Notes under the pieces: generated by a model
Database searches by the model: none
The model's input: only the letters and a program-made list of their open reading frames with translations
Told to the model about the DNA's origin: nothing
Origin: Lingula anatina
Taxonomy: Eukaryota; Animalia; Brachiopoda
Assembly (NCBI GenBank): GCA_051362555.1
Contig: CM120642.1
Location: forward strand, 30,380,001-30,444,000
DNA length: 64,000 bases
Direction: 5' to 3'
Shown here: in pieces, positions 1 to 64,000 of the stretch
How positions within the stretch are numbered: position 1 is the stretch's first letter
Layout of the letters: every line of letters starts with the position of its first letter
Program-made: the position numbers and the translations under genes

Positions 1-123
1 GAAAAATGAAAAAAAGAACTAAATAAATATGAACATTTTCACAATAGCTGAAACTGGTATGCAACCTTTAAGTGAACAATTTCAATTGCAGTACATTTAC
101 CACAAGTCTAGGAGTTCACTAAC

Positions 124-404
124 CTCATGCTGCTATCCTCTACCATCCTTGGGGCAGGAGGTGGAGATGGAAATGGCCTAGGCGTAGAGAGAGAAGAGGG
201 CTTCCTCCCCTTTTTACTCAATGGCTGTATGTCACTGTACATAATAAAAGAGCAAATGAATAATAATTTAGAAACATAATTCTTTTCCTTTCATAGCAAA
301 TAACATTTAAATACCACTCAAATACCATTTACCTTAGCAAAGACATACTGAGCATTAAAATAAATATTAATTTTTTAGTATGCACATGAGTTGGCCTTTA
401 TCCC

Positions 405-435
<31 letters not shown>

Positions 436-1522
436 ACACACACTCACAACCAAGATATCCTTTTTATTACTTAAAAAAAGAATTAACCTGTCATCAGATT
501 CCTCTTCTGCAAGTCTAGATGGCAGGTGTCTCCTTTTGTGCAAAAATAGCATTTAATACAGTGGTATATATTACTATAATCATGATGATTATATATATAT
601 TTAGAGTGTGAGTGATGCAACCATGGGAAAATGGAAATTTTACATTTTGATAAACATACAATTACAATTAATATAAGGCACTTTATGATGAAATAATAAA
701 GTATTTTCGGAATTTAACGCAATTTACTATAATGATGTATATAATGTCCCTCTCACCTCCTCTTAGCTTCTATGTCAGTCGTGTCCAGGTCAATATCACA
801 AATGTTTCGGTTCATTGATTTAACTGCTTTGGCGCACTTTTCCCTTGCCTTTCTATAGTCACCTAAAAATTACTGCCTAGTTAACATTGCTGTAGAATTT
901 GCCACTGACCAAATATTGCACACATTTTCATTTCTTATATTCCAAATTTATTGATAATGTTAAAGGGATAATATCTCTTCATATGAGATCAATATTCCAC
1001 AATAAAAACATTGTGAACAACTCATGGAAATATAATATATTCTGTTGTACCACAAAAACGACAGTTATGGCTATTATTCTTGTATCTGAGCTTGTCTTTA
1101 GACCACGTGACCTCCATACTCTGTTATAATCTCTTAAGAGATTATAACAAAAAAAAAAAAAAAAAAAACTTTTTGGAAAGAAACCAGGGACTAACTTTGA
1201 ATGTAAAAATGGATTCCTTAACCATTGGTAAGTATGGGAAAATAGTTGTTTACTCTAGGAAAATTCATTTTTTAGCCAAAATGAAGAGTTATTATCCCTT
1301 TAATTTAATTGGTTCCACACACTTACTAGTAGACTTCAACACTTTGCAGTCATACACATCCCAATCGCTATCTGGTGGCACACACTCCTCTATGGCTCTT
1401 CCACCTCTCATAACTATCTTGGGGGGCCAAAGACACTTATCGCCTTTGACCCATTCATCAGGGGCCACTGCCACTGAATTTTCCTCAGGGAAATATACGA
1501 TGTTGAACTTTGAGCGAGACAT
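124..1522 (-). CDS. DUF4806-like accessory gene, copy 1, first four coding exons (rest outside window)
   Basis: ATG at 1522 (MSRSKFNIVYFPEENSVAVAPDEW...CLWPP). GT-AG exons match those of the complete model in copy 2. Confidence 0.7.
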
Positions 1523-1574
1523 AATCTCCCTGTGATACAAATGTTATAAAAGTTAATAAAGTTATGCCTGTTTA

Positions 1575-3599
1575 TCACAGAAGGGGTAAAGTAATAAATT
1601 GGTTATTTAATGGCAATAAAACTAATTTTGATTTGATCTGCTCTGGACTGATGCTCACTAATCGACCACTCGGATTATTCACGGACCATATGTGTAGTCT
1701 ACTAGATTCCACAGGATATATAAAAAAATTTTCTTTTGTCATAAATGGTTGACATATCAATGTTCTTTCTTGATTGAAAGTGATAATATTTTTTATGATG
1801 AAAGGTGTTTGTCCAACATATATAGCATTATCTGGTTGTTTAACTGATAAAAAAAAATTTTCCATATGAAGTTCTTTATATTGTTTGCATTGCTGATATT
1901 CTTCTGGGACTGGTCCTCTGTGGTGTTCTTTTTTACAAAATGTTTGTGAAGATTTAATTTTTTTTTTCACATGTTCCCTTTCAGCAAGACGGCGTATGAC
2001 TTGTTGGAGTGGCAATTTTGGTTTGCGCACAAGTCTCTTTATAGTCTGAAGATAGTTTTCAAATGGGAAACTTGAAAAATTGTGTAAAACTCCATACATT
2101 TTAGCATGTGCAGCCAAATGAGTGAGCGAGTGAACGTTATAAATTATCTGTTCTGCACCATATGCCTCACTCATGTGCTCCACGAAAAGGGAGAGTATTT
2201 GACCAGCAAAATTACAGTAATCTCCACACAGTGTCTCACTACACAAAATGGTGATTGCTACAAAAAGCATAATAAAATGTTTATACAATGCATTTGGCAA
2301 TTTTCCTCTTAGAACAACAGGACCAGTATACATAAGAAAGGTTCGGAACTCCGTAGCCTTCCATCTTTCAATTTCTGATAAAGCCCGTCCTTTACGTAGA
2401 AATTCTCTGGGAAGAAAGTCTCTCATATTGTTTATACCATCTGAGATACACCTAATCATGTTACCCCCCAGTCTCACATGTAGTGGTCCATTCATCCACA
2501 GTGTCAACAACTTCTTCATAACCCCTAAACATACCAGGTGCATGTAATCTAGTGGAAATTGGCTGATCATGCCAATCCTCAAGGAAAGTAAATTTGACTC
2601 ACCACGTTGGTGTTCATCATACATCATCTCATTAAATGCAACATCAGTTCGAGGTTGTGCATTAGTTTGTGGAAAAGTCATACGGTGATTAACCCACTCA
2701 CCACTTTGAACACAGTTGTCACACCCATAATACCCTGTGTGACCTTTCACTTGTTTCACAAAGCTTCGGGCAGCTGTATCACAAACAAAATTTGATATCC
2801 TAACACTGAAATTTTTGTCATCATAAATTATACCAACTTGTTCTAAGTGTCTCATTTCTTCCACAAATTTATTCAGAAACTGATTAGCATCATTGGGTTT
2901 TGACTGTCCAATCCATAAGCCAATTACAAAGGGATCGGGCTTTTCCTCTTGTGGGAGTAAACCTAAAATTGGCCAAAAGGATTCAGTACTGCTCTTAAAA
3001 AGAGGCAAGCCATCAATATTTATCTGCAGAATGATTTCCTCTTGAGATGCAAGTTCCTGATGAGATGCCAATCTGCATTTTATTCCATATTCTATGCCAA
3101 AATGATGATAATTGCCTCCTGCAACTTGATCAATGATGTATGATTGTTTAGTTTGCAGGAGTGTCCGGCTGTCTTTTGGCAAAAAAGGAAAATATGGTTT
3201 TAAAATACCCAAAAGACTGTTTGCATGACTCAATGGAAGGTTGCTGGTAATCACCCAATCCCTCAGTTTCTTTGCAAAATCTTCATCTTCTTCACCATCT
3301 GAAGAACTAGTGTCCGACACGTCATCATTGCTGCTATCATCACTGAAATTGCTTTCAATATCAAAAGTCATATCCATATTTTCCTGATAACTGGCCTGTG
3401 AACAAGCAGATTCTTCATCAGAAACATCAGCTGTTGTCATTGTCTCCTCATGCTCAATGGTTTGCTCTGCAGGTAAGATGTCATTATCATCTTCACTAGA
3501 TGATTCATCATGAAGATTTGTTAGAATCTGCTGGGCAAGTTTCTCAGCATGACGACGTAATGTCCTGTCGCTGAGCACTGACTTTTTTCCGTCAGACAT
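1575..3599 (-). CDS. Intact EnSpm/CACTA-family (Tnp2/Transposase_21-like) DDE transposase, 674 aa
   Basis: Motifs INIDGLPLFKSS, CDTAARSFVKQVKGHTGYYGCDNC, PLDYMHLVCLGV, RWKATEFR, YNVHSLTHL and FPFENYL are typical of animal EnSpm-like transposases. Acidic N-terminus. Splice acceptor TTTGACAG immediately 5' of the ATG. Confidence 0.9.
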   Translation of the reverse strand: MSDGKKSVLSDRTLRRHAEKLAQQILTNLHDESSSEDDNDILPAEQTIEHEETMTTADVSDEESACSQASYQENMDMTFDIESNFSDDSSNDDVSDTSSSDGEEDEDFAKKLRDWVITSNLPLSHANSLLGILKPYFPFLPKDSRTLLQTKQSYIIDQVAGGNYHHFGIEYGIKCRLASHQELASQEEIILQINIDGLPLFKSSTESFWPILGLLPQEEKPDPFVIGLWIGQSKPNDANQFLNKFVEEMRHLEQVGIIYDDKNFSVRISNFVCDTAARSFVKQVKGHTGYYGCDNCVQSGEWVNHRMTFPQTNAQPRTDVAFNEMMYDEHQRGESNLLSLRIGMISQFPLDYMHLVCLGVMKKLLTLWMNGPLHVRLGGNMIRCISDGINNMRDFLPREFLRKGRALSEIERWKATEFRTFLMYTGPVVLRGKLPNALYKHFIMLFVAITILCSETLCGDYCNFAGQILSLFVEHMSEAYGAEQIIYNVHSLTHLAAHAKMYGVLHNFSSFPFENYLQTIKRLVRKPKLPLQQVIRRLAEREHVKKKIKSSQTFCKKEHHRGPVPEEYQQCKQYKELHMENFFLSVKQPDNAIYVGQTPFIIKNIITFNQERTLICQPFMTKENFFIYPVESSRLHIWSVNNPSGRLVSISPEQIKSKLVLLPLNNQFITLPLL

Positions 3600-4575
3600 T
3601 CTGTCAAATAATTGAAATATTTATCAACATTAGGTCCTGATAAGGTAGACTATTTCTGCTTGATGAACTACACATTTTAATGAGTAGTGATTACCTTAGT
3701 AAAAAAAAAAAATCAGTGCTGGTCATTTTAGTCAGTATGTGGCCCACATTTGTTATCTTGTTCACTTTTAAAGAAATAAATGGTGTTAATATGATTGATT
3801 TTGATATAATTTATTTTGTAAGTGAGCATATATATGACATAAATGAAAAACAGTTTTTTATATCCATACTGTAAACCCCAAATCTGGTGATGGCAAGTCG
3901 TTATAGTTGAGGAACACCAGCACCAATGCTTTGGTGTTAGGACAATCGAAATCTCCTTTTGCATTAAGTAACAACTCAGTGATAGTTTATACACTTTTAT
4001 TGCACTCAATGACAAGGCAGCAAAACTGTGAAATCTACAGCCATAAAAGCAATGCAATAATGCACAAAATGATAATGCTAGTGTGATTGGTGCAATCTCT
4101 CAGTTCTTCAGTGCTTAAGTTCTGTAAAGCTCCTAAGCATTTTTGATAATTATTAGTTAAAGGTACATATGAATGGAGTGTTGGTGGATCATGGATTCCC
4201 AGTAACACATATAAACCACTTCTACTAGTTTATGATACAACTAAAAAAAATTCGACATGCTAAGGGATAAACTGAATAAATCATTAAATCAGCCATAGAA
4301 AACATAGAAAAGCTTTAGACTGCTCCTTTTTTAAAATTTTAGTCAGAAATTTAACCTACTTTTGTTACCGTCTTTTCTGGCCTGGCCCAATCTTTAATAG
4401 CATTGAATATACAACATTTTATAGCTCAAAGTTAGTAAGATTAACATATAGAAAGGCAGTGTCAGTCATGGCAATTACTAATCATGTCTAGTAACAAATG
4501 CACAAAACTTGACATGCAAAGTAGACTGAGTTCAAAGGCAGATTATTATGTAATTGGAGTCAAGATCATGTCTAG

Positions 4576-4662
4576 AGAAGAATCTAGGGATCGAACCTAG
4601 GACCTCTTGCGCTAGGTAAATTAACGTTCTAGGCAAGTGCTCCACCACTGAGCTAATTCTCC
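4576..4662 (-). ncRNA. tRNA-like cassette (tRNA-Ala-like body, 15-nt insertion in anticodon loop)
   Basis: GGAGAAT-TA-GCTCAGTGGTGGAGC-A-CTTGC-CTAGAACGTTAATTTACCTAGC-GCAAG-AGGTC-CTAGG-TTCGATC-CCTAG-ATTCTTC-T. All four stems pair; A box and B box are present. Confidence 0.7.
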
Positions 4663-4999
4663 TTTTTTCTAAGATGCACTCCAACCTGCCAAATAAACCC
4701 AAATCAGTTGTCTCCTTATTAATGCGGGATACTGCCAATTGTCAAGTTAGATTCTAAAATTAATATGGGAGATAGCATTTTGATTGTTATTATTATATTG
4801 GGAGCATATGGGAAATAATTAACATGTGAAAGTAGAACTTACACATTTATAGGTCTAAGTTAGTAAGATTAACATATAGAAATGGAGTGTCAGTAATGGC
4901 AATTACTATGTCTAGCAACAATTGCACAAAACTTGACATGCAAAGTAGACTGAGTTCAAAGGCAGATTATTATGTAAGTGGAGTCAATATCATGTCTAG

Positions 5000-5086
5000 A
5001 GAAGAATCTAGGGATCGGACCTAGGACCTCTTGCGCTAGGTAAATTAACGTTCTAGGCAAGTGCTCTACCACTGAGCTAATTCTCC
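5000..5086 (-). ncRNA. Second tRNA-like cassette of EnSpm copy 1
   Basis: Same cloverleaf with D loop AGTGGTA; B box variant GGTCCGATCC. Confidence 0.6.
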
Positions 5087-5330
5087 TCTTTTTTAAATGA
5101 ACTCCAAACTGCCAAATAAACCCAAATCAATTATCCACATTCAGTTAGATTACTGACAAATGTCATGTCAGATTCTACACTAAATATGGATTTGGTGAAA
5201 CATAGTTTTGCATTGATTATGGTTGATAAGCATGCAAGGTAAGAATGTACACAAACATCAGGTGTCATCAAACACTTACATCAACCGACAAAAATATGTA
5301 GGGATTGCCCTATTCACTAGAAAAATTGCT

Positions 5331-5382
<52 letters not shown>

Positions 5383-5930
5383 GTATATTAACAATAGGTA
5401 CAGTAATCTTCCCTTCGACTTGGTGAAATTGTATCTGAATTTGTCATATCGGCGCTGAGCAGTAGGTGAGCGGGGAAAAATTATATCTTAATTATACTAT
5501 AAAATTTTCTCGGTATAATTTCCATGTGTAAATATTTGGAAATACTTCAAGAGAAGGCTCTGGAGTACCGGTAGCTTAACTACAAACTAAATAGGTCAAG
5601 TAAGGTTCGCACCAAATACGCAATGTTGATGTCCCAACTAGCACATCGAATGAAAAATGAGTCACATCCAGGAAGCGGGTCGTTGCTTTTGCTTTTGGTT
5701 TATTACGTCTTATCGGGTCTTTTGCTTGAATCTTATTATAAAAATGGTGAATAAAACCGCGACGGGGCCACAATAAAAAAAAAGACAATGTTCTCCGGTT
5801 AGCTACTTTTTTCACTTAGATTCGTCACAACAGCACAATTCCTGCATAACATACCGTTTAACAAATATATACTATGTATACAATTTAATCGTACAGTATG
5901 TCTACAAGTATTAACATTGTATTAAAGTAA

Positions 5931-6200
5931 ACTTACCTTCTTACAATAAAGCACAGCACGTACGTCCAACTCGGTGGGAGAGCTGACAGACAACGCAGTC
6001 GTCTCGCGACGTCGCCGCATGCTTTCGTAGCGTGCATCCGTCGCGTGTTGGACGTCATGTGATATTTGGAAGCCAATAAATATTGCACATTCCGTAACAG
6101 GTTTAAAAAGACCTTATAATCGTCTTCGTCGCTCTGGGGATAATGCAATAAGTAGCCACGGACACAAATTTGGCGTGTATTTAAAATTTGACCGTATAAC
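5931..6200 (-). promoter_or_regulatory. Putative CpG-rich promoter and non-coding first exon of the EnSpm element
   Basis: CpG-dense island next to the terminus, CCAAT and TGACGTC motifs, and a consensus donor AAG|GTAAGT at 5936-5931 facing both genes. Confidence 0.5.
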
Positions 6201-6555
6201 AACTACATCGCTGGTGGCCCGACGGTGGGCCACCGATGGCTATCGACGGAAAGTAGCGCTCTTTCCGTCGTCGGCCCGCCAACTACACATCGCTAATGTA
6301 TAGACGGCGGGCCAACAGCGGCCAGCTAGCGACGTATCAACGTTATATGCGTAGCTCCCCAGATAGCATGTCGCCGGTGGGCCGACGTTGGGCCACCGAC
6401 TCCAACTACGTCGGCCCACCAGCTACTGTCGCCGGTGGGCCTACGTTGGCCTGACCATCGGTCCAACGTTGGCCCACCAGCGACATACAGCTTGAGCGGC
6501 CCAACGTCGGCCCACCGGCGACAAGTAGCTGGTGGGCCGACGTAGGTCCACTGCT
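6200..6555. repeat. Junction of copies 1 and 2: CACTA-type subterminal repeats and left TIR CCCAGATAGCATG at 6358
   Basis: Many direct and inverted GGTGGGCC(G/A)ACG and CGTCGGCCCACC motifs; the 13-bp TIR is complementary to CATGCTATCTGGG at 37040-37052 and 37080-37092. Confidence 0.88.
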
Positions 6556-6809
6556 TTTATCTATTTTTTATTTTCTTTATTATTCATTAATTCATTGATT
6601 TATTAATTTTTTGATAATTATATTATCATTATTATTGTCATATATAATAGACAAAACACAATGTAATATTTCAAGAGTGTTTAATCTTCTGTAATATTTC
6701 TTCCTTAAAATACAACAACGTGGCAAGTTATAATGGACCTTGAGATATTAAAAAAAACCCCATAAATTCTATTCCTAAAGTATAGAAAACATAGGTAATC
6801 TTCCACTAT

Positions 6810-7445
6810 GAGATATGGCCTCAACCCCTCCCCAAGCCATACCAGTTACACTTATCTTTCCTTGCAGTAACACTTTTAAAGGAACAAAAAACATTCATCT
6901 TACAAATCTTCAAACAACAGCATATATAAAATACTTAAGTTAACTCCATTCAACACTGTTTCTGTACCCACATGGTAACAAATCTGTTTGAATGCATGTG
7001 CCTGTAGGTTTAAGCATTTAATAGGGTTAACAAATGGGAATTATTTTATATAAAATGGCCTCCCAACAAATCCCAAAGCCATACCAGTCTTATACAGTCT
7101 TTACTTGCACTATTTAATGCAATCATTCACCTCACAAGCTTTCCAACAACAACATCATATAAAATACTTAGTTAACTCTATTCAAAAACTTTTTCTAGTA
7201 CTGTATCTGGTAAAATATTCATTTGCACGAAACATAAACTGTCATAAACATATGCATATATACCGGTATGTCCATTCAGCAGTACAGGGAAATAAATTTT
7301 CTTATATTTCCAAAGCCATACCAGTCTAATGCTGTCTTTACTTGCAGCAAATAACACTATGTAGGAACAATATCGTTCATATCACAAAATGTACAAACAA
7401 CAACATAAAAAATTCTACGTTAACTCTATTCAATACTCTAACTGC
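6810..7445. repeat. Three degenerate ~240-bp internal repeats downstream of the accessory gene (also ~24535-25170)
   Basis: AAGCCATACCAGT...CTTGCA...CAACA...GTTAACTC(T/C)ATTCAA recurs near 6833, 7075 and 7312. Confidence 0.7.
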
Positions 7446-7704
7446 AACATATCTGTTTGAAAGAACCAAGCATGAGTGCTTTAATTTGTAGTCAGAACAA
7501 TTTAAACAGTCAAAAACGTCATATACCGGGTACATGTTCATGTAGATCCAAGCACAGTTAGTCTATGTCTTCAACAAATATCCCCTAACCTTAATTATTA
7601 GTCAATCTTGACTACGGTATCCAAATTTAATTTCTCAATAAGCATGTAACATGATACATACTTTCAACTCAGGACCAAAAAAAAAAAACAAAAAAAAAAA
7701 AACA

Positions 7705-9312
7705 TCAGTCTGAATCCGAGGATGATGATACAATTGTCTCTTGCAAAGCCTGGACTCTGTCTTTTTCTGAAAATAACACATTGAAGTGATTGCAAGTGAT
7801 TGTCCATCATATCCCTATTAAACTGAAGTGTTTACATGTAAATTCAACATAACTAAAAGGATTGGCATGGAGATCAACATCATCAGAATGAGAATAAACT
7901 GTTCTATTTAAGAAACCAACTGATACATGTAGTGCAAACATGGAAAAGAATCTTATTTTTGTATTAAAAAAGTAATTTCAATTTTTTAGATATGTGTTAA
8001 AAGAGACAAAAGAAAATAAATATGATTAAATACAAGGATGTAATACATACCAATCTTCTTCAACAATCTTCGCTGCCTTCCTCCCTCCCTGTCGCTGGCA
8101 TTTTTCAACCATGTCTTCATGATTCTTTCTGTGTCACTTTCCTTGATACCATTTTTTTTGGCAGCATCTGTTAAAGTTAAAACATTTTTAAATATATTTC
8201 AGTTTTATTACAACCAAATTAAGGCGTGAGAGGTGATAGAGTGGGAAAATATTACATCATGAAAAATTATTTTGACTCACCAGCAGTCACATACTTACCA
8301 TGCAGGACTCTGGCAATTCTGCTTTTGCACAGACCACATTTTTCTTTACTGCCATCCCCTCTAGCACGGCCCTTCCAGTTGAATAAAGTTGCCATAGGAG
8401 ATGTCATAAGCGCTTCCATCATCCTATATATGGTGTTTTCCTGCCCTGTCCCCCCAAGAGTTGTCAGGTGACGGACCTACAACAAGTGACATTCAGACAG
8501 TCTAATGCATTTTTTTAATGCAATTTAATGGAAAGAATTAAATTACCCTTTAACAGCACTCTTCCTTATTTAGTTATACTACTTTCGTCTGTGCCACAGG
8601 TTAAAAATCTCCTACTGGAATAATCAAAATTACATTCCTAACCATTGATTAATACTAAAAACCAAATTAGTTGTTATAATTAAAGGAAGTTGACAAAAAA
8701 AAATATCTTATCAAAAATATCTTATCAAACACAGTGTTTTATAGAATACTCACAAGAGCTTTGGATTTGGACCGATCTTGCAGTACATCTTCTAATCTTT
8801 GGAAATCTTCCATTGATCTGATGGGAAGATCCAGATCTTCCACCATCTGGCTGGTGTCCTCATCCACTTTTTGCCTGTTGTATATGGCCTGGAGCAGTGC
8901 TGTGTTTTTTTTAGTTTGCAACAAAATCTGTTGCAAAATTACCATATGTTCCCTGTCATTTAAAAAAGTTCCCTGCATTATCCAATATTCAACTTCAAAA
9001 TAAGGGTACAATTAGAAAGACATTGGACAGCTGACAATTTAGAAACATGTAAAACTTGCTAGCTGACATTCACTTCAAAATAAACAACTGGCAACAACAA
9101 ATTAATGTTTGTCACACATACCTCTCAGCTGATCTGTGGGTCAATCCAGAAGAACTGGTGCTAGGTGCACTGCAAGAGAAGTAGCACATACAGTAAATTT
9201 TGCCATAATAATAATATGATTACAATAAATGTTCATCAACTTGGAGAATGCGTTTCACTTCAATTTAATTAAAGTTACTAATCAAATTAAATTATATTAT
9301 AAAAATAATTCA

Positions 9313-9353
<41 letters not shown>

Positions 9354-11271
9354 CATTTAAAGTCATTATTCTCTTCTTTGCATATATATATAAACTTATT
9401 TTACATTTCCTTAGGGGATAACGGCCTGCTATGGAGTGTCTGAATTGATGATATTGGTCTTTCTCTTTCTACTGGTACACCATCACTGATACAAAAAAAA
9501 AAGGTCAAATTTAAAACAAAAATTATCATCCAAATTTCGTTCTAGACGGTGTTGGTGACTGAATTTTTTATAACCAATGGAAAGGTGATTATGCAGTCTT
9601 CAATTAAAGGAATTGCATATATTTGACATTTATCAAGTCTCAACTGGAGTTAACTAACCTCATGCTGCCATCCTCCAGAGAGAGAGAGCTAGAAGATTTC
9701 TTCCCATTCTTTTCTAAATTCTGTATGCCACTGTATATGATTGAAAAAAAAAAAAAAAACAAGGAAAAATGAAAAAAAGAACTAAATAAATATGAACATT
9801 TTCACAATAGCTGAAACTGGTATGCAACCTTTAAGTGAACAATTTCAATTGCAGTACATTTACCACAAGTCTAGGAGTTCACTAACCTCATGCTGCTATC
9901 CTCTACCATCCTTGGGGCAGGAGGTGGAGATGGAAATGGCCTAGGCGTAGAGAGAGAAGAGGGCTTCCTCCCCTTTTTACTCAATGGCTGTATGTCACTG
10001 TACATAATAAAAGAGCAAATGAATAATAATTTAGAAACATAATTCTTTTCCTTTCATAGCAAATAACATTTAAATACCACTCAAATACCATTTACCTTAG
10101 CAAAGACATACTGAGCATTAAAATAAATATTAATTTTTTAGTATGCACATGAGTTGGCCTTTATCCCCCCCCCCCCACACACACACACACACACTCACAA
10201 CCAAGATATCCTTTTTATTACTTAAAAAAAGAATTAACCTGTCATCAGATTCCTCTTCTGCAAGTCTAGATGGCAGGTGTCTCCTTTTGTGCAAAAATAG
10301 CATTTAATACAGTGGTATATATTACTATAATCATGATGATTATATATATATTTAGAGTGTGAGTGATGCAACCATGGGAAAATGGAAATTTTACATTTTG
10401 ATAAACATACAATTACAATTAATATAAGGCACTTTATGATGAAATAATAAAGTATTTTCGGAATTTAACGCAATTTACTATAATGATGTATATAATGTCC
10501 CTCTCACCTCCTCTTAGCTTCTATGTCAGTCGTGTCCAGGTCAATATCACAAATGTTTCGGTTCATTGATTTAACTGCTTTGGCGCACTTTTCCCTTGCC
10601 TTTCTATAGTCACCTAAAAATTACTGCCTAGTTAACATTGCTGTAGAATTTGCCACTGACCAAATATTGCACACATTTTCATTTCTTATATTCCAAATTT
10701 ATTGATAATGTTAAAGGGATAATATCTCTTCATATGAGATCAATATTCCACAATAAAAACATTGTGAACAACTCATGGAAATATAATATATTCTGTTGTA
10801 CCACAAAAACGACAGTTATGGCTATTATTCTTGTATCTGAGCTTGTCTTTAGACCACGTGACCTCCATACTCTGTTATAATCTCTTAAGAGATTATAACA
10901 AAAAAAAAAAAAAAAAACTTTTTGGAAAGAAACCAGGGACTAACTTTGAATGTAAAAATGGATTCCTTAACCATTGGTAAGTATGGGAAAATAGTTGTTT
11001 ACTCTAGGAAAATTCATTTTTTAGCCAAAATGAAGAGTTATTATCCCTTTAATTTAATTGGTTCCACACACTTACTAGTAGACTTCAACACTTTGCAGTC
11101 ATACACATCCCAATCGCTATCTGGTGGCACACACTCCTCTATGGCTCTTCCACCTCTCATAACTATCTTGGGGGGCCAAAGACACTTATCGCCTTTGACC
11201 CATTCATCAGGGGCCACTGCCACTGAATTTTCCTCAGGGAAATATACGATGTTGAACTTTGAGCGAGACAT
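7705..11271 (-). CDS. 11-exon DUF4806-like accessory (TnpA-analogous) protein of the EnSpm element, copy 2, apparently intact
   Basis: Hand-spliced GT-AG exons keep frame throughout: MSRSKF..KST / SDYRKAREKC.. / five Ser/Pro-rich phase-2 exons / EHMVILQQ..LPIRSMEDFQRLED..AL / VRHLTTLGG..MMEALM..FNWKGR.. / DAAKK..IMKTWLKNASDREGGRQRR.. / EKDRVQ..SDSD*. The LP-x-S..L..LGG..FNWKG..WL..A.DR.GGR pattern matches DUF4806 proteins of animal EnSpm elements. Confidence 0.78.
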
Positions 11272-13260
11272 AATCTCCCTGTGATACAAATGTTATAAAA
11301 GTTAATAAAGTTATGCCTGTTTATCACAGAAGGGGTAAAGTAATAAATTGGTTATTTAATGGCAATAAAACTAATTTTGATTTGATCTGCTCTGGACTGA
11401 TGCTCACTAATCGACCACTCGGATTATTCACGGACCATATGTGTAGTCTACTAGATTCCACAGGATATATAAAAAAATTTTCTTTTGTCATAAATGGTTG
11501 ACATATCAATGTTCTTTCTTGATTGAAAGTGATAATATTTTTTATGATGAAAGGTGTTTGTCCAACATATATAGCATTATCTGGTTGTTTAACTGATAAA
11601 AAAAAATTTTCCATATGAAGTTCTTTATATTGTTTGCATTGCTGATATTCTTCTGGGACTGGTCCTCTGTGGTGTTCTTTTTTACAAAATGTTTGTGAAG
11701 ATTTAATTTTTTTTTTCACATGTTCCCTTTCAGCAAGACGGCGTATGACTTGTTGGAGTGGCAATTTTGGTTTGCGCACAAGTCTCTTTATAGTCTGAAG
11801 ATAGTTTTCAAATGGGAAACTTGAAAAATTGTGTAAAACTCCATACATTTTAGCATGTGCAGCCAAATGAGTGAGCGAGTGAACGTTATAAATTATCTGT
11901 TCTGCACCATATGCCTCACTCATGTGCTCCACGAAAAGGGAGAGTATTTGACCAGCAAAATTACAGTAATCTCCACACAGTGTCTCACTACACAAAATGG
12001 TGATTGCTACAAAAAGCATAATAAAATGTTTATACAATGCATTTGGCAATTTTCCTCTTAGAACAACAGGACCAGTATACATAAGAAAGGTTCGGAACTC
12101 CGTAGCCTTCCATCTTTCAATTTCTGATAAAGCCCGTCCTTTACGTAGAAATTCTCTGGGAAGAAAGTCTCTCATATTGTTTATACCATCTGAGATACAC
12201 CTAATCATGTTACCCCCCAGTCTCACATGTAGTGGTCCATTCATCCACAGTGTCAACAACTTCTTCATAACCCCTAAACATACCAGGTGCATGTAATCTA
12301 GTGGAAATTGGCTGATCATGCCAATCCTCAAGGAAAGTAAATTTGACTCACCACGTTGGTGTTCATCATACATCATCTCATTAAATGCAACATCAGTTCG
12401 AGGTTGTGCATTAGTTTGTGGAAAAGTCATACGGTGATTAACCCACTCACCACTTTGAACACAGTTGTCACACCCATAATACCCTGTGTGACCTTTCACT
12501 TGTTTCACAAAGCTTCGGGCAGCTGTATCACAAACAAAATTTGATATCCTAACACTGAAATTTTTGTCATCATAAATTATACCAACTTGTTCTAAGTGTC
12601 TCATTTCTTCCACAAATTTATTCAGAAACTGATTAGCATCATTGGGTTTTGACTGTCCAATCCATAAGCCAATTACAAAGGGATCGGGCTTTTCCTCTTG
12701 TGGGAGTAAACCTAAAATTGGCCAAAAGGATTCAGTACTGCTCTTAAAAAGAGGCAAGCCATCAATATTTATCTGCAGAATGATTTCCTCTTGAGATGCA
12801 AGTTCCTGATGAGATGCCAATCTGCATTTTATTCCATATTCTATGCCAAAATGATGATAATTGCCTCCTGCAACTTGATCAATGATGTATGATTGTTTAG
12901 TTTGCAGGAGTGTCCGGCTGTCTTTTGGCAAAAAAGGAAAATATGGTTTTAAAATACCCAAAAGACTGTTTGCATGACTCAATGGAAGGTTGCTGGTAAT
13001 CACCCAATCCCTCAGTTTCTTTGCAAAATCTTCATCTTCTTCACCATCTGAAGAACTAGTGTCCGACACGTCATCATTGCTGCTATCATCACTGAAATTG
13101 CTTTCAATATCAAAAGTCATATCCATATTTTCCTGATAACTGGCCTGTGAACAAGCAGATTCTTCATCAGAAACATCAGCTGTTGTCATTGTCTCCTCAT
13201 GCTCAATGGTTTGCTCTGCAGGTAAGATGTCATTATCATCTTCACTAGATGATTCATCAT

Positions 13261-14105
13261 TCGCCTTATTCATATAGACCATAATCCTTTGCGCGCAACA
13301 GGAGTTCCGGTATTTTTTTCCCATATCAATTCTATAGACGCGTGAATTAAATGCCGCACAGGTAAGTGAAAAATGATTATTTAATTTCAAATAAAATAGA
13401 TATGAATAAAACTAATATTTCTCCTCATGATTATCACATTTTGCCATGAAATTAGTCGTTTTTTAATAATTTTTTTTTATTTAGACGATAGGCTGACTTG
13501 GAGCGCATTTGCGCACCGCAGTGTGTTAGATGTGTTGAGAGGAGATTGCGTTCGTGCTTGTCTTGTTTGACCCATTTTTAAAGTCACGTTGGTTTGTTTT
13601 GTTTTTCCGCGAGTCCGATATGAGTCGGATGTCCATTTTGTAAACCATAGCCAGGCCAAATTTACCCAACTTCCAGCAAGAGAGCCGTGAGTGAGACACT
13701 GAGAGGAATTTGATATGTCAGGAAAGTCGTATACCCATTTAATTTATCTTTATGATTCCCTATGTCAGCTGTTCCGTTAATCTTAGACCAAAACATCTGT
13801 TTTAAAGTATATGATAGTAAGGATTTTAAGTAACGATACTAAAATGTACAAGAAGAAAAGGATGCCTAATAAATGTCTAATAAAGGCAAATAAATTCAGC
13901 GCTTCCACTATCATGCTTGTGGGCTGATTTGATAGTTGTCGGCGCCACTAGCTTGATTTTAGTGGTACATTGTTTTGAGGCAGTGGACATTAGTCAGGAC
14001 AGGTGGCAGTGAAATATCACAGGAGAGCAAGCTCAGTGGTAGAGCGTTCACCTTGTGTGGAAGGTCTTGGGTTCGATTCCCAAGCTCTCCCTTTTTCCAA
14101 AGTTA
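13261..14105 (+). repeat. Left long TIR of ISL2EU (~845 bp)
   Basis: About 340 bp perfect, a diverged middle, then ~13880-14095 near-identical to the reverse complement of the right end. Confidence 0.9.
14022..14091 (+). ncRNA. tRNA-like cassette at the inner end of the left TIR, followed by T5
   Basis: GGAGAGC-AA-GCTCAGTGGTAGAGC-G-TTCACCTTGTGTGGAA-GGTC-TTGGG-TTCGATT-CCCAA-GCTCTCC-C-TTTTT. Acceptor, D and T stems pair perfectly and the B box is intact; the anticodon arm is 1 nt short (nominal TGT) and position 8 is A. Confidence 0.72.
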
Positions 14106-14408
14106 ATACCAATAGCCTACCAGTAACTGCATGCATTCCTGTCCAATACTGCATATTCATGCTCTCAAACAGTTATTTTAAATTGCGTACAATATTTAAT
14201 TGTATCTTCTTTCAAATAGCATACATTGCTGAGCTACAAAGCAAATGGCAAAAAATTTATCCATTATATATTAGCATATCTTGGTTTAATATCTTTAATT
14301 CTTAATATATTTATAATACTAAATGTGCTCATCTTGCCCTAAAGTCTACTTTATTTTGTACCATCATTTTGCCATAATTTTCTACAGGGAATAAAGTCAT
14401 TCAGAATA

Positions 14409-16336
14409 ATGAAAAAGGCATATGTGGGCGACTACTGCTGCGTGCCTGGATGCACAAACTCCCGTGGGAAATGTAATCGGGAGGGGCAAGCAATTAGCTT
14501 TTACCAATTCCCCAAAGATGTGAGCCGCAAACACAACTGGCTGTGCCACATACCTGTTGAGAAGGATTTTACACCTACTACATCCACAAGGATATGTTCT
14601 GTGCATTTTGCAGGAGGTATATATAATCAGCTTAAATGTCTGTCACACAATATACCAAATCAACTAGGGGGTAAAGAAAATTATCCTCTATCAGCTATAC
14701 TAGGTGTGACAGACATTAAAGCAATTTATTTGATAGCAATTTAATGAGATTCCCCAGGGAGTTATACTGATCCAGATGGATCAATCTAGGCATGAGATAG
14801 GGAAGATGATCAATTAATTATTTTTTTTATGGATCAATCTAGGCATGAGATAGGGAAGATGATCAATTAATTAATTTTATTATTATTATTATTATTTATT
14901 GCGGTTCAAGTACATTTTTTAAAATGACTATGACCTAACAGTATACATTATATAATCATATAACTAAAATTACAATAGTAAATTACAATATTGTTTATAC
15001 AATAACTGCAATCAGATTTTGCAATTGCAGTATACGCTCAGTTACTTTGGTTGATATATATAATTATATTTACTCATTTACAGGTAGAAAAAATGATGAC
15101 CCAACTCATCCAAGCTACTCACCAACTATTTTTCCCAATAGTTCCTCAAAGCCCCGCACAACAAATAACTCTTTATCTGCAAATAGGAGCTACAACCAAA
15201 AGCCAAAACATATTTTCAGGAAAAGATCATCAACTGGCAGGCAAGCTGCTGGCAGGCCAAAAGTTGCCAGACTTTTAGATTGTCTGAATGAAGCAGGAGA
15301 TCATGATTATTATACAACAAATAAACAACAAAATTTAACAAAAATTCAACAATTGGAAAAAGAGGTAACTGAATTGAAAGAGCAAATTTCTGATTTAAAA
15401 GGAAAATTTCTTCGTTTGGAAAATATAAAAGATGATGACAGAAAATTTCAGTTTTGGACTAATTTGCCAAATTTTTTAGTTTTTTCTTCATTATGCGATT
15501 ACTTAAAAACAAGAACAGATTCAAATAATTTATGTTACTGGAATGGAGAGGCCACAAACACAACAGGGATGACGTCTAAAAAAGGGCCAACTAGAAAATT
15601 TACATTTGAAGAAGAATTTTTTATGGTTTTAGTTAAATTAAAGACAGGAAAATTTAATGAAGACATTGCTCAAACTTTTGATATAAGCACAGGTCATTTT
15701 TCGAAAATCTTTACAACATGGATTAATTTTCTGAGCAATGAACTTAAAACCTTATTTGAAATGAAATATTCAACAGAAGAACAACCTAATTGCTTTCAAT
15801 CATTTGACAATTTAAAAATTATTTTAGACTGCACAGAACTTTTATTACAAAAATCATCATCACTTGATTCAAGAAAGAGCACATTTTCAAATTATAAACA
15901 TCACGATACAGTGAAATTTCTTGTTGGCATATCACCAAATCTTGCCGTGAACTTTGTGTCCAGTGCATGGGGTGGCAGAGCTTCAGACAAGCATATTACC
16001 CTGAACTCTGAGCCACTCCTGCATGGACTCAAGAGGGGGGATTTGGTGATGTCTGACAGAGGTTTCACTGTATCTGATGAATTGGAATTTCAAGGTGTAA
16101 AGATCGTAATGCCTGATTTTAAGGGAAGAGAAAGAGTGCAATTCACAAATGCCGAATCAAATAGATCAAACAAAATTTCCCATGCAAGAATTCACGTAGA
16201 AAGGATCATACAAAGAATTAAGACATTTCACTTATTAGAACAAATTGTTAAGTTAAATATGTTTGACCTATTTGAGCAAATTTTTGTTGTTTGTGCTTAC
16301 CTGACAAACTTTCAGTTACCAGTTATAAAGAAATAA
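14409..16336 (+). CDS. THAP + HTH + DDE_Tnp_4 transposase of ISL2EU, 2 exons (14409-14616, 15084-16336), 486 aa
   Basis: THAP C2CH (CCVPGC..FP..W..ICSVHF..PTIF) joins in frame across a GT-AG intron. Coiled coil, HTH region (EEFFMVLVKLK..DIAQTFDIS), and catalytic IILDCTE, SDRGF, RIHVERII. Confidence 0.92.
14776..14873. repeat. 45-bp direct repeat x2 in the THAP intron
   Basis: ATGGATCAATCTAGGCATGAGATAGGGAAGATGATCAATTAATTA at 14776 and 14829. Confidence 0.85.
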
Positions 16337-16868
16337 ATAATTCCATTCTTATTTAGTTTGTTTATTTTTAGTTAGCATTTTTTGTGATTAATTGTCTTTT
16401 TCAATAATGAATTCTTGCATGGGAAATCAAGTCCAGTTATTCAGCATTACAGTCCAGACTAAGAGCACACCAAAGTTCAGTAAAATTTTGTATTTGTAAA
16501 TCTCCAAGAAAACCCACTTTCAGCTTAAAATGCAGAATAATCCAGGCAAGGCAAGTTTGATTACAGTCAGTTTTATTCAAATACGTATGTGGTCAGGTTG
16601 AAACTGTATTTATATTTGTCATAGTGGTGATTTCACGGCCAAACTTCATTTTAGGAACTTCCACATTTAAATCAAATTAAATCAACATTTGGTAAAGATC
16701 ATTCAGATGCCTCTTTTATAATGACATTATATGAATCTGTTAATGTATGTTATTCATTGAAAAAAACTAACCAAGTTTAAAAGGATATTTTCAGTTTAAA
16801 AAGGATTGAATAACTTTATTTATGGCTTCATCCCCAAGTTGGAGTTTAAAGCAGTCTGACTTAAATTA

Positions 16869-17283
16869 TGTTGAAGGTCTCTAGTAATATGTCTTAATTC
16901 TGTTAATTGGCTTCAATATCTCTGACTTGTTTTAGGAATCACTGTAATGTATTTTGTGTGTATCAGTATATAAGGAGAAGAACTTTGTATTAGAGACAGA
17001 GAGAGATTGGGGATCAGAGCTCGGAGTGAGTTTGGTCAGTCAAACCGATAGCTGGATTGTCCCTGCTGTCTTAGGAGACTCCAGATCTCTCAACCAGAGA
17101 AATAAACGTAAAGATCAGTCATTTGTAGTTGTTCTCTGGAAAACATATTACTGCTGTTGTGTTACCTGTTGGAGAAGTAAATCAGACCAAAGAGTCCCGT
17201 GATATATTCATCAAAGGAGAATTCTGCAGACTACTGTAATATCATTTCCTGTCAGAGATGTAATGCAGACTTACATCTCAACA
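16869..17283 (+). mobile_element. Putative solo LTR (415 bp) inside ISL2EU
   Basis: TGTTGA...TCAACA termini, TATATAA at 16967, AATAAA at 17101; flanks ATTA/AGTA form an imperfect 4-bp TSD. Confidence 0.45.
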
Positions 17284-17855
17284 AGTAATTTTAATATTTT
17301 TGAAATATGAACATATTATAAGATTGTATAATAAAGGTATGGGATTGGTATGTTACTACATTGATAAGAAATGCCATTTTCAGCCAGTAATTTATTGTAC
17401 ATCCCAATTAGTCATTTGAGTACATACATATAGTATTGGAATAGAATAAAATTTTCATGTTTGTGTACTCAACATTTGTATTTTTACATCATTTAAACTG
17501 TTATTGTAATTGACTTTGTAAAACACTGTATTTTATCATGAACTGTTCAAGTCCTTAAATAAACTCATTAAGGAGGAAATTGCAATTACTCCTCAAATCT
17601 TCATATAAATGCATGTTACCAAACTTTTTGTAAATACATTATGAACAAGTTTAGGCATTTATGTATATGTTGACATGATGGTGATTGAGGTTGGGTATAA
17701 TGATTTAATATAATTATATAAACAACCATTCTCAATATGAAAGTACTACACCAATATGTGCACATATTTTGTAATGTTCTATATACATCATATAATTACA
17801 CTGGGAATCATTTCCCAATATTGGTTTTGACCAATTCAGTAATCATTTTCATTCC

Positions 17856-19709
17856 CTAACACATCTTGGGCATTTTGTTCTTATTGTTCCAGCTTAAAAT
17901 ATTCGGCACTATATATTTCTTAAAAAAGCTTACACAACCAGGTAATAATTTTTTTTGGCAAAATTCAGCATTATACCCAACCTCAATCACCATCATGTCA
18001 ACATTTGTCCAAATTACAAATTCACATTTATTCAATTTTAGAATATACATCAATGCCTGAACTTGTTCATAATAGCCCTCTGTTGAGAATGGTTTTAGCA
18101 TAAAATTGCCATCCAGATACCTTATCTTACCACATTTTATGGCATCTTTCACCATCATATTCCTGCATGAATATGGACACTTAATTTCTAACACTCTCTC
18201 AGAATGGCAGCTACATGTTATTATTCCATCTGGACTGCCTCTTATATATGGATAGTCTTCAGCAACAACTAGGCCTTTCTCATTAATTGACAAGTTTGTG
18301 TGTTGCTTCTTCTGTTGTCTAAGGTACTGATCTCTTGCCTTCTTTTCATTACTAATCCCCCACTTAAGTGATGGTACTGTAGTATAAGGGATATTGTCTT
18401 CAGAGCATTCTCTCCCCATGATGGCAGTAATGACCGATTTGCATGGGGGTTTCTGCTTTTCAAATGTGCGAAGAATGGACCCCATCCTTGAGGCTGTAAC
18501 TGCACCCCTTCTTTGCTGGTGCCACTCAGGGTTCTCTCTCTGGCCTCTTGTGGATTCCTCAATCTGATGAATTTCATTTTCACTAAATTTTATTGATTTT
18601 ACAAAATTTTCAACTTGATCGTTAATGCATGCATCATAATCACAATTATGAGGATGGTCAAAAATTGGTAATGGTAATGCAGTGACAGTAACTTCATTGT
18701 CAAATAAAATTGAATTGTCATTTTCTAGGTGTGTATCAAAGAGAATAGAATCTGGAATTTTATTTGCATTATGGAGATTTGCTCCCAAAAGATGTACTGC
18801 AGGACAATATTGTCCTATGTGATGTGTGGCATTAAAAAGGCTCGCCCTCAACTTTAAAATGTCATCTTTTGAAGGTGGTTTTTGCTGTCGTATGACCTGT
18901 CCATAGTCGTCAGGGGTCCTCTGCATGCTGCTCACATTCTTTTTTATAGGAAGATGAGACAGCAGTGATGGACTTGCAGAGGACCCTTTAGGCTCCAGCC
19001 ACTCGCACAGCAAGGAGGTGCTAGCTGTTATGTCCTCCTTGACTCCACTTGCAACTAGGTCTGCAACCCTAAATAGTGTTGCCCCTATATGGCCACATGT
19101 CAAGGAATAGCCTACAGAACAGGTACAAAACCCACCACATGGAATGGCATTGATTTTGTTTATAACAACAAAAACCACCTTTACATCCTCAGAATTTGTT
19201 GATTGAGAGGCATTGCAATAGGCCCTTATTATACTAAAAAATTTCAAATCTGAACATTGGCTATAACGAACAGAATGCACAGAATCTTTTAACTGATACG
19301 GGCGAGAGAGTTTGTAGGTTCTTGCACAATCTGCTGTGATGACTTCTGTATTTAAAAGATATCTTTTTATGTCTGACACATCTATATCTGGGATGTTTAA
19401 TAAATTCGTTGAAAAGTCATTTCGTGTACAGAGCTTTTGGGGACTGACATTTTGATGAAATTCTTGGAATTGTTCGTCAGATAATTTTACTCCTGGGTGA
19501 AGTAATGAGTCCTTTGTTTTGAACCCTGTAGTTGACAGTCCCAATATGTCACACAAAAAAATGCACCTTGCCTTTTTTGGGTAGTGCACTGCAATTTGGT
19601 GCTTCAAACATAATTTTTTTAAGGTCTCTGCTTTCAGTGCAAATACTTCTGTGCATGATCTTGGTTGTAATGTCACAGTATCTTCTTCGGTCTTGCTTTT
19701 AGTTTTCAT
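17856..19709 (-). CDS. SWIM zinc finger + YqaJ (lambda-exonuclease-like) nuclease of ISL2EU, 617 aa
   Basis: SWIM CTCSVG..TCGH; YqaJ motifs TRGQ..W...R...TASR, WG..NE..A, GSPDG, EIKCPY, YYEQVQ. ATG at 19709 lies just after the acceptor TTTTAG at 19722. Confidence 0.92.
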   Translation of the reverse strand: MKTKSKTEEDTVTLQPRSCTEVFALKAETLKKLCLKHQIAVHYPKKARCIFLCDILGLSTTGFKTKDSLLHPGVKLSDEQFQEFHQNVSPQKLCTRNDFSTNLLNIPDIDVSDIKRYLLNTEVITADCARTYKLSRPYQLKDSVHSVRYSQCSDLKFFSIIRAYCNASQSTNSEDVKVVFVVINKINAIPCGGFCTCSVGYSLTCGHIGATLFRVADLVASGVKEDITASTSLLCEWLEPKGSSASPSLLSHLPIKKNVSSMQRTPDDYGQVIRQQKPPSKDDILKLRASLFNATHHIGQYCPAVHLLGANLHNANKIPDSILFDTHLENDNSILFDNEVTVTALPLPIFDHPHNCDYDACINDQVENFVKSIKFSENEIHQIEESTRGQRENPEWHQQRRGAVTASRMGSILRTFEKQKPPCKSVITAIMGRECSEDNIPYTTVPSLKWGISNEKKARDQYLRQQKKQHTNLSINEKGLVVAEDYPYIRGSPDGIITCSCHSERVLEIKCPYSCRNMMVKDAIKCGKIRYLDGNFMLKPFSTEGYYEQVQALMYILKLNKCEFVIWTNVDMMVIEVGYNAEFCQKKLLPGCVSFFKKYIVPNILSWNNKNKMPKMC

Positions 19710-20389
19710 CTCCCCAACCAACTAAAATAAAAACATGAGATTTCTATACTAGTTGTGACAGACATTAAAGCAATTTATTTGTAACAGGAAGCATTAATTA
19801 GGGCAGGGGAAGAGGTTTAGACAGTAACAACAAGAGATCAATGTTTGTACATGTGTACAATTAGGGATCAAAAACTAGACCCTCACCCTAGACCTTTCAT
19901 AATGGGTAAATGACAACAATGAACTTGCTTTCCTTATGATTTTCTTCTTTGCATTTATTCTGCCTTATATTCAATACCGGATAACTACTAGTACTAGAAT
20001 AATTTCATAAAATCAGACAGGGAAAAATCACACAGGGAAAATATAATCTGCTATACTCAAGTAAACATATCAAGAAAGGTTCAACTATCAATTGTCCTTT
20101 ACCTAGTAGACTAAGTTAGCATATCCTAACCACTTTCAAATAAATAATGATGCTTTTCAGAGTGGAAACCTCCATGCATGCAATACATGTTCAAAGTACA
20201 ACATACTTACAGATCCTGTACACCATGGGCACCTTGAGAGGAAATGATCATAAAATGGACAAAATGTTTTCTGTACTAATATACAAGTATAAATGAAAAA
20301 CAATACTCTATATGATACAAATATATTTTAAAATTTGATACTGTTTGAGGGCAAATGTAGGACAAGAAGGTAGTTATTTAAGTAGCTGG

Positions 20390-21248
20390 TAACTTTGGAA
20401 AAGGGAGAGCTTGGGAATCGAACCCAAGACCTTCCACACAAGGTGAACGCTCTACCACTGAGCTTGCTCTCCTGTGATATTTCACTGCCACCTGTCCTGA
20501 CTAATGTCCACTGCCTCAAAACAATGTACCACTAAAATCAAGCTAGTGGCGCTGACAACTATCAAATCAGCCCACAAGCATGATAGTGGAAGCGCTGAAT
20601 TTATTTGCCTTTATCAGACATATTGTTCTGACCAGAATTACCCTTTTCTTCTTGTACATTTTAGTATCGTTATTTTAAAAATGGGACACTCTTACTATAT
20701 CTAATATACTTTCAAACAAATGTAAATATTTTGGTCTAAAAATAACGGAACAACTGACATATGGTAACATAAATATAAGTGGGTATGCGACTTTCCTGAC
20801 ATATCAATTCCCTCTCAGTGTCTCACTCCAGGCGCTCTTGCTGGAATTTTTGATAATTTTGACCTGGCTGTGGTTTGAATAATTTGGACATCGAACTCGC
20901 AGAAAATCAAAACAAACCAACGTGACTTTAAAAATGGGTCAAACAAGACAAGCACGAACGCAATCTCCTCTCAACACATCTAACACACTGCGGTGCGCAA
21001 ATGCGCTCCAAGTCAGCCTATCGTCTAAATAAAAAAAAATTATTAAAAAACGACTAATTTCATGGCAAAATGTGATAATCATGAGGAGAAATATTAGTTT
21101 TATTCATATCTATTTTATTTGAAATTAAATAATCATTTTTCACTTACCTGTGCGGCATTTAATTCACGCGTCTATAGAATTGATATGGGAAAAAAATACC
21201 GGAACTCCTGTTGCGCGCAAAGGATTATGGTCTATATGAATAAGGCGA
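20390..21248 (-). repeat. Right long TIR of ISL2EU
   Basis: Reverse complement of 13261-14105. Confidence 0.9.
20403..20472 (-). ncRNA. tRNA-like cassette at the inner end of the right TIR, followed by T4
   Basis: Exact reverse complement of 14022-14091. Confidence 0.72.
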
Positions 21249-22314
21249 ATGAAGATTTGTTAGAATCTGCTGGGCAAGTTTCTCAGCATGACGACGTAAT
21301 GTCCTGTCGCTGAGCACTGACTTTTTTCCGTCAGACATTCTGTCAAATAATTGAAATATTTATCAACATTAGGTCCTGATAAGGTAGACTATTTCTGCTT
21401 GATGAACTACACATTTTAATGAGTAGTGATTACCTTAGTAAAAAAAAAAAATCAGTGCTGGTCATTTTAGTCAGTATGTGGCCCACATTTGTTATCTTGT
21501 TCACTTTTAAAGAAATAAATGGTGTTAATATGATTGATTTTGATATAATTTATTTTGTAAGTGAGCATATATATGACATAAATGAAAAACAGTTTTTTAT
21601 ATCCATACTGTAAACCCCAAATCTGGTGATGGCAAGTCGTTATAGTTGAGGAACACCAGCACCAATGCTTTGGTGTTAGGACAATCGAAATCTCCTTTTG
21701 CATTAAGTAACAACTCAGTGATAGTTTATACACTTTTATTGCACTCAATGACAAGGCAGCAAAACTGTGAAATCTACAGCCATAAAAGCAATGCAATAAT
21801 GCACAAAATGATAATGCTAGTGTGATTGGTGCAATCTCTCAGTTCTTCAGTGCTTAAGTTCTGTAAAGCTCCTAAGCATTTTTGATAATTATTAGTTAAA
21901 GGTACATATGAATGGAGTGTTGGTGGATCATGGATTCCCAGTAACACATATAAACCACTTCTACTAGTTTATGATACAACTAAAAAAAATTCGACATGCT
22001 AAGGGATAAACTGAATAAATCATTAAATCAGCCATAGAAAACATAGAAAAGCTTTAGACTGCTCCTTTTTTTAAATTTTAGTCAGAAATTTAACCTACTT
22101 TTGTTACCGTCTTTTCTGGCCTGGCCCAATCTTTAATAGCATTGAATATACAACATTTTATAGCTCAAAGTTAGTAAGATTAACATATAGAAAGGCAGTG
22201 TCAGTCATGGCAATTACTAATCATGTCTAGTAACAAATGCACAAAACTTGACATGCAAAGTAGACTGAGTTCAAAGGCAGATTATTATGTAATTGGAGTC
22301 AAGATCATGTCTAG

Positions 22315-22401
22315 AGAAGAATCTAGGGATCGAACCTAGGACCTCTTGCGCTAGGTAAATTAACGTTCTAGGCAAGTGCTCCACCACTGAGCTAATTCTC
22401 C
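22315..22401 (-). ncRNA. tRNA-like cassette, EnSpm copy 2 (first)
   Basis: Same as 4576-4662. Confidence 0.68.
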
Positions 22402-22738
22402 TTTTTTCTAAGATGCACTCCAACCTGCCAAATAAACCCAAATCAGTTGTCTCCTTATTAATGCGGGATACTGCCAATTGTCAAGTTAGATTCTAAAATT
22501 AATATGGGAGATAGCATTTTGATTGTTATTATTATATTGGGAGCATATGGGAAATAATTAACATGTGAAAGTAGAACTTACACATTTATAGGTCTAAGTT
22601 AGTAAGATTAACATATAGAAATGGAGTGTCAGTAATGGCAATTACTATGTCTAGCAACAATTGCACAAAACTTGACATGCAAAGTAGACTGAGTTCAAAG
22701 GCAGATTATTATGTAAGTGGAGTCAATATCATGTCTAG

Positions 22739-22825
22739 AGAAGAATCTAGGGATCGGACCTAGGACCTCTTGCGCTAGGTAAATTAACGTTCTAGGCAAG
22801 TGCTCTACCACTGAGCTAATTCTCC
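22739..22825 (-). ncRNA. tRNA-like cassette, EnSpm copy 2 (second)
   Basis: Same as 5000-5086. Confidence 0.6.
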
Positions 22826-23069
22826 TCTTTTTTAAATGAACTCCAAACTGCCAAATAAACCCAAATCAATTATCCACATTCAGTTAGATTACTGACAAAT
22901 GTCATGTCAGATTCTACACTAAATATGGATTTGGTGAAACATAGTTTTGCATTGATTATGGTTGATAAGCATGCAAGGTAAGAATGTACACAAACATCAG
23001 GTGTCATCAAACACTTACATCAACCGACAAAAATATGTAGGGATTGCCCTATTCACTAGAAAAATTGCT

Positions 23070-23109
<40 letters not shown>

Positions 23110-25428
23110 GTATATTAACAATAGGTACAGTAATCTTCCCTTCGACTTGGTGAAATTGTATCTGAATTTGTCATATCGGCGCTGAGCAGTAGGTGAGCGG
23201 GGAAAAATTATATCTTAATTATACTATAAAATTTTCTCGGTATAATTTCCATGTGTAAATATTTGGAAATACTTCAAGAGAAGGCTCTGGAGTACCGGTA
23301 GCTTAACTACAAACTAAATAGGTCAAGTAAGGTTCGCACCAAATACGCAATGTCGATGTCCCAACTAGCACATCGAATGAAAAATGAGTCACATCCAGGA
23401 AGCGGGTCGTTGCTTTTGCTTTTGGTTTATTACGTCTTATCGGGTCTTTTGCTTGAATCTTATTATAAAAATGGTGAATAAAACCGCGACGGGGCCACAA
23501 TAAAAAAAAGACAATGTTCTCCGGTTAGCTACTTTTTTCACTTAGATTCGTCACAACAGCACAATTCCTGCATAACATACCGTTTAACAAATATATACTA
23601 TGTATACAATTTAATCGTACAGTATGTCTACAAGTATTAACATTGTATTAAAGTAAACTTACCTTCTTACAATAAAGCACAGCACGTACGTCCAACTCGG
23701 TGGGAGAGCTGACAGACAACGCAGTCGTCTCGCGACGTCGCCGCATGCTTTCGTAGCGTGCATCCGTCGCGTGTTGGACGTCATGTGATATTTGGAAGCC
23801 AATAAATATTGCACATTCCGTAACAGGTTTAAAAAGACCTTATAATCGTCTTCGTCGCTCTGGGGATAATGCAATAAGTAGCCACGGACACAAATTTGGC
23901 GTGTATTTAAAATTTGACCGTATAACAACTACATCGCTGGTGGCCCGACGGTGGGCCACCGATGGCTATCGACGGAAAGTAGCGCTCTTTCCGTCGTCGG
24001 CCCGCCAACTACACATCGCTAATGTATAGACGGCGGGCCAACAGCGGCCAGCTAGCGACGTATCAACGTTATATGCGTAGCTCCCCAGATAGCATGTCGC
24101 CGGTGGGCCGACGTTGGGCCACCGACTCCAACTACGTCGGCCCACCAGCTACTGTCGCCGGTGGGCCTACGTTGGCCTGACCATCGGTCCAACGTTGGCC
24201 CACCAGCGACATACAGCTTGAGCGGCCCAACGTCGGCCCACCGGCGACAAGTAGCTGGTGGGCCGACGTAGGTCCACTGCTTTTATCTATTTTTTATTTT
24301 CTTTATTATTCATTAATTCATTGATTTATTAATTTTTTGATAATTATATTATCATTATTATTGTCATATATAATAGACAAAACACAATGTAATATTTCAA
24401 GAGTGTTTAATCTTCTGTAATATTTCTTCCTTAAAATACAACAACGTGGCAAGTTATAATGGACCTTGAGATATTAAAAAAAACCCCATAAATTCTATTC
24501 CTAAAGTATAGAAAACATAGGTAATCTTCCACTATGAGATATGGCCTCAACCCCTCCCCAAGCCATACCAGTTACACTTATCTTTCCTTGCAGTAACACT
24601 TTTAAAGGAACAAAAAACATTCATCTTACAAATCTTCAAACAACAGCATATATAAAATACTTAAGTTAACTCCATTCAACACTGTTTCTGTACCCACATG
24701 GTAACAAATCTGTTTGAATGCATGTGCCTGTAGGTTTAAGCATTTAATAGGGTTAACAAATGGGAATTATTTTATATAAAATGGCCTCCCAACAAATCCC
24801 AAAGCCATACCAGTCTTATACAGTCTTTACTTGCACTATTTAATGCAATCATTCACCTCACAAGCTTTCCAACAACAACATCATATAAAATACTTAGTTA
24901 ACTCTATTCAAAAACTTTTTCTAGTACTGTATCTGGTAAAATATTCATTTGCACGAAACATAAACTGTCATAAACATATGCATATATACCGGTATGTCCA
25001 TTCAGCAGTACAGGGAAATAAATTTTCTTATATTTCCAAAGCCATACCAGTCTAATGCTGTCTTTACTTGCAGCAAATAACACTATGTAGGAACAATATC
25101 GTTCATATCACAAAATGTACAAACAACAACATAAAAAATTCTACGTTAACTCTATTCAATACTCTAACTGCAACATATCTGTTTGAAAGAACCAAGCATG
25201 AGTGCTTTAATTTGTAGTCAGAACAATTTAAACAGTCAAAAACGTCATATACCGGGTACATGTTCATGTAGATCCAAGCACAGTTAGTCTATGTCTTCAA
25301 CAAATATCCCCTAACCTTAATTATTAGTCAATCTTGACTACGGTATCCAAATTTAATTTCTCAATAAGCATGTAACATGATACATACTTTCAACTCAGGA
25401 CCAAAAAAAAAAAACAAAAAAAAAAACA

Positions 25429-28400
25429 TCAGTCTGAATCCGAGGATGATGATACAATTGTCTCTTGCAAAGCCTGGACTCTGTCTTTTTCTGAAAATAA
25501 CACATTGAAGTGATTGCAAGTGATTGTCCATCATATCCCTATTAAACTGAAGTGTTTACATGTAAATTCAACATAACTAAAAGGATTGGCATGGAGATCA
25601 ACATCATCAGAATGAGAATAAACTGTTCTATTTAAGAAACCAACTGATACATGTAGTGCAAACATGGAAAAGAATCTTATTTTTGTATTAAAAAAGTAAT
25701 TTCAATTTTTTAGATATGTGTTAAAAGAGACAAAAGAAAATAAATATGATTAAATACAAGGATGTAATACATACCAATCTTCTTCAACAATCTTCGCTGC
25801 CTTCCTCCCTCCCTGTCGCTGGCATTTTTCAACCATGTCTTCATGATTCTTTCTGTGTCACTTTCCTTGATACCATTTTTTTTGGCAGCATCTGTTAAAG
25901 TTAAAACATTTTTAAATATATTTCAGTTTTATTACAACCAAATTAAGGCGTGAGAGGTGATAGAGTGGGAAAATATTACATCATGAAAAATTATTTTGAC
26001 TCACCAGCAGTCACATACTTACCATGCAGGACTCTGGCAATTCTGCTTTTGCACAGACCACATTTTTCTTTACTGCCATCCCCTCTAGCACGGCCCTTCC
26101 AGTTGAATAAAGTTGCCATAGGAGATGTCATAAGCGCTTCCATCATCCTATATATGGTGTTTTCCTGCCCTGTCCCCCCAAGAGTTGTCAGGTGACGGAC
26201 CTACAACAAGTGACATTCAGACAGTCTAATGCATTTTTTTAATGCAATTTAATGGAAAGAATTAAATTACCCTTTAACAGCACTCTTCCTTATTTAGTTA
26301 TACTACTTTCGTCTGTGCCACAGGTTAAAAATCTCCTACTGGAATAATCAAAATTACATTCCTAACCATTGATTAATACTAAAAACCAAATTAGTTGTTA
26401 TAATTAAAGGAAGTTGACAAAAAAAAATATCTTATCAAAAATATCTTATCAAACACAGTGTTTTATAGAATACTCACAAGAGCTTTGGATTTGGACCGAT
26501 CTTGCAGTACATCTTCTAATCTTTGGAAATCTTCCATTGATCTGATGGGAAGATCCAGATCTTCCACCATCTGGCTGGTGTCCTCATCCACTTTTTGCCT
26601 GTTGTATATGGCCTGGAGCAGTGCTGTGTTTTTTTTAGTTTGCAACAAAATCTGTTGCAAAATTACCATATGTTCCCTGTCATTTAAAAAAGTTCCCTGC
26701 ATTATCCAATATTCAACTTCAAAATAAGGGTACAATTAGAAAGACATTGGACAGCTGACAATTTAGAAACATGTAAAACTTGCTAGCTGACATTCACTTC
26801 AAAATAAACAACTGGCAACAACAAATTAATGTTTGTCACACATACCTCTCAGCTGATCTGTGGGTCAATCCAGAAGAACTGGTGCTAGGTGCACTGCAAG
26901 AGAAGTAGCACATACAGTAAATTTTGCCATAATAATAATATGATTACAATAAATGTTCATCAACTTGGAGAATGCGTTTCACTTCAATTTAATTAAAGTT
27001 ACTAATCAAATTAAATTATATTATAAAAATAATTCACAAAAAAAAAAAAAAAAAAAAAAAATGCATTTAAAGTCATTATTCTCTTCTTTGCATATATATA
27101 TAAACTTATTTTACATTTCCTTAGGGGATAACGGCCTGCTATGGAGTGTCTGAATTGATGATATTGGTCTTTCTCTTTCTACTGGTACACCATCACTGAT
27201 ACAAAAAAAAAAGGTCAAATTTAAAACAAAAATTATCATCCAAATTTCGTTCTAGACGGTGTTGGTGACTGAATTTTTTATAACCAATGGAAAGGTGATT
27301 ATGCAGTCTTCAATTAAAGGAATTGCATATATTTGACATTTATCAAGTCTCAACTGGAGTTAACTAACCTCATGCTGCCATCCTCCAGAGAGAGAGAGCT
27401 AGAAGATTTCTTCCCATTCTTTTCTAAATTCTGTATGCCACTGTATATGATTGAAAAAAAAAAAAACAAGGAAAAATGAAAAAAAGAACTAAATAAATAT
27501 GAACATTTTCACAATAGCTGAAACTGGTATGCAACCTTTAAGTGAACAATTTCAATTGCAGTACATTTACCACAAGTCTAGGAGTTCACTAACCTCATGC
27601 TGCTATCCTCTACCATCCTTGGGGCAGGAGGTGGAGATGGAAATGGCCTAGGCGTAGAGAGAGAAGAGGGCTTCCTCCCCTTTTTACTCAATGGCTGTAT
27701 GTCACTGTACATAATAAAAGAGCAAATGAATAATAATTTAGAAACATAATTCTTTTCCTTTCATAGCAAATAACATTTAAATACCACTCAAATACCATTT
27801 ACCTTAGCAAAGACATACTGAGCATTAAAATAAATATTAATTTTTTAGTATGCACATGAGTTGGCCTTTATCCCCCCCCCCCCCCACACACACACACACA
27901 CACACACTCACAACCAAGATATCCTTTTTATTACTTAAAAAAAGAATTAACCTGTCATCAGATTCCTCTTCTGCAAGTCTAGATGGCAGGTGTCTCCTTT
28001 TGTGCAAAAATAGCATTTAATACAGTGGTATATATTACTATAATCATGATGATTATATATATATTTAGAGTGTGAGTGATGCAACCATGGGAAAATGGAA
28101 ATTTTACATTTTGATAAACATACAATTACAATTAATATAAGGCACTTTATGATGAAATAATAAAGTATTTTCGGAATTTAACGCAATTTACTATAATGAT
28201 GTATATAATGTCCCTCTCACCTCCTCTTAGCTTCTATGTCAGTCGTGTCCAGGTCAATATCACAAATGTTTCGGTTCATTGATTTAACTGCTTTGGCGCA
28301 CTTTTCCCTTGCCTTTCTATAGTCACCTAAAAATTACTGCCTAGTTAACATTGCTGTAGAATTTGCCACTGACCAAATATTGCACACATTTTCATTTCTT

Positions 28401-28984
28401 ATATTCCAAATTTATTGATAATGTTAAAGGGATAATATCTCTTCATATGAGATCAATATTCCACAATAAAAACATTGTGAACAACTCATGGAAATATAAT
28501 ATATTCTGTTGTACCACAAAAACGACAGTTATGGCTATTATTCTTGTATCTGAGCTTGTCTTTAGACCACGTGACCTCCATACTCTGTTATAATCTCTTA
28601 AGAGATTATAACAAAAAAAAAAAAAAAAAACTTTTTGGAAAGAAACCAGGGACTAACTTTGAATGTAAAAATGGATTCCTTAACCATTGGTAAGTATGGG
28701 AAAATAGTTGTTTACTCTAGGAAAATTCATTTTTTAGCCAAAATGAAGAGTTATTATCCCTTTAATTTAATTGGTTCCACACACTTACTAGTAGACTTCA
28801 ACACTTTGCAGTCATACACATCCCAATCGCTATCTGGTGGCACACACTCCTCTATGGCTCTTCCACCTCTCATAACTATCTTGGGGGGCCAAAGACACTT
28901 ATCGCCTTTGACCCATTCATCAGGGGCCACTGCCACTGAATTTTCCTCAGGGAAATATACGATGTTGAACTTTGAGCGAGACAT
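25429..28984 (-). CDS. 11-exon DUF4806-like accessory gene, copy 3
   Basis: Exons and splice sites match copy 2. Confidence 0.75.
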
Positions 28985-30521
28985 AATCTCCCTGTGATAC
29001 AAATGTTATAAAAGTTAATAAAGTTATGCCTGTTTATCACAGAAGGGGTAAAGTAATAAATTGGTTATTTAATGGCAATAAAACTAATTTTGATTTGATC
29101 TGCTCTGGACTGATGCTCACTAATCGACCACTCGGATTATTCACGGACCATATGTGTAGTCTACTAGATTCCACAGGATATATAAAAAAATTTTCTTTTG
29201 TCATAAATGGTTGACATATCAATGTTCTTTCTTGATTGAAAGTGATAATATTTTTTATGATGAAAGGTGTTTGTCCAACATATATAGCATTATCTGGTTG
29301 TTTAACTGATAAAAAAAAATTTTCCATATGAAGTTCTTTATATTGTTTGCATTGCTGATATTCTTCTGGGACTGGTCCTCTGTGGTGTTCTTTTTTACAA
29401 AATGTTTGTGAAGATTTAATTTTTTTTTTCACATGTTCCCTTTCAGCAAGACGGCGTATGACTTGTTGGAGTGGCAATTTTGGTTTGCGCACAAGTCTCT
29501 TTATAGTCTGAAGATAGTTTTCAAATGGGAAACTTGAAAAATTGTGTAAAACTCCATACATTTTAGCATGTGCAGCCAAATGAGTGAGCGAGTGAACGTT
29601 ATAAATTATCTGTTCTGCACCATATGCCTCACTCATGTGCTCCACGAAAAGGGAGAGTATTTGACCAGCAAAATTACAGTAATCTCCACACAGTGTCTCA
29701 CTACACAAAATGGTGATTGCTACAAAAAGCATAATAAAATGTTTATACAATGCATTTGGCAATTTTCCTCTTAGAACAACAGGACCAGTATACATAAGAA
29801 AGGTTCGGAACTCCGTAGCCTTCCATCTTTCAATTTCTGATAAAGCCCGTCCTTTACGTAGAAATTCTCTGGGAAGAAAGTCTCTCATATTGTTTATACC
29901 ATCTGAGATACACCTAATCATGTTACCCCCCAGTCTCACATGTAGTGGTCCATTCATCCACAGTGTCAACAACTTCTTCATAACCCCTAAACATACCAGG
30001 TGCATGTAATCTAGTGGAAATTGGCTGATCATGCCAATCCTCAAGGAAAGTAAATTTGACTCACCACGTTGGTGTTCATCATACATCATCTCATTAAATG
30101 CAACATCAGTTCGAGGTTGTGCATTAGTTTGTGGAAAAGTCATACGGTGATTAACCCACTCACCACTTTGAACACAGTTGTCACACCCATAATACCCTGT
30201 GTGACCTTTCACTTGTTTCACAAAGCTTCGGGCAGCTGTATCACAAACAAAATTTGATATCCTAACACTGAAATTTTTGTCATCATAAATTATACCAACT
30301 TGTTCTAAGTGTCTCATTTCTTCCACAAATTTATTCAGAAACTGATTAGCATCATTGGGTTTTGACTGTCCAATCCATAAGCCAATTACAAAGGGATCGG
30401 GCTTTTCCTCTTGTGGGAGTAAACCTAAAATTGGCCAAAAGGATTCAGTACTGCTCTTAAAAAGAGGCAAGCCATCAATATTTATCTGCAGAATGATTTC
30501 CTCTTGAGATGCAAGTTCCTG

Positions 30522-33500
30522 CCCAGATAGCATGCATACGTTGGGCCAACGTTGGCCCAACGTTGCCTTGGTTGACCATGCAACGTTGGCCCAACGTTGG
30601 GTTTCCATCTAAGTGCTCACTTTGGCCAACGGTTGGCTGAACGTCTTTTTAATGCCAACGCATTGCCAACGTATTCCCAACCAAACTGCGTTGGCCCTAC
30701 ATTGGGCCAACTAATAACCAACATTGGTCCAACAATTACCCAACCTGTAACCAACAGTGCATTTACGTTGGTCCTACTAATAACCAACATCAGTCCAACG
30801 ATTACCCAACCAAACTGCGTTGGCCCTACATTAGGCCAACTAATAACCAACATTGGTCCAACAATTACCCAACCTGTAACCAACAGTGCAATTACGTTGG
30901 TTCTACTAATAACCAACATCAGTCCAACAATTACCCAACCTCAAACCAACAATGTATCCGCGTTGGCCCAATGGTAGGCCAACTGGTCACCAAGTTATCT
31001 GCAATTTGCACAAATTATGACCCAACCTAAAACCAGGGGCACAGTGATTTACAGTAACCCAACATTGAGCTAAAGGCAAAATCTTTTTTTTTTTTTTGAA
31101 TCACATAGGTAGTAGGGCACTGTAATTACACATCTGATGCACAGGCAGATCAATGTCCTGATGAAATATCTTGAGCATCTGAAATCTGCAAACTGCAAGA
31201 TATGGCTGAAAAATTGGCAAGGTTTCTAAGGGATGAATCCTTCAGAGGACTTGATCTGCCTGTGATCATTTACACTACACCTGGAAAATTGTCAATTAAT
31301 AATTGTAGTTGAAACAAAAAGATTAGTGATATATTTTGAACTGTTTAATTAATTCATAACATTACATAAAACAAATACATTACACCAACTAAATAATGAT
31401 ATGTGAATTGAAATATAATACAAAAAGACAACAAAGAAAATTTTTATAAGATATTATAATATTAAATTTAAACATTAATAAGTGTGTCTTATATCAATTG
31501 TTACATGATTCACATCAAAAAAATTTTAACAGTCCTATGACTTTTCACCTTATTCCTGGAGTCAAGGCATTTTTCTACTAGTAAAGTCTTTTTTTGCCCC
31601 ATTTCAATTTTTAAAAACATTTTCATTAAATTAAATTTTAAACCTGAAACCCTTGTTAATGTCAGGTAAGATGCTTTTCATAGGAACTTTCATAAGTTAT
31701 ATGTCAAGTCTATAAAATCACAGTCTCTTCCGTCAGGCAAAATCTCAGACATTGTCTCTTTAAAAATCAAATCAGTGGTCATATGAGTTAAATCTTGTGT
31801 TTTTTCTCTCTTTCCTGTCCTGCACCTGCATGATCTTTGGCAAAGCACGATTAGTTAGGTGTATCTTCAACATCTTTTTCTGAACAGTCACAGAAGAGTG
31901 TGCTGCACCTACAAATTTAAATATTAAAAACACTTGAAATATAATGCTAGAATTGGTATGGTACATAACATGACTGTACCTCTTCCCCCATATTTCATAT
32001 ACAAACTAGTACTAGTAGGTGTGTATTATATGATAATCTCCCCACCTTTTCTAAGTTAGGCAAAAGCCAATGTCTTAACTTTAAAAGTGTGTGTCTTGTG
32101 TGCAGTAATTTATAGTGATTTATTTAAATTAGTTCTTACGTGTACACTTGACCATGAATTCAGTTTTTAGACAACTGTAATGTACCACTAAATTCCACAT
32201 CATTTAATCATTCCAACAACTCTATCACAGAATTTACTGGCCAGGATTCATACAGACACATAAGAACAATTGGCTTCCAAGGACTTTTAAGGCTCTAAAT
32301 CAAATCATTTTCAATGATTTTAACTAATGAGGGCAAGTTATACATTAATACAGTTATATTAAAGTGTACATACCAAAGGAAAAATGACTCATTTCATTTA
32401 AACTTTGTCTTTGTAACACATTGATGATGAAAAGTTGAAAATAAAAGTACAAGTAATGATGTATTAAAAGATATTACCCCCATCTGTGAATTATTGTCTG
32501 TATTCATCTCAATAAACTACAAAGTTTTAAATAATATTTTTACAAAGACAAAATGCTGAAATGCAAACCTTTTTCAAGCCTAATAGCATTTTCAAGTACT
32601 TTTCAAAGTTACATTTAAACTAGAGCCATTAAACTAGTTACATTTAAACTAGTCCAAAGTGCTGGACTAAATTTGAACACTTTTCAAGGCTGTATGGATC
32701 CTGGTGCATCAGTAAATAATGGGAAAATACACAATTAAAAATTCACTTACCAGTACATGCTCACTTCTTATCCTGTCTCTTTATCTCTTCATTTTCTAAT
32801 TTCCAAAAAGATGTCTTCTTTCTATATCCAGAAACCAATGCTTTCAGCCGTAATTCTTGCCTCTTCCTTAGAACATTTCTGACCTTCTGGCTTAGATTTT
32901 TGAATTGGCTCAACGGTCAGCGCGCTTAAGACTGTGCTATGTATAGTTGTTTGACCTGTTTGAGCAGGCAGTAGGCAAACTGTTTATATCAAACTGACAG
33001 TTAAGATAAACACCTGGCTTGTAATGAATCTGGTCCAGTGAAAGTTACCAGTGTACTTTAATCAAAAGTCAATTGATGCTAACTATAAAGTTTAAAATTT
33101 ATATATTGAGCAATTGTACATTATAATAAGATTTCAATCATTTGTCTGATTTCAATAACAATAATAATAATAGCAATAATAATAAATATGTTTCACAGCA
33201 TTATTTAAAAATATAAATCTGTTCACTCAGTAATTTTTTTATAGGTGAAGTCTATGTACTATATACTATATCCATTCAGAAAAAAAGACAAAATGAAAAA
33301 TATATATATATGAGAGTATATAGCTTGGAAGACAAATAAAAGTAGAACACTGTTTTTTAGCCCAAGGAATTTGACAAACTCTTAATAAAAAAAAAATTTA
33401 ATCCTAAAAACTATATGTTACTGATCAATAGATAAGCACATGTGATTCTCAGTTGTGAACAGAAACATTTTTATTATAACAGAAACATTATTCATTTCTA

Positions 33501-33725
33501 TTGAGTTGTTAATTGGATACGTTGGCCCAACGTTAGGCCAACGTATGCAACAAATATGCACACGTTGGCCCAACGTTGGGCCAACATGAGCATATTGCAG
33601 TTATGTTGTGCATATTATGATGTGGTTGGGCCAACGTTGGGCCAACGTATTACTACCAACGCCAACTATGTGCCAACAAACCAACGATTCCCCTACGTTG
33701 GCCCAACGTATGCTTGCTATCTGGG
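30522..33725. mobile_element. Non-autonomous EnSpm/CMC element, 3204 bp, TG TSD
   Basis: Empty site CC-TG-ATGAG; here TG|CCCAGATAGCATGCATACGTTGGGCCAACGT...ACGTTGGCCCAACGTATGCTTGCTATCTGGG|TG. About 31-bp TIR with one mismatch, TTGGCCCAACG subterminal repeats, no long ORF. Confidence 0.92.
30676..30940. repeat. 129-bp tandem repeat (2 copies) of CCAAC-rich subterminal motifs
   Basis: CCCAACCAAACTGCGTTGGCCCTACA at 30676 and 30805. Confidence 0.85.
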
Positions 33726-35243
33726 TGATGAGATGCCAATCTGCATTTTATTCCATATTCTATGCCAAAATGATGATAATTGCCTCCTGCAACTTGATCA
33801 ATGATGTATGATTGTTTAGTTTGCAGGAGTGTCCGGCTGTCTTTTGGCAAAAAAGGAAAATATGGTTTTAAAATACCCAAAAGACTGTTTGCATGACTCA
33901 ATGGAAGGTTGCTGGTAATCACCCAATCCCTCAGTTTCTTTGCAAAATCTTCATCTTCTTCACCATCTGAAGAACTAGTGTCCGACACGTCATCATTGCT
34001 GCTATCATCACTGAAATTGCTTTCAATATCAAAAGTCATATCCATATTTTCCTGATAACTGGCCTGTGAACAAGCAGATTCTTCATCAGAAACATCAGCT
34101 GTTGTCATTGTCTCCTCATGCTCAATGGTTTGCTCTGCAGGTAAGATGTCATTATCATCTTCACTAGATGATTCATCATGAAGATTTGTTAGAATCTGCT
34201 GGGCAAGTTTCTCAGCATGACGACGTAATGTCCTGTCGCTGAGCACTGACTTTTTTCCGTCAGACATTCTGTCAAATAATTGAAATATTTATCAACATTA
34301 GGTCCTGATAAGGTAGACTATTTCTGCTTGATGAACTACACATTTTAATGAGTAGTGATTACCTTAGTAAAAAAAAAAAATCAGTGCTGGTCATTTTAGT
34401 CAGTATGTGGCCCACATTTGTTATCTTGTTCACTTTTAAAGAAATAAATGGTGTTAATATGATTGATTTTGATATAATTTATTTTGTAAGTGAGCATATA
34501 TATGACATAAATGAAAAACAGTTTTTTATATCCATACTGTAAACCCCAAATCTGGTGATGGCAAGTCGTTATAGTTGAGGAACACCAGCACCAATGCTTT
34601 GGTGTTAGGACAATCGAAATCTCCTTTTGCATTAAGTAACAACTCAGTGATAGTTTATACACTTTTATTGCACTCAATGACAAGGCAGCAAAACTGTGAA
34701 ATCTACAGCCATAAAAGCAATGCAATAATGCACAAAATGATAATGCTAGTGTGATTGGTGCAATCTCTCAGTTCTTCAGTGCTTAAGTTCTGTAAAGCTC
34801 CTAAGCATTTTTGATAATTATTAGTTAAAGGTACATATGAATGGAGTGTTGGTGGATCATGGATTCCCAGTAACACATATAAACCACTTCTACTAGTTTA
34901 TGATACAACTAAAAAAAATTCGACATGCTAAGGGATAAACTGAATAAATCATTAAATCAGCCATAGAAAACATAGAAAAGCTTTAGACTGCTCCTTTTTT
35001 TAAATTTTAGTCAGAAATTTAACCTACTTTTGTTACCGTCTTTTCTGGCCTGGCCCAATCTTTAATAGCATTGAATATACAACATTTTATAGCTCAAAGT
35101 TAGTAAGATTAACATATAGAAAGGCAGTGTCAGTCATGGCAATTACTAATCATGTCTAGTAACAAATGCACAAAACTTGACATGCAAAGTAGACTGAGTT
35201 CAAAGGCAGATTATTATGTAATTGGAGTCAAGATCATGTCTAG

Positions 35244-35330
35244 AGAAGAATCTAGGGATCGAACCTAGGACCTCTTGCGCTAGGTAAATTAACGTTCTAG
35301 GCAAGTGCTCCACCACTGAGCTAATTCTCC
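35244..35330 (-). ncRNA. tRNA-like cassette, EnSpm copy 3 (first)
   Basis: Same as 4576-4662. Confidence 0.68.
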
Positions 35331-35667
35331 TTTTTTCTAAGATGCACTCCAACCTGCCAAATAAACCCAAATCAGTTGTCTCCTTATTAATGCGGGATAC
35401 TGCCAATTGTCAAGTTAGATTCTAAAATTAATATGGGAGATAGCATTTTGATTGTTATTATTATATTGGGAGCATATGGGAAATAATTAACATGTGAAAG
35501 TAGAACTTACACATTTATAGGTCTAAGTTAGTAAGATTAACATATAGAAATGGAGTGTCAGTAATGGCAATTACTATGTCTAGCAACAATTGCACAAAAC
35601 TTGACATGCAAAGTAGACTGAGTTCAAAGGCAGATTATTATGTAAGTGGAGTCAATATCATGTCTAG

Positions 35668-35754
35668 AGAAGAATCTAGGGATCGGACCTAGGACCTCTT
35701 GCGCTAGGTAAATTAACGTTTTAGGCAAGTGCTCTACCACTGAGCTAATTCTCC
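35668..35754 (-). ncRNA. tRNA-like cassette, EnSpm copy 3 (second; nominal anticodon AGA changed to AAA)
   Basis: As 5000-5086, with a substitution at 35721. Confidence 0.55.
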
Positions 35755-35998
35755 TCTTTTTTAAATGAACTCCAAACTGCCAAATAAACCCAAATCAATT
35801 ATCCACATTCAGTTAGATTACTGACAAATGTCATGTCAGATTCTACACTAAATATGGATTTGGTGAAACATAGTTTTGCATTGATTATGGTTGATAAGCA
35901 TGCAAGGTAAGAATGTACACAAACATCAGGTGTCATCAAACACTTACATCAACCGACAAAAATATGTAGGGATTGCCCTATTCACTAGAAAAATTGCT

Positions 35999-36054
<56 letters not shown>

Positions 36055-37012
36055 GTATATTAACAATAGGTACAGTAATCTTCCCTTCGACTTGGTGAAA
36101 TTGTATCTGAATTTGTCATATCGGCGCTGAGCAGTAGGTGAGCGGGGAAAAATTATATCTTAATTATACTATAAAATTTTCTCGGTATAATTTCCATGTG
36201 TAAATATTTGGAAATACTTCAAGAGAAGGCTCTGGAGTACCGGTAGCTTAACTACAAACTAAATAGGTCAAGTAAGGTTCGCACCAAATACGCAATGTTG
36301 ATGTCCCAACTAGCACATCGAATGAAAAATGAGTCACATCCAGGAAGCGGGTCGTTGCTTTTGCTTTTGGTTTATTACGTCTTATCGGGTCTTTTGCTTG
36401 AATCTTATTATAAAAATGGTGAATAAAACCGCGACGGGGCCACAATAAAAAAAAAGACAATGTTCTCCGGTTAGCTACTTTTTTCACTTAGATTCGTCAC
36501 AACAGCACAATTCCTGCATAACATACCGTTTAACAAATATATACTATGTACAGTATGTCTACAAGTATTAACATTGTATTAAAGTAAACTTACCTTCTTA
36601 CAATAAAGCACAGCACGTACGTCCAACTCGGTGGGAGAGCTGACAGACAACGCAGTCGTCTCGCGACGTCGCCGCATGCTTTCGTAGCGTGCATCCGTCG
36701 CGTGTTGGACGTCATGTGATATTTGGAAGCCAATAAATATTGCACATTCCGTAACAGGTTTAAAAAGACCTTATAATCGTCTTCGTCGCTCTGGGGATAA
36801 TGCAATAAGTAGCCACGGACACAAATTTGGCGTGTATTTAAAATTTGACCGTATAACAACTACATCGCTGGTGGCCCGACGGTGGGCCACCGATGGCTAT
36901 CGACGGAAAGTAGCGCTCTTTCCGTCGTCGGCCCGCCAACTACACAACGCTAATGTATAGACGGCGGGCCAACAGCGGCCAGCTAGCGACGTATCAACGT
37001 TATATGCGTAGC

Positions 37013-37092
37013 TCGAAATCGACGTCGGGCCGACGACGTCATGCTATCTGGGTCGAAATCGACGTCGGGCCGACGACGTCATGCTATCTGGG
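37013..37092. repeat. 40-bp right terminus duplicated in tandem (end of copy 3 plus displaced end of the outer element)
   Basis: TCGAAATCGACGTCGGGCCGACGACGTCATGCTATCTGGG x2, followed by unique host DNA starting with AT. Confidence 0.93.
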
Positions 37093-38479
37093 ATTTAGTG
37101 ATACTGCACCTATAGCCATATTTAATCTTTGCTTGCCGTTGGTGCAAATTGTCATACATGTATAAGTATGTGTATATTTACATATTTGGTGATTTTACAG
37201 CTCAAGAAATATTTACACGTACTATAGTTTTAGAAAGGTAGAGATATGGGCACCACCACTTACGATGATAACCAGTGAAACAGATTACGAGTGGCAATTA
37301 ATACTTATTTTTTCCTTGAGGTTGAGTATGCTTTTTTATTACCATGATAGAAAAAAAAACAAAAGATATACTGAGTATAAAGTACATATAGATAAGAAAT
37401 AAAAAATTGTGAAGATATATGTATTTATAATTAACCAAAAAATGAAGTGTAGTTCATATAATATGCACCTAATTAATATATCTGTTTTGATTATTTTTGT
37501 TACATTTTGAAAAATCAATTTCATACGAGAATTCTATATATATATTTATTCATGTGTGGATCGCATAGAAATGTAGAAATATCAATTAACCTCCCGTCTC
37601 CCGCGCAGCAGCCACCAAAAGTTGGAATTATTTAGCACTGTGTCCCTGATTTAAGTCATACATGTCAATTTTTCTATTTAAAAGATTTATCAGGTGTGTC
37701 AAGATATTTTTTCAGGGGCAGATCGACAGAGGCCATCTTCTGGATGTTCTGGAAGACGGTCAGAATTTTTCAAGATTACATTGACAACATCTAATTTTGC
37801 TGTTAGAAAATGGTTTAAAATGGAGGATAGATAAAAAAAGATAATTTGGCAGTCTGTTAGAAAATATATCTGGATCCATGCTTGTTTTTTGGTAAAATTA
37901 AGTTAAAACAAACCAATCTATATGTTCGCTTAACGCACGTAAAGGTCTGTATTTAACCCAGAGGTATGCTTCACTTCTGATCTTATTGCTAAGTGTTTGT
38001 AATTTTTTTCAACTGTAATAAACAAGACAAATATTGCAAGGTTTAAAGAAGGGATTTTCAAACAAGGTGGTAATAGTTTGTTCTGCATTGTATCATTCAT
38101 AAACAGTATTGCATGATTTTCATTATATTTACATCATAAATATTATATCTACCCTTATTATGGTATATTTATAATAAAATATATGCACATATTGACTTTT
38201 AATAATGTCTTTTTTGTCTTTTTTACATTATTATTTTTATTATTATCTCATTAATTTTTATTACTTTATTTTTGTTTCATTTTAGATTACTTTTCCATAT
38301 TGAAATGTGAACTACCATGGAAAAATACTAGATCTACAAAAATTAAATTGATAAATGGATCTTTATTTTACCATTAAATTTTTTTCTCGGAACTTTGTGA
38401 GTCAAACTCGCGAGTTCATTTAACAGGCCCAGGCTACCCATTTTGCACAAAAAAATATTACGAAAGGCTTGTCTTGAGT

Positions 38480-38670
38480 GACATGCGCAGTTAACTTAGC
38501 GACCAAGCCAGGCGTGACGTCACATAAACAGCAACCACCGCCATCTTGGGGACAACAAACGACGGGGAGCAAGTGCCCGCAAAAACAAATCTGAGTCTTC
38601 AAATTAAAGAACCATCACTGGAGTAAAAGTGACCTCCCTGGAAATAAGTCAGTAAATAGCAACTTCAACC
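38480..38670 (+). promoter_or_regulatory. CCDC151 promoter region with CRE, YY1-like and RFX-like motifs
   Basis: TGACGTCA at 38515-38522, CCGCCATCTT at 38538-38547, X-box-like GTTAACTTAGCGAC near 38490 and half-site TAGCAAC at 38657; local CpG enrichment. Confidence 0.5.
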
Positions 38671-41600
38671 ATGGCTCAGCGAGCTATAACGGAGCATATT
38701 GAGGAAGTGAAGTCGAAAATCGCTTTACTTGGTAAGTCTGTCGTCTGGTCGATGCGTTTGAATGGGAAGAGTCATGGGCAGTGCAAAGCAATGCTTGTCG
38801 ATGTCAAGGTTCTTATGTTTTATATAAAAATGTTCTTCTTGCACTCTTAGCAATTATAGAAATGCTGTAAGTGAATACGTGTGCATGGGACAAAAAATTG
38901 GACGGCTTCAGCAACCATATTTTATACTATTTATTTACTTCTCTCAGTAAATGTAAAATCTATAACCACCCATTGTCTTTACGTAAAAATTGAAATATCA
39001 TGTCTGAATGTCTATACTTTTGCCATGAAGATATAAATGCTTATGTTTGTGGATGACTTTTTGATGCTAGCAAATGTGTAGCACTGTAGGGAGGTTGATT
39101 TTTACTGTAATATTTTTCCAATAAGTATTGGCTCTGTTTAAAAAACAGTGAAATTTTTATATTGATTAATGTAACATTTTGCTATAGTGGTTGAAATTTG
39201 CCCAGTCATCTGCGAACTATCCACATTTTTACTCTTCAGTTTATTTTAATTTCAGAGGGTGACAGGAAAGCTTATTATGAAAATTCACAATGGACAATGA
39301 AACAGAACCGAGATACAATAGAAAAGCTGAGAAAGGAGAATTGGGAACTCAGGAAGAAGCTCAGTGACTGCTTAAGTGTAAGAAACAATTTTATTTATGA
39401 TTTTATTTATGATTTTGTTGTTATTTCCCATCTGAATCAAGGTCTGTAACCAGTCATTTTAAAGAGGGGGGTCTAGTAGACCTTATACCACATCATGTGA
39501 CTGACTTGAGAAGTGGCTTAGGATCTAGAGCTAGAGTGAAAATACCCCCCCCCCCCTCCTCCTCCTCACAAGGTGTCTGTAAGCCTAGAATTAAATTGTG
39601 CTTGTGTGCAAGTAACAGTTTTGATCTGTATGCTCTGAGTTTATTGAACGTTATTGCTTCTTCAATATACCCTAAATGTTATGAACATCACACAATCTTT
39701 GCAGCTTAAAGCAGTTACTATGATTTTCTGCCTTTGCAGGCTGATGACCATGTGATCAACAAAGCTTTCCATGGCAGAAAAGTTGAGAGAGCTGCCATGA
39801 AGAACAAGACAGGCAGTGTAAGTATGGCATATAAGCAGAAATGATAGATAGATGTTGTTTGGTGGTAGGATTAGGGGTTTGTTGTAAGTATCTAGCAATT
39901 GTCAAATAAAGATTCCATCCAGCTGTAAAATAAAAGGAAAGATTTGAATACTTAAGTAGTTATCAGAAGCAAAGTGATTGTAATAGGGATTGAGTTAAGC
40001 GTAGTCTGAAACATCTTGTCCAGTTCATCTAAACAGACCTGTACAGAAAGAATTGCATTTTTAATTGTATTTTCTAGAATGCCATTACCATCATGGATCG
40101 CAAGGTTTGTGACTACATAAAGAAGCTTAATGCTTTAAAGCATGTGACGGCTACTAAGCAGAAGCGTCTTGAAGAACTGCAAACACAGTATAACCAGATG
40201 GTGAAGGATGCGTCAGATGCAGTGGCAACTGATGCAGGGGAGTCTGAGGCAGCAGCGGTAAGTTGCATAATTTATGATGCAATAAACTTGATTCTCTAGT
40301 TCCTACTAGTTAATGTATTGCAAGGCATTTATGTAACTGTACATGATATTTTGGACTTGGCCAGTAGTTTGGGTTTTGAATAACTGTGCCTAGGTTTTAT
40401 GAAAAAAAAACTTTAAAATAATATAAAGTTCCAAACAAACATGAACCCAGATTATCAAGATGTTTATTTATTCTGTCCTGTTTATGTTTTCAGAATTTGA
40501 GAAATCTTGAGAACCGTTTGGACAAGGCTGTGCTGAAATGTAATGAAGCTGAGCAGATCAGGAGAACTTATGAACAAATCAAATCTAAACTAGAAGAGGT
40601 ATGTTTTCTTTTTTTATTTTCAAAGACACAAACAATGTCAGAGGCAAATTTGCATTAAACTTTTCAGATATCCAACTTGAACTTATTTGATCAGAAAGGA
40701 CAAAAAAAAAATCTACCCACAGTTGGATTCATTTTTGCATATTGTTAAAAAACTATCACGAAAAGAAATCTTCTTATGTTCACATTAGGCAGATACTTGA
40801 TAAAATCCCAACAAATTTAACCACTGTTATCTTTGTCAGAACTACTGGATGTTCTGTTAATGATACCATCAAAAAGTTGATTTTAAAGTTCTTTAACACA
40901 AGTTACTATCAGAAATGAGGGATCTTGAAAAAAATCTAATGCTGGAACTTTGTTAGTATTTAATATACCATAAAATATTTTAATCTGTAGCATTCATGAA
41001 TTCTTTTATCTCTTAGGAGTCCTTGTCCTTCCCCAATCAGCTTGATGCAATGGAGGCAGAAATCAAGAGATGTCGAGAAGAACTGAAGGAGCTACGTGCA
41101 ATGTACAATGATGCACATATTTCTAAAGAAGCTGCTCAAGCTGAACTACACAAACATGAAGAGGTGGTATATGCTGATCGTAAGAAACGTGAAATTGAAC
41201 TCCAGAAGATGAAGAAGGAAGCAGAAGAGAAGAAAATGCAGCACGAACGCACAGAAAAAAGAATTGTAAGTTTTTCACCAAGTTGTCATTATGATTTGCT
41301 GTATACATCCCATATTTGTTAACATTTCAATGTTATACCATATTATTTGTACAGATTACATAAAGTGATTGTGTTTCTTATTCAAAAATCCGATAGAGAA
41401 TTTCTGTGATGCGTCTTATTAACAGCACTTAATAAAATACACAGTTGCATTTAAGTTTTCCATTCTATTTAACTATGATTAAACATATTTTCCAATTTCT
41501 TCAGGCCCAACGAGGATCTTTGCAGCAAGATGAACTGTCACCCTCAGAAAAAGCTGCAATCCTGGGTGAAGACCAACAGGCCAAGATTACTACCTATGAA

Positions 41601-44475
41601 GAAGCTTTCAAGAGAATCAAGGAAGCAACTGGAGTATCAGATACAAAGGTAAATAAACAGGTTTTTTCTTTGGTTCAAAATTGAATAAACTTAGTTGACA
41701 CACATTAAAGAGTGTTTTGGATTGTACAATCTTTTTCCTACATCATTTAAAAATTGGTGTTAATTGGTTTTAAGTTTCACATAAAGGTAGGGTTTATATA
41801 CTAAAGGGTGAATAAGTAACTTTATTAATTTTATTTTAGGAAGTGGTTGATAGATTTGAGAACCAGGGTGAGACACAGCGCCATCTGGAGGAGCTTAAGA
41901 AAGACTCAGAGAAACAGATACAGAGACTAAGAGAGGAGAAGGAGAAATTGCAGCAGGAATTCGAAGATATGAAATATACAGGAGAAGCCAAACTTTCAAG
42001 GTAAGATATTTATACTTCTGTATGAGGAGGGGGTGATGAGAGGAGAGGGTTAGTATGTATTTGTAAGCAATTATTCTAGCAATACAACACATTAATTTTT
42101 TTTATTCCTAAAAAGCTCAAATCATTCATACAGCAGTATGTGTTGGATTTCTGAAAGTACTTTTTGTAGTTTTGCTGTTGAAATGAAAAGTATGGGACAT
42201 TAAAATAATATCTTGGTTTTTCATCATTCCAGTGGACAGAGGTTACTTGAAGAATTTGAGACACATCTGGCAGAGGAAGAGAGGCGTAAAGAAGAAGCAG
42301 GAGAGCGACTTGACAAAGCAAGTAAAATCCTGGTCAGCGTTAAGGCAGGCGTGGAGCACCTTTCTGATAAACTCACTCACCTCAAAGCAGTAAGTATTTA
42401 GTGGTAGTGTATGTAGACTACTACAGCATACATCAAGAAAGGAAAGTGTTCATAGGTCATGGGAAATAGTAAATATATATTGTATACCTGGTTTTAGTTA
42501 TGTCTTAAAGTAAATTCATTGTTCCCCATTCAGAACATAAGATTTGAAAATGAAATCTTAGTTATACTTTTTATTACAGTCATGTTGTACCTTTTAAATA
42601 TTTTATTTTTCTTTGAGTGATATAGTTATTAAAAAGACACTTTAAACAATTCTGGTGTTGAACTGTCAATAACAGGTACCATACAATCTGTATTTGTCTT
42701 CCAGAACAAAGGTCACGTTCCACAGGCACAGATCTCAGCTACATCAGACGAGTATGTACTGGACTTGTTATCCACAGCTGAAGAAAAGTTACTCAAACTT
42801 CTTGAAGATTTGGATGGCAAAGATATCAGTGAAGCTCTTAAACTGATGGAGGAAGAAGAGGTAAGTAGAGCCTGGAGGTCCTTAATCACCTGTAATAGGT
42901 AGTGATGTCTATGAAGTTATAATCTTTTCACAAATGAGCTTCAGCAGGTATCTTTTGGTACAGATGTGCAAAATTTTATTTTGGCAGTTTTAAACTTGAT
43001 TACATATCACAGAATGTTGACTGAAAAATCGCTTATAATTGCCGAGAATATATACTGATGTCACAGCAAGGATGGGGATTCTTTACCTCCACCCCATTTT
43101 AAATGGCCCATCAAATACAAGTGTACACAATCAGTATTCCAATTATCATTTTCTTTTCAGTTCCATGCCAGTATAGAAGGAAAACTACCTTCATATAACA
43201 CTAGGATCAAACTTCCAGTTACTCATAAAGACAATGTCTATGACGGTGAGTATCACTATACAGTCACAGTGTATTCTGTCCAGAAAACTGTTGAGTTAAT
43301 ATACACTTTCTTTTAACACATGGGGTTGACATTTGAGTTGGAATCTACTTTCATCTGATCAGCTTGTGACTTTTAATCTGGACCAGAAAAGTAAAAATTG
43401 CATATGAAATGTCAACCCTAATCTTGCTTCTACACAACATGCTACTTGACACGTACATCCACATCCAAATACTCCTATTTCACAATTTATCAAAAACTAT
43501 GTTTTGCTTGTAGAAAAATAACCCTTAGCAACAGACTTTATTAGGTAGAATTCAAGTAGATAAATTATAATTCATTGTATCTGTTCTATGTGATAATGTG
43601 TTCGTGATGAGTGAATGTGCGAAAATAAACAATATTTTAAAAGAAAATTTTGTAAGAGCACCAGAGTGTACACATCTTTGTAATTAGCATATTAACCTGA
43701 CAAAATTACTCAACAGTATTTATGTAATTCCTCATCTTCAGATGACAGTTTAGGCTACAGCAGTTGTAAGTGACTGAAAGCTAAATGTGTGCACTATACA
43801 ATTTGCATTGACATTTTGCATGCCTCATGTTTTAAATTTGTTATGGCATTTTCGGCCAAGTGAAAGACTTGTCTGAGAATGCTTGGTTTATGTTTATAAA
43901 GTTTTCATTTCATTTATTAGGTTTCGATTTAGGTTGTAGTGCATTTTGTTTGCATGATACCTTCTGTCACATTCATAAGTTTCAAGCTAGCACAAGCCCT
44001 TGAAATATATGAAACACTCTTTCCTTCATGAATTTATTTTGGGAATTATTTAGTATTTGGCAGCAGTCTATTAATGAAAAACATTCATATGTTTGATGGA
44101 TTATTCATATTGAATTGCATGCTCTTTAGTGGAAAATAACTTTACCTATTTAGCTTTTGAGGTGTAAATGTGCAGGAAAAACTATGCCTTTAAATTTCAA
44201 TAAAAAAAAAAAACATCTTGGACATCACCTGATGGTTTTGAATTTTTACAATATCACAAAACCCAGATTACTATACTTGTCAAAATACAAATGGTAATGT
44301 GTTGATTTTCAATGATAATTTACAAATTGTATCTCCTTTTTCAGATGAAGATGAAAGCGGAGATGATGACGGTGATGTTCTCACGAGAAATCTAATCAAG
44401 AGACAAGCCCAAAACATGATTGATGCCAAGACTAAGAGAAAGATGGGAGGAAAGAGGAAGAAAAAAACCAAATAA
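38671..44475 (+). CDS. CCDC151: Outer dynein arm docking complex subunit 3 (coiled-coil domain-containing 151), ~12 coding exons
   Basis: KIALL|EGDRKAYYENSQWTMKQNRDTIEKLRKEN resembles the CCDC151 N-terminal motif. Further coiled-coil exons (LRNLENRLDKAVLKCNEAEQIRRTY, TYEEAFKRIKEATGVSD, EGKLPSYNTRIKLP) have GT-AG boundaries; stop at 44473-44475. Confidence 0.88.
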
Positions 44476-47400
44476 ACATGAAGGTGTTAAGTTGCTGAAT
44501 AAAAGACTTAAAATTGATACATGAGCCCAGTATTTACTGCATAGAGGGATGTGGTTGTATCCCAGTTTCTGGATTTTAACTTTTTAAAAATCTTTTCTTG
44601 GATTTTTGCACAACTTTGTAAAAAATTTTTTCAAGAACTTGAGTTTGAAAATAGAACCTTAAAATGCTAGTTCAATTTGTCACAATGGCCACAAAGTGAC
44701 AAAGGATCAAGTTAATACATTCAAAGCATACTTAAATTTTTGAGGTGGTATGTAGCACTTCTGCAGGATAAATGGATGAGATTTCTACATTCATCTGGAA
44801 TTTCAAGAAAGATAGCAGAAAGGCATTTTTTTTTTTAAAGGAAAGGTCAAGACCACATTTTACAGGCTAATGTTGACACGTTACAACTTTGGAGTGCCTC
44901 TCCAAAAAAGCTTGACATTACTGTGTGATTGAGGCTGAATTAAATCAGCAGTTCAAGCACATTTTAATTTCCCTTCTTTTCATAATTTTTCCATCTGTAA
45001 GTCTTTACAGAGTGCATGCCAAGGACTTTGGTAACCAAGATTTTGGTTACAATTTTGATGTATTGTGTATAATTGCTAGATGTATAAATTGTACAAAGTA
45101 TATTTGTATATTAAATGATATCAGGAAGTGTTCCTGGTCTTAAATAGTGGAGTGCAGGATGATATCAATAAATTTATTAATAAAAATGTAATCACAGTCT
45201 TTTCTTTAGTAATTATTAAGTTTTTCAAAGGACATTTTGTGACACGGAGATAGAAAAAAAAAAGCTGATGTCTTTCACAAGGGATTCCTAGTATGACTCA
45301 CATTTTAGTTTTGTATCAATTCAAGTTGAAATTTGAGCATAATTTTGCAACTGATGTGTCAAAAAATGTGGTTGACAAGCATATAAAACAAATTGAGGTC
45401 CAAAACTTTTTTTTAAATTTGCAATAACAACATCGAGTCCCTTTTCTTGCCACAGCCCACCAAACCTCTTAAACTAGGATTAATCTCTAGATTAAGAAAT
45501 GATCGAAGCATTGAACTCCAATTTTTCATATAACAAAATAACCAGCATATTTCATGTCAAATTATTTATTGAAATAGTCACATACAAGCACAGTACAAAC
45601 AATGATGCAGAACTGCGTGGTAAACAGACTTTGCTCAAAGCATAAAACAACAGAACTGAGGGCACAAAACGGCCAACTGTTACTGGACACATTATTCATT
45701 TTACCCAGCTATTAGAAAATAACTCTATACAAGTTGATCAAATGAATCGTATATAAGACAGGGTATCAATAAATTAACATTTCCCTTGACACTGAACCTG
45801 TATAATTTATGTCAATATATCGATTTTGTCTCAGCTAAGGGTTATTTCATGCATTAAAGATTATTCTAAAATAAAACATACTATGGTGGTATTTAAGTTC
45901 CACATTATATTATTGCCTTCCTAACCACTAAATCCTGAAGTCATACAACTTAATGTTATAACATTCTTCTCATCAAGTCTTGGTCATTTTAAGTCTCTAA
46001 AACAAGTACAGATTCTGGATTTGTGAGTGGAAACCCCCTCCCTCCTCTTCCCAACTCAAAACCTCTCTCATACTTCCTAGGTAAACACCAAATTATATTT
46101 TCTGATGTTCTACTCTTGTTACCAACAGCACACAATCCATTTAACAGAGAGTGCTGATCTTAGGGTGCTTAACTCATGTTGGGGCAACTTTACACACTAC
46201 CCCAGCAAGTTAAAAGATAATATTGCCTATTGGTTAAATTGTGAGGCTTCCTTAAGTTCTAATCATCCAGTATGCTAAGAAGATATATTCTCTGTTGGGC
46301 AAACCTCTTTCACAACTGAATTACAGCCTCATATGTAAGAACATCAATGTTATTCTCCTTACCCCTTGCCCATAATTACAACAGAAATCAATACTTGAGT
46401 TATTTTTGTATCCCTCTGTTAATTCTTATCAATACTTTTGGTCTTTTGTTAAATGCCAAAGCACGGCAGCAGAGTGGTTTCAGGTTCATCCTTTTCATTT
46501 TCATACAAGGTTCTCTCCAGAAACACCATCAGTTAAAACACACCTATTACAAAGTGTTGTTGCATATATAATATATATGTAAACTGGATATTTTTCAACT
46601 TTTACCCCTTTAAAATCACACCAATCACTGTATAACATGCATGGTACATTTTTTTGGCAACTTTCAGAATCCGTGTAATAATTCTTAACAGTGTCTTCAA
46701 TACACAGAGTTCAACCAACATTTAAACTTTGTAAATAACAATGAAAAAGATTTAACAAAAGTCTATTAGCTCTCTTTCACCTATTATTAACCAAAACAAA
46801 ATCAGTAATTATTCAAGATCACACTTGCAGCAAATGATTAGCTTTTTGTACCAAAAGCAAAGGTTGGAAAAAAGTGCATCATTAATCTCACAAAGATGCA
46901 GGCATTCATCTATATGTTGGGTGACTGGCACTGTAATTAAGGATACCAAGAAAATATAATAATATTTAAGATGTCTATTACTTTAAATGTGTTTTAGACA
47001 GTGTCAACATTCCCATTCTGTTTTCTACAAATGTGTCCTGTATTGTGTACAGTATATGGCATACAATCTGCCAAAATAAAAACACTGACAAATTTGCTTG
47101 AAATGTTTCCACTTCATGGAGTTGGAGAAATAAGTTCTCTGGTTCATCCTCTCTCATACTGGCCCGTAACCTGACATTTATTCACTACATTTGAACAAAA
47201 TGACAATTTCTTTTTGCCAAACAAGGCTGTATTACAGTAGTTACAAGTGATTAATACTAGGTGAAAAGTCTCTTAAGGTATTTTGCAAGAAACAAAAAAC
47301 GAGATAATTCGAAATAAAGAATGGTTATGGGTACAGAGTTTGGAAAGAGTAGACTACCTCAGTGGTATTGGTGTATATAATATCAATCTTATACTTGATA

Positions 47401-48030
47401 TTAGTCAATAACAAACAATAAGGTCAACGTAGTGCTACCACCTGAAGTCTGATATACTACCAAGACATGATTAGCACTGATCATTAAAATGATTTGTGAG
47501 GGAAACTAAAGAGGAGAAAAATGAAAAAACCAAAAAAATTACCCCTCTCATTGCCACGAGTGCTCTGGCAACTCGCAGTTCTGAAACGTCAGCACTTTGG
47601 CAGTCTCTGCTTTGCAGAAAACAAATACAGTATGCTTATATGATAAAATCTCAAGAAGTAAAAAAAAAACTTCCTTACTTCAAGCAACACTGTTTGTGCA
47701 CAAGATACCTAGCTCACTCACTTTAATGAACCATCTATAACAATAAGTTGATAATTATAATGAAAAAGAAAAAAGTAGGTACAAATGCTCTTCACCAGTA
47801 ACCCAAGCAATGCTCTTAACTATATTCCTGGTGGTATGTAGCATTCTCACTTATCTCTCTTCAAGGAGACCATGCTGTCTCTTTCCACCTACGATTAAAT
47901 ACATTTATAACGACAAATAATCAATTATAATGAAAAACAAAAAACTAGGGAAAAAGTTCTCATAAAGTGACAAGTATCCCCACCCGTTAGCACAAGCTGG
48001 GATCTGTGAAAGGACGTCCCCATAACGATC

Positions 48031-48969
48031 TCACTTAGGCCTCTTGAAGGAAACTTGCAGGCGCTTTCCACCAGCGAAGCTGAAGCCATTCAGGTTCTGT
48101 ATGGCCCAGCAGGCCTCCTGGTAATTCATCATGGTGACAAACCCGAAGCCCCGACTGGCCCCAGTCTGCTGGTCACGCATTACATTGCACTTCTGGACGA
48201 TGCCATAGGGAGAAAACAGCTGCCACAGGGTCTTCTCATCGGAGTCAGAGCCAATGTTGTAGACAAACAATGTATGGCCCTGGCCGTGGTCACCGCTGGC
48301 GCCCATGCCACCACCAATGGTTGGAGGACTAGACTTTCCCATGGCACCACGCCCCATACCCCCACTTCCCATGCCAAAGGCTCCCATACTACCAGGACTG
48401 TAAGGGTTGGGTGGGGGATGCACCTTCTTGGCCGGCTCCTCAGCAAACTTAATACTGAGTGGATACTGGCCCCCAGGGGCCGTCTTTCCATTCAGCCCAT
48501 TCAGAGCATCTTCAGCCTGATTTCTCTGCGCAAACAACACAAATCCCACCCCAATGGAGTTCCCAGTGAACTGATCTTTGAGGATGCGCCTTTGCACAAT
48601 TGAACCAAAGCCACAGAACAAGTTCTCCAGCTCATCCTCTGTCATGCTGGTTGGTAAATTACGAATATACAGTTTAGCGTTCTTGATGGTTTCACCACCT
48701 GGGCGTGCGTAAGCAACTTTCAGTGTCTTGGTCTCTATCTGATACCTGTTTAGTGTCTGTATTGCAGTTTCAGCATGGACTGGATTCACATAATCTATAA
48801 ATCCGTAACCAAAACTGTACCCAGTGGTGCGGTCTCGAATGATTCGTGAGACCCTCACTGGGCCAATTTTAAGGAACATTTGGCGAAACTCCTCGTCTGT
48901 CATGTTCTGAGGGAGGTAGTTGACAATGAGGGTGGTCTTTGATTGGTTGTCCCCATCTCCACTCGCCAT
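48031..48969 (-). CDS. Sxl/ELAV-family RNA-binding protein, 3 RRMs, 312 aa, uninterrupted CDS (paralog A)
   Basis: LIVNYLPQ, TGYSFGYGFIDY, VAYARPGGE, LYIRNLP, GVGFV, Gly-rich hinge, LFVYNIG..LWQLF..RGFGFVTM. Confidence 0.92.
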   Translation of the reverse strand: MASGDGDNQSKTTLIVNYLPQNMTDEEFRQMFLKIGPVRVSRIIRDRTTGYSFGYGFIDYVNPVHAETAIQTLNRYQIETKTLKVAYARPGGETIKNAKLYIRNLPTSMTEDELENLFCGFGSIVQRRILKDQFTGNSIGVGFVLFAQRNQAEDALNGLNGKTAPGGQYPLSIKFAEEPAKKVHPPPNPYSPGSMGAFGMGSGGMGRGAMGKSSPPTIGGGMGASGDHGQGHTLFVYNIGSDSDEKTLWQLFSPYGIVQKCNVMRDQQTGASRGFGFVTMMNYQEACWAIQNLNGFSFAGGKRLQVSFKRPK

Positions 48970-49271
48970 CTTGCTTTGGTTCCAGTACGGTTCCAGTGCG
49001 TTGTCTCTCTGGCTTTACCAGCGTGCAGACACTTTGAAGTTTGGACTTTCTCACTCTGAGTTGGAGTTTCATGGTTCCAGGGCAAAGAGAAGAAAAAATT
49101 AAAAAAACAAAAAATGAAAATACTTGAAAATTCCAGTAAAAATGCTGGAAAACTGAAAAGCAAAAACTCAATTAGAAAAAAAAAGGGAAAAAATTCTAAC
49201 CTTCCTAAATAAAGTATCAGAAAATATAAAAATTAGGGCATCGCATTGCAGTTTTTTATTCATTAAAAAAA

Positions 49272-49272
<1 letters not shown>

Positions 49273-49348
<76 letters not shown>
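49273..49348. repeat. (TA)n microsatellite
   Basis: Perfect TA run; shorter ones near 5335, 23074 and 36003. Confidence 0.95.
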
Positions 49349-49351
<3 letters not shown>

Positions 49352-52300
49352 TTTTCCCTTCTGAAGGTATCGATGTATCATATTTAAAAAAAGGGACAAA
49401 GCAGCATGCATGCATGCATATCTGATTAATAGCCCCTACATCTTAAGCACATTTTTTAAGACTGGATTTTGTTTTTAAACTTAAGGCAAGTTGCAAATGC
49501 TCATTACCCAAAATATTTTACATACCACATAGATCAATTAGGTGCAATTTCGTCAGATTTCAATTGCTGTTGCTTTAAGAAATTTGAGTTTAAATTTTGT
49601 GCTTTTTTCAACCCAAAATGGCAAAGTCATACAATAATTTTTTGTGCAAAAATTAGGTGGTGAATAAAAAATGTGCAAAATTGTCATATATTGAAATAAA
49701 AGAGAAAAAAAACATGCAAAAAAAGATGAAAGTTATAATCCATGAAGAAAATCTCACGTCTGTTGTGAAAGTGCAGATAATTATTTTTAATTTATAATTC
49801 ACCCACTGACCAAATTAAAAGTTACCATTAAAAAAATCTTATAAATCTTAAAAACATAACACAACAAAACAATCAGGAAGTTAAGACGATGTATGTAATA
49901 TTATCATATACTTTGTTGAAAATAAATGGGTGAACAGGATTGTAATATAATGGCAAATTCAAAAAAGAAGAGGAATGCTATTTGATAGAAACAGATATCG
50001 ATATAGTCAATCATTAAAGTGTATAGAAACTTCCTGCATGATGCCACACCCTCTGTTAAGTGTCACAAGGGCTCACTGTCAAATTAAAATCTTTTACACC
50101 TTTTTAATGAGGGTATGGTTACTGAATTTTGCGACATAAATATGTATTAATTATGCTTTCAGATTAAAATAAAACTGCTTAATAATATTAAATTTGTAGT
50201 CTAAACTTCAAATACGGTGCTTATATACTATAATTTAGCACAAAAAAAAAAAAAAACTAATTAAGGATTGTTGTCAAAAAGTGGTAAGGTCAATACATCA
50301 AGGGCCAGTAAAATTTAAAAAGAAAATATTGTTAATACAAAATGCCAATGTGCATTATCATGTCTCACGCTTTGCACCAGTTTACTTATGACAGTGTAGC
50401 AAGACAGAGAGTACCCAATGACAGAAAGTCCGCTTCCCATTCATTTGTACAGGTAAGTTTCGCCCTGGATTTTTGACCCACTTAGGTCAGACTAACCCAA
50501 ACCGTTATAACTAAATGCAGGGCGGATTCTCTGTTATACGAACCCGCAGTCTCGTTACACCGGGCGTCATTACAAGCTGAAAACGCGAAATCACACAAAT
50601 GAACAAAGCTTTCGGACGATCTACTGCTAAATATGTTACATGGAATGTATTGGTTTCAACTTAAGATTCAATCTACTTTGGGTCAAAATTTTAAGCAAGT
50701 GAAGGATTAAACTGACATGTGGATCCGACTTTGTGTCTCACGTTCTCTTTTCAGACCAACACTCTTGCACTTATAGACAAAAGAAAACGTTTCTTTTTTC
50801 CATTCAATACAATATAAGGAAGTTCCCCTTCGGGACTGGGATATGAGCTGTATGACTTTTACGTCTACGAAGACCAAAGAAGTATCAGAACAACTAACTT
50901 TTACCGTTTACACCTACCCCCTTGGTCCACGCCGTCCTGGCTCTCTCTGAAAACGAGGCTACAATTTAAAAAGGGAAACAAAGCACTACCGATTTTGTGT
51001 TGCATTAGATGTGAAAACACCAACAGCATTACGTGTGTAGCCGCATGTTGGCCTCGGAGATACTCGCTATTAATATAATATAATATAAGTTACTCGCTGC
51101 CGAGTAGTCTCCTCCAGATGGTTCCAATCTATTGCTAATTTTACAAATAATAAACCTTTATCAAGTGTTACTTTTTGCATAGCAATGAAAAGTAATCAGT
51201 TATTCTGTGGACCACGTTAAGTCGCTACACCTAAAGAGAACCAACAAGGCGTTTTTCCCATGGTAGTTCTCGTATTGTACTTTTACTCACTTTTTTTATT
51301 GAATAAGTACATTTCCATGTGCTTCGATAAAACAACAGAAAATAAGTAAAAGGTATATACTTTTTTGACTAATCTTTATTTACTGTACAGAAGGAAATAA
51401 AAATGAGACAGGAGACAATAATAAACTTTCACATTTTTTGTTTCATTATTTGCTTGGAGTGAAAACACCACCTAACTCATTTCTTAAACCAGGATTTTAA
51501 CTTGATAATGGACCCATTTTTGTTTCTTCCTTTTGTGCTTTAACACTATGACCTTTAACACTTCCTAGAACTAACTTTTGCATACATTCTTTAGATATCA
51601 ATCCTACAATAACTTAAGTACAAGAAGACTTTGTACTATTGCCTTCTAATATATACAGCATAGAATTAGCCACTTTATTATTTTTTTTACATGTGTAAAA
51701 CAACTTACAAGCCTCTGAAGTTATTGCCCAACTTGCTACACCTTAGAATAATGAATGATTGAATAGTTTGAACATTTAAACTATATTTAAGTCTGCTGAT
51801 ATGTATTAACATGAAGAAGTTTTCCAAGAGGCACAACCGAGTCCAAAAACACTACACAATGAAACAAGATTCTGTGAGGCCAAGAAATGTCATCTTCATT
51901 ATCTCTGGGAAAGAATTGCTATAACTGTACAACTAAGTACTCAGTTTCAAAGTAGCTGAAAGTTTGGTCTTCAAATAGAAGAACAATCTATTAATGTCTT
52001 ATACATTCACCCCTGAAAAAAAATAATTATGAAGAAAAGCATTTTCCCTCAACTGCAAACAAACAGCTCTGTTATATGCTATTATTAGTACATGTAGTTT
52101 TCAAGTACACTTACTTAAGCAAGGATTCAAAATACAATAATGTGCATAATCACAACACCACCCTAAAGCTTTGTAACACTCCCCCTGCTCCCCCCCCCCC
52201 CCCCCCCAAAAAAAAAAAAAAAAAATGACACCACAGAGATTTAATACTGTTTACAATACTGTGTGGTGACCCTCTGGCACAGAGTCAGTTTACCTCTCCA

Positions 52301-52946
52301 CCACTAAGGCAACAAACAATGATAATGGAATTTTGAGTAAAAAATAACAACCGTGTAACAATGTAGTACAATACAGTGTCATAGCGTTTTTCTTTTCCAA
52401 CCCATGATTAATTAGACACACCAAAACATGATGAACCTTAGTCACTTACACATGAAATGTCTAAAATAATACCAGAGAAGTCAATTCCCTTAAAAACAAA
52501 TCTCTTTATATATTATATAAACACCGTATGCTCTGAGAAAAAAAAAAGCCATAACAAATACAAATCTCCTTTTCATGTACCTAGATACAACCATACAGGT
52601 TACACCATTAGGCATAACATGCAACTACTTTTTGATAATGAATTACTAATTGCCAGGCAACCAAAAATGACAGAAATTATTAATCTCAACAACAATTTCT
52701 ACCGCAAAAACAATTTCAAAATGCATATATACCAGTTTCTCACCACAGAAGCATTTGCATTTTAACAATAAATTCTTATTACTTTATTCTATTCTGATTT
52801 CTTAGTTCTATAAAAACTCACTGTCAGGATATTCTGCATACTGAAAATCACATGTGCACAGGTCACTCTTATACTCAAGCAAGCGTTTTGTAGTGTTTAC
52901 ATATGTATTGGAAATGTACCCTATCTTGCACTTCAATAGTGCCAGT

Positions 52947-53939
52947 TCAGTTCTTCTGTGTCTTGAATGATACTTGAAGTGGCCTCCCACCAGCAAATTT
53001 AAAACCATTTAGATTCTGCATGGCCCACACTGCCTCCTGATAATCCATCATGGTGACAAAGCCAAAGCCCTTGCTCGTGCCTTTCTGTGCATCTCGTATC
53101 ACATTACACTTCTGCACAACACCATACGGAGAGAAGAGCTGCCACAGGGTTTTCTCATCAGAATCTGCACCAATGTTGTAAACAAATAAACAGTGACCAC
53201 TGTTACCGTCCACGCCCCCACCGCTGACATCTCCCATGGAATTGCCTCCCATTGGGTTGTAACGCATGCGGGACCCTTGGCTACGCATGGGTCCTCCACC
53301 AAAGCCTCCACCCCGACCCATGCCCCCATAGCCACCTCCTCCTCTCATGAAACTGCCTCCACTGCCACTTCCGCCAAATGGCATGGGAGGCGGGCGCACT
53401 TTTTTGGCATTTTCTTCTGCAAATTTAATGTTGAGTGGATTTACACCCCCAGGAGCCACTTTTCCATTCCACATGTTAATGGCTGCTTCAGCCTGGTTTC
53501 TTTGGTCAAACAGCACAAAGCCAACCCCCTTGGACGTGCCTGTGAAAGGATCCTTCAATATGCGGCGCTGGATTATTGTTCCAAAGTCAGCGAAAATACT
53601 CTCAAGTTCATCTTCAGTCATTTCTTTGGGCAAGTTGCGGATGTACAGGTTAGCATTCTTGATCTGGTCCCCTCCAGGTCGAGCATAAGCCACTTTGATG
53701 GTCTTATTTTGCAGCTTTAGTTTATCTAGTGTTTCAATGGCTTGGACAGCGTGTTCTGGCTTCTCATAGTCAACAAAGCCAAAGCCATAACTGTAACCTG
53801 TGGAACGATCACGTATGATCTTGGATGACCTCACCGGGCCGATGCTGAGGAACATAGAGCGGAATTCCTCATCTGTTAAGGTTTGAGGAAGGTAGTTGAT
53901 GATCAGATTGGTGGTGCTGTTATCGTATTCTTCAGCCAT
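52947..53939 (-). CDS. Sxl/ELAV-family RNA-binding protein, 3 RRMs, 330 aa, uninterrupted CDS (paralog B)
   Basis: ATG at 53939 (MAEEYDNSTTNLIINYLPQ); TGYSYGFGFVDY, VAYARPGGD, hinge GGPMR..RMRYNPM, RRM3 CLFVYNIG..KGFGFVTM. Confidence 0.92.
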   Translation of the reverse strand: MAEEYDNSTTNLIINYLPQTLTDEEFRSMFLSIGPVRSSKIIRDRSTGYSYGFGFVDYEKPEHAVQAIETLDKLKLQNKTIKVAYARPGGDQIKNANLYIRNLPKEMTEDELESIFADFGTIIQRRILKDPFTGTSKGVGFVLFDQRNQAEAAINMWNGKVAPGGVNPLNIKFAEENAKKVRPPPMPFGGSGSGGSFMRGGGGYGGMGRGGGFGGGPMRSQGSRMRYNPMGGNSMGDVSGGGVDGNSGHCLFVYNIGADSDEKTLWQLFSPYGVVQKCNVIRDAQKGTSKGFGFVTMMDYQEAVWAMQNLNGFKFAGGRPLQVSFKTQKN

Positions 53940-55265
53940 ACTGGAAAATAGGGGGCAGCACAACTCAAAAGGATGGAGCCAAATCTGCCTTCCTTAGGAA
54001 CTGTTTTTCCTTTCCACTTCTTCATGGTGAGCAAGAAAAAAAATGAGGAAAAAATTGGAAAATGTATGAAAAAAAATTAAAAATCCCAAGAAATGCTGGA
54101 AAACTAAAGAGGAAAACTGAATTAGACATTTGTAATATGTCTCTAATTTTCATAAGTCTTAAACAATATCTAAGAAACAAAATGCCTGCACTGATGGGTA
54201 AAATATGCTAAGAACAGATATCGCCCAACAGATATTCCGTTGCGGCGCCAAGCTTCAGTCGCCGGTAACAATGATTTGTGCCGAGTGCTTTCATTATTGA
54301 TTCCTTCAACAAAACATAAATTACAAAATAGACCAATGGATAAAAGAGTAAAAGCCATGCCAATAGAAAAACAAGCACGTTTCTAATATATAGTGCCACC
54401 CACTTTAAATGTAAATCAAGTTATATCCATACATAATTCACTAAATATACTTGCCCAAACCCTCGTGGTATCAAAATGGCTTCTTGACGAGCCTCGTTTC
54501 TGAAACAATAAAGACACAGGGACCTATAGTTTTTGTGGCATCTATAGTATGTAGAAATGAGAATAGTGTAATTTATCTCATCCCATAAGTCAAAACACTC
54601 AAGCTATACCTTTATGCTTAACATGACGAGTTGCTTTACCAATCAATTTTCCATTAAAAATCTTTATGGATATCAAGCATTTCCCGCCAACCCAATCCCC
54701 ATGAATGTACTCTTCAATGTGAAGGGCGGAAAACAGCTAAGTGGTGAAGTGAGTTTCACTTCTTTCATCTTTTCGGTTAATTTATAATGACAGGCAGTTT
54801 GTGATCTCAGTCTTTGTATGAGCGCTGTGATTTGACTCGGACATTACTAACGTTATCTTTAATACTATAAACCAAGTCCACGCCATTAGCAGCAATATTG
54901 TAAGGTGCAGTTCAACTAAAATACGACAGGTGTAGTGAAAGACTAGACCCGAAACCATCTTGAAAATATAGATAAATGAATGTATGAACAGGCAAATAAA
55001 TGCATCCCAAAAATGAACTTGGTTTAATAAGAAGATCGAGATTAGTCACAGGTTAAATTTCCCATAGAAATAAGTTGTTCAACACCCACTACTGCTTGGT
55101 ATCTTGATTTACTGGTAGTCTTTATCATTATGACTCATGAGCCTGACTGTTAGCGATAATCACCCTTCTCTAGAATTTTTACGTCCAGAATTTTATATTC
55201 ATAAGCTACTTCTCTATTACAGGTAAATACTACACTGACAAAAATTACATGTAAAAAGCTCAATA

Positions 55266-56663
55266 ATGCCACCAAGAAGGAAGACATCGCCATCTGAAGA
55301 TGACACCAGCCGTCAAACAAAGTCTGCTGGTGGGGCACGAGAGAGACCAGTTTCAAAGACAAGATTACAATTACAGGAAGAAAAGAGAAACAAGTTGTAT
55401 CCAGATTTGCCAGTGGATGATGATGAAGAAGAAGAGGAAGAAGAAGGAGATGAAGATACTGATGAAGTAGATTTTCTTAAAAGGTAACCAAAAATCTTGT
55501 AGACAAAAAAAAAATTGGAATACTAATTTCAAATAATAAATGTAATGTTGATCACCATATTTTGTAACCTTTTTCTATTTTAAATTCTGATATTTAGTAC
55601 TACTGAGTATTTTAAATCAGATCCATGGATTTTTTCTTCTTTTTTCTTTAACAGACGTAGAAGTGGCAGCAACAGTTTTAACAGCAGTAGAAGAAGTGAC
55701 AGCGATGGTGCTGTTTTTGAAGGTGAAAGCCCACTGTCAGCTAGATATAGGGAAACCAGTAGGCACAGCTTTGAAGAAGAAAGTATGGAATTTGAACATG
55801 TTACCTCCAGACACATCCGCGGCCACAATGTAAACGTATCAGGAAGAAGTTCTATACATTCTCCATCATCACCAAGAAGTGCTCAGCTACCTTCCTCAGT
55901 TTGGTATGATGAGTTAGTGGCAAATACAAATGTCTGGGTATTTTGTATCATTATCTTGGGGGTCATTATGTGCTACATGCTATTGTTTTCAAATGACTTG
56001 AAAGAAACACCTTCATTTCATTTGGAAGAAATTGATTATGAAAAACTTGCAAAAGATTTTGGAGAAAAAGTTAATCTTTTACAACTAGAGGCACCACAGC
56101 AAAATGCAAAGACATGGAAGATCTTAAAGGCTGCAACAAAAAGCATCCTTCGCAATCCGTCACCCGAGCAACCAGCGGTCCTGCTTATGGCTTCCACACC
56201 AGAGGGCAGCCCAACAATGGAGTGCCTCGCAAAGAAGTTAGGAAACATAATACACGAGTCATTAAATCTCTCCCAACCCACAGCAATTAAGACTGGATCA
56301 TATAGAAATGAAAAGCCAGATGTTGTAAAGGAGCAAATTGATCAGATTCTACATCAAGACTTTGAGAACGGGCACAGAGCAGCCATATTGGATCAGATGC
56401 AGAACATTCCACCTATTGCGGCCTTGATGTTACATGCATACTGTGACAATGTCAATGCCCCATATAAGAATGTTGTGATCATATTGACTATTACATTGGA
56501 AACTGATGCCCAGTCTGCTTCTGAGTTGCAGGAAAGTAGTGTGGAAACCTTTTTAACAAAAATATGGAGAAAAGGTTTAGATGATGACAAAATTGGTGCC
56601 TTGCTTAGTAGGGTTGCCAACAATATTGTTATTATAAAAAAAGATGAATCATTGTCATGCTAA
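55266..56663 (+). CDS. TOR1AIP: Torsin-1A-interacting protein (LAP1/LULL1 family), 2 coding exons (55266-55483, 55655-56663), 408 aa
   Basis: Charged/Ser-rich N-terminus, one TM helix (VWVFCIIILGVIMCYMLLF), and a LAP1C-like luminal domain: PAVLLMAS..CLA, YCDNVNAPYKNVVIILT, KIGALLSRVANNIV with the putative arginine finger. Confidence 0.85.
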
Positions 56664-59103
56664 AATATTTAATTATTTGGCTGTGTAGAATTATACAGGA
56701 ATATAAAAAAGGCTGACCAGCTGTTTCGTATGTGTTGACTTTTTTGTAGGACTAATTAATACTCTGAGTACATGTTAAGGCATCAAAGGCTGTACATTCT
56801 GGAGCGATTGGTTCATATTTTTCATTTAAGAAAATAAAAGCTCCTTTTTTGTTTTGAACATATTAATATTTGCATTTTGCAGCCCTACAGAACGCTGAGT
56901 TAAGTTGCATGCAGTTTTACATATATGTGTAATTTTCAACAGTATGAAGATGAAAAAGTATATCGCCATAATATATCATTATGTATTTCAATGTGATATC
57001 GATAATGTCAACATTCTGAATATGCCAGTCGAGTACAGGCATTTTATGCTTAACAAAGACGCTACAAAATTAATGTGCCCTTTTATTTCATAAAATAGGT
57101 TCCTTGTTTGTCTCGCCGTTGCTTTTTCTTTTCAGAATAATGTACATGCACTAACTTTTCGTTTTGTTTGTTTGTTTTTTCGTTTGGGTTCACACGTTAT
57201 ATTTTATATCTCATTAACAACCCATTTCCTCCCTACAGTCGGTTATTTCCATATTTCATTTTGCACAACTTAAAACTTAATAACTTAAAATGCCAGGGTT
57301 GAGCATATTGCACGATTAGGTTAATGTCATCCTGCTCATCTCCGTATCATCTTATCACCTTATATTATGCAAGTGAGGCTGCAAGAGAGGTCGCTCTGGG
57401 ACCTCCTCCTAAAACAAAGCGGTTCATGTTTGATTAAAATTCACCCAAAGCGCATTGACGGACCAGGACAGGTAATGGTTAACGCCTCCAACTCCCGTCC
57501 CAGTTTTTGACCCACTCTTCTAACAGCAGATGCGTCATTTGGCATCCCTCCCAGAATCGTATGTAAAGATCACTGAATTTAAATGTTAATTGGTCAGACA
57601 TCTGCACATTTAAGGTACAGACCGATAAAATAAATAAAGGTAATTAATACATGAATTTTGCAAAGCTGTCAACAATATTTTCAAGTGTTCTATTTGCCAA
57701 AGGTAAACGCTTCGTTCTTAAGTCGGTAAATTCTTGACAAACAGTCGAATTTTGATTTTTAAAATTCCGCCCAAAATGTTCAATCTTCCTTACTAACAAA
57801 CAAACAGGTTGGGCAGGAAAAGAAGGAAAAGTAGACCTATAAACTGGATCAAAAGCGTGGTTTTCTTGACCCTTCCGAAATACCGGTAGCAGTGTATGAA
57901 CATAAAACCCAGTCTCCATACATTTTGCTACACATCTCGCTGCACAATCAAGTACATTGAAATCATCAGATATATAAGAAAATTTGCAAAAAGGCCCCTG
58001 ATCTTAAGCGAGATTTTGGAAGAATATAAATTGACGGGCGAATTACCATTTATCAGGCAACTTATTTAGTCTGCTGTGCGTCTCTAGCATTTTTCCCATT
58101 CTTATAATTTTTAATCTCAGTGATTTCGCGTCTCTCCTAAGGATTGATTCACAGGCATCGATTCATGCTTATATCATCATTAAATGCAACCCAAGTTCTG
58201 TCAGAATTTAACACAGGAAATGTTACATATAGAGGCCTTATTTGTAAAATGTCTAATGCATCTTTGAATGCATATGTTTAATTGCGACCATCATTTAAAA
58301 ACGGAAAAACAATTTTGCTTCTCGAATTATTTATCATTTTAATTCATTTTTTCATACTTATTTATTTAGCACCATCGCTTTTTTATTGTGAGTTTTTAGC
58401 TGTGCTGAAATGTGATCATAATAGGTGAAAACGCCCTGCTTGGATGGAGAGACGGAGGGAGGTTATAGCCGCGTCCATTTCTTCTATCTTTCTGCCTCCT
58501 CTCATATCTAACGAGGTGAGGCAACTGGTGGAAACAGGATTTGCTCTAATACGACGCGTATTAGGGGGCGGGGGAGGGTGGGGGTAGGGCGCGTTTTTTT
58601 CGTATTCTATCGCTCGATCTGAAGGGTACACGTGGCGTCCTCTGTGGAACCACTTTTTGGTTCCGCATGGTTTTATGTCACCAGACTTTGCATTTGGATT
58701 TAAATATCATAGTTCTGGGGTACTTAATGTCAACAGCCATAAAGCAATAACAGTTGAATTATTATCAGGTGTACCTGTGCTTAGAGACCCCGCCCACCTG
58801 GCCTTTTTTTTCGAAGAAGTTGATTACAGACGTCAGGTTAACAGGCACGATGAAGTACAGTAATTTGCATACCAGTGTGTGCTTTACGCATGTTATTGTT
58901 CATGGCTGTCACGAGCAAGCCATGATGGGTAATAAAAACATTCTGGTCAAAAACTGGGGCGAAACAGATCGAAGGGGGCAATGACGTCACAATGTATTTG
59001 TACTTATAAGGTTTCGCTTTGTTAAATAGACATATCTGAATACCTACCAACGGGTTTTATTTCACTGATGGGTGATGTCAAAACTGTTCGTATGAAAAAC
59101 ACT

Positions 59104-60512
59104 ATGTCGTTTAAGAGATACATACCTGCGCTCGTGTTGGTTTTTATGACTTTTACTTTATCCAAAGCCCAGTTTGAATCGGGTGACTTTCCACATGACT
59201 ATACTCAAGCTATAAGAAAAGTTCACCGCCTCAATTCCCAGCTTGAAGCAATCCAACAAGAATCTCGGCAACAGATTCTCACGAGTCCTCTCCATCTCAG
59301 TGGACTGGATCCCAACACGTTAACAGCGTTGCTGGATCGCGTTCGGCAGCTACAAGCGGGGTATCAGCCGGACGTCAACGTCTCTGAGACATGTCTTAAC
59401 AGAACCGAGCACTATCTGGGTGGACTGATTGGGGGAGAATACTGGGCATTAAAAAGTGAGTATGAAAGTAAAAGTTAACATTCTGGTTAAGTACCTGGTT
59501 AGAGAACCTTCCAAAGATGTAGTCTTTAAAAACTTTAATCTCTAGATGGTGAATGCATCTTGGGCCCTTATTCAAAAGTGGGCTCTAATTGTTTAGATAA
59601 CGAAATAGCTATTTCCATTAATGAACTGAATAATTCAAGTCATCACAGTTTTTTTTCACACCGGGCATTCATATAGGCTTAAATTGGGAATGTTTGGATA
59701 ATATTTCTGTACACTGAAGGTCGCATTAAGGCACATACATAGTCTCCTGAATTGTTTGATTAAATCGCGCTACGATCAATTTATTTATTTATGAAACTTT
59801 ATATATATTGAGATAAAAACATGGTAAAATTTATCGTCCCCGTTGGCCTTACATTCAACCTATTTCCAGCTAGAATTTTAGCGTTGATTCTTATCATTTA
59901 ACACACGAAAGGAACGCCGAGGTCAGGTACAAATCAATATGTTAACTTATCGTTTACCCTTAAACGTGGAGCATCTAATGTTAGGTCACATTTTTGTCAG
60001 ATTTTATCAGTTCTCTGTCACTTTTAGTAAGAGCAAAAAAAAAAAAAAGTGTTGACACTTACGCTTCGGCGTGTTTTACGGAAGTCTATAATACTATGAA
60101 TACTATGATGTTCACCACAAAATGGTTTACAATGCCAGAGGTTGGTGCTACCCTCTCTGGTCATAAAAATAATAATGAGCAAATCAGTACTTCAAAATAA
60201 AGCTAGTTTTTTAATGGTTTTTAATGGATTAAATGTAGGCTACATGATTAAAAAATGAACGAGACATTACACTGAATTAACTGTAATATACTGGAATACG
60301 AAGGCACCGTCGCAATAGTAAGGTAGTGGAAAGTTTGACCTGGTCTTGGACATATGTCCAAGATCTGGTTGACAAATTCATACATGGAGAAGACACTTTG
60401 CACAATATTTGTTTGCAAGGATGAGAAATGTAAATATGAGAGTGTTCGAGACGGGTACTTTTTGCCAATACTTTTCCACTCATCCTGAAAACCTCCCTTC
60501 GTTACTGTGATT

Positions 60513-60563
<51 letters not shown>

Positions 60564-62914
60564 TGCCTTCAATACATGTTTGGAATAGACAGTTAAAGGG
60601 AAAAGCCATAAAATGTTCCTGGTGGTCATTTCAATGGTATTTTCTGTTTATACCTCAAGGTTTGTTCCATCTTTTTACATGTACAATCACGGAAAAAGCA
60701 GTAAACTGCCTCAAAAATTACATTTTTTACGTGAAGCGAAGATGCAAGGGTTGTACGCAACAATTAACTACAGACTTAAAACGATTAAACCGAGAAAATG
60801 TGTTTTAAAATAAGATTTTCATATAGGTTGTTATTTTTGAGTTTCAGACTCGATATATATGTAGTAATGCTCGGTAAGTATTAGAAAACTGCTGATGATA
60901 CCAGAAAAAATGTGTTTCTTTCTTTCTTTCTCTCTTTAATGAATTTTTCATTTATTTATTCATTACAAAATAATATGAATGGGAATGTTAAAAGGTATCT
61001 CACCTTAAGATAACATGTTGATCATTCATGAAACAAGAGAGGTTGTGTTTGCATAAGTCAGGTCAAAATCTAGACCGAGCACGATTGAAACAAAAGCACA
61101 AAATAAGTTAATATTTAATCATTGTACTTTTTCAATCGGTGTGTTATATTTATAACGATAAATAAGAAACAAATTTACTAACAAAAATGATTCCAGTGGT
61201 ATATCAGTTACATGTATCACCAATGGGGAATGGAAAACTGAATTACAGCAATAAATAATCATTTTGATTTCGGTGTTTTAGTCAAAATTTAGACGAACTT
61301 GAACTGAATAGTGCAGGAAACGTTGGTAATCATTAACAAACCTAAATATAGATCTGATGAGGGGGGGGGGTGCTGACCATAGATAATAACAAACCATTCA
61401 TGATAATAAGGAATGGTTTTGTATTCAGAACACAGGTTAAAATCTAGGATGAGCTTGGATTTGATGATAATTTACTTGTAACTGAGGACTGCGGATTGTT
61501 TATTAATGAACATGGTTAAATTGTAAATAAACCAACGACCAAAATTAATTTTAAATAGTATTCATTTCCTTACTCTCCTCGTGAAGCATAGGACACAGGC
61601 CGTCCCAACTTTAAAGTAGTATATTTATCTACTTCGTGAGTTTAATATTTTTCTTTCCTGATCATCTTTTTCGCAAAGATAATATTTTTCATTTCATGAC
61701 TCACTGACAGTTTTACACTCGCAAATTTGATTCGTGACCGGTTACACGGAGCTATCCGGCCACGTGTCAGAATGTCAGGATTCTAAGAATTATGTTTTTT
61801 TCAGTGTTCGACGCTTCAGCAAAGATACCAAGTGCCATACTTGACGGAAAATACAAATGGCTAGGTTCCTACAGCGAGTGTCTGGCCGTGGACGCCTATG
61901 TCCAGTACAATGTGACCAACCCTGACAACACCACCTGGACAGCGGATGACCAGTTTGGTGGACAGTACTGTACTGGAAATACGCCGATACAATTGGTACG
62001 AAAGACAATGTACTGTCCTTTATGTAAAATGCTGTACATTTGGGCAGTGATATTGACATTAAAATACCACCTTTAAACTTATATGTATAAACCATTTGCA
62101 ACACGTTCAAAACTTGATCTCTACCTATAGATTGCCACCAACTTACTTGAAATATGATCTCATATTCTTGCATACTGCATTACCTCAACCATGCATATAC
62201 TGTTCGCAGAACTTTCAAAACTTGATCTCGACTTATGAATTGCCAGAAAAATTTTTGATCAAATAAGAAAAATTTACGAAGACGAATCAGTAGCATCTTT
62301 ATGTAAATTCATGGACATCTCATGTTATATAGTAGGTAGTGAGGCTGATATATCCTAAATATGTTCTTTTCACAAAATACATTTCTAGGCTGGCAGCCAG
62401 TCAGTCACCCTTAGCATTGGTGTATGCGTTCCAAGTGGGTGTAGTGAACACGACTTGAAGGCCTTACTTAACACACGTAGGTACAAGGAGTCGTTAACAT
62501 GAAACAAACAGTACCAAGAGGTATCATACTTAGTACATTTATGCTCATTGCTTTTAAGGTGTCAATATATTTCACTCATCTTTTACCTAACAATTAAGCA
62601 ACCGGGCATCGTGTAAATTGGGGATGTGAGTATTGACATGTTGGCCTGGCGAGCGTGACCATTGAAATGTTCCAACACTCCTTTTTCTAATGCGGTCGCT
62701 AAGTGAGAAGAATGGGATTTGACTGCCCAAGAAAGTTTGTACTTCTTTGGACGAAGTGAGTGTAAGAAACACAGCATATTCTTCTGTTTCAGTGGTATCT
62801 GTCCTACAAGTAAACTCCTCGGTGTATGTAAAAACTGAATTTGCGTGCGTCAAAGAAAACCGACCCTGGACCAATGGAGCAATCGCATCATTGTAAGAAC
62901 CTTTTCATTTAGTC

Positions 62915-62949
<35 letters not shown>

Positions 62950-63962
62950 AATAGATTAAGGCTTATGTGTCTAGTATCTAATTTAAGATTCCATAAGAAT
63001 GATATGCAGTTTTCATATTCTCGGTTTAGATATGTGCACCGTTGTACACCTTTTCTTTAATCAAAATAATTTTCTTTCAGATGCTTCACAGGGATTATTG
63101 TGCTATGTGTAGTTATAGGCACCACATATGATATTATACACCAAAACAAGGACATCTTTCACAAACCACTGATTCCATATATCAGCGAAACAAAACCGGA
63201 CAGTAACGGTTCGGCGCCAACGGAGATCAACGAACGAACGCCGCTGGTCCATGGTCACAAGGAGGGTGGACATAGCAACGATAATGATGCCAGGGGCAAG
63301 TGTATAAGAAAATATTGATAACTGTACTATTGCTTTTGTAGCTTCAGTATGTATTTCTATGTGACTAAGCTGAACTGAATTGGTAATATCCATTGTTATA
63401 CCCGTTTTGTCTGTACTTACATATTTATACATAACTTTTTTCTTTCACTCACTGTCTCGTTCTCTTAAATGTTAAATATCCATGAAATTATTTATTTTTT
63501 ATGTATATCAATTAACAAATTGATTGATTTGTTGGTTGATTGTTTGTAGGCACAATGCACAAGATCCTTCTGGCGTTTTCTTTGTACACCAACGGTGCCA
63601 AAGTTCTGAATACCAAGCAAGGCAGTGGAGCTCTCACATGTATCAACGGAATACGGTTTTTGAGTCTCTCCTGGGTTATTTGGGGACACTCCTACGTTTT
63701 TGCAATGGGCGCAATTGGTAAGTTTATTAATGCATGTAGCTTTCTCAGATGTGCACTAGACTACTCGTGTCACGGTGTCTTGTAAGGATTACGTTTTGAA
63801 AGTATATGATTTTATGCGAGTAACACGGTGCGTATTTTCACCCAGATTAATCTTTTTTTTTCCAGAAAATATGCTTCCTTTTGCTCAGGACCTAATGAAA
63901 CGTTGGACGATGCAAGTGTTGGTTAACGGTACCTTCTCTGTTGATTCGTTCTTTTTGCTCAG
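59104..63962 (+). CDS. nrf-6: NRF-6-like / O-acyltransferase-like protein (NRF domain + Acyl_transf_3), 3' end outside window
   Basis: Signal peptide; VSETC..WALK|MFDASAKIPSAILDG..WLGSYSEC..GQYC; GVCVPSGCS; AFSLYTN..LTCINGIRFLSLSWVIWGH; NGTFSVDSFFLL. Seven exons join in frame. Start could be 59068, 59092 or 59104. Confidence 0.88.
60514..60562. repeat. (AAT)n microsatellite
   Basis: Perfect trinucleotide run in intron 1 of the nrf-6-like gene. Confidence 0.95.
62917..62947. repeat. (GA)n microsatellite
   Basis: Perfect GA run in an intron. Confidence 0.9.
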
Positions 63963-64000
63963 GTAAGTAACACTGATACATCCGTGCAGACAGTTATCTG

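What the first reader, a model, noticed from the sequence alone, without database searches (positions are those of the whole stretch)
13880..20615. ISL2EU transposon carries a tRNA-like Pol III cassette at the inner end of both long TIRs
Seen: 14022-14091(+) and 20403-20472(-) are identical 70-nt cloverleafs with a perfect 7-bp acceptor stem, D stem, T stem and B box, followed at once by T5 or T4. The anticodon arm is 1 nt short and position 8 is A, so decoding is unlikely. The cassette and ~140 bp upstream are near-identical between the TIRs, while the ~280 bp outside them have diverged, and TIR homology stops just after the T-run. Each points inward, in sense with the downstream gene. An AGGTGGCAGTG motif resembling half a CTCF site lies at 14001-14011. 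Known: TFIIIC-bound tDNAs act as heterochromatin barriers, and tRNA folds are cut by RNase P/Z. Inference: the element brackets its genes with Pol III barrier or RNA-processing cassettes, possibly against silencing. I know of no description of this for ISL2EU.
Basis: partly seen in the sequence, partly recalled or inferred. Interest (0 to 1): 0.85.

Follow-up and report, generated by a model that had tools for sequence, protein, structure and literature searches.

The report
Transposon with intron-borne tRNA lookalikes
A jumping gene, most likely from the brachiopod Lingula, carries an identical tRNA-shaped sequence, predicted not to decode, in both of its unusually long ends, predicted to sit in an intron ahead of each of its two genes where it likely tunes their RNA processing (untested; it may be a passenger), and an unrelated jumping gene next to it shows the same layout.

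Summary
The cassettes are real: identical 70-nt cloverleaves at 14022-14091(+) and 20403-20472(-), Rfam tRNA 53 bits. The element is larger than reported: an ISL2EU at 13261-21248 with an AT duplication, an empty site nearby and ~845-bp TIRs. Its transposase is identical to a Lingula anatina protein. The 'conserved island' argument fails: the outer 359 bp are also 99% identical, and run X5 indicates both TIRs usually share the middle part. Each TIR holds the conserved element end and a predicted non-coding exon and splice donor, so the cassette lies inside a predicted 5'-UTR intron, downstream of the likely promoter. That is the wrong side for a shield against outside heterochromatin. The CTCF-like motif is not supported. 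Five related families with whole left leaders lack the cassette; a sister subfamily keeps it with a longer anticodon loop and a broken T-run. The unrelated EnSpm-like host element carries two similar cloverleaves, in sense, in its own predicted leader intron. Best reading: a captured non-decoding cloverleaf acting on the element's pre-mRNAs (0.40); passenger 0.35; TFIIIC barrier 0.18. Not found in print. The scan noted tRNA-like cargo in other TIR elements before (unchecked notes).

The parts
13259..13260 (.). left AT target-site duplication
   Evidence: empty site with a single AT at 3510-3511 in the sister tandem unit
13261..21248 (.). whole ISL2EU element, 7988 bp
   Evidence: self-comparison, junctions and empty site
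13261..14105 (+). left TIR, ~845 bp
   Evidence: blastn 874 columns, 90.5% to 21248-20390; segment identities
13261..13311 (+). element end with subterminal motif shared with related families; likely promoter (inferred; resembles recalled ZNF143/Staf and ETS sites)
   Evidence: matches ends in L001, L004, L011, L017-L021, L031, L040 and weakly L032
13362..14387 (+). predicted 5'-UTR intron of the transposase gene, containing the left cassette
   Evidence: the only GTAAGT in the 1152-nt leader, at +102; pyrimidine-rich AG acceptor 21 nt before the ATG; 21 ATGs in the unspliced leader; splice-like signals in relatives' leaders; no RNA joint seen
13873..14021 (+). 149-bp upstream module, 147 of 149 identical between TIRs, present in diverged form in a sister subfamily
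   Evidence: fold z -2.6, 1 of 200 shuffles, but MFE and centroid disagree
14022..14091 (+). left tRNA-like cloverleaf, predicted non-decoding, followed by T5 (14092-14096)
14409..16336 (+). THAP-HTH-DDE transposase gene, exons 14409-14616 and 15084-16336, 486 aa
   Evidence: Pfam THAP, HTH_Tnp_4, DDE_Tnp_4; 100% to P0001, XP_013380134.1, Lingula anatina
17856..19709 (-). YqaJ-like exonuclease gene, ATG at 19709
   Evidence: 621-aa open frame 17856-19721; Pfam YqaJ E 6e-17
19722..21147 (-). predicted 5'-UTR intron of the YqaJ gene, containing the right cassette (a second GTAAGT lies near 20210)
   Evidence: same donor as in the left TIR; T-rich AG acceptor 12 nt before the ATG
20403..20472 (-). 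right tRNA-like cloverleaf, identical to the left, followed by T4
20390..21248 (-). right TIR
21249..21250 (.). right AT target-site duplication
4576..5086 (-). two tandem 87-nt tRNA-like cloverleaves (4576-4662, 5000-5086) of the EnSpm-like host element, in its predicted leader intron (donor 5936, acceptor 3601); repeated at 22315-22825 and 35244-35754
   Evidence: Rfam 55.0-55.6 bits; splice signals

Best explanation
This is an 8-kb ISL2EU DNA transposon whose 845-bp inverted ends each carry the same tRNA-shaped, predicted non-decoding cloverleaf, predicted to lie in a 5'-UTR intron ahead of each of its two genes, where it likely acts as a folded RNA that tunes processing of the element's own pre-mRNAs. 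SHOWN: boundaries, AT duplication, two open genes, TIR length, cloverleaf, sense orientation, absence from five related families. INFERRED: (1) The conserved end is a promoter firing inward, followed by a short non-coding exon and an intron. (2) A tRNA-derived sequence was captured into that intron in this lineage. (3) One end was copied over the other, so both genes share promoter, exon, donor and cassette, and conversion keeps the TIRs alike. (4) The fold is kept while the anticodon loop is free (5 nt here, about 12 in a sister subfamily, 22 in the EnSpm-like element), which fits recognition of tRNA shape rather than decoding. UNTESTED: host tRNA-shape readers (RNase P/Z-type cutting in the intron, or splicing factors as for human intronic nimtRNAs) act on it and set transposase and YqaJ output.
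For: Position and orientation: 8 of 8 window cassettes are in sense and inside a predicted leader intron, in two unrelated transposons; these are only two independent cases. Rfam finds no tRNA-like sequence elsewhere in the 64 kb, including the ~27 kb right of the transposon array. The ISL2EU and EnSpm-like cassettes differ at 9 of 21 stem pairs (7 two-sided, 2 one-sided) with 0 broken. The 3 variable sites among the six EnSpm-like copies are all unpaired, one of them in the B box (T55 to C in 3 of 6 copies). EnSpm tandem duplicates differ at 2 of 88 nt in the cassette, against 28 substitutions and 5 gaps in 255 flanking nt (Fisher p 0.0035). The T-run, needed for a tidy Pol III gene, is absent after the EnSpm-like copies (first T4 at +68) and broken in sister-subfamily contigs (14091 deletion, 14094 T>A). 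Helenus tRNA-like LTRs conserve mainly boxes A and B (PMC10886601 section 3.5), whereas the acceptor stem is whole here. Precedent: intronic tRNA lookalikes enhance splicing in a cloverleaf-dependent way (PMC7722341 abstract).
Against: No direct evidence of function. The intron is predicted only; no splice joint was listed in 3 of 3 RNA runs at very low depth. Two-sided changes between the two cassettes would also arise if they came from two real tRNA genes, and host tRNA genes could not be obtained for comparison. The conserved tract in the EnSpm duplicates runs ~75 nt past the cassette, so gene conversion explains it equally well. With 52% of positions unpaired, 3 of 3 unpaired changes is weak (about 0.14). 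The canonical anticodon stem is not the preferred fold. Five related families lack the cassette, three of them with long leaders, so it is dispensable for the group. Intronic nimtRNAs were not cut out as tRNAs in 293T cells (PMC7722341 section 7), which argues against the cleavage branch.
Confidence: 0.4

Rival explanations
1. Neutral passenger: a tRNA gene or pseudogene was picked up into the leader intron, copied to the other end by TIR expansion and kept identical by TIR homogenisation; it does nothing.
For: Absent from 47 of 47 related loci by ARAGORN and half-cassette profiles, including 9 loci (5 families) with a whole left leader. The outer TIR is as identical as the cassette, and a variant at 13326 is carried at 551 of 551 depth in X5, so both ends change together. 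The element also carries other high-depth repeats in its intron and spacer. Stems would be intact by descent after a recent capture.
Against: The same layout occurs in an unrelated element beside it. Lesions concentrate in the anticodon loop in three versions. Strong TIR identity ends right behind the cassette in both this family and, as I read, the sister subfamily, although remnants show the TIR once reached further.
Confidence: 0.35
2. One reading: the cassette is a TFIIIC/Pol III site that acts at DNA level as a barrier or open-chromatin keeper protecting the element from silencing.
For: Perfect B box, near-complete A box and an immediate T4/T5, i.e. a complete type-2 Pol III gene layout; present at both ends. 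tRNA-derived B2 SINEs act as mobile chromatin boundaries in mouse (PMC8136502 abstract).
Against: It lies ~760 bp inside the end and downstream of the likely promoter and first exon. A8 breaks the first A-box position. Three of 6 EnSpm-like copies have a changed B box. The CTCF-like motif has 4 mismatches. A DNA-level site does not need a whole acceptor stem or a fixed orientation.
Confidence: 0.18
3. It is the head of a known tRNA-derived repeat (LinSINE1-type SINE or Helenus solo LTR) inserted in the TIR, or a working tRNA gene.
For: Lingula has a MetaSINE (PMC4824008 passages) and three Helenus families (PMC10886601). ARAGORN labels it tRNA-Thr(tgt).
Against: No body, poly-A or flanking direct repeat of 5 nt or more. 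The two copies diverge right after the T-run. By eye it does not match the three Lingula Helenus LTRs beyond the boxes. At 13990-14041 only two contigs were laid in each of X1 and X6, both with the TIR upstream sequence, at about 2-2.7 times interior depth. A8 and a 5-nt loop argue against decoding.
Confidence: 0.07

Closest known systems
ISL2EU group of the PHIS superfamily (Han et al. 2015, PMC4482050; passages read)
   Same: AT target-site duplication; THAP-HTH-DDE transposase; second ORF with YqaJ domain; animal host.
   Different: TIR ~845 bp against 6-259 bp reported; ends begin TC, not the usual GG; site is C-AT-G, not A-AT-T; 7988 bp against a mean of ~4840; carries tRNA-like cassettes, which the passages read do not mention.
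Helenus / Cassandra / Ajax (TRIMp3; Kojima 2024, PMC10886601; parts 1-4 of 6 and supplement passages read)
   Same: A small-RNA-derived sequence held in both terminal repeats of a mobile element; predicted non-functional as tRNA; proposed to arise by insertion into one repeat and copying to the other; Helenus occurs in Lingula.
   Different: Those are short non-autonomous LTR retrotransposons that use the boxes as promoter for their RNA intermediate. This is an autonomous cut-and-paste DNA transposon with inverted repeats, no RNA intermediate, a whole acceptor stem and an immediate T-run.
Human nimtRNAs, intronic tRNA lookalikes (Hoser et al. 2020, PMC7722341; abstract and section 7 read)
   Same: A tRNA cloverleaf inside an intron of a Pol II pre-mRNA, not used for decoding.
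   Different: nimtRNAs derive from mitochondrial tRNAs and lie in host genes; here the cassette has nuclear-type A and B boxes and lies in a transposon. No splicing effect was tested here.
tDNA and B2 SINE chromatin boundaries (PMC8136502, abstract read)
   Same: A/B-box element able in principle to bind TFIIIC, moved by transposition.
   Different: Here it lies inside the predicted transcription unit, not between promoter and flank; no CTCF site found.
MALAT1 mascRNA / NEAT1 menRNA (recalled; PMC8457004 seen only in a search listing)
   Same: A non-decoding tRNA-like fold in a Pol II transcript, a possible RNase P/Z substrate.
   Different: Those define a 3' end behind a U-rich triple helix; no such element was evident here, and the cassette is in a 5' leader.

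Membership tests
ISL2EU | 2-bp AT target-site duplication confirmed by an empty site | tested here: met
ISL2EU | transposase with THAP, HTH and DDE domains | tested here: met
ISL2EU | second ORF with YqaJ exonuclease domain | tested here: met
ISL2EU | typical, not defining: TIR 6-259 bp usually starting GG, target A|AT|T | tested here: not met
   845-bp TIR starting TC, flanks C and G; relatives share TC ends after AT, so this is a TC-ended subgroup
ISL2EU | DDE domain falls in the ISL2EU clade of a PHIS tree | not tested
   no reference ISL2EU sequences were at hand
functional cytosolic tRNA gene | cloverleaf with paired acceptor, D and T stems | tested here: met
functional cytosolic tRNA gene | U8 and a 7-nt anticodon loop on a 5-bp stem | tested here: not met
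   A8; 5-nt loop in the canonical register
type-2 Pol III gene | A box, B box and a terminator of 4 or more T | tested here: met
   B box perfect, A box with one mismatch, T5/T4; T-run broken in sister contigs
type-2 Pol III gene | TFIIIC/Pol III occupancy and a transcript | not testable with these tools
   no ChIP or small-RNA library among the 21 listed runs
tRNA-derived SINE | head followed by a shared body and tail, with TSD | tested here: not met
   no shared body, tail or flanking repeat
tRNA-derived SINE | high copy number outside the element | tested here: inconclusive
   contig depth about 2-2.7 times interior, but depth is no copy number and human-like contigs are filtered out
Helenus (TRIMp3) | direct LTRs with PBS and PPT, or a solo LTR with 4-bp TSD | tested here: not met
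   inverted copies, no flanking duplication found, no by-eye match to the three Lingula Helenus LTRs

The most novel reading that the evidence does not exclude
DNA transposons of two unrelated superfamilies in one animal have each recruited a non-decoding tRNA cloverleaf into the 5'-UTR intron of their transposition genes as a regulatory RNA device read by the host's tRNA-processing or splicing machinery, and the ISL2EU family extended its TIR so that both genes get it. This would be the class II counterpart of TRIMp3, working through RNA shape rather than as a promoter.
Probability: 0.25. Interest if true: 0.8.

Novelty: new variant of a known kind. Interest (0 to 1): 0.55.

Why it matters
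Small-RNA-derived parts of mobile elements are known as promoters for retroelements (SINEs, Cassandra, Helenus). An autonomous DNA transposon has no RNA intermediate, so a maintained tRNA fold would need another job: self-control of transposase output, splicing help, or chromatin protection. The layout makes the job easy to test, because stem and B-box mutations separate RNA-level from DNA-level action in one ~1-kb leader. Even as a passenger it matters for annotation: such cassettes are called as tRNA-Thr or tRNA-Ser genes. The element also shows a TIR about three times the longest reported for ISL2EU in the paper read, grown to include a whole predicted promoter-exon-intron leader for both genes.

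Tried and rejected
No whole genome is held for the window, so no genome-wide copy count and no host tRNA set. Run search: no RNA holder listed. Three RNA runs (poly-A, unspecified, oligo-dT; about 6, 6 and 25 in 100 of each run read) had zero depth at 13920-14399 and no listed splice joint. These libraries lose a 70-nt RNA and introns, and depth on the genes was mostly 0-3, so this is no evidence either way. Runs X10 and X20 gave 2 and 1 contigs only: one 49-nt piece on the cassette, one piece at 14289-14324, and one on the THAP exon; none was usable. Covariation in the sister subfamily could not be counted, because 22 of 62 difference rows were not shown. Viral contigs held no relative of either transposase. 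A degenerate cassette pattern found only 1 viral and 2 bacterial loci; ARAGORN calls the first two tRNA-Asn and makes no call at the third; I treat them as unrelated. CTCF site rejected. A structured trailer behind the cassettes (tRNA-miRNA or tRNA-snoRNA type) rejected: z 0.3 to 1.1 in 4 of 4 trailers. Other Rfam hits in the element are below gathering score. ARAGORN's Thr(tgt), Ser(aga) and Phe(aaa) labels are rejected as real isotypes because the anticodon arms are non-canonical. The LinSINE1 consensus could not be seen: it is in a figure, and supplement file 1 of PMC4824008 was not searchable; it may bear on the cassette's origin. The protein atlas gave no answer for the EnSpm-like protein, so that label rests on weak DUF4218, CCC ends and a 2-bp duplication in a related insert.
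Full report
OBSERVATION. The two cassettes are present and identical over 70 of 70 nt. Rfam scores both at 53.1 bits against a gathering score of 29. Acceptor, D and T stems are fully paired, position 8 is A, and a T5 (left) or T4 (right) follows at once. In the canonical register a 5-bp anticodon stem can form around a 5-nt loop (1.6% of shuffles), but RNAfold prefers a shifted stem. Decoding is unlikely either way. The CTCF-like motif has 4 mismatches to a recalled consensus and is not supported.

THE ELEMENT. Self-comparison shows a tandem array of ~9.75-kb units, one interrupted by an insertion at 13261-21248. The insertion is flanked by AT, and the sister unit has a single AT at 3510-3511. 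It encodes a THAP-HTH-DDE transposase and a convergent YqaJ protein. The transposase is identical to XP_013380134.1 of Lingula anatina; relatives at 55-57% identity come from bivalves, and at 44-51% from a nemertean and lancelets. These features meet the ISL2EU definition in PMC4482050 (passages). TIR length (845 bp against 6-259) and the TC end (against the usual GG) are atypical.

THE 'CONSERVED ISLAND'. The outer 359 bp are 99% identical too; only 13620-13872 is diverged (74%). In DNA run X5 the right-TIR letters at 13602, 13608 and 13710 stand at depth 516 of 516, about twice the interior, and a variant at 13326 at 551 of 551. I infer that typical copies have matching TIRs throughout and that both ends change together. 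Contig depth is no copy number, so this is a ratio within one element only. Identity of the two cassettes is therefore not evidence of selection on them. A weak remnant of homology runs past the T-run, so the TIR probably once reached further.

POSITION. The first ~50 bp of the element match the ends of related families. In L001 and L017-L021 the THAP match starts about 116-123 bp from the end, with no room for a cassette. In L011, L032 and L004 the leader is about 590, 840 and 970 bp and shows donor- and/or acceptor-like signals. In the window the 1152-nt left leader has one GTAAGT, at +102, an acceptor 21 nt before the ATG, and 21 ATGs if unspliced; the right leader has the same donor and an acceptor 12 nt before the YqaJ ATG. 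So each TIR likely holds promoter, non-coding exon and intron start, and the cassette is intronic and in sense. This is predicted, not shown: no joint was listed in three RNA runs at very low depth. The geometry leaves the likely promoters outside the bracket formed by the cassettes, which argues against a shield against outside heterochromatin.

RELATIVES. A metagenome scan gave 47 loci. ARAGORN found no tRNA in 47 of 47; Rfam at E up to 3 found none in the 11 of 47 scanned; half-cassette profiles over 188,281 bases hit only the 8 window cassettes. Most loci are truncated. The informative ones are 9 loci of 5 families (45-61% identity in the best segment) with a whole left leader, plus L017/L018 with a right leader. 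The cassette is thus lineage-restricted. In runs X1 and X6 only two contigs cover 13990-14041: one identical (depth 57.5 and 371) and one diverged (6.2 and 105; 22-23 substitutions and 9 gap letters over 13892-14084, including 7 letters inserted at 14053-14054 in X6). Both carry the upstream module. The identical contig has about 1.7-2.7 times the depth of the main interior contigs (19-22 and 136-225). A true high-copy repeat in the coding intron reaches 13,826 in X5, against 1047 for the cassette bin. This argues against an abundant SINE head, with the caveat that human-like contigs, which may include real tRNA genes, are silently left out. Two further contigs carry a deletion at 14091 and T>A at 14094, which breaks the T-run; one continues along the transposase-side intron and one leaves the stretch at 14097. 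I read them as the two ends of a sister subfamily (inference). Twenty-two of 62 difference rows were cut, so covariation could not be counted.

THE NEIGHBOUR. The interrupted unit is an EnSpm/CACTA-like element (weak DUF4218; CCC-starting ends and a 2-bp duplication around a related insert; family label recalled). Each unit carries two tandem 87-nt cloverleaves (55 bits), in sense, between a strong donor at 5936 and the acceptor before the transposase ATG; two weaker GTAAGT sites also lie in that leader. Against the ISL2EU cassette, 9 of 21 stem pairs differ (7 on both sides) and none is broken; the anticodon loop is 22 nt; no T-run follows directly. The three variable sites among six copies are unpaired, one in the B box. 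The duplicates are more alike in the cassette than in the flanks (p 0.0035), but the alike tract extends ~75 nt downstream, so conversion is not excluded. From recall, with no call behind it: the D arm and variable loop of both cassettes resemble animal tRNA-Ala, and both have A3-U70 in place of the G3-U70 alanine identity pair.

MECHANISM. Shown: boundaries, genes, TIR, fold, orientation, patchy distribution. Inferred: capture into a leader intron, copying by TIR expansion, tolerance of change in the anticodon loop, B box and T-run but not in stems. Untested: any activity. I put an RNA-level role on the element's own pre-mRNAs at 0.40, passenger at 0.35, TFIIIC barrier at 0.18, and known repeat or working tRNA at 0.07. 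The first two are close and the data here do not separate them well. Human intronic tRNA lookalikes raise splicing in a fold-dependent way but were not cut out (PMC7722341, abstract and section 7), which favours the splicing branch over cleavage.

LITERATURE. Full-text searches for ISL2EU + tRNA (16 papers), DNA transposon + tRNA-like + TIR + Repbase (4), DNA transposon / captured tRNA / MITE / tRNA-derived / Pol III with 4 of 5 terms (4) and tRNA gene + carried by + DNA transposon + EnSpm (3, of which 1 listed) showed no title or abstract describing such cassettes. I saw listings only; Repbase entries and subscription journals were not searched. The closest described case is Helenus (PMC10886601, parts 1-4 of 6 and supplement passages); its main text does not use the terms DNA transposon or ISL2EU. 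Earlier scan notes report tRNA-like cargo in other TIR elements; they are unchecked and are not counted as support.

VERDICT. A real and unusual feature on a known kind of element; new variant; function open. Interest 0.55.

Noticed in passing
window 1-37092: Head-to-tail array of an EnSpm/CACTA-like element (~9.75-kb unit, 99.3-99.7% identity, ends at 6359, 24085 and 37052/37092), with the right end clipped at internal junctions and a 40-bp terminal duplication at the array end; may be a true tandem array or partly an assembly effect.
   Followed up: partly
window 4576-5086, 22315-22825, 35244-35754 (-): Each EnSpm-like unit carries two tandem tRNA-like cloverleaves at 424-bp spacing in the predicted leader intron; the anticodon loop holds a 12-nt insert between two copies of a 5-nt word.
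   Followed up: yes
window 13279-13311 and matching ends in L001, L004, L011, L017-L021, L031, L032, L040: A conserved subterminal motif across ISL2EU families whose transposases are 45-61% identical; it resembles recalled ZNF143/Staf and ETS sites, suggesting a housekeeping-type promoter built into both ends. All these ends start TC after AT, a subgroup unlike the usual GG ends.
   Followed up: partly
window 13261-13411 (-) and 21098-21248 (+): The TIR read outward is an open frame that fuses in frame with the interrupted EnSpm-like transposase (695-aa frame 11324-13411, with an ATG inside the TIR), so the insertion may leave an N-terminally swapped host transposase.
   Followed up: no
window 30522-33725: 3.2-kb insert with the same end sequence as the EnSpm-like units and a TG duplication, inserted into the transposase of the third unit: likely a non-autonomous relative.
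   Followed up: partly
window 14640-15119 and 16560-17279: High-depth repeats nested in the ISL2EU coding intron and spacer (X5 depth up to 13,826 and about 3,700), also present in RNA runs with loose ends.
   Followed up: no
L017 and L018: A whole ~7.4-kb related ISL2EU with short imperfect TIRs; in L018 two copies are joined head to tail by a single AT.
   Followed up: partly
window 48031-49014 and 52947-53993 (-), 55584-56663 (+): Two single-frame three-RRM (ELAV-like, label recalled) genes in tandem and a LAP1_C-domain frame.
   Followed up: no
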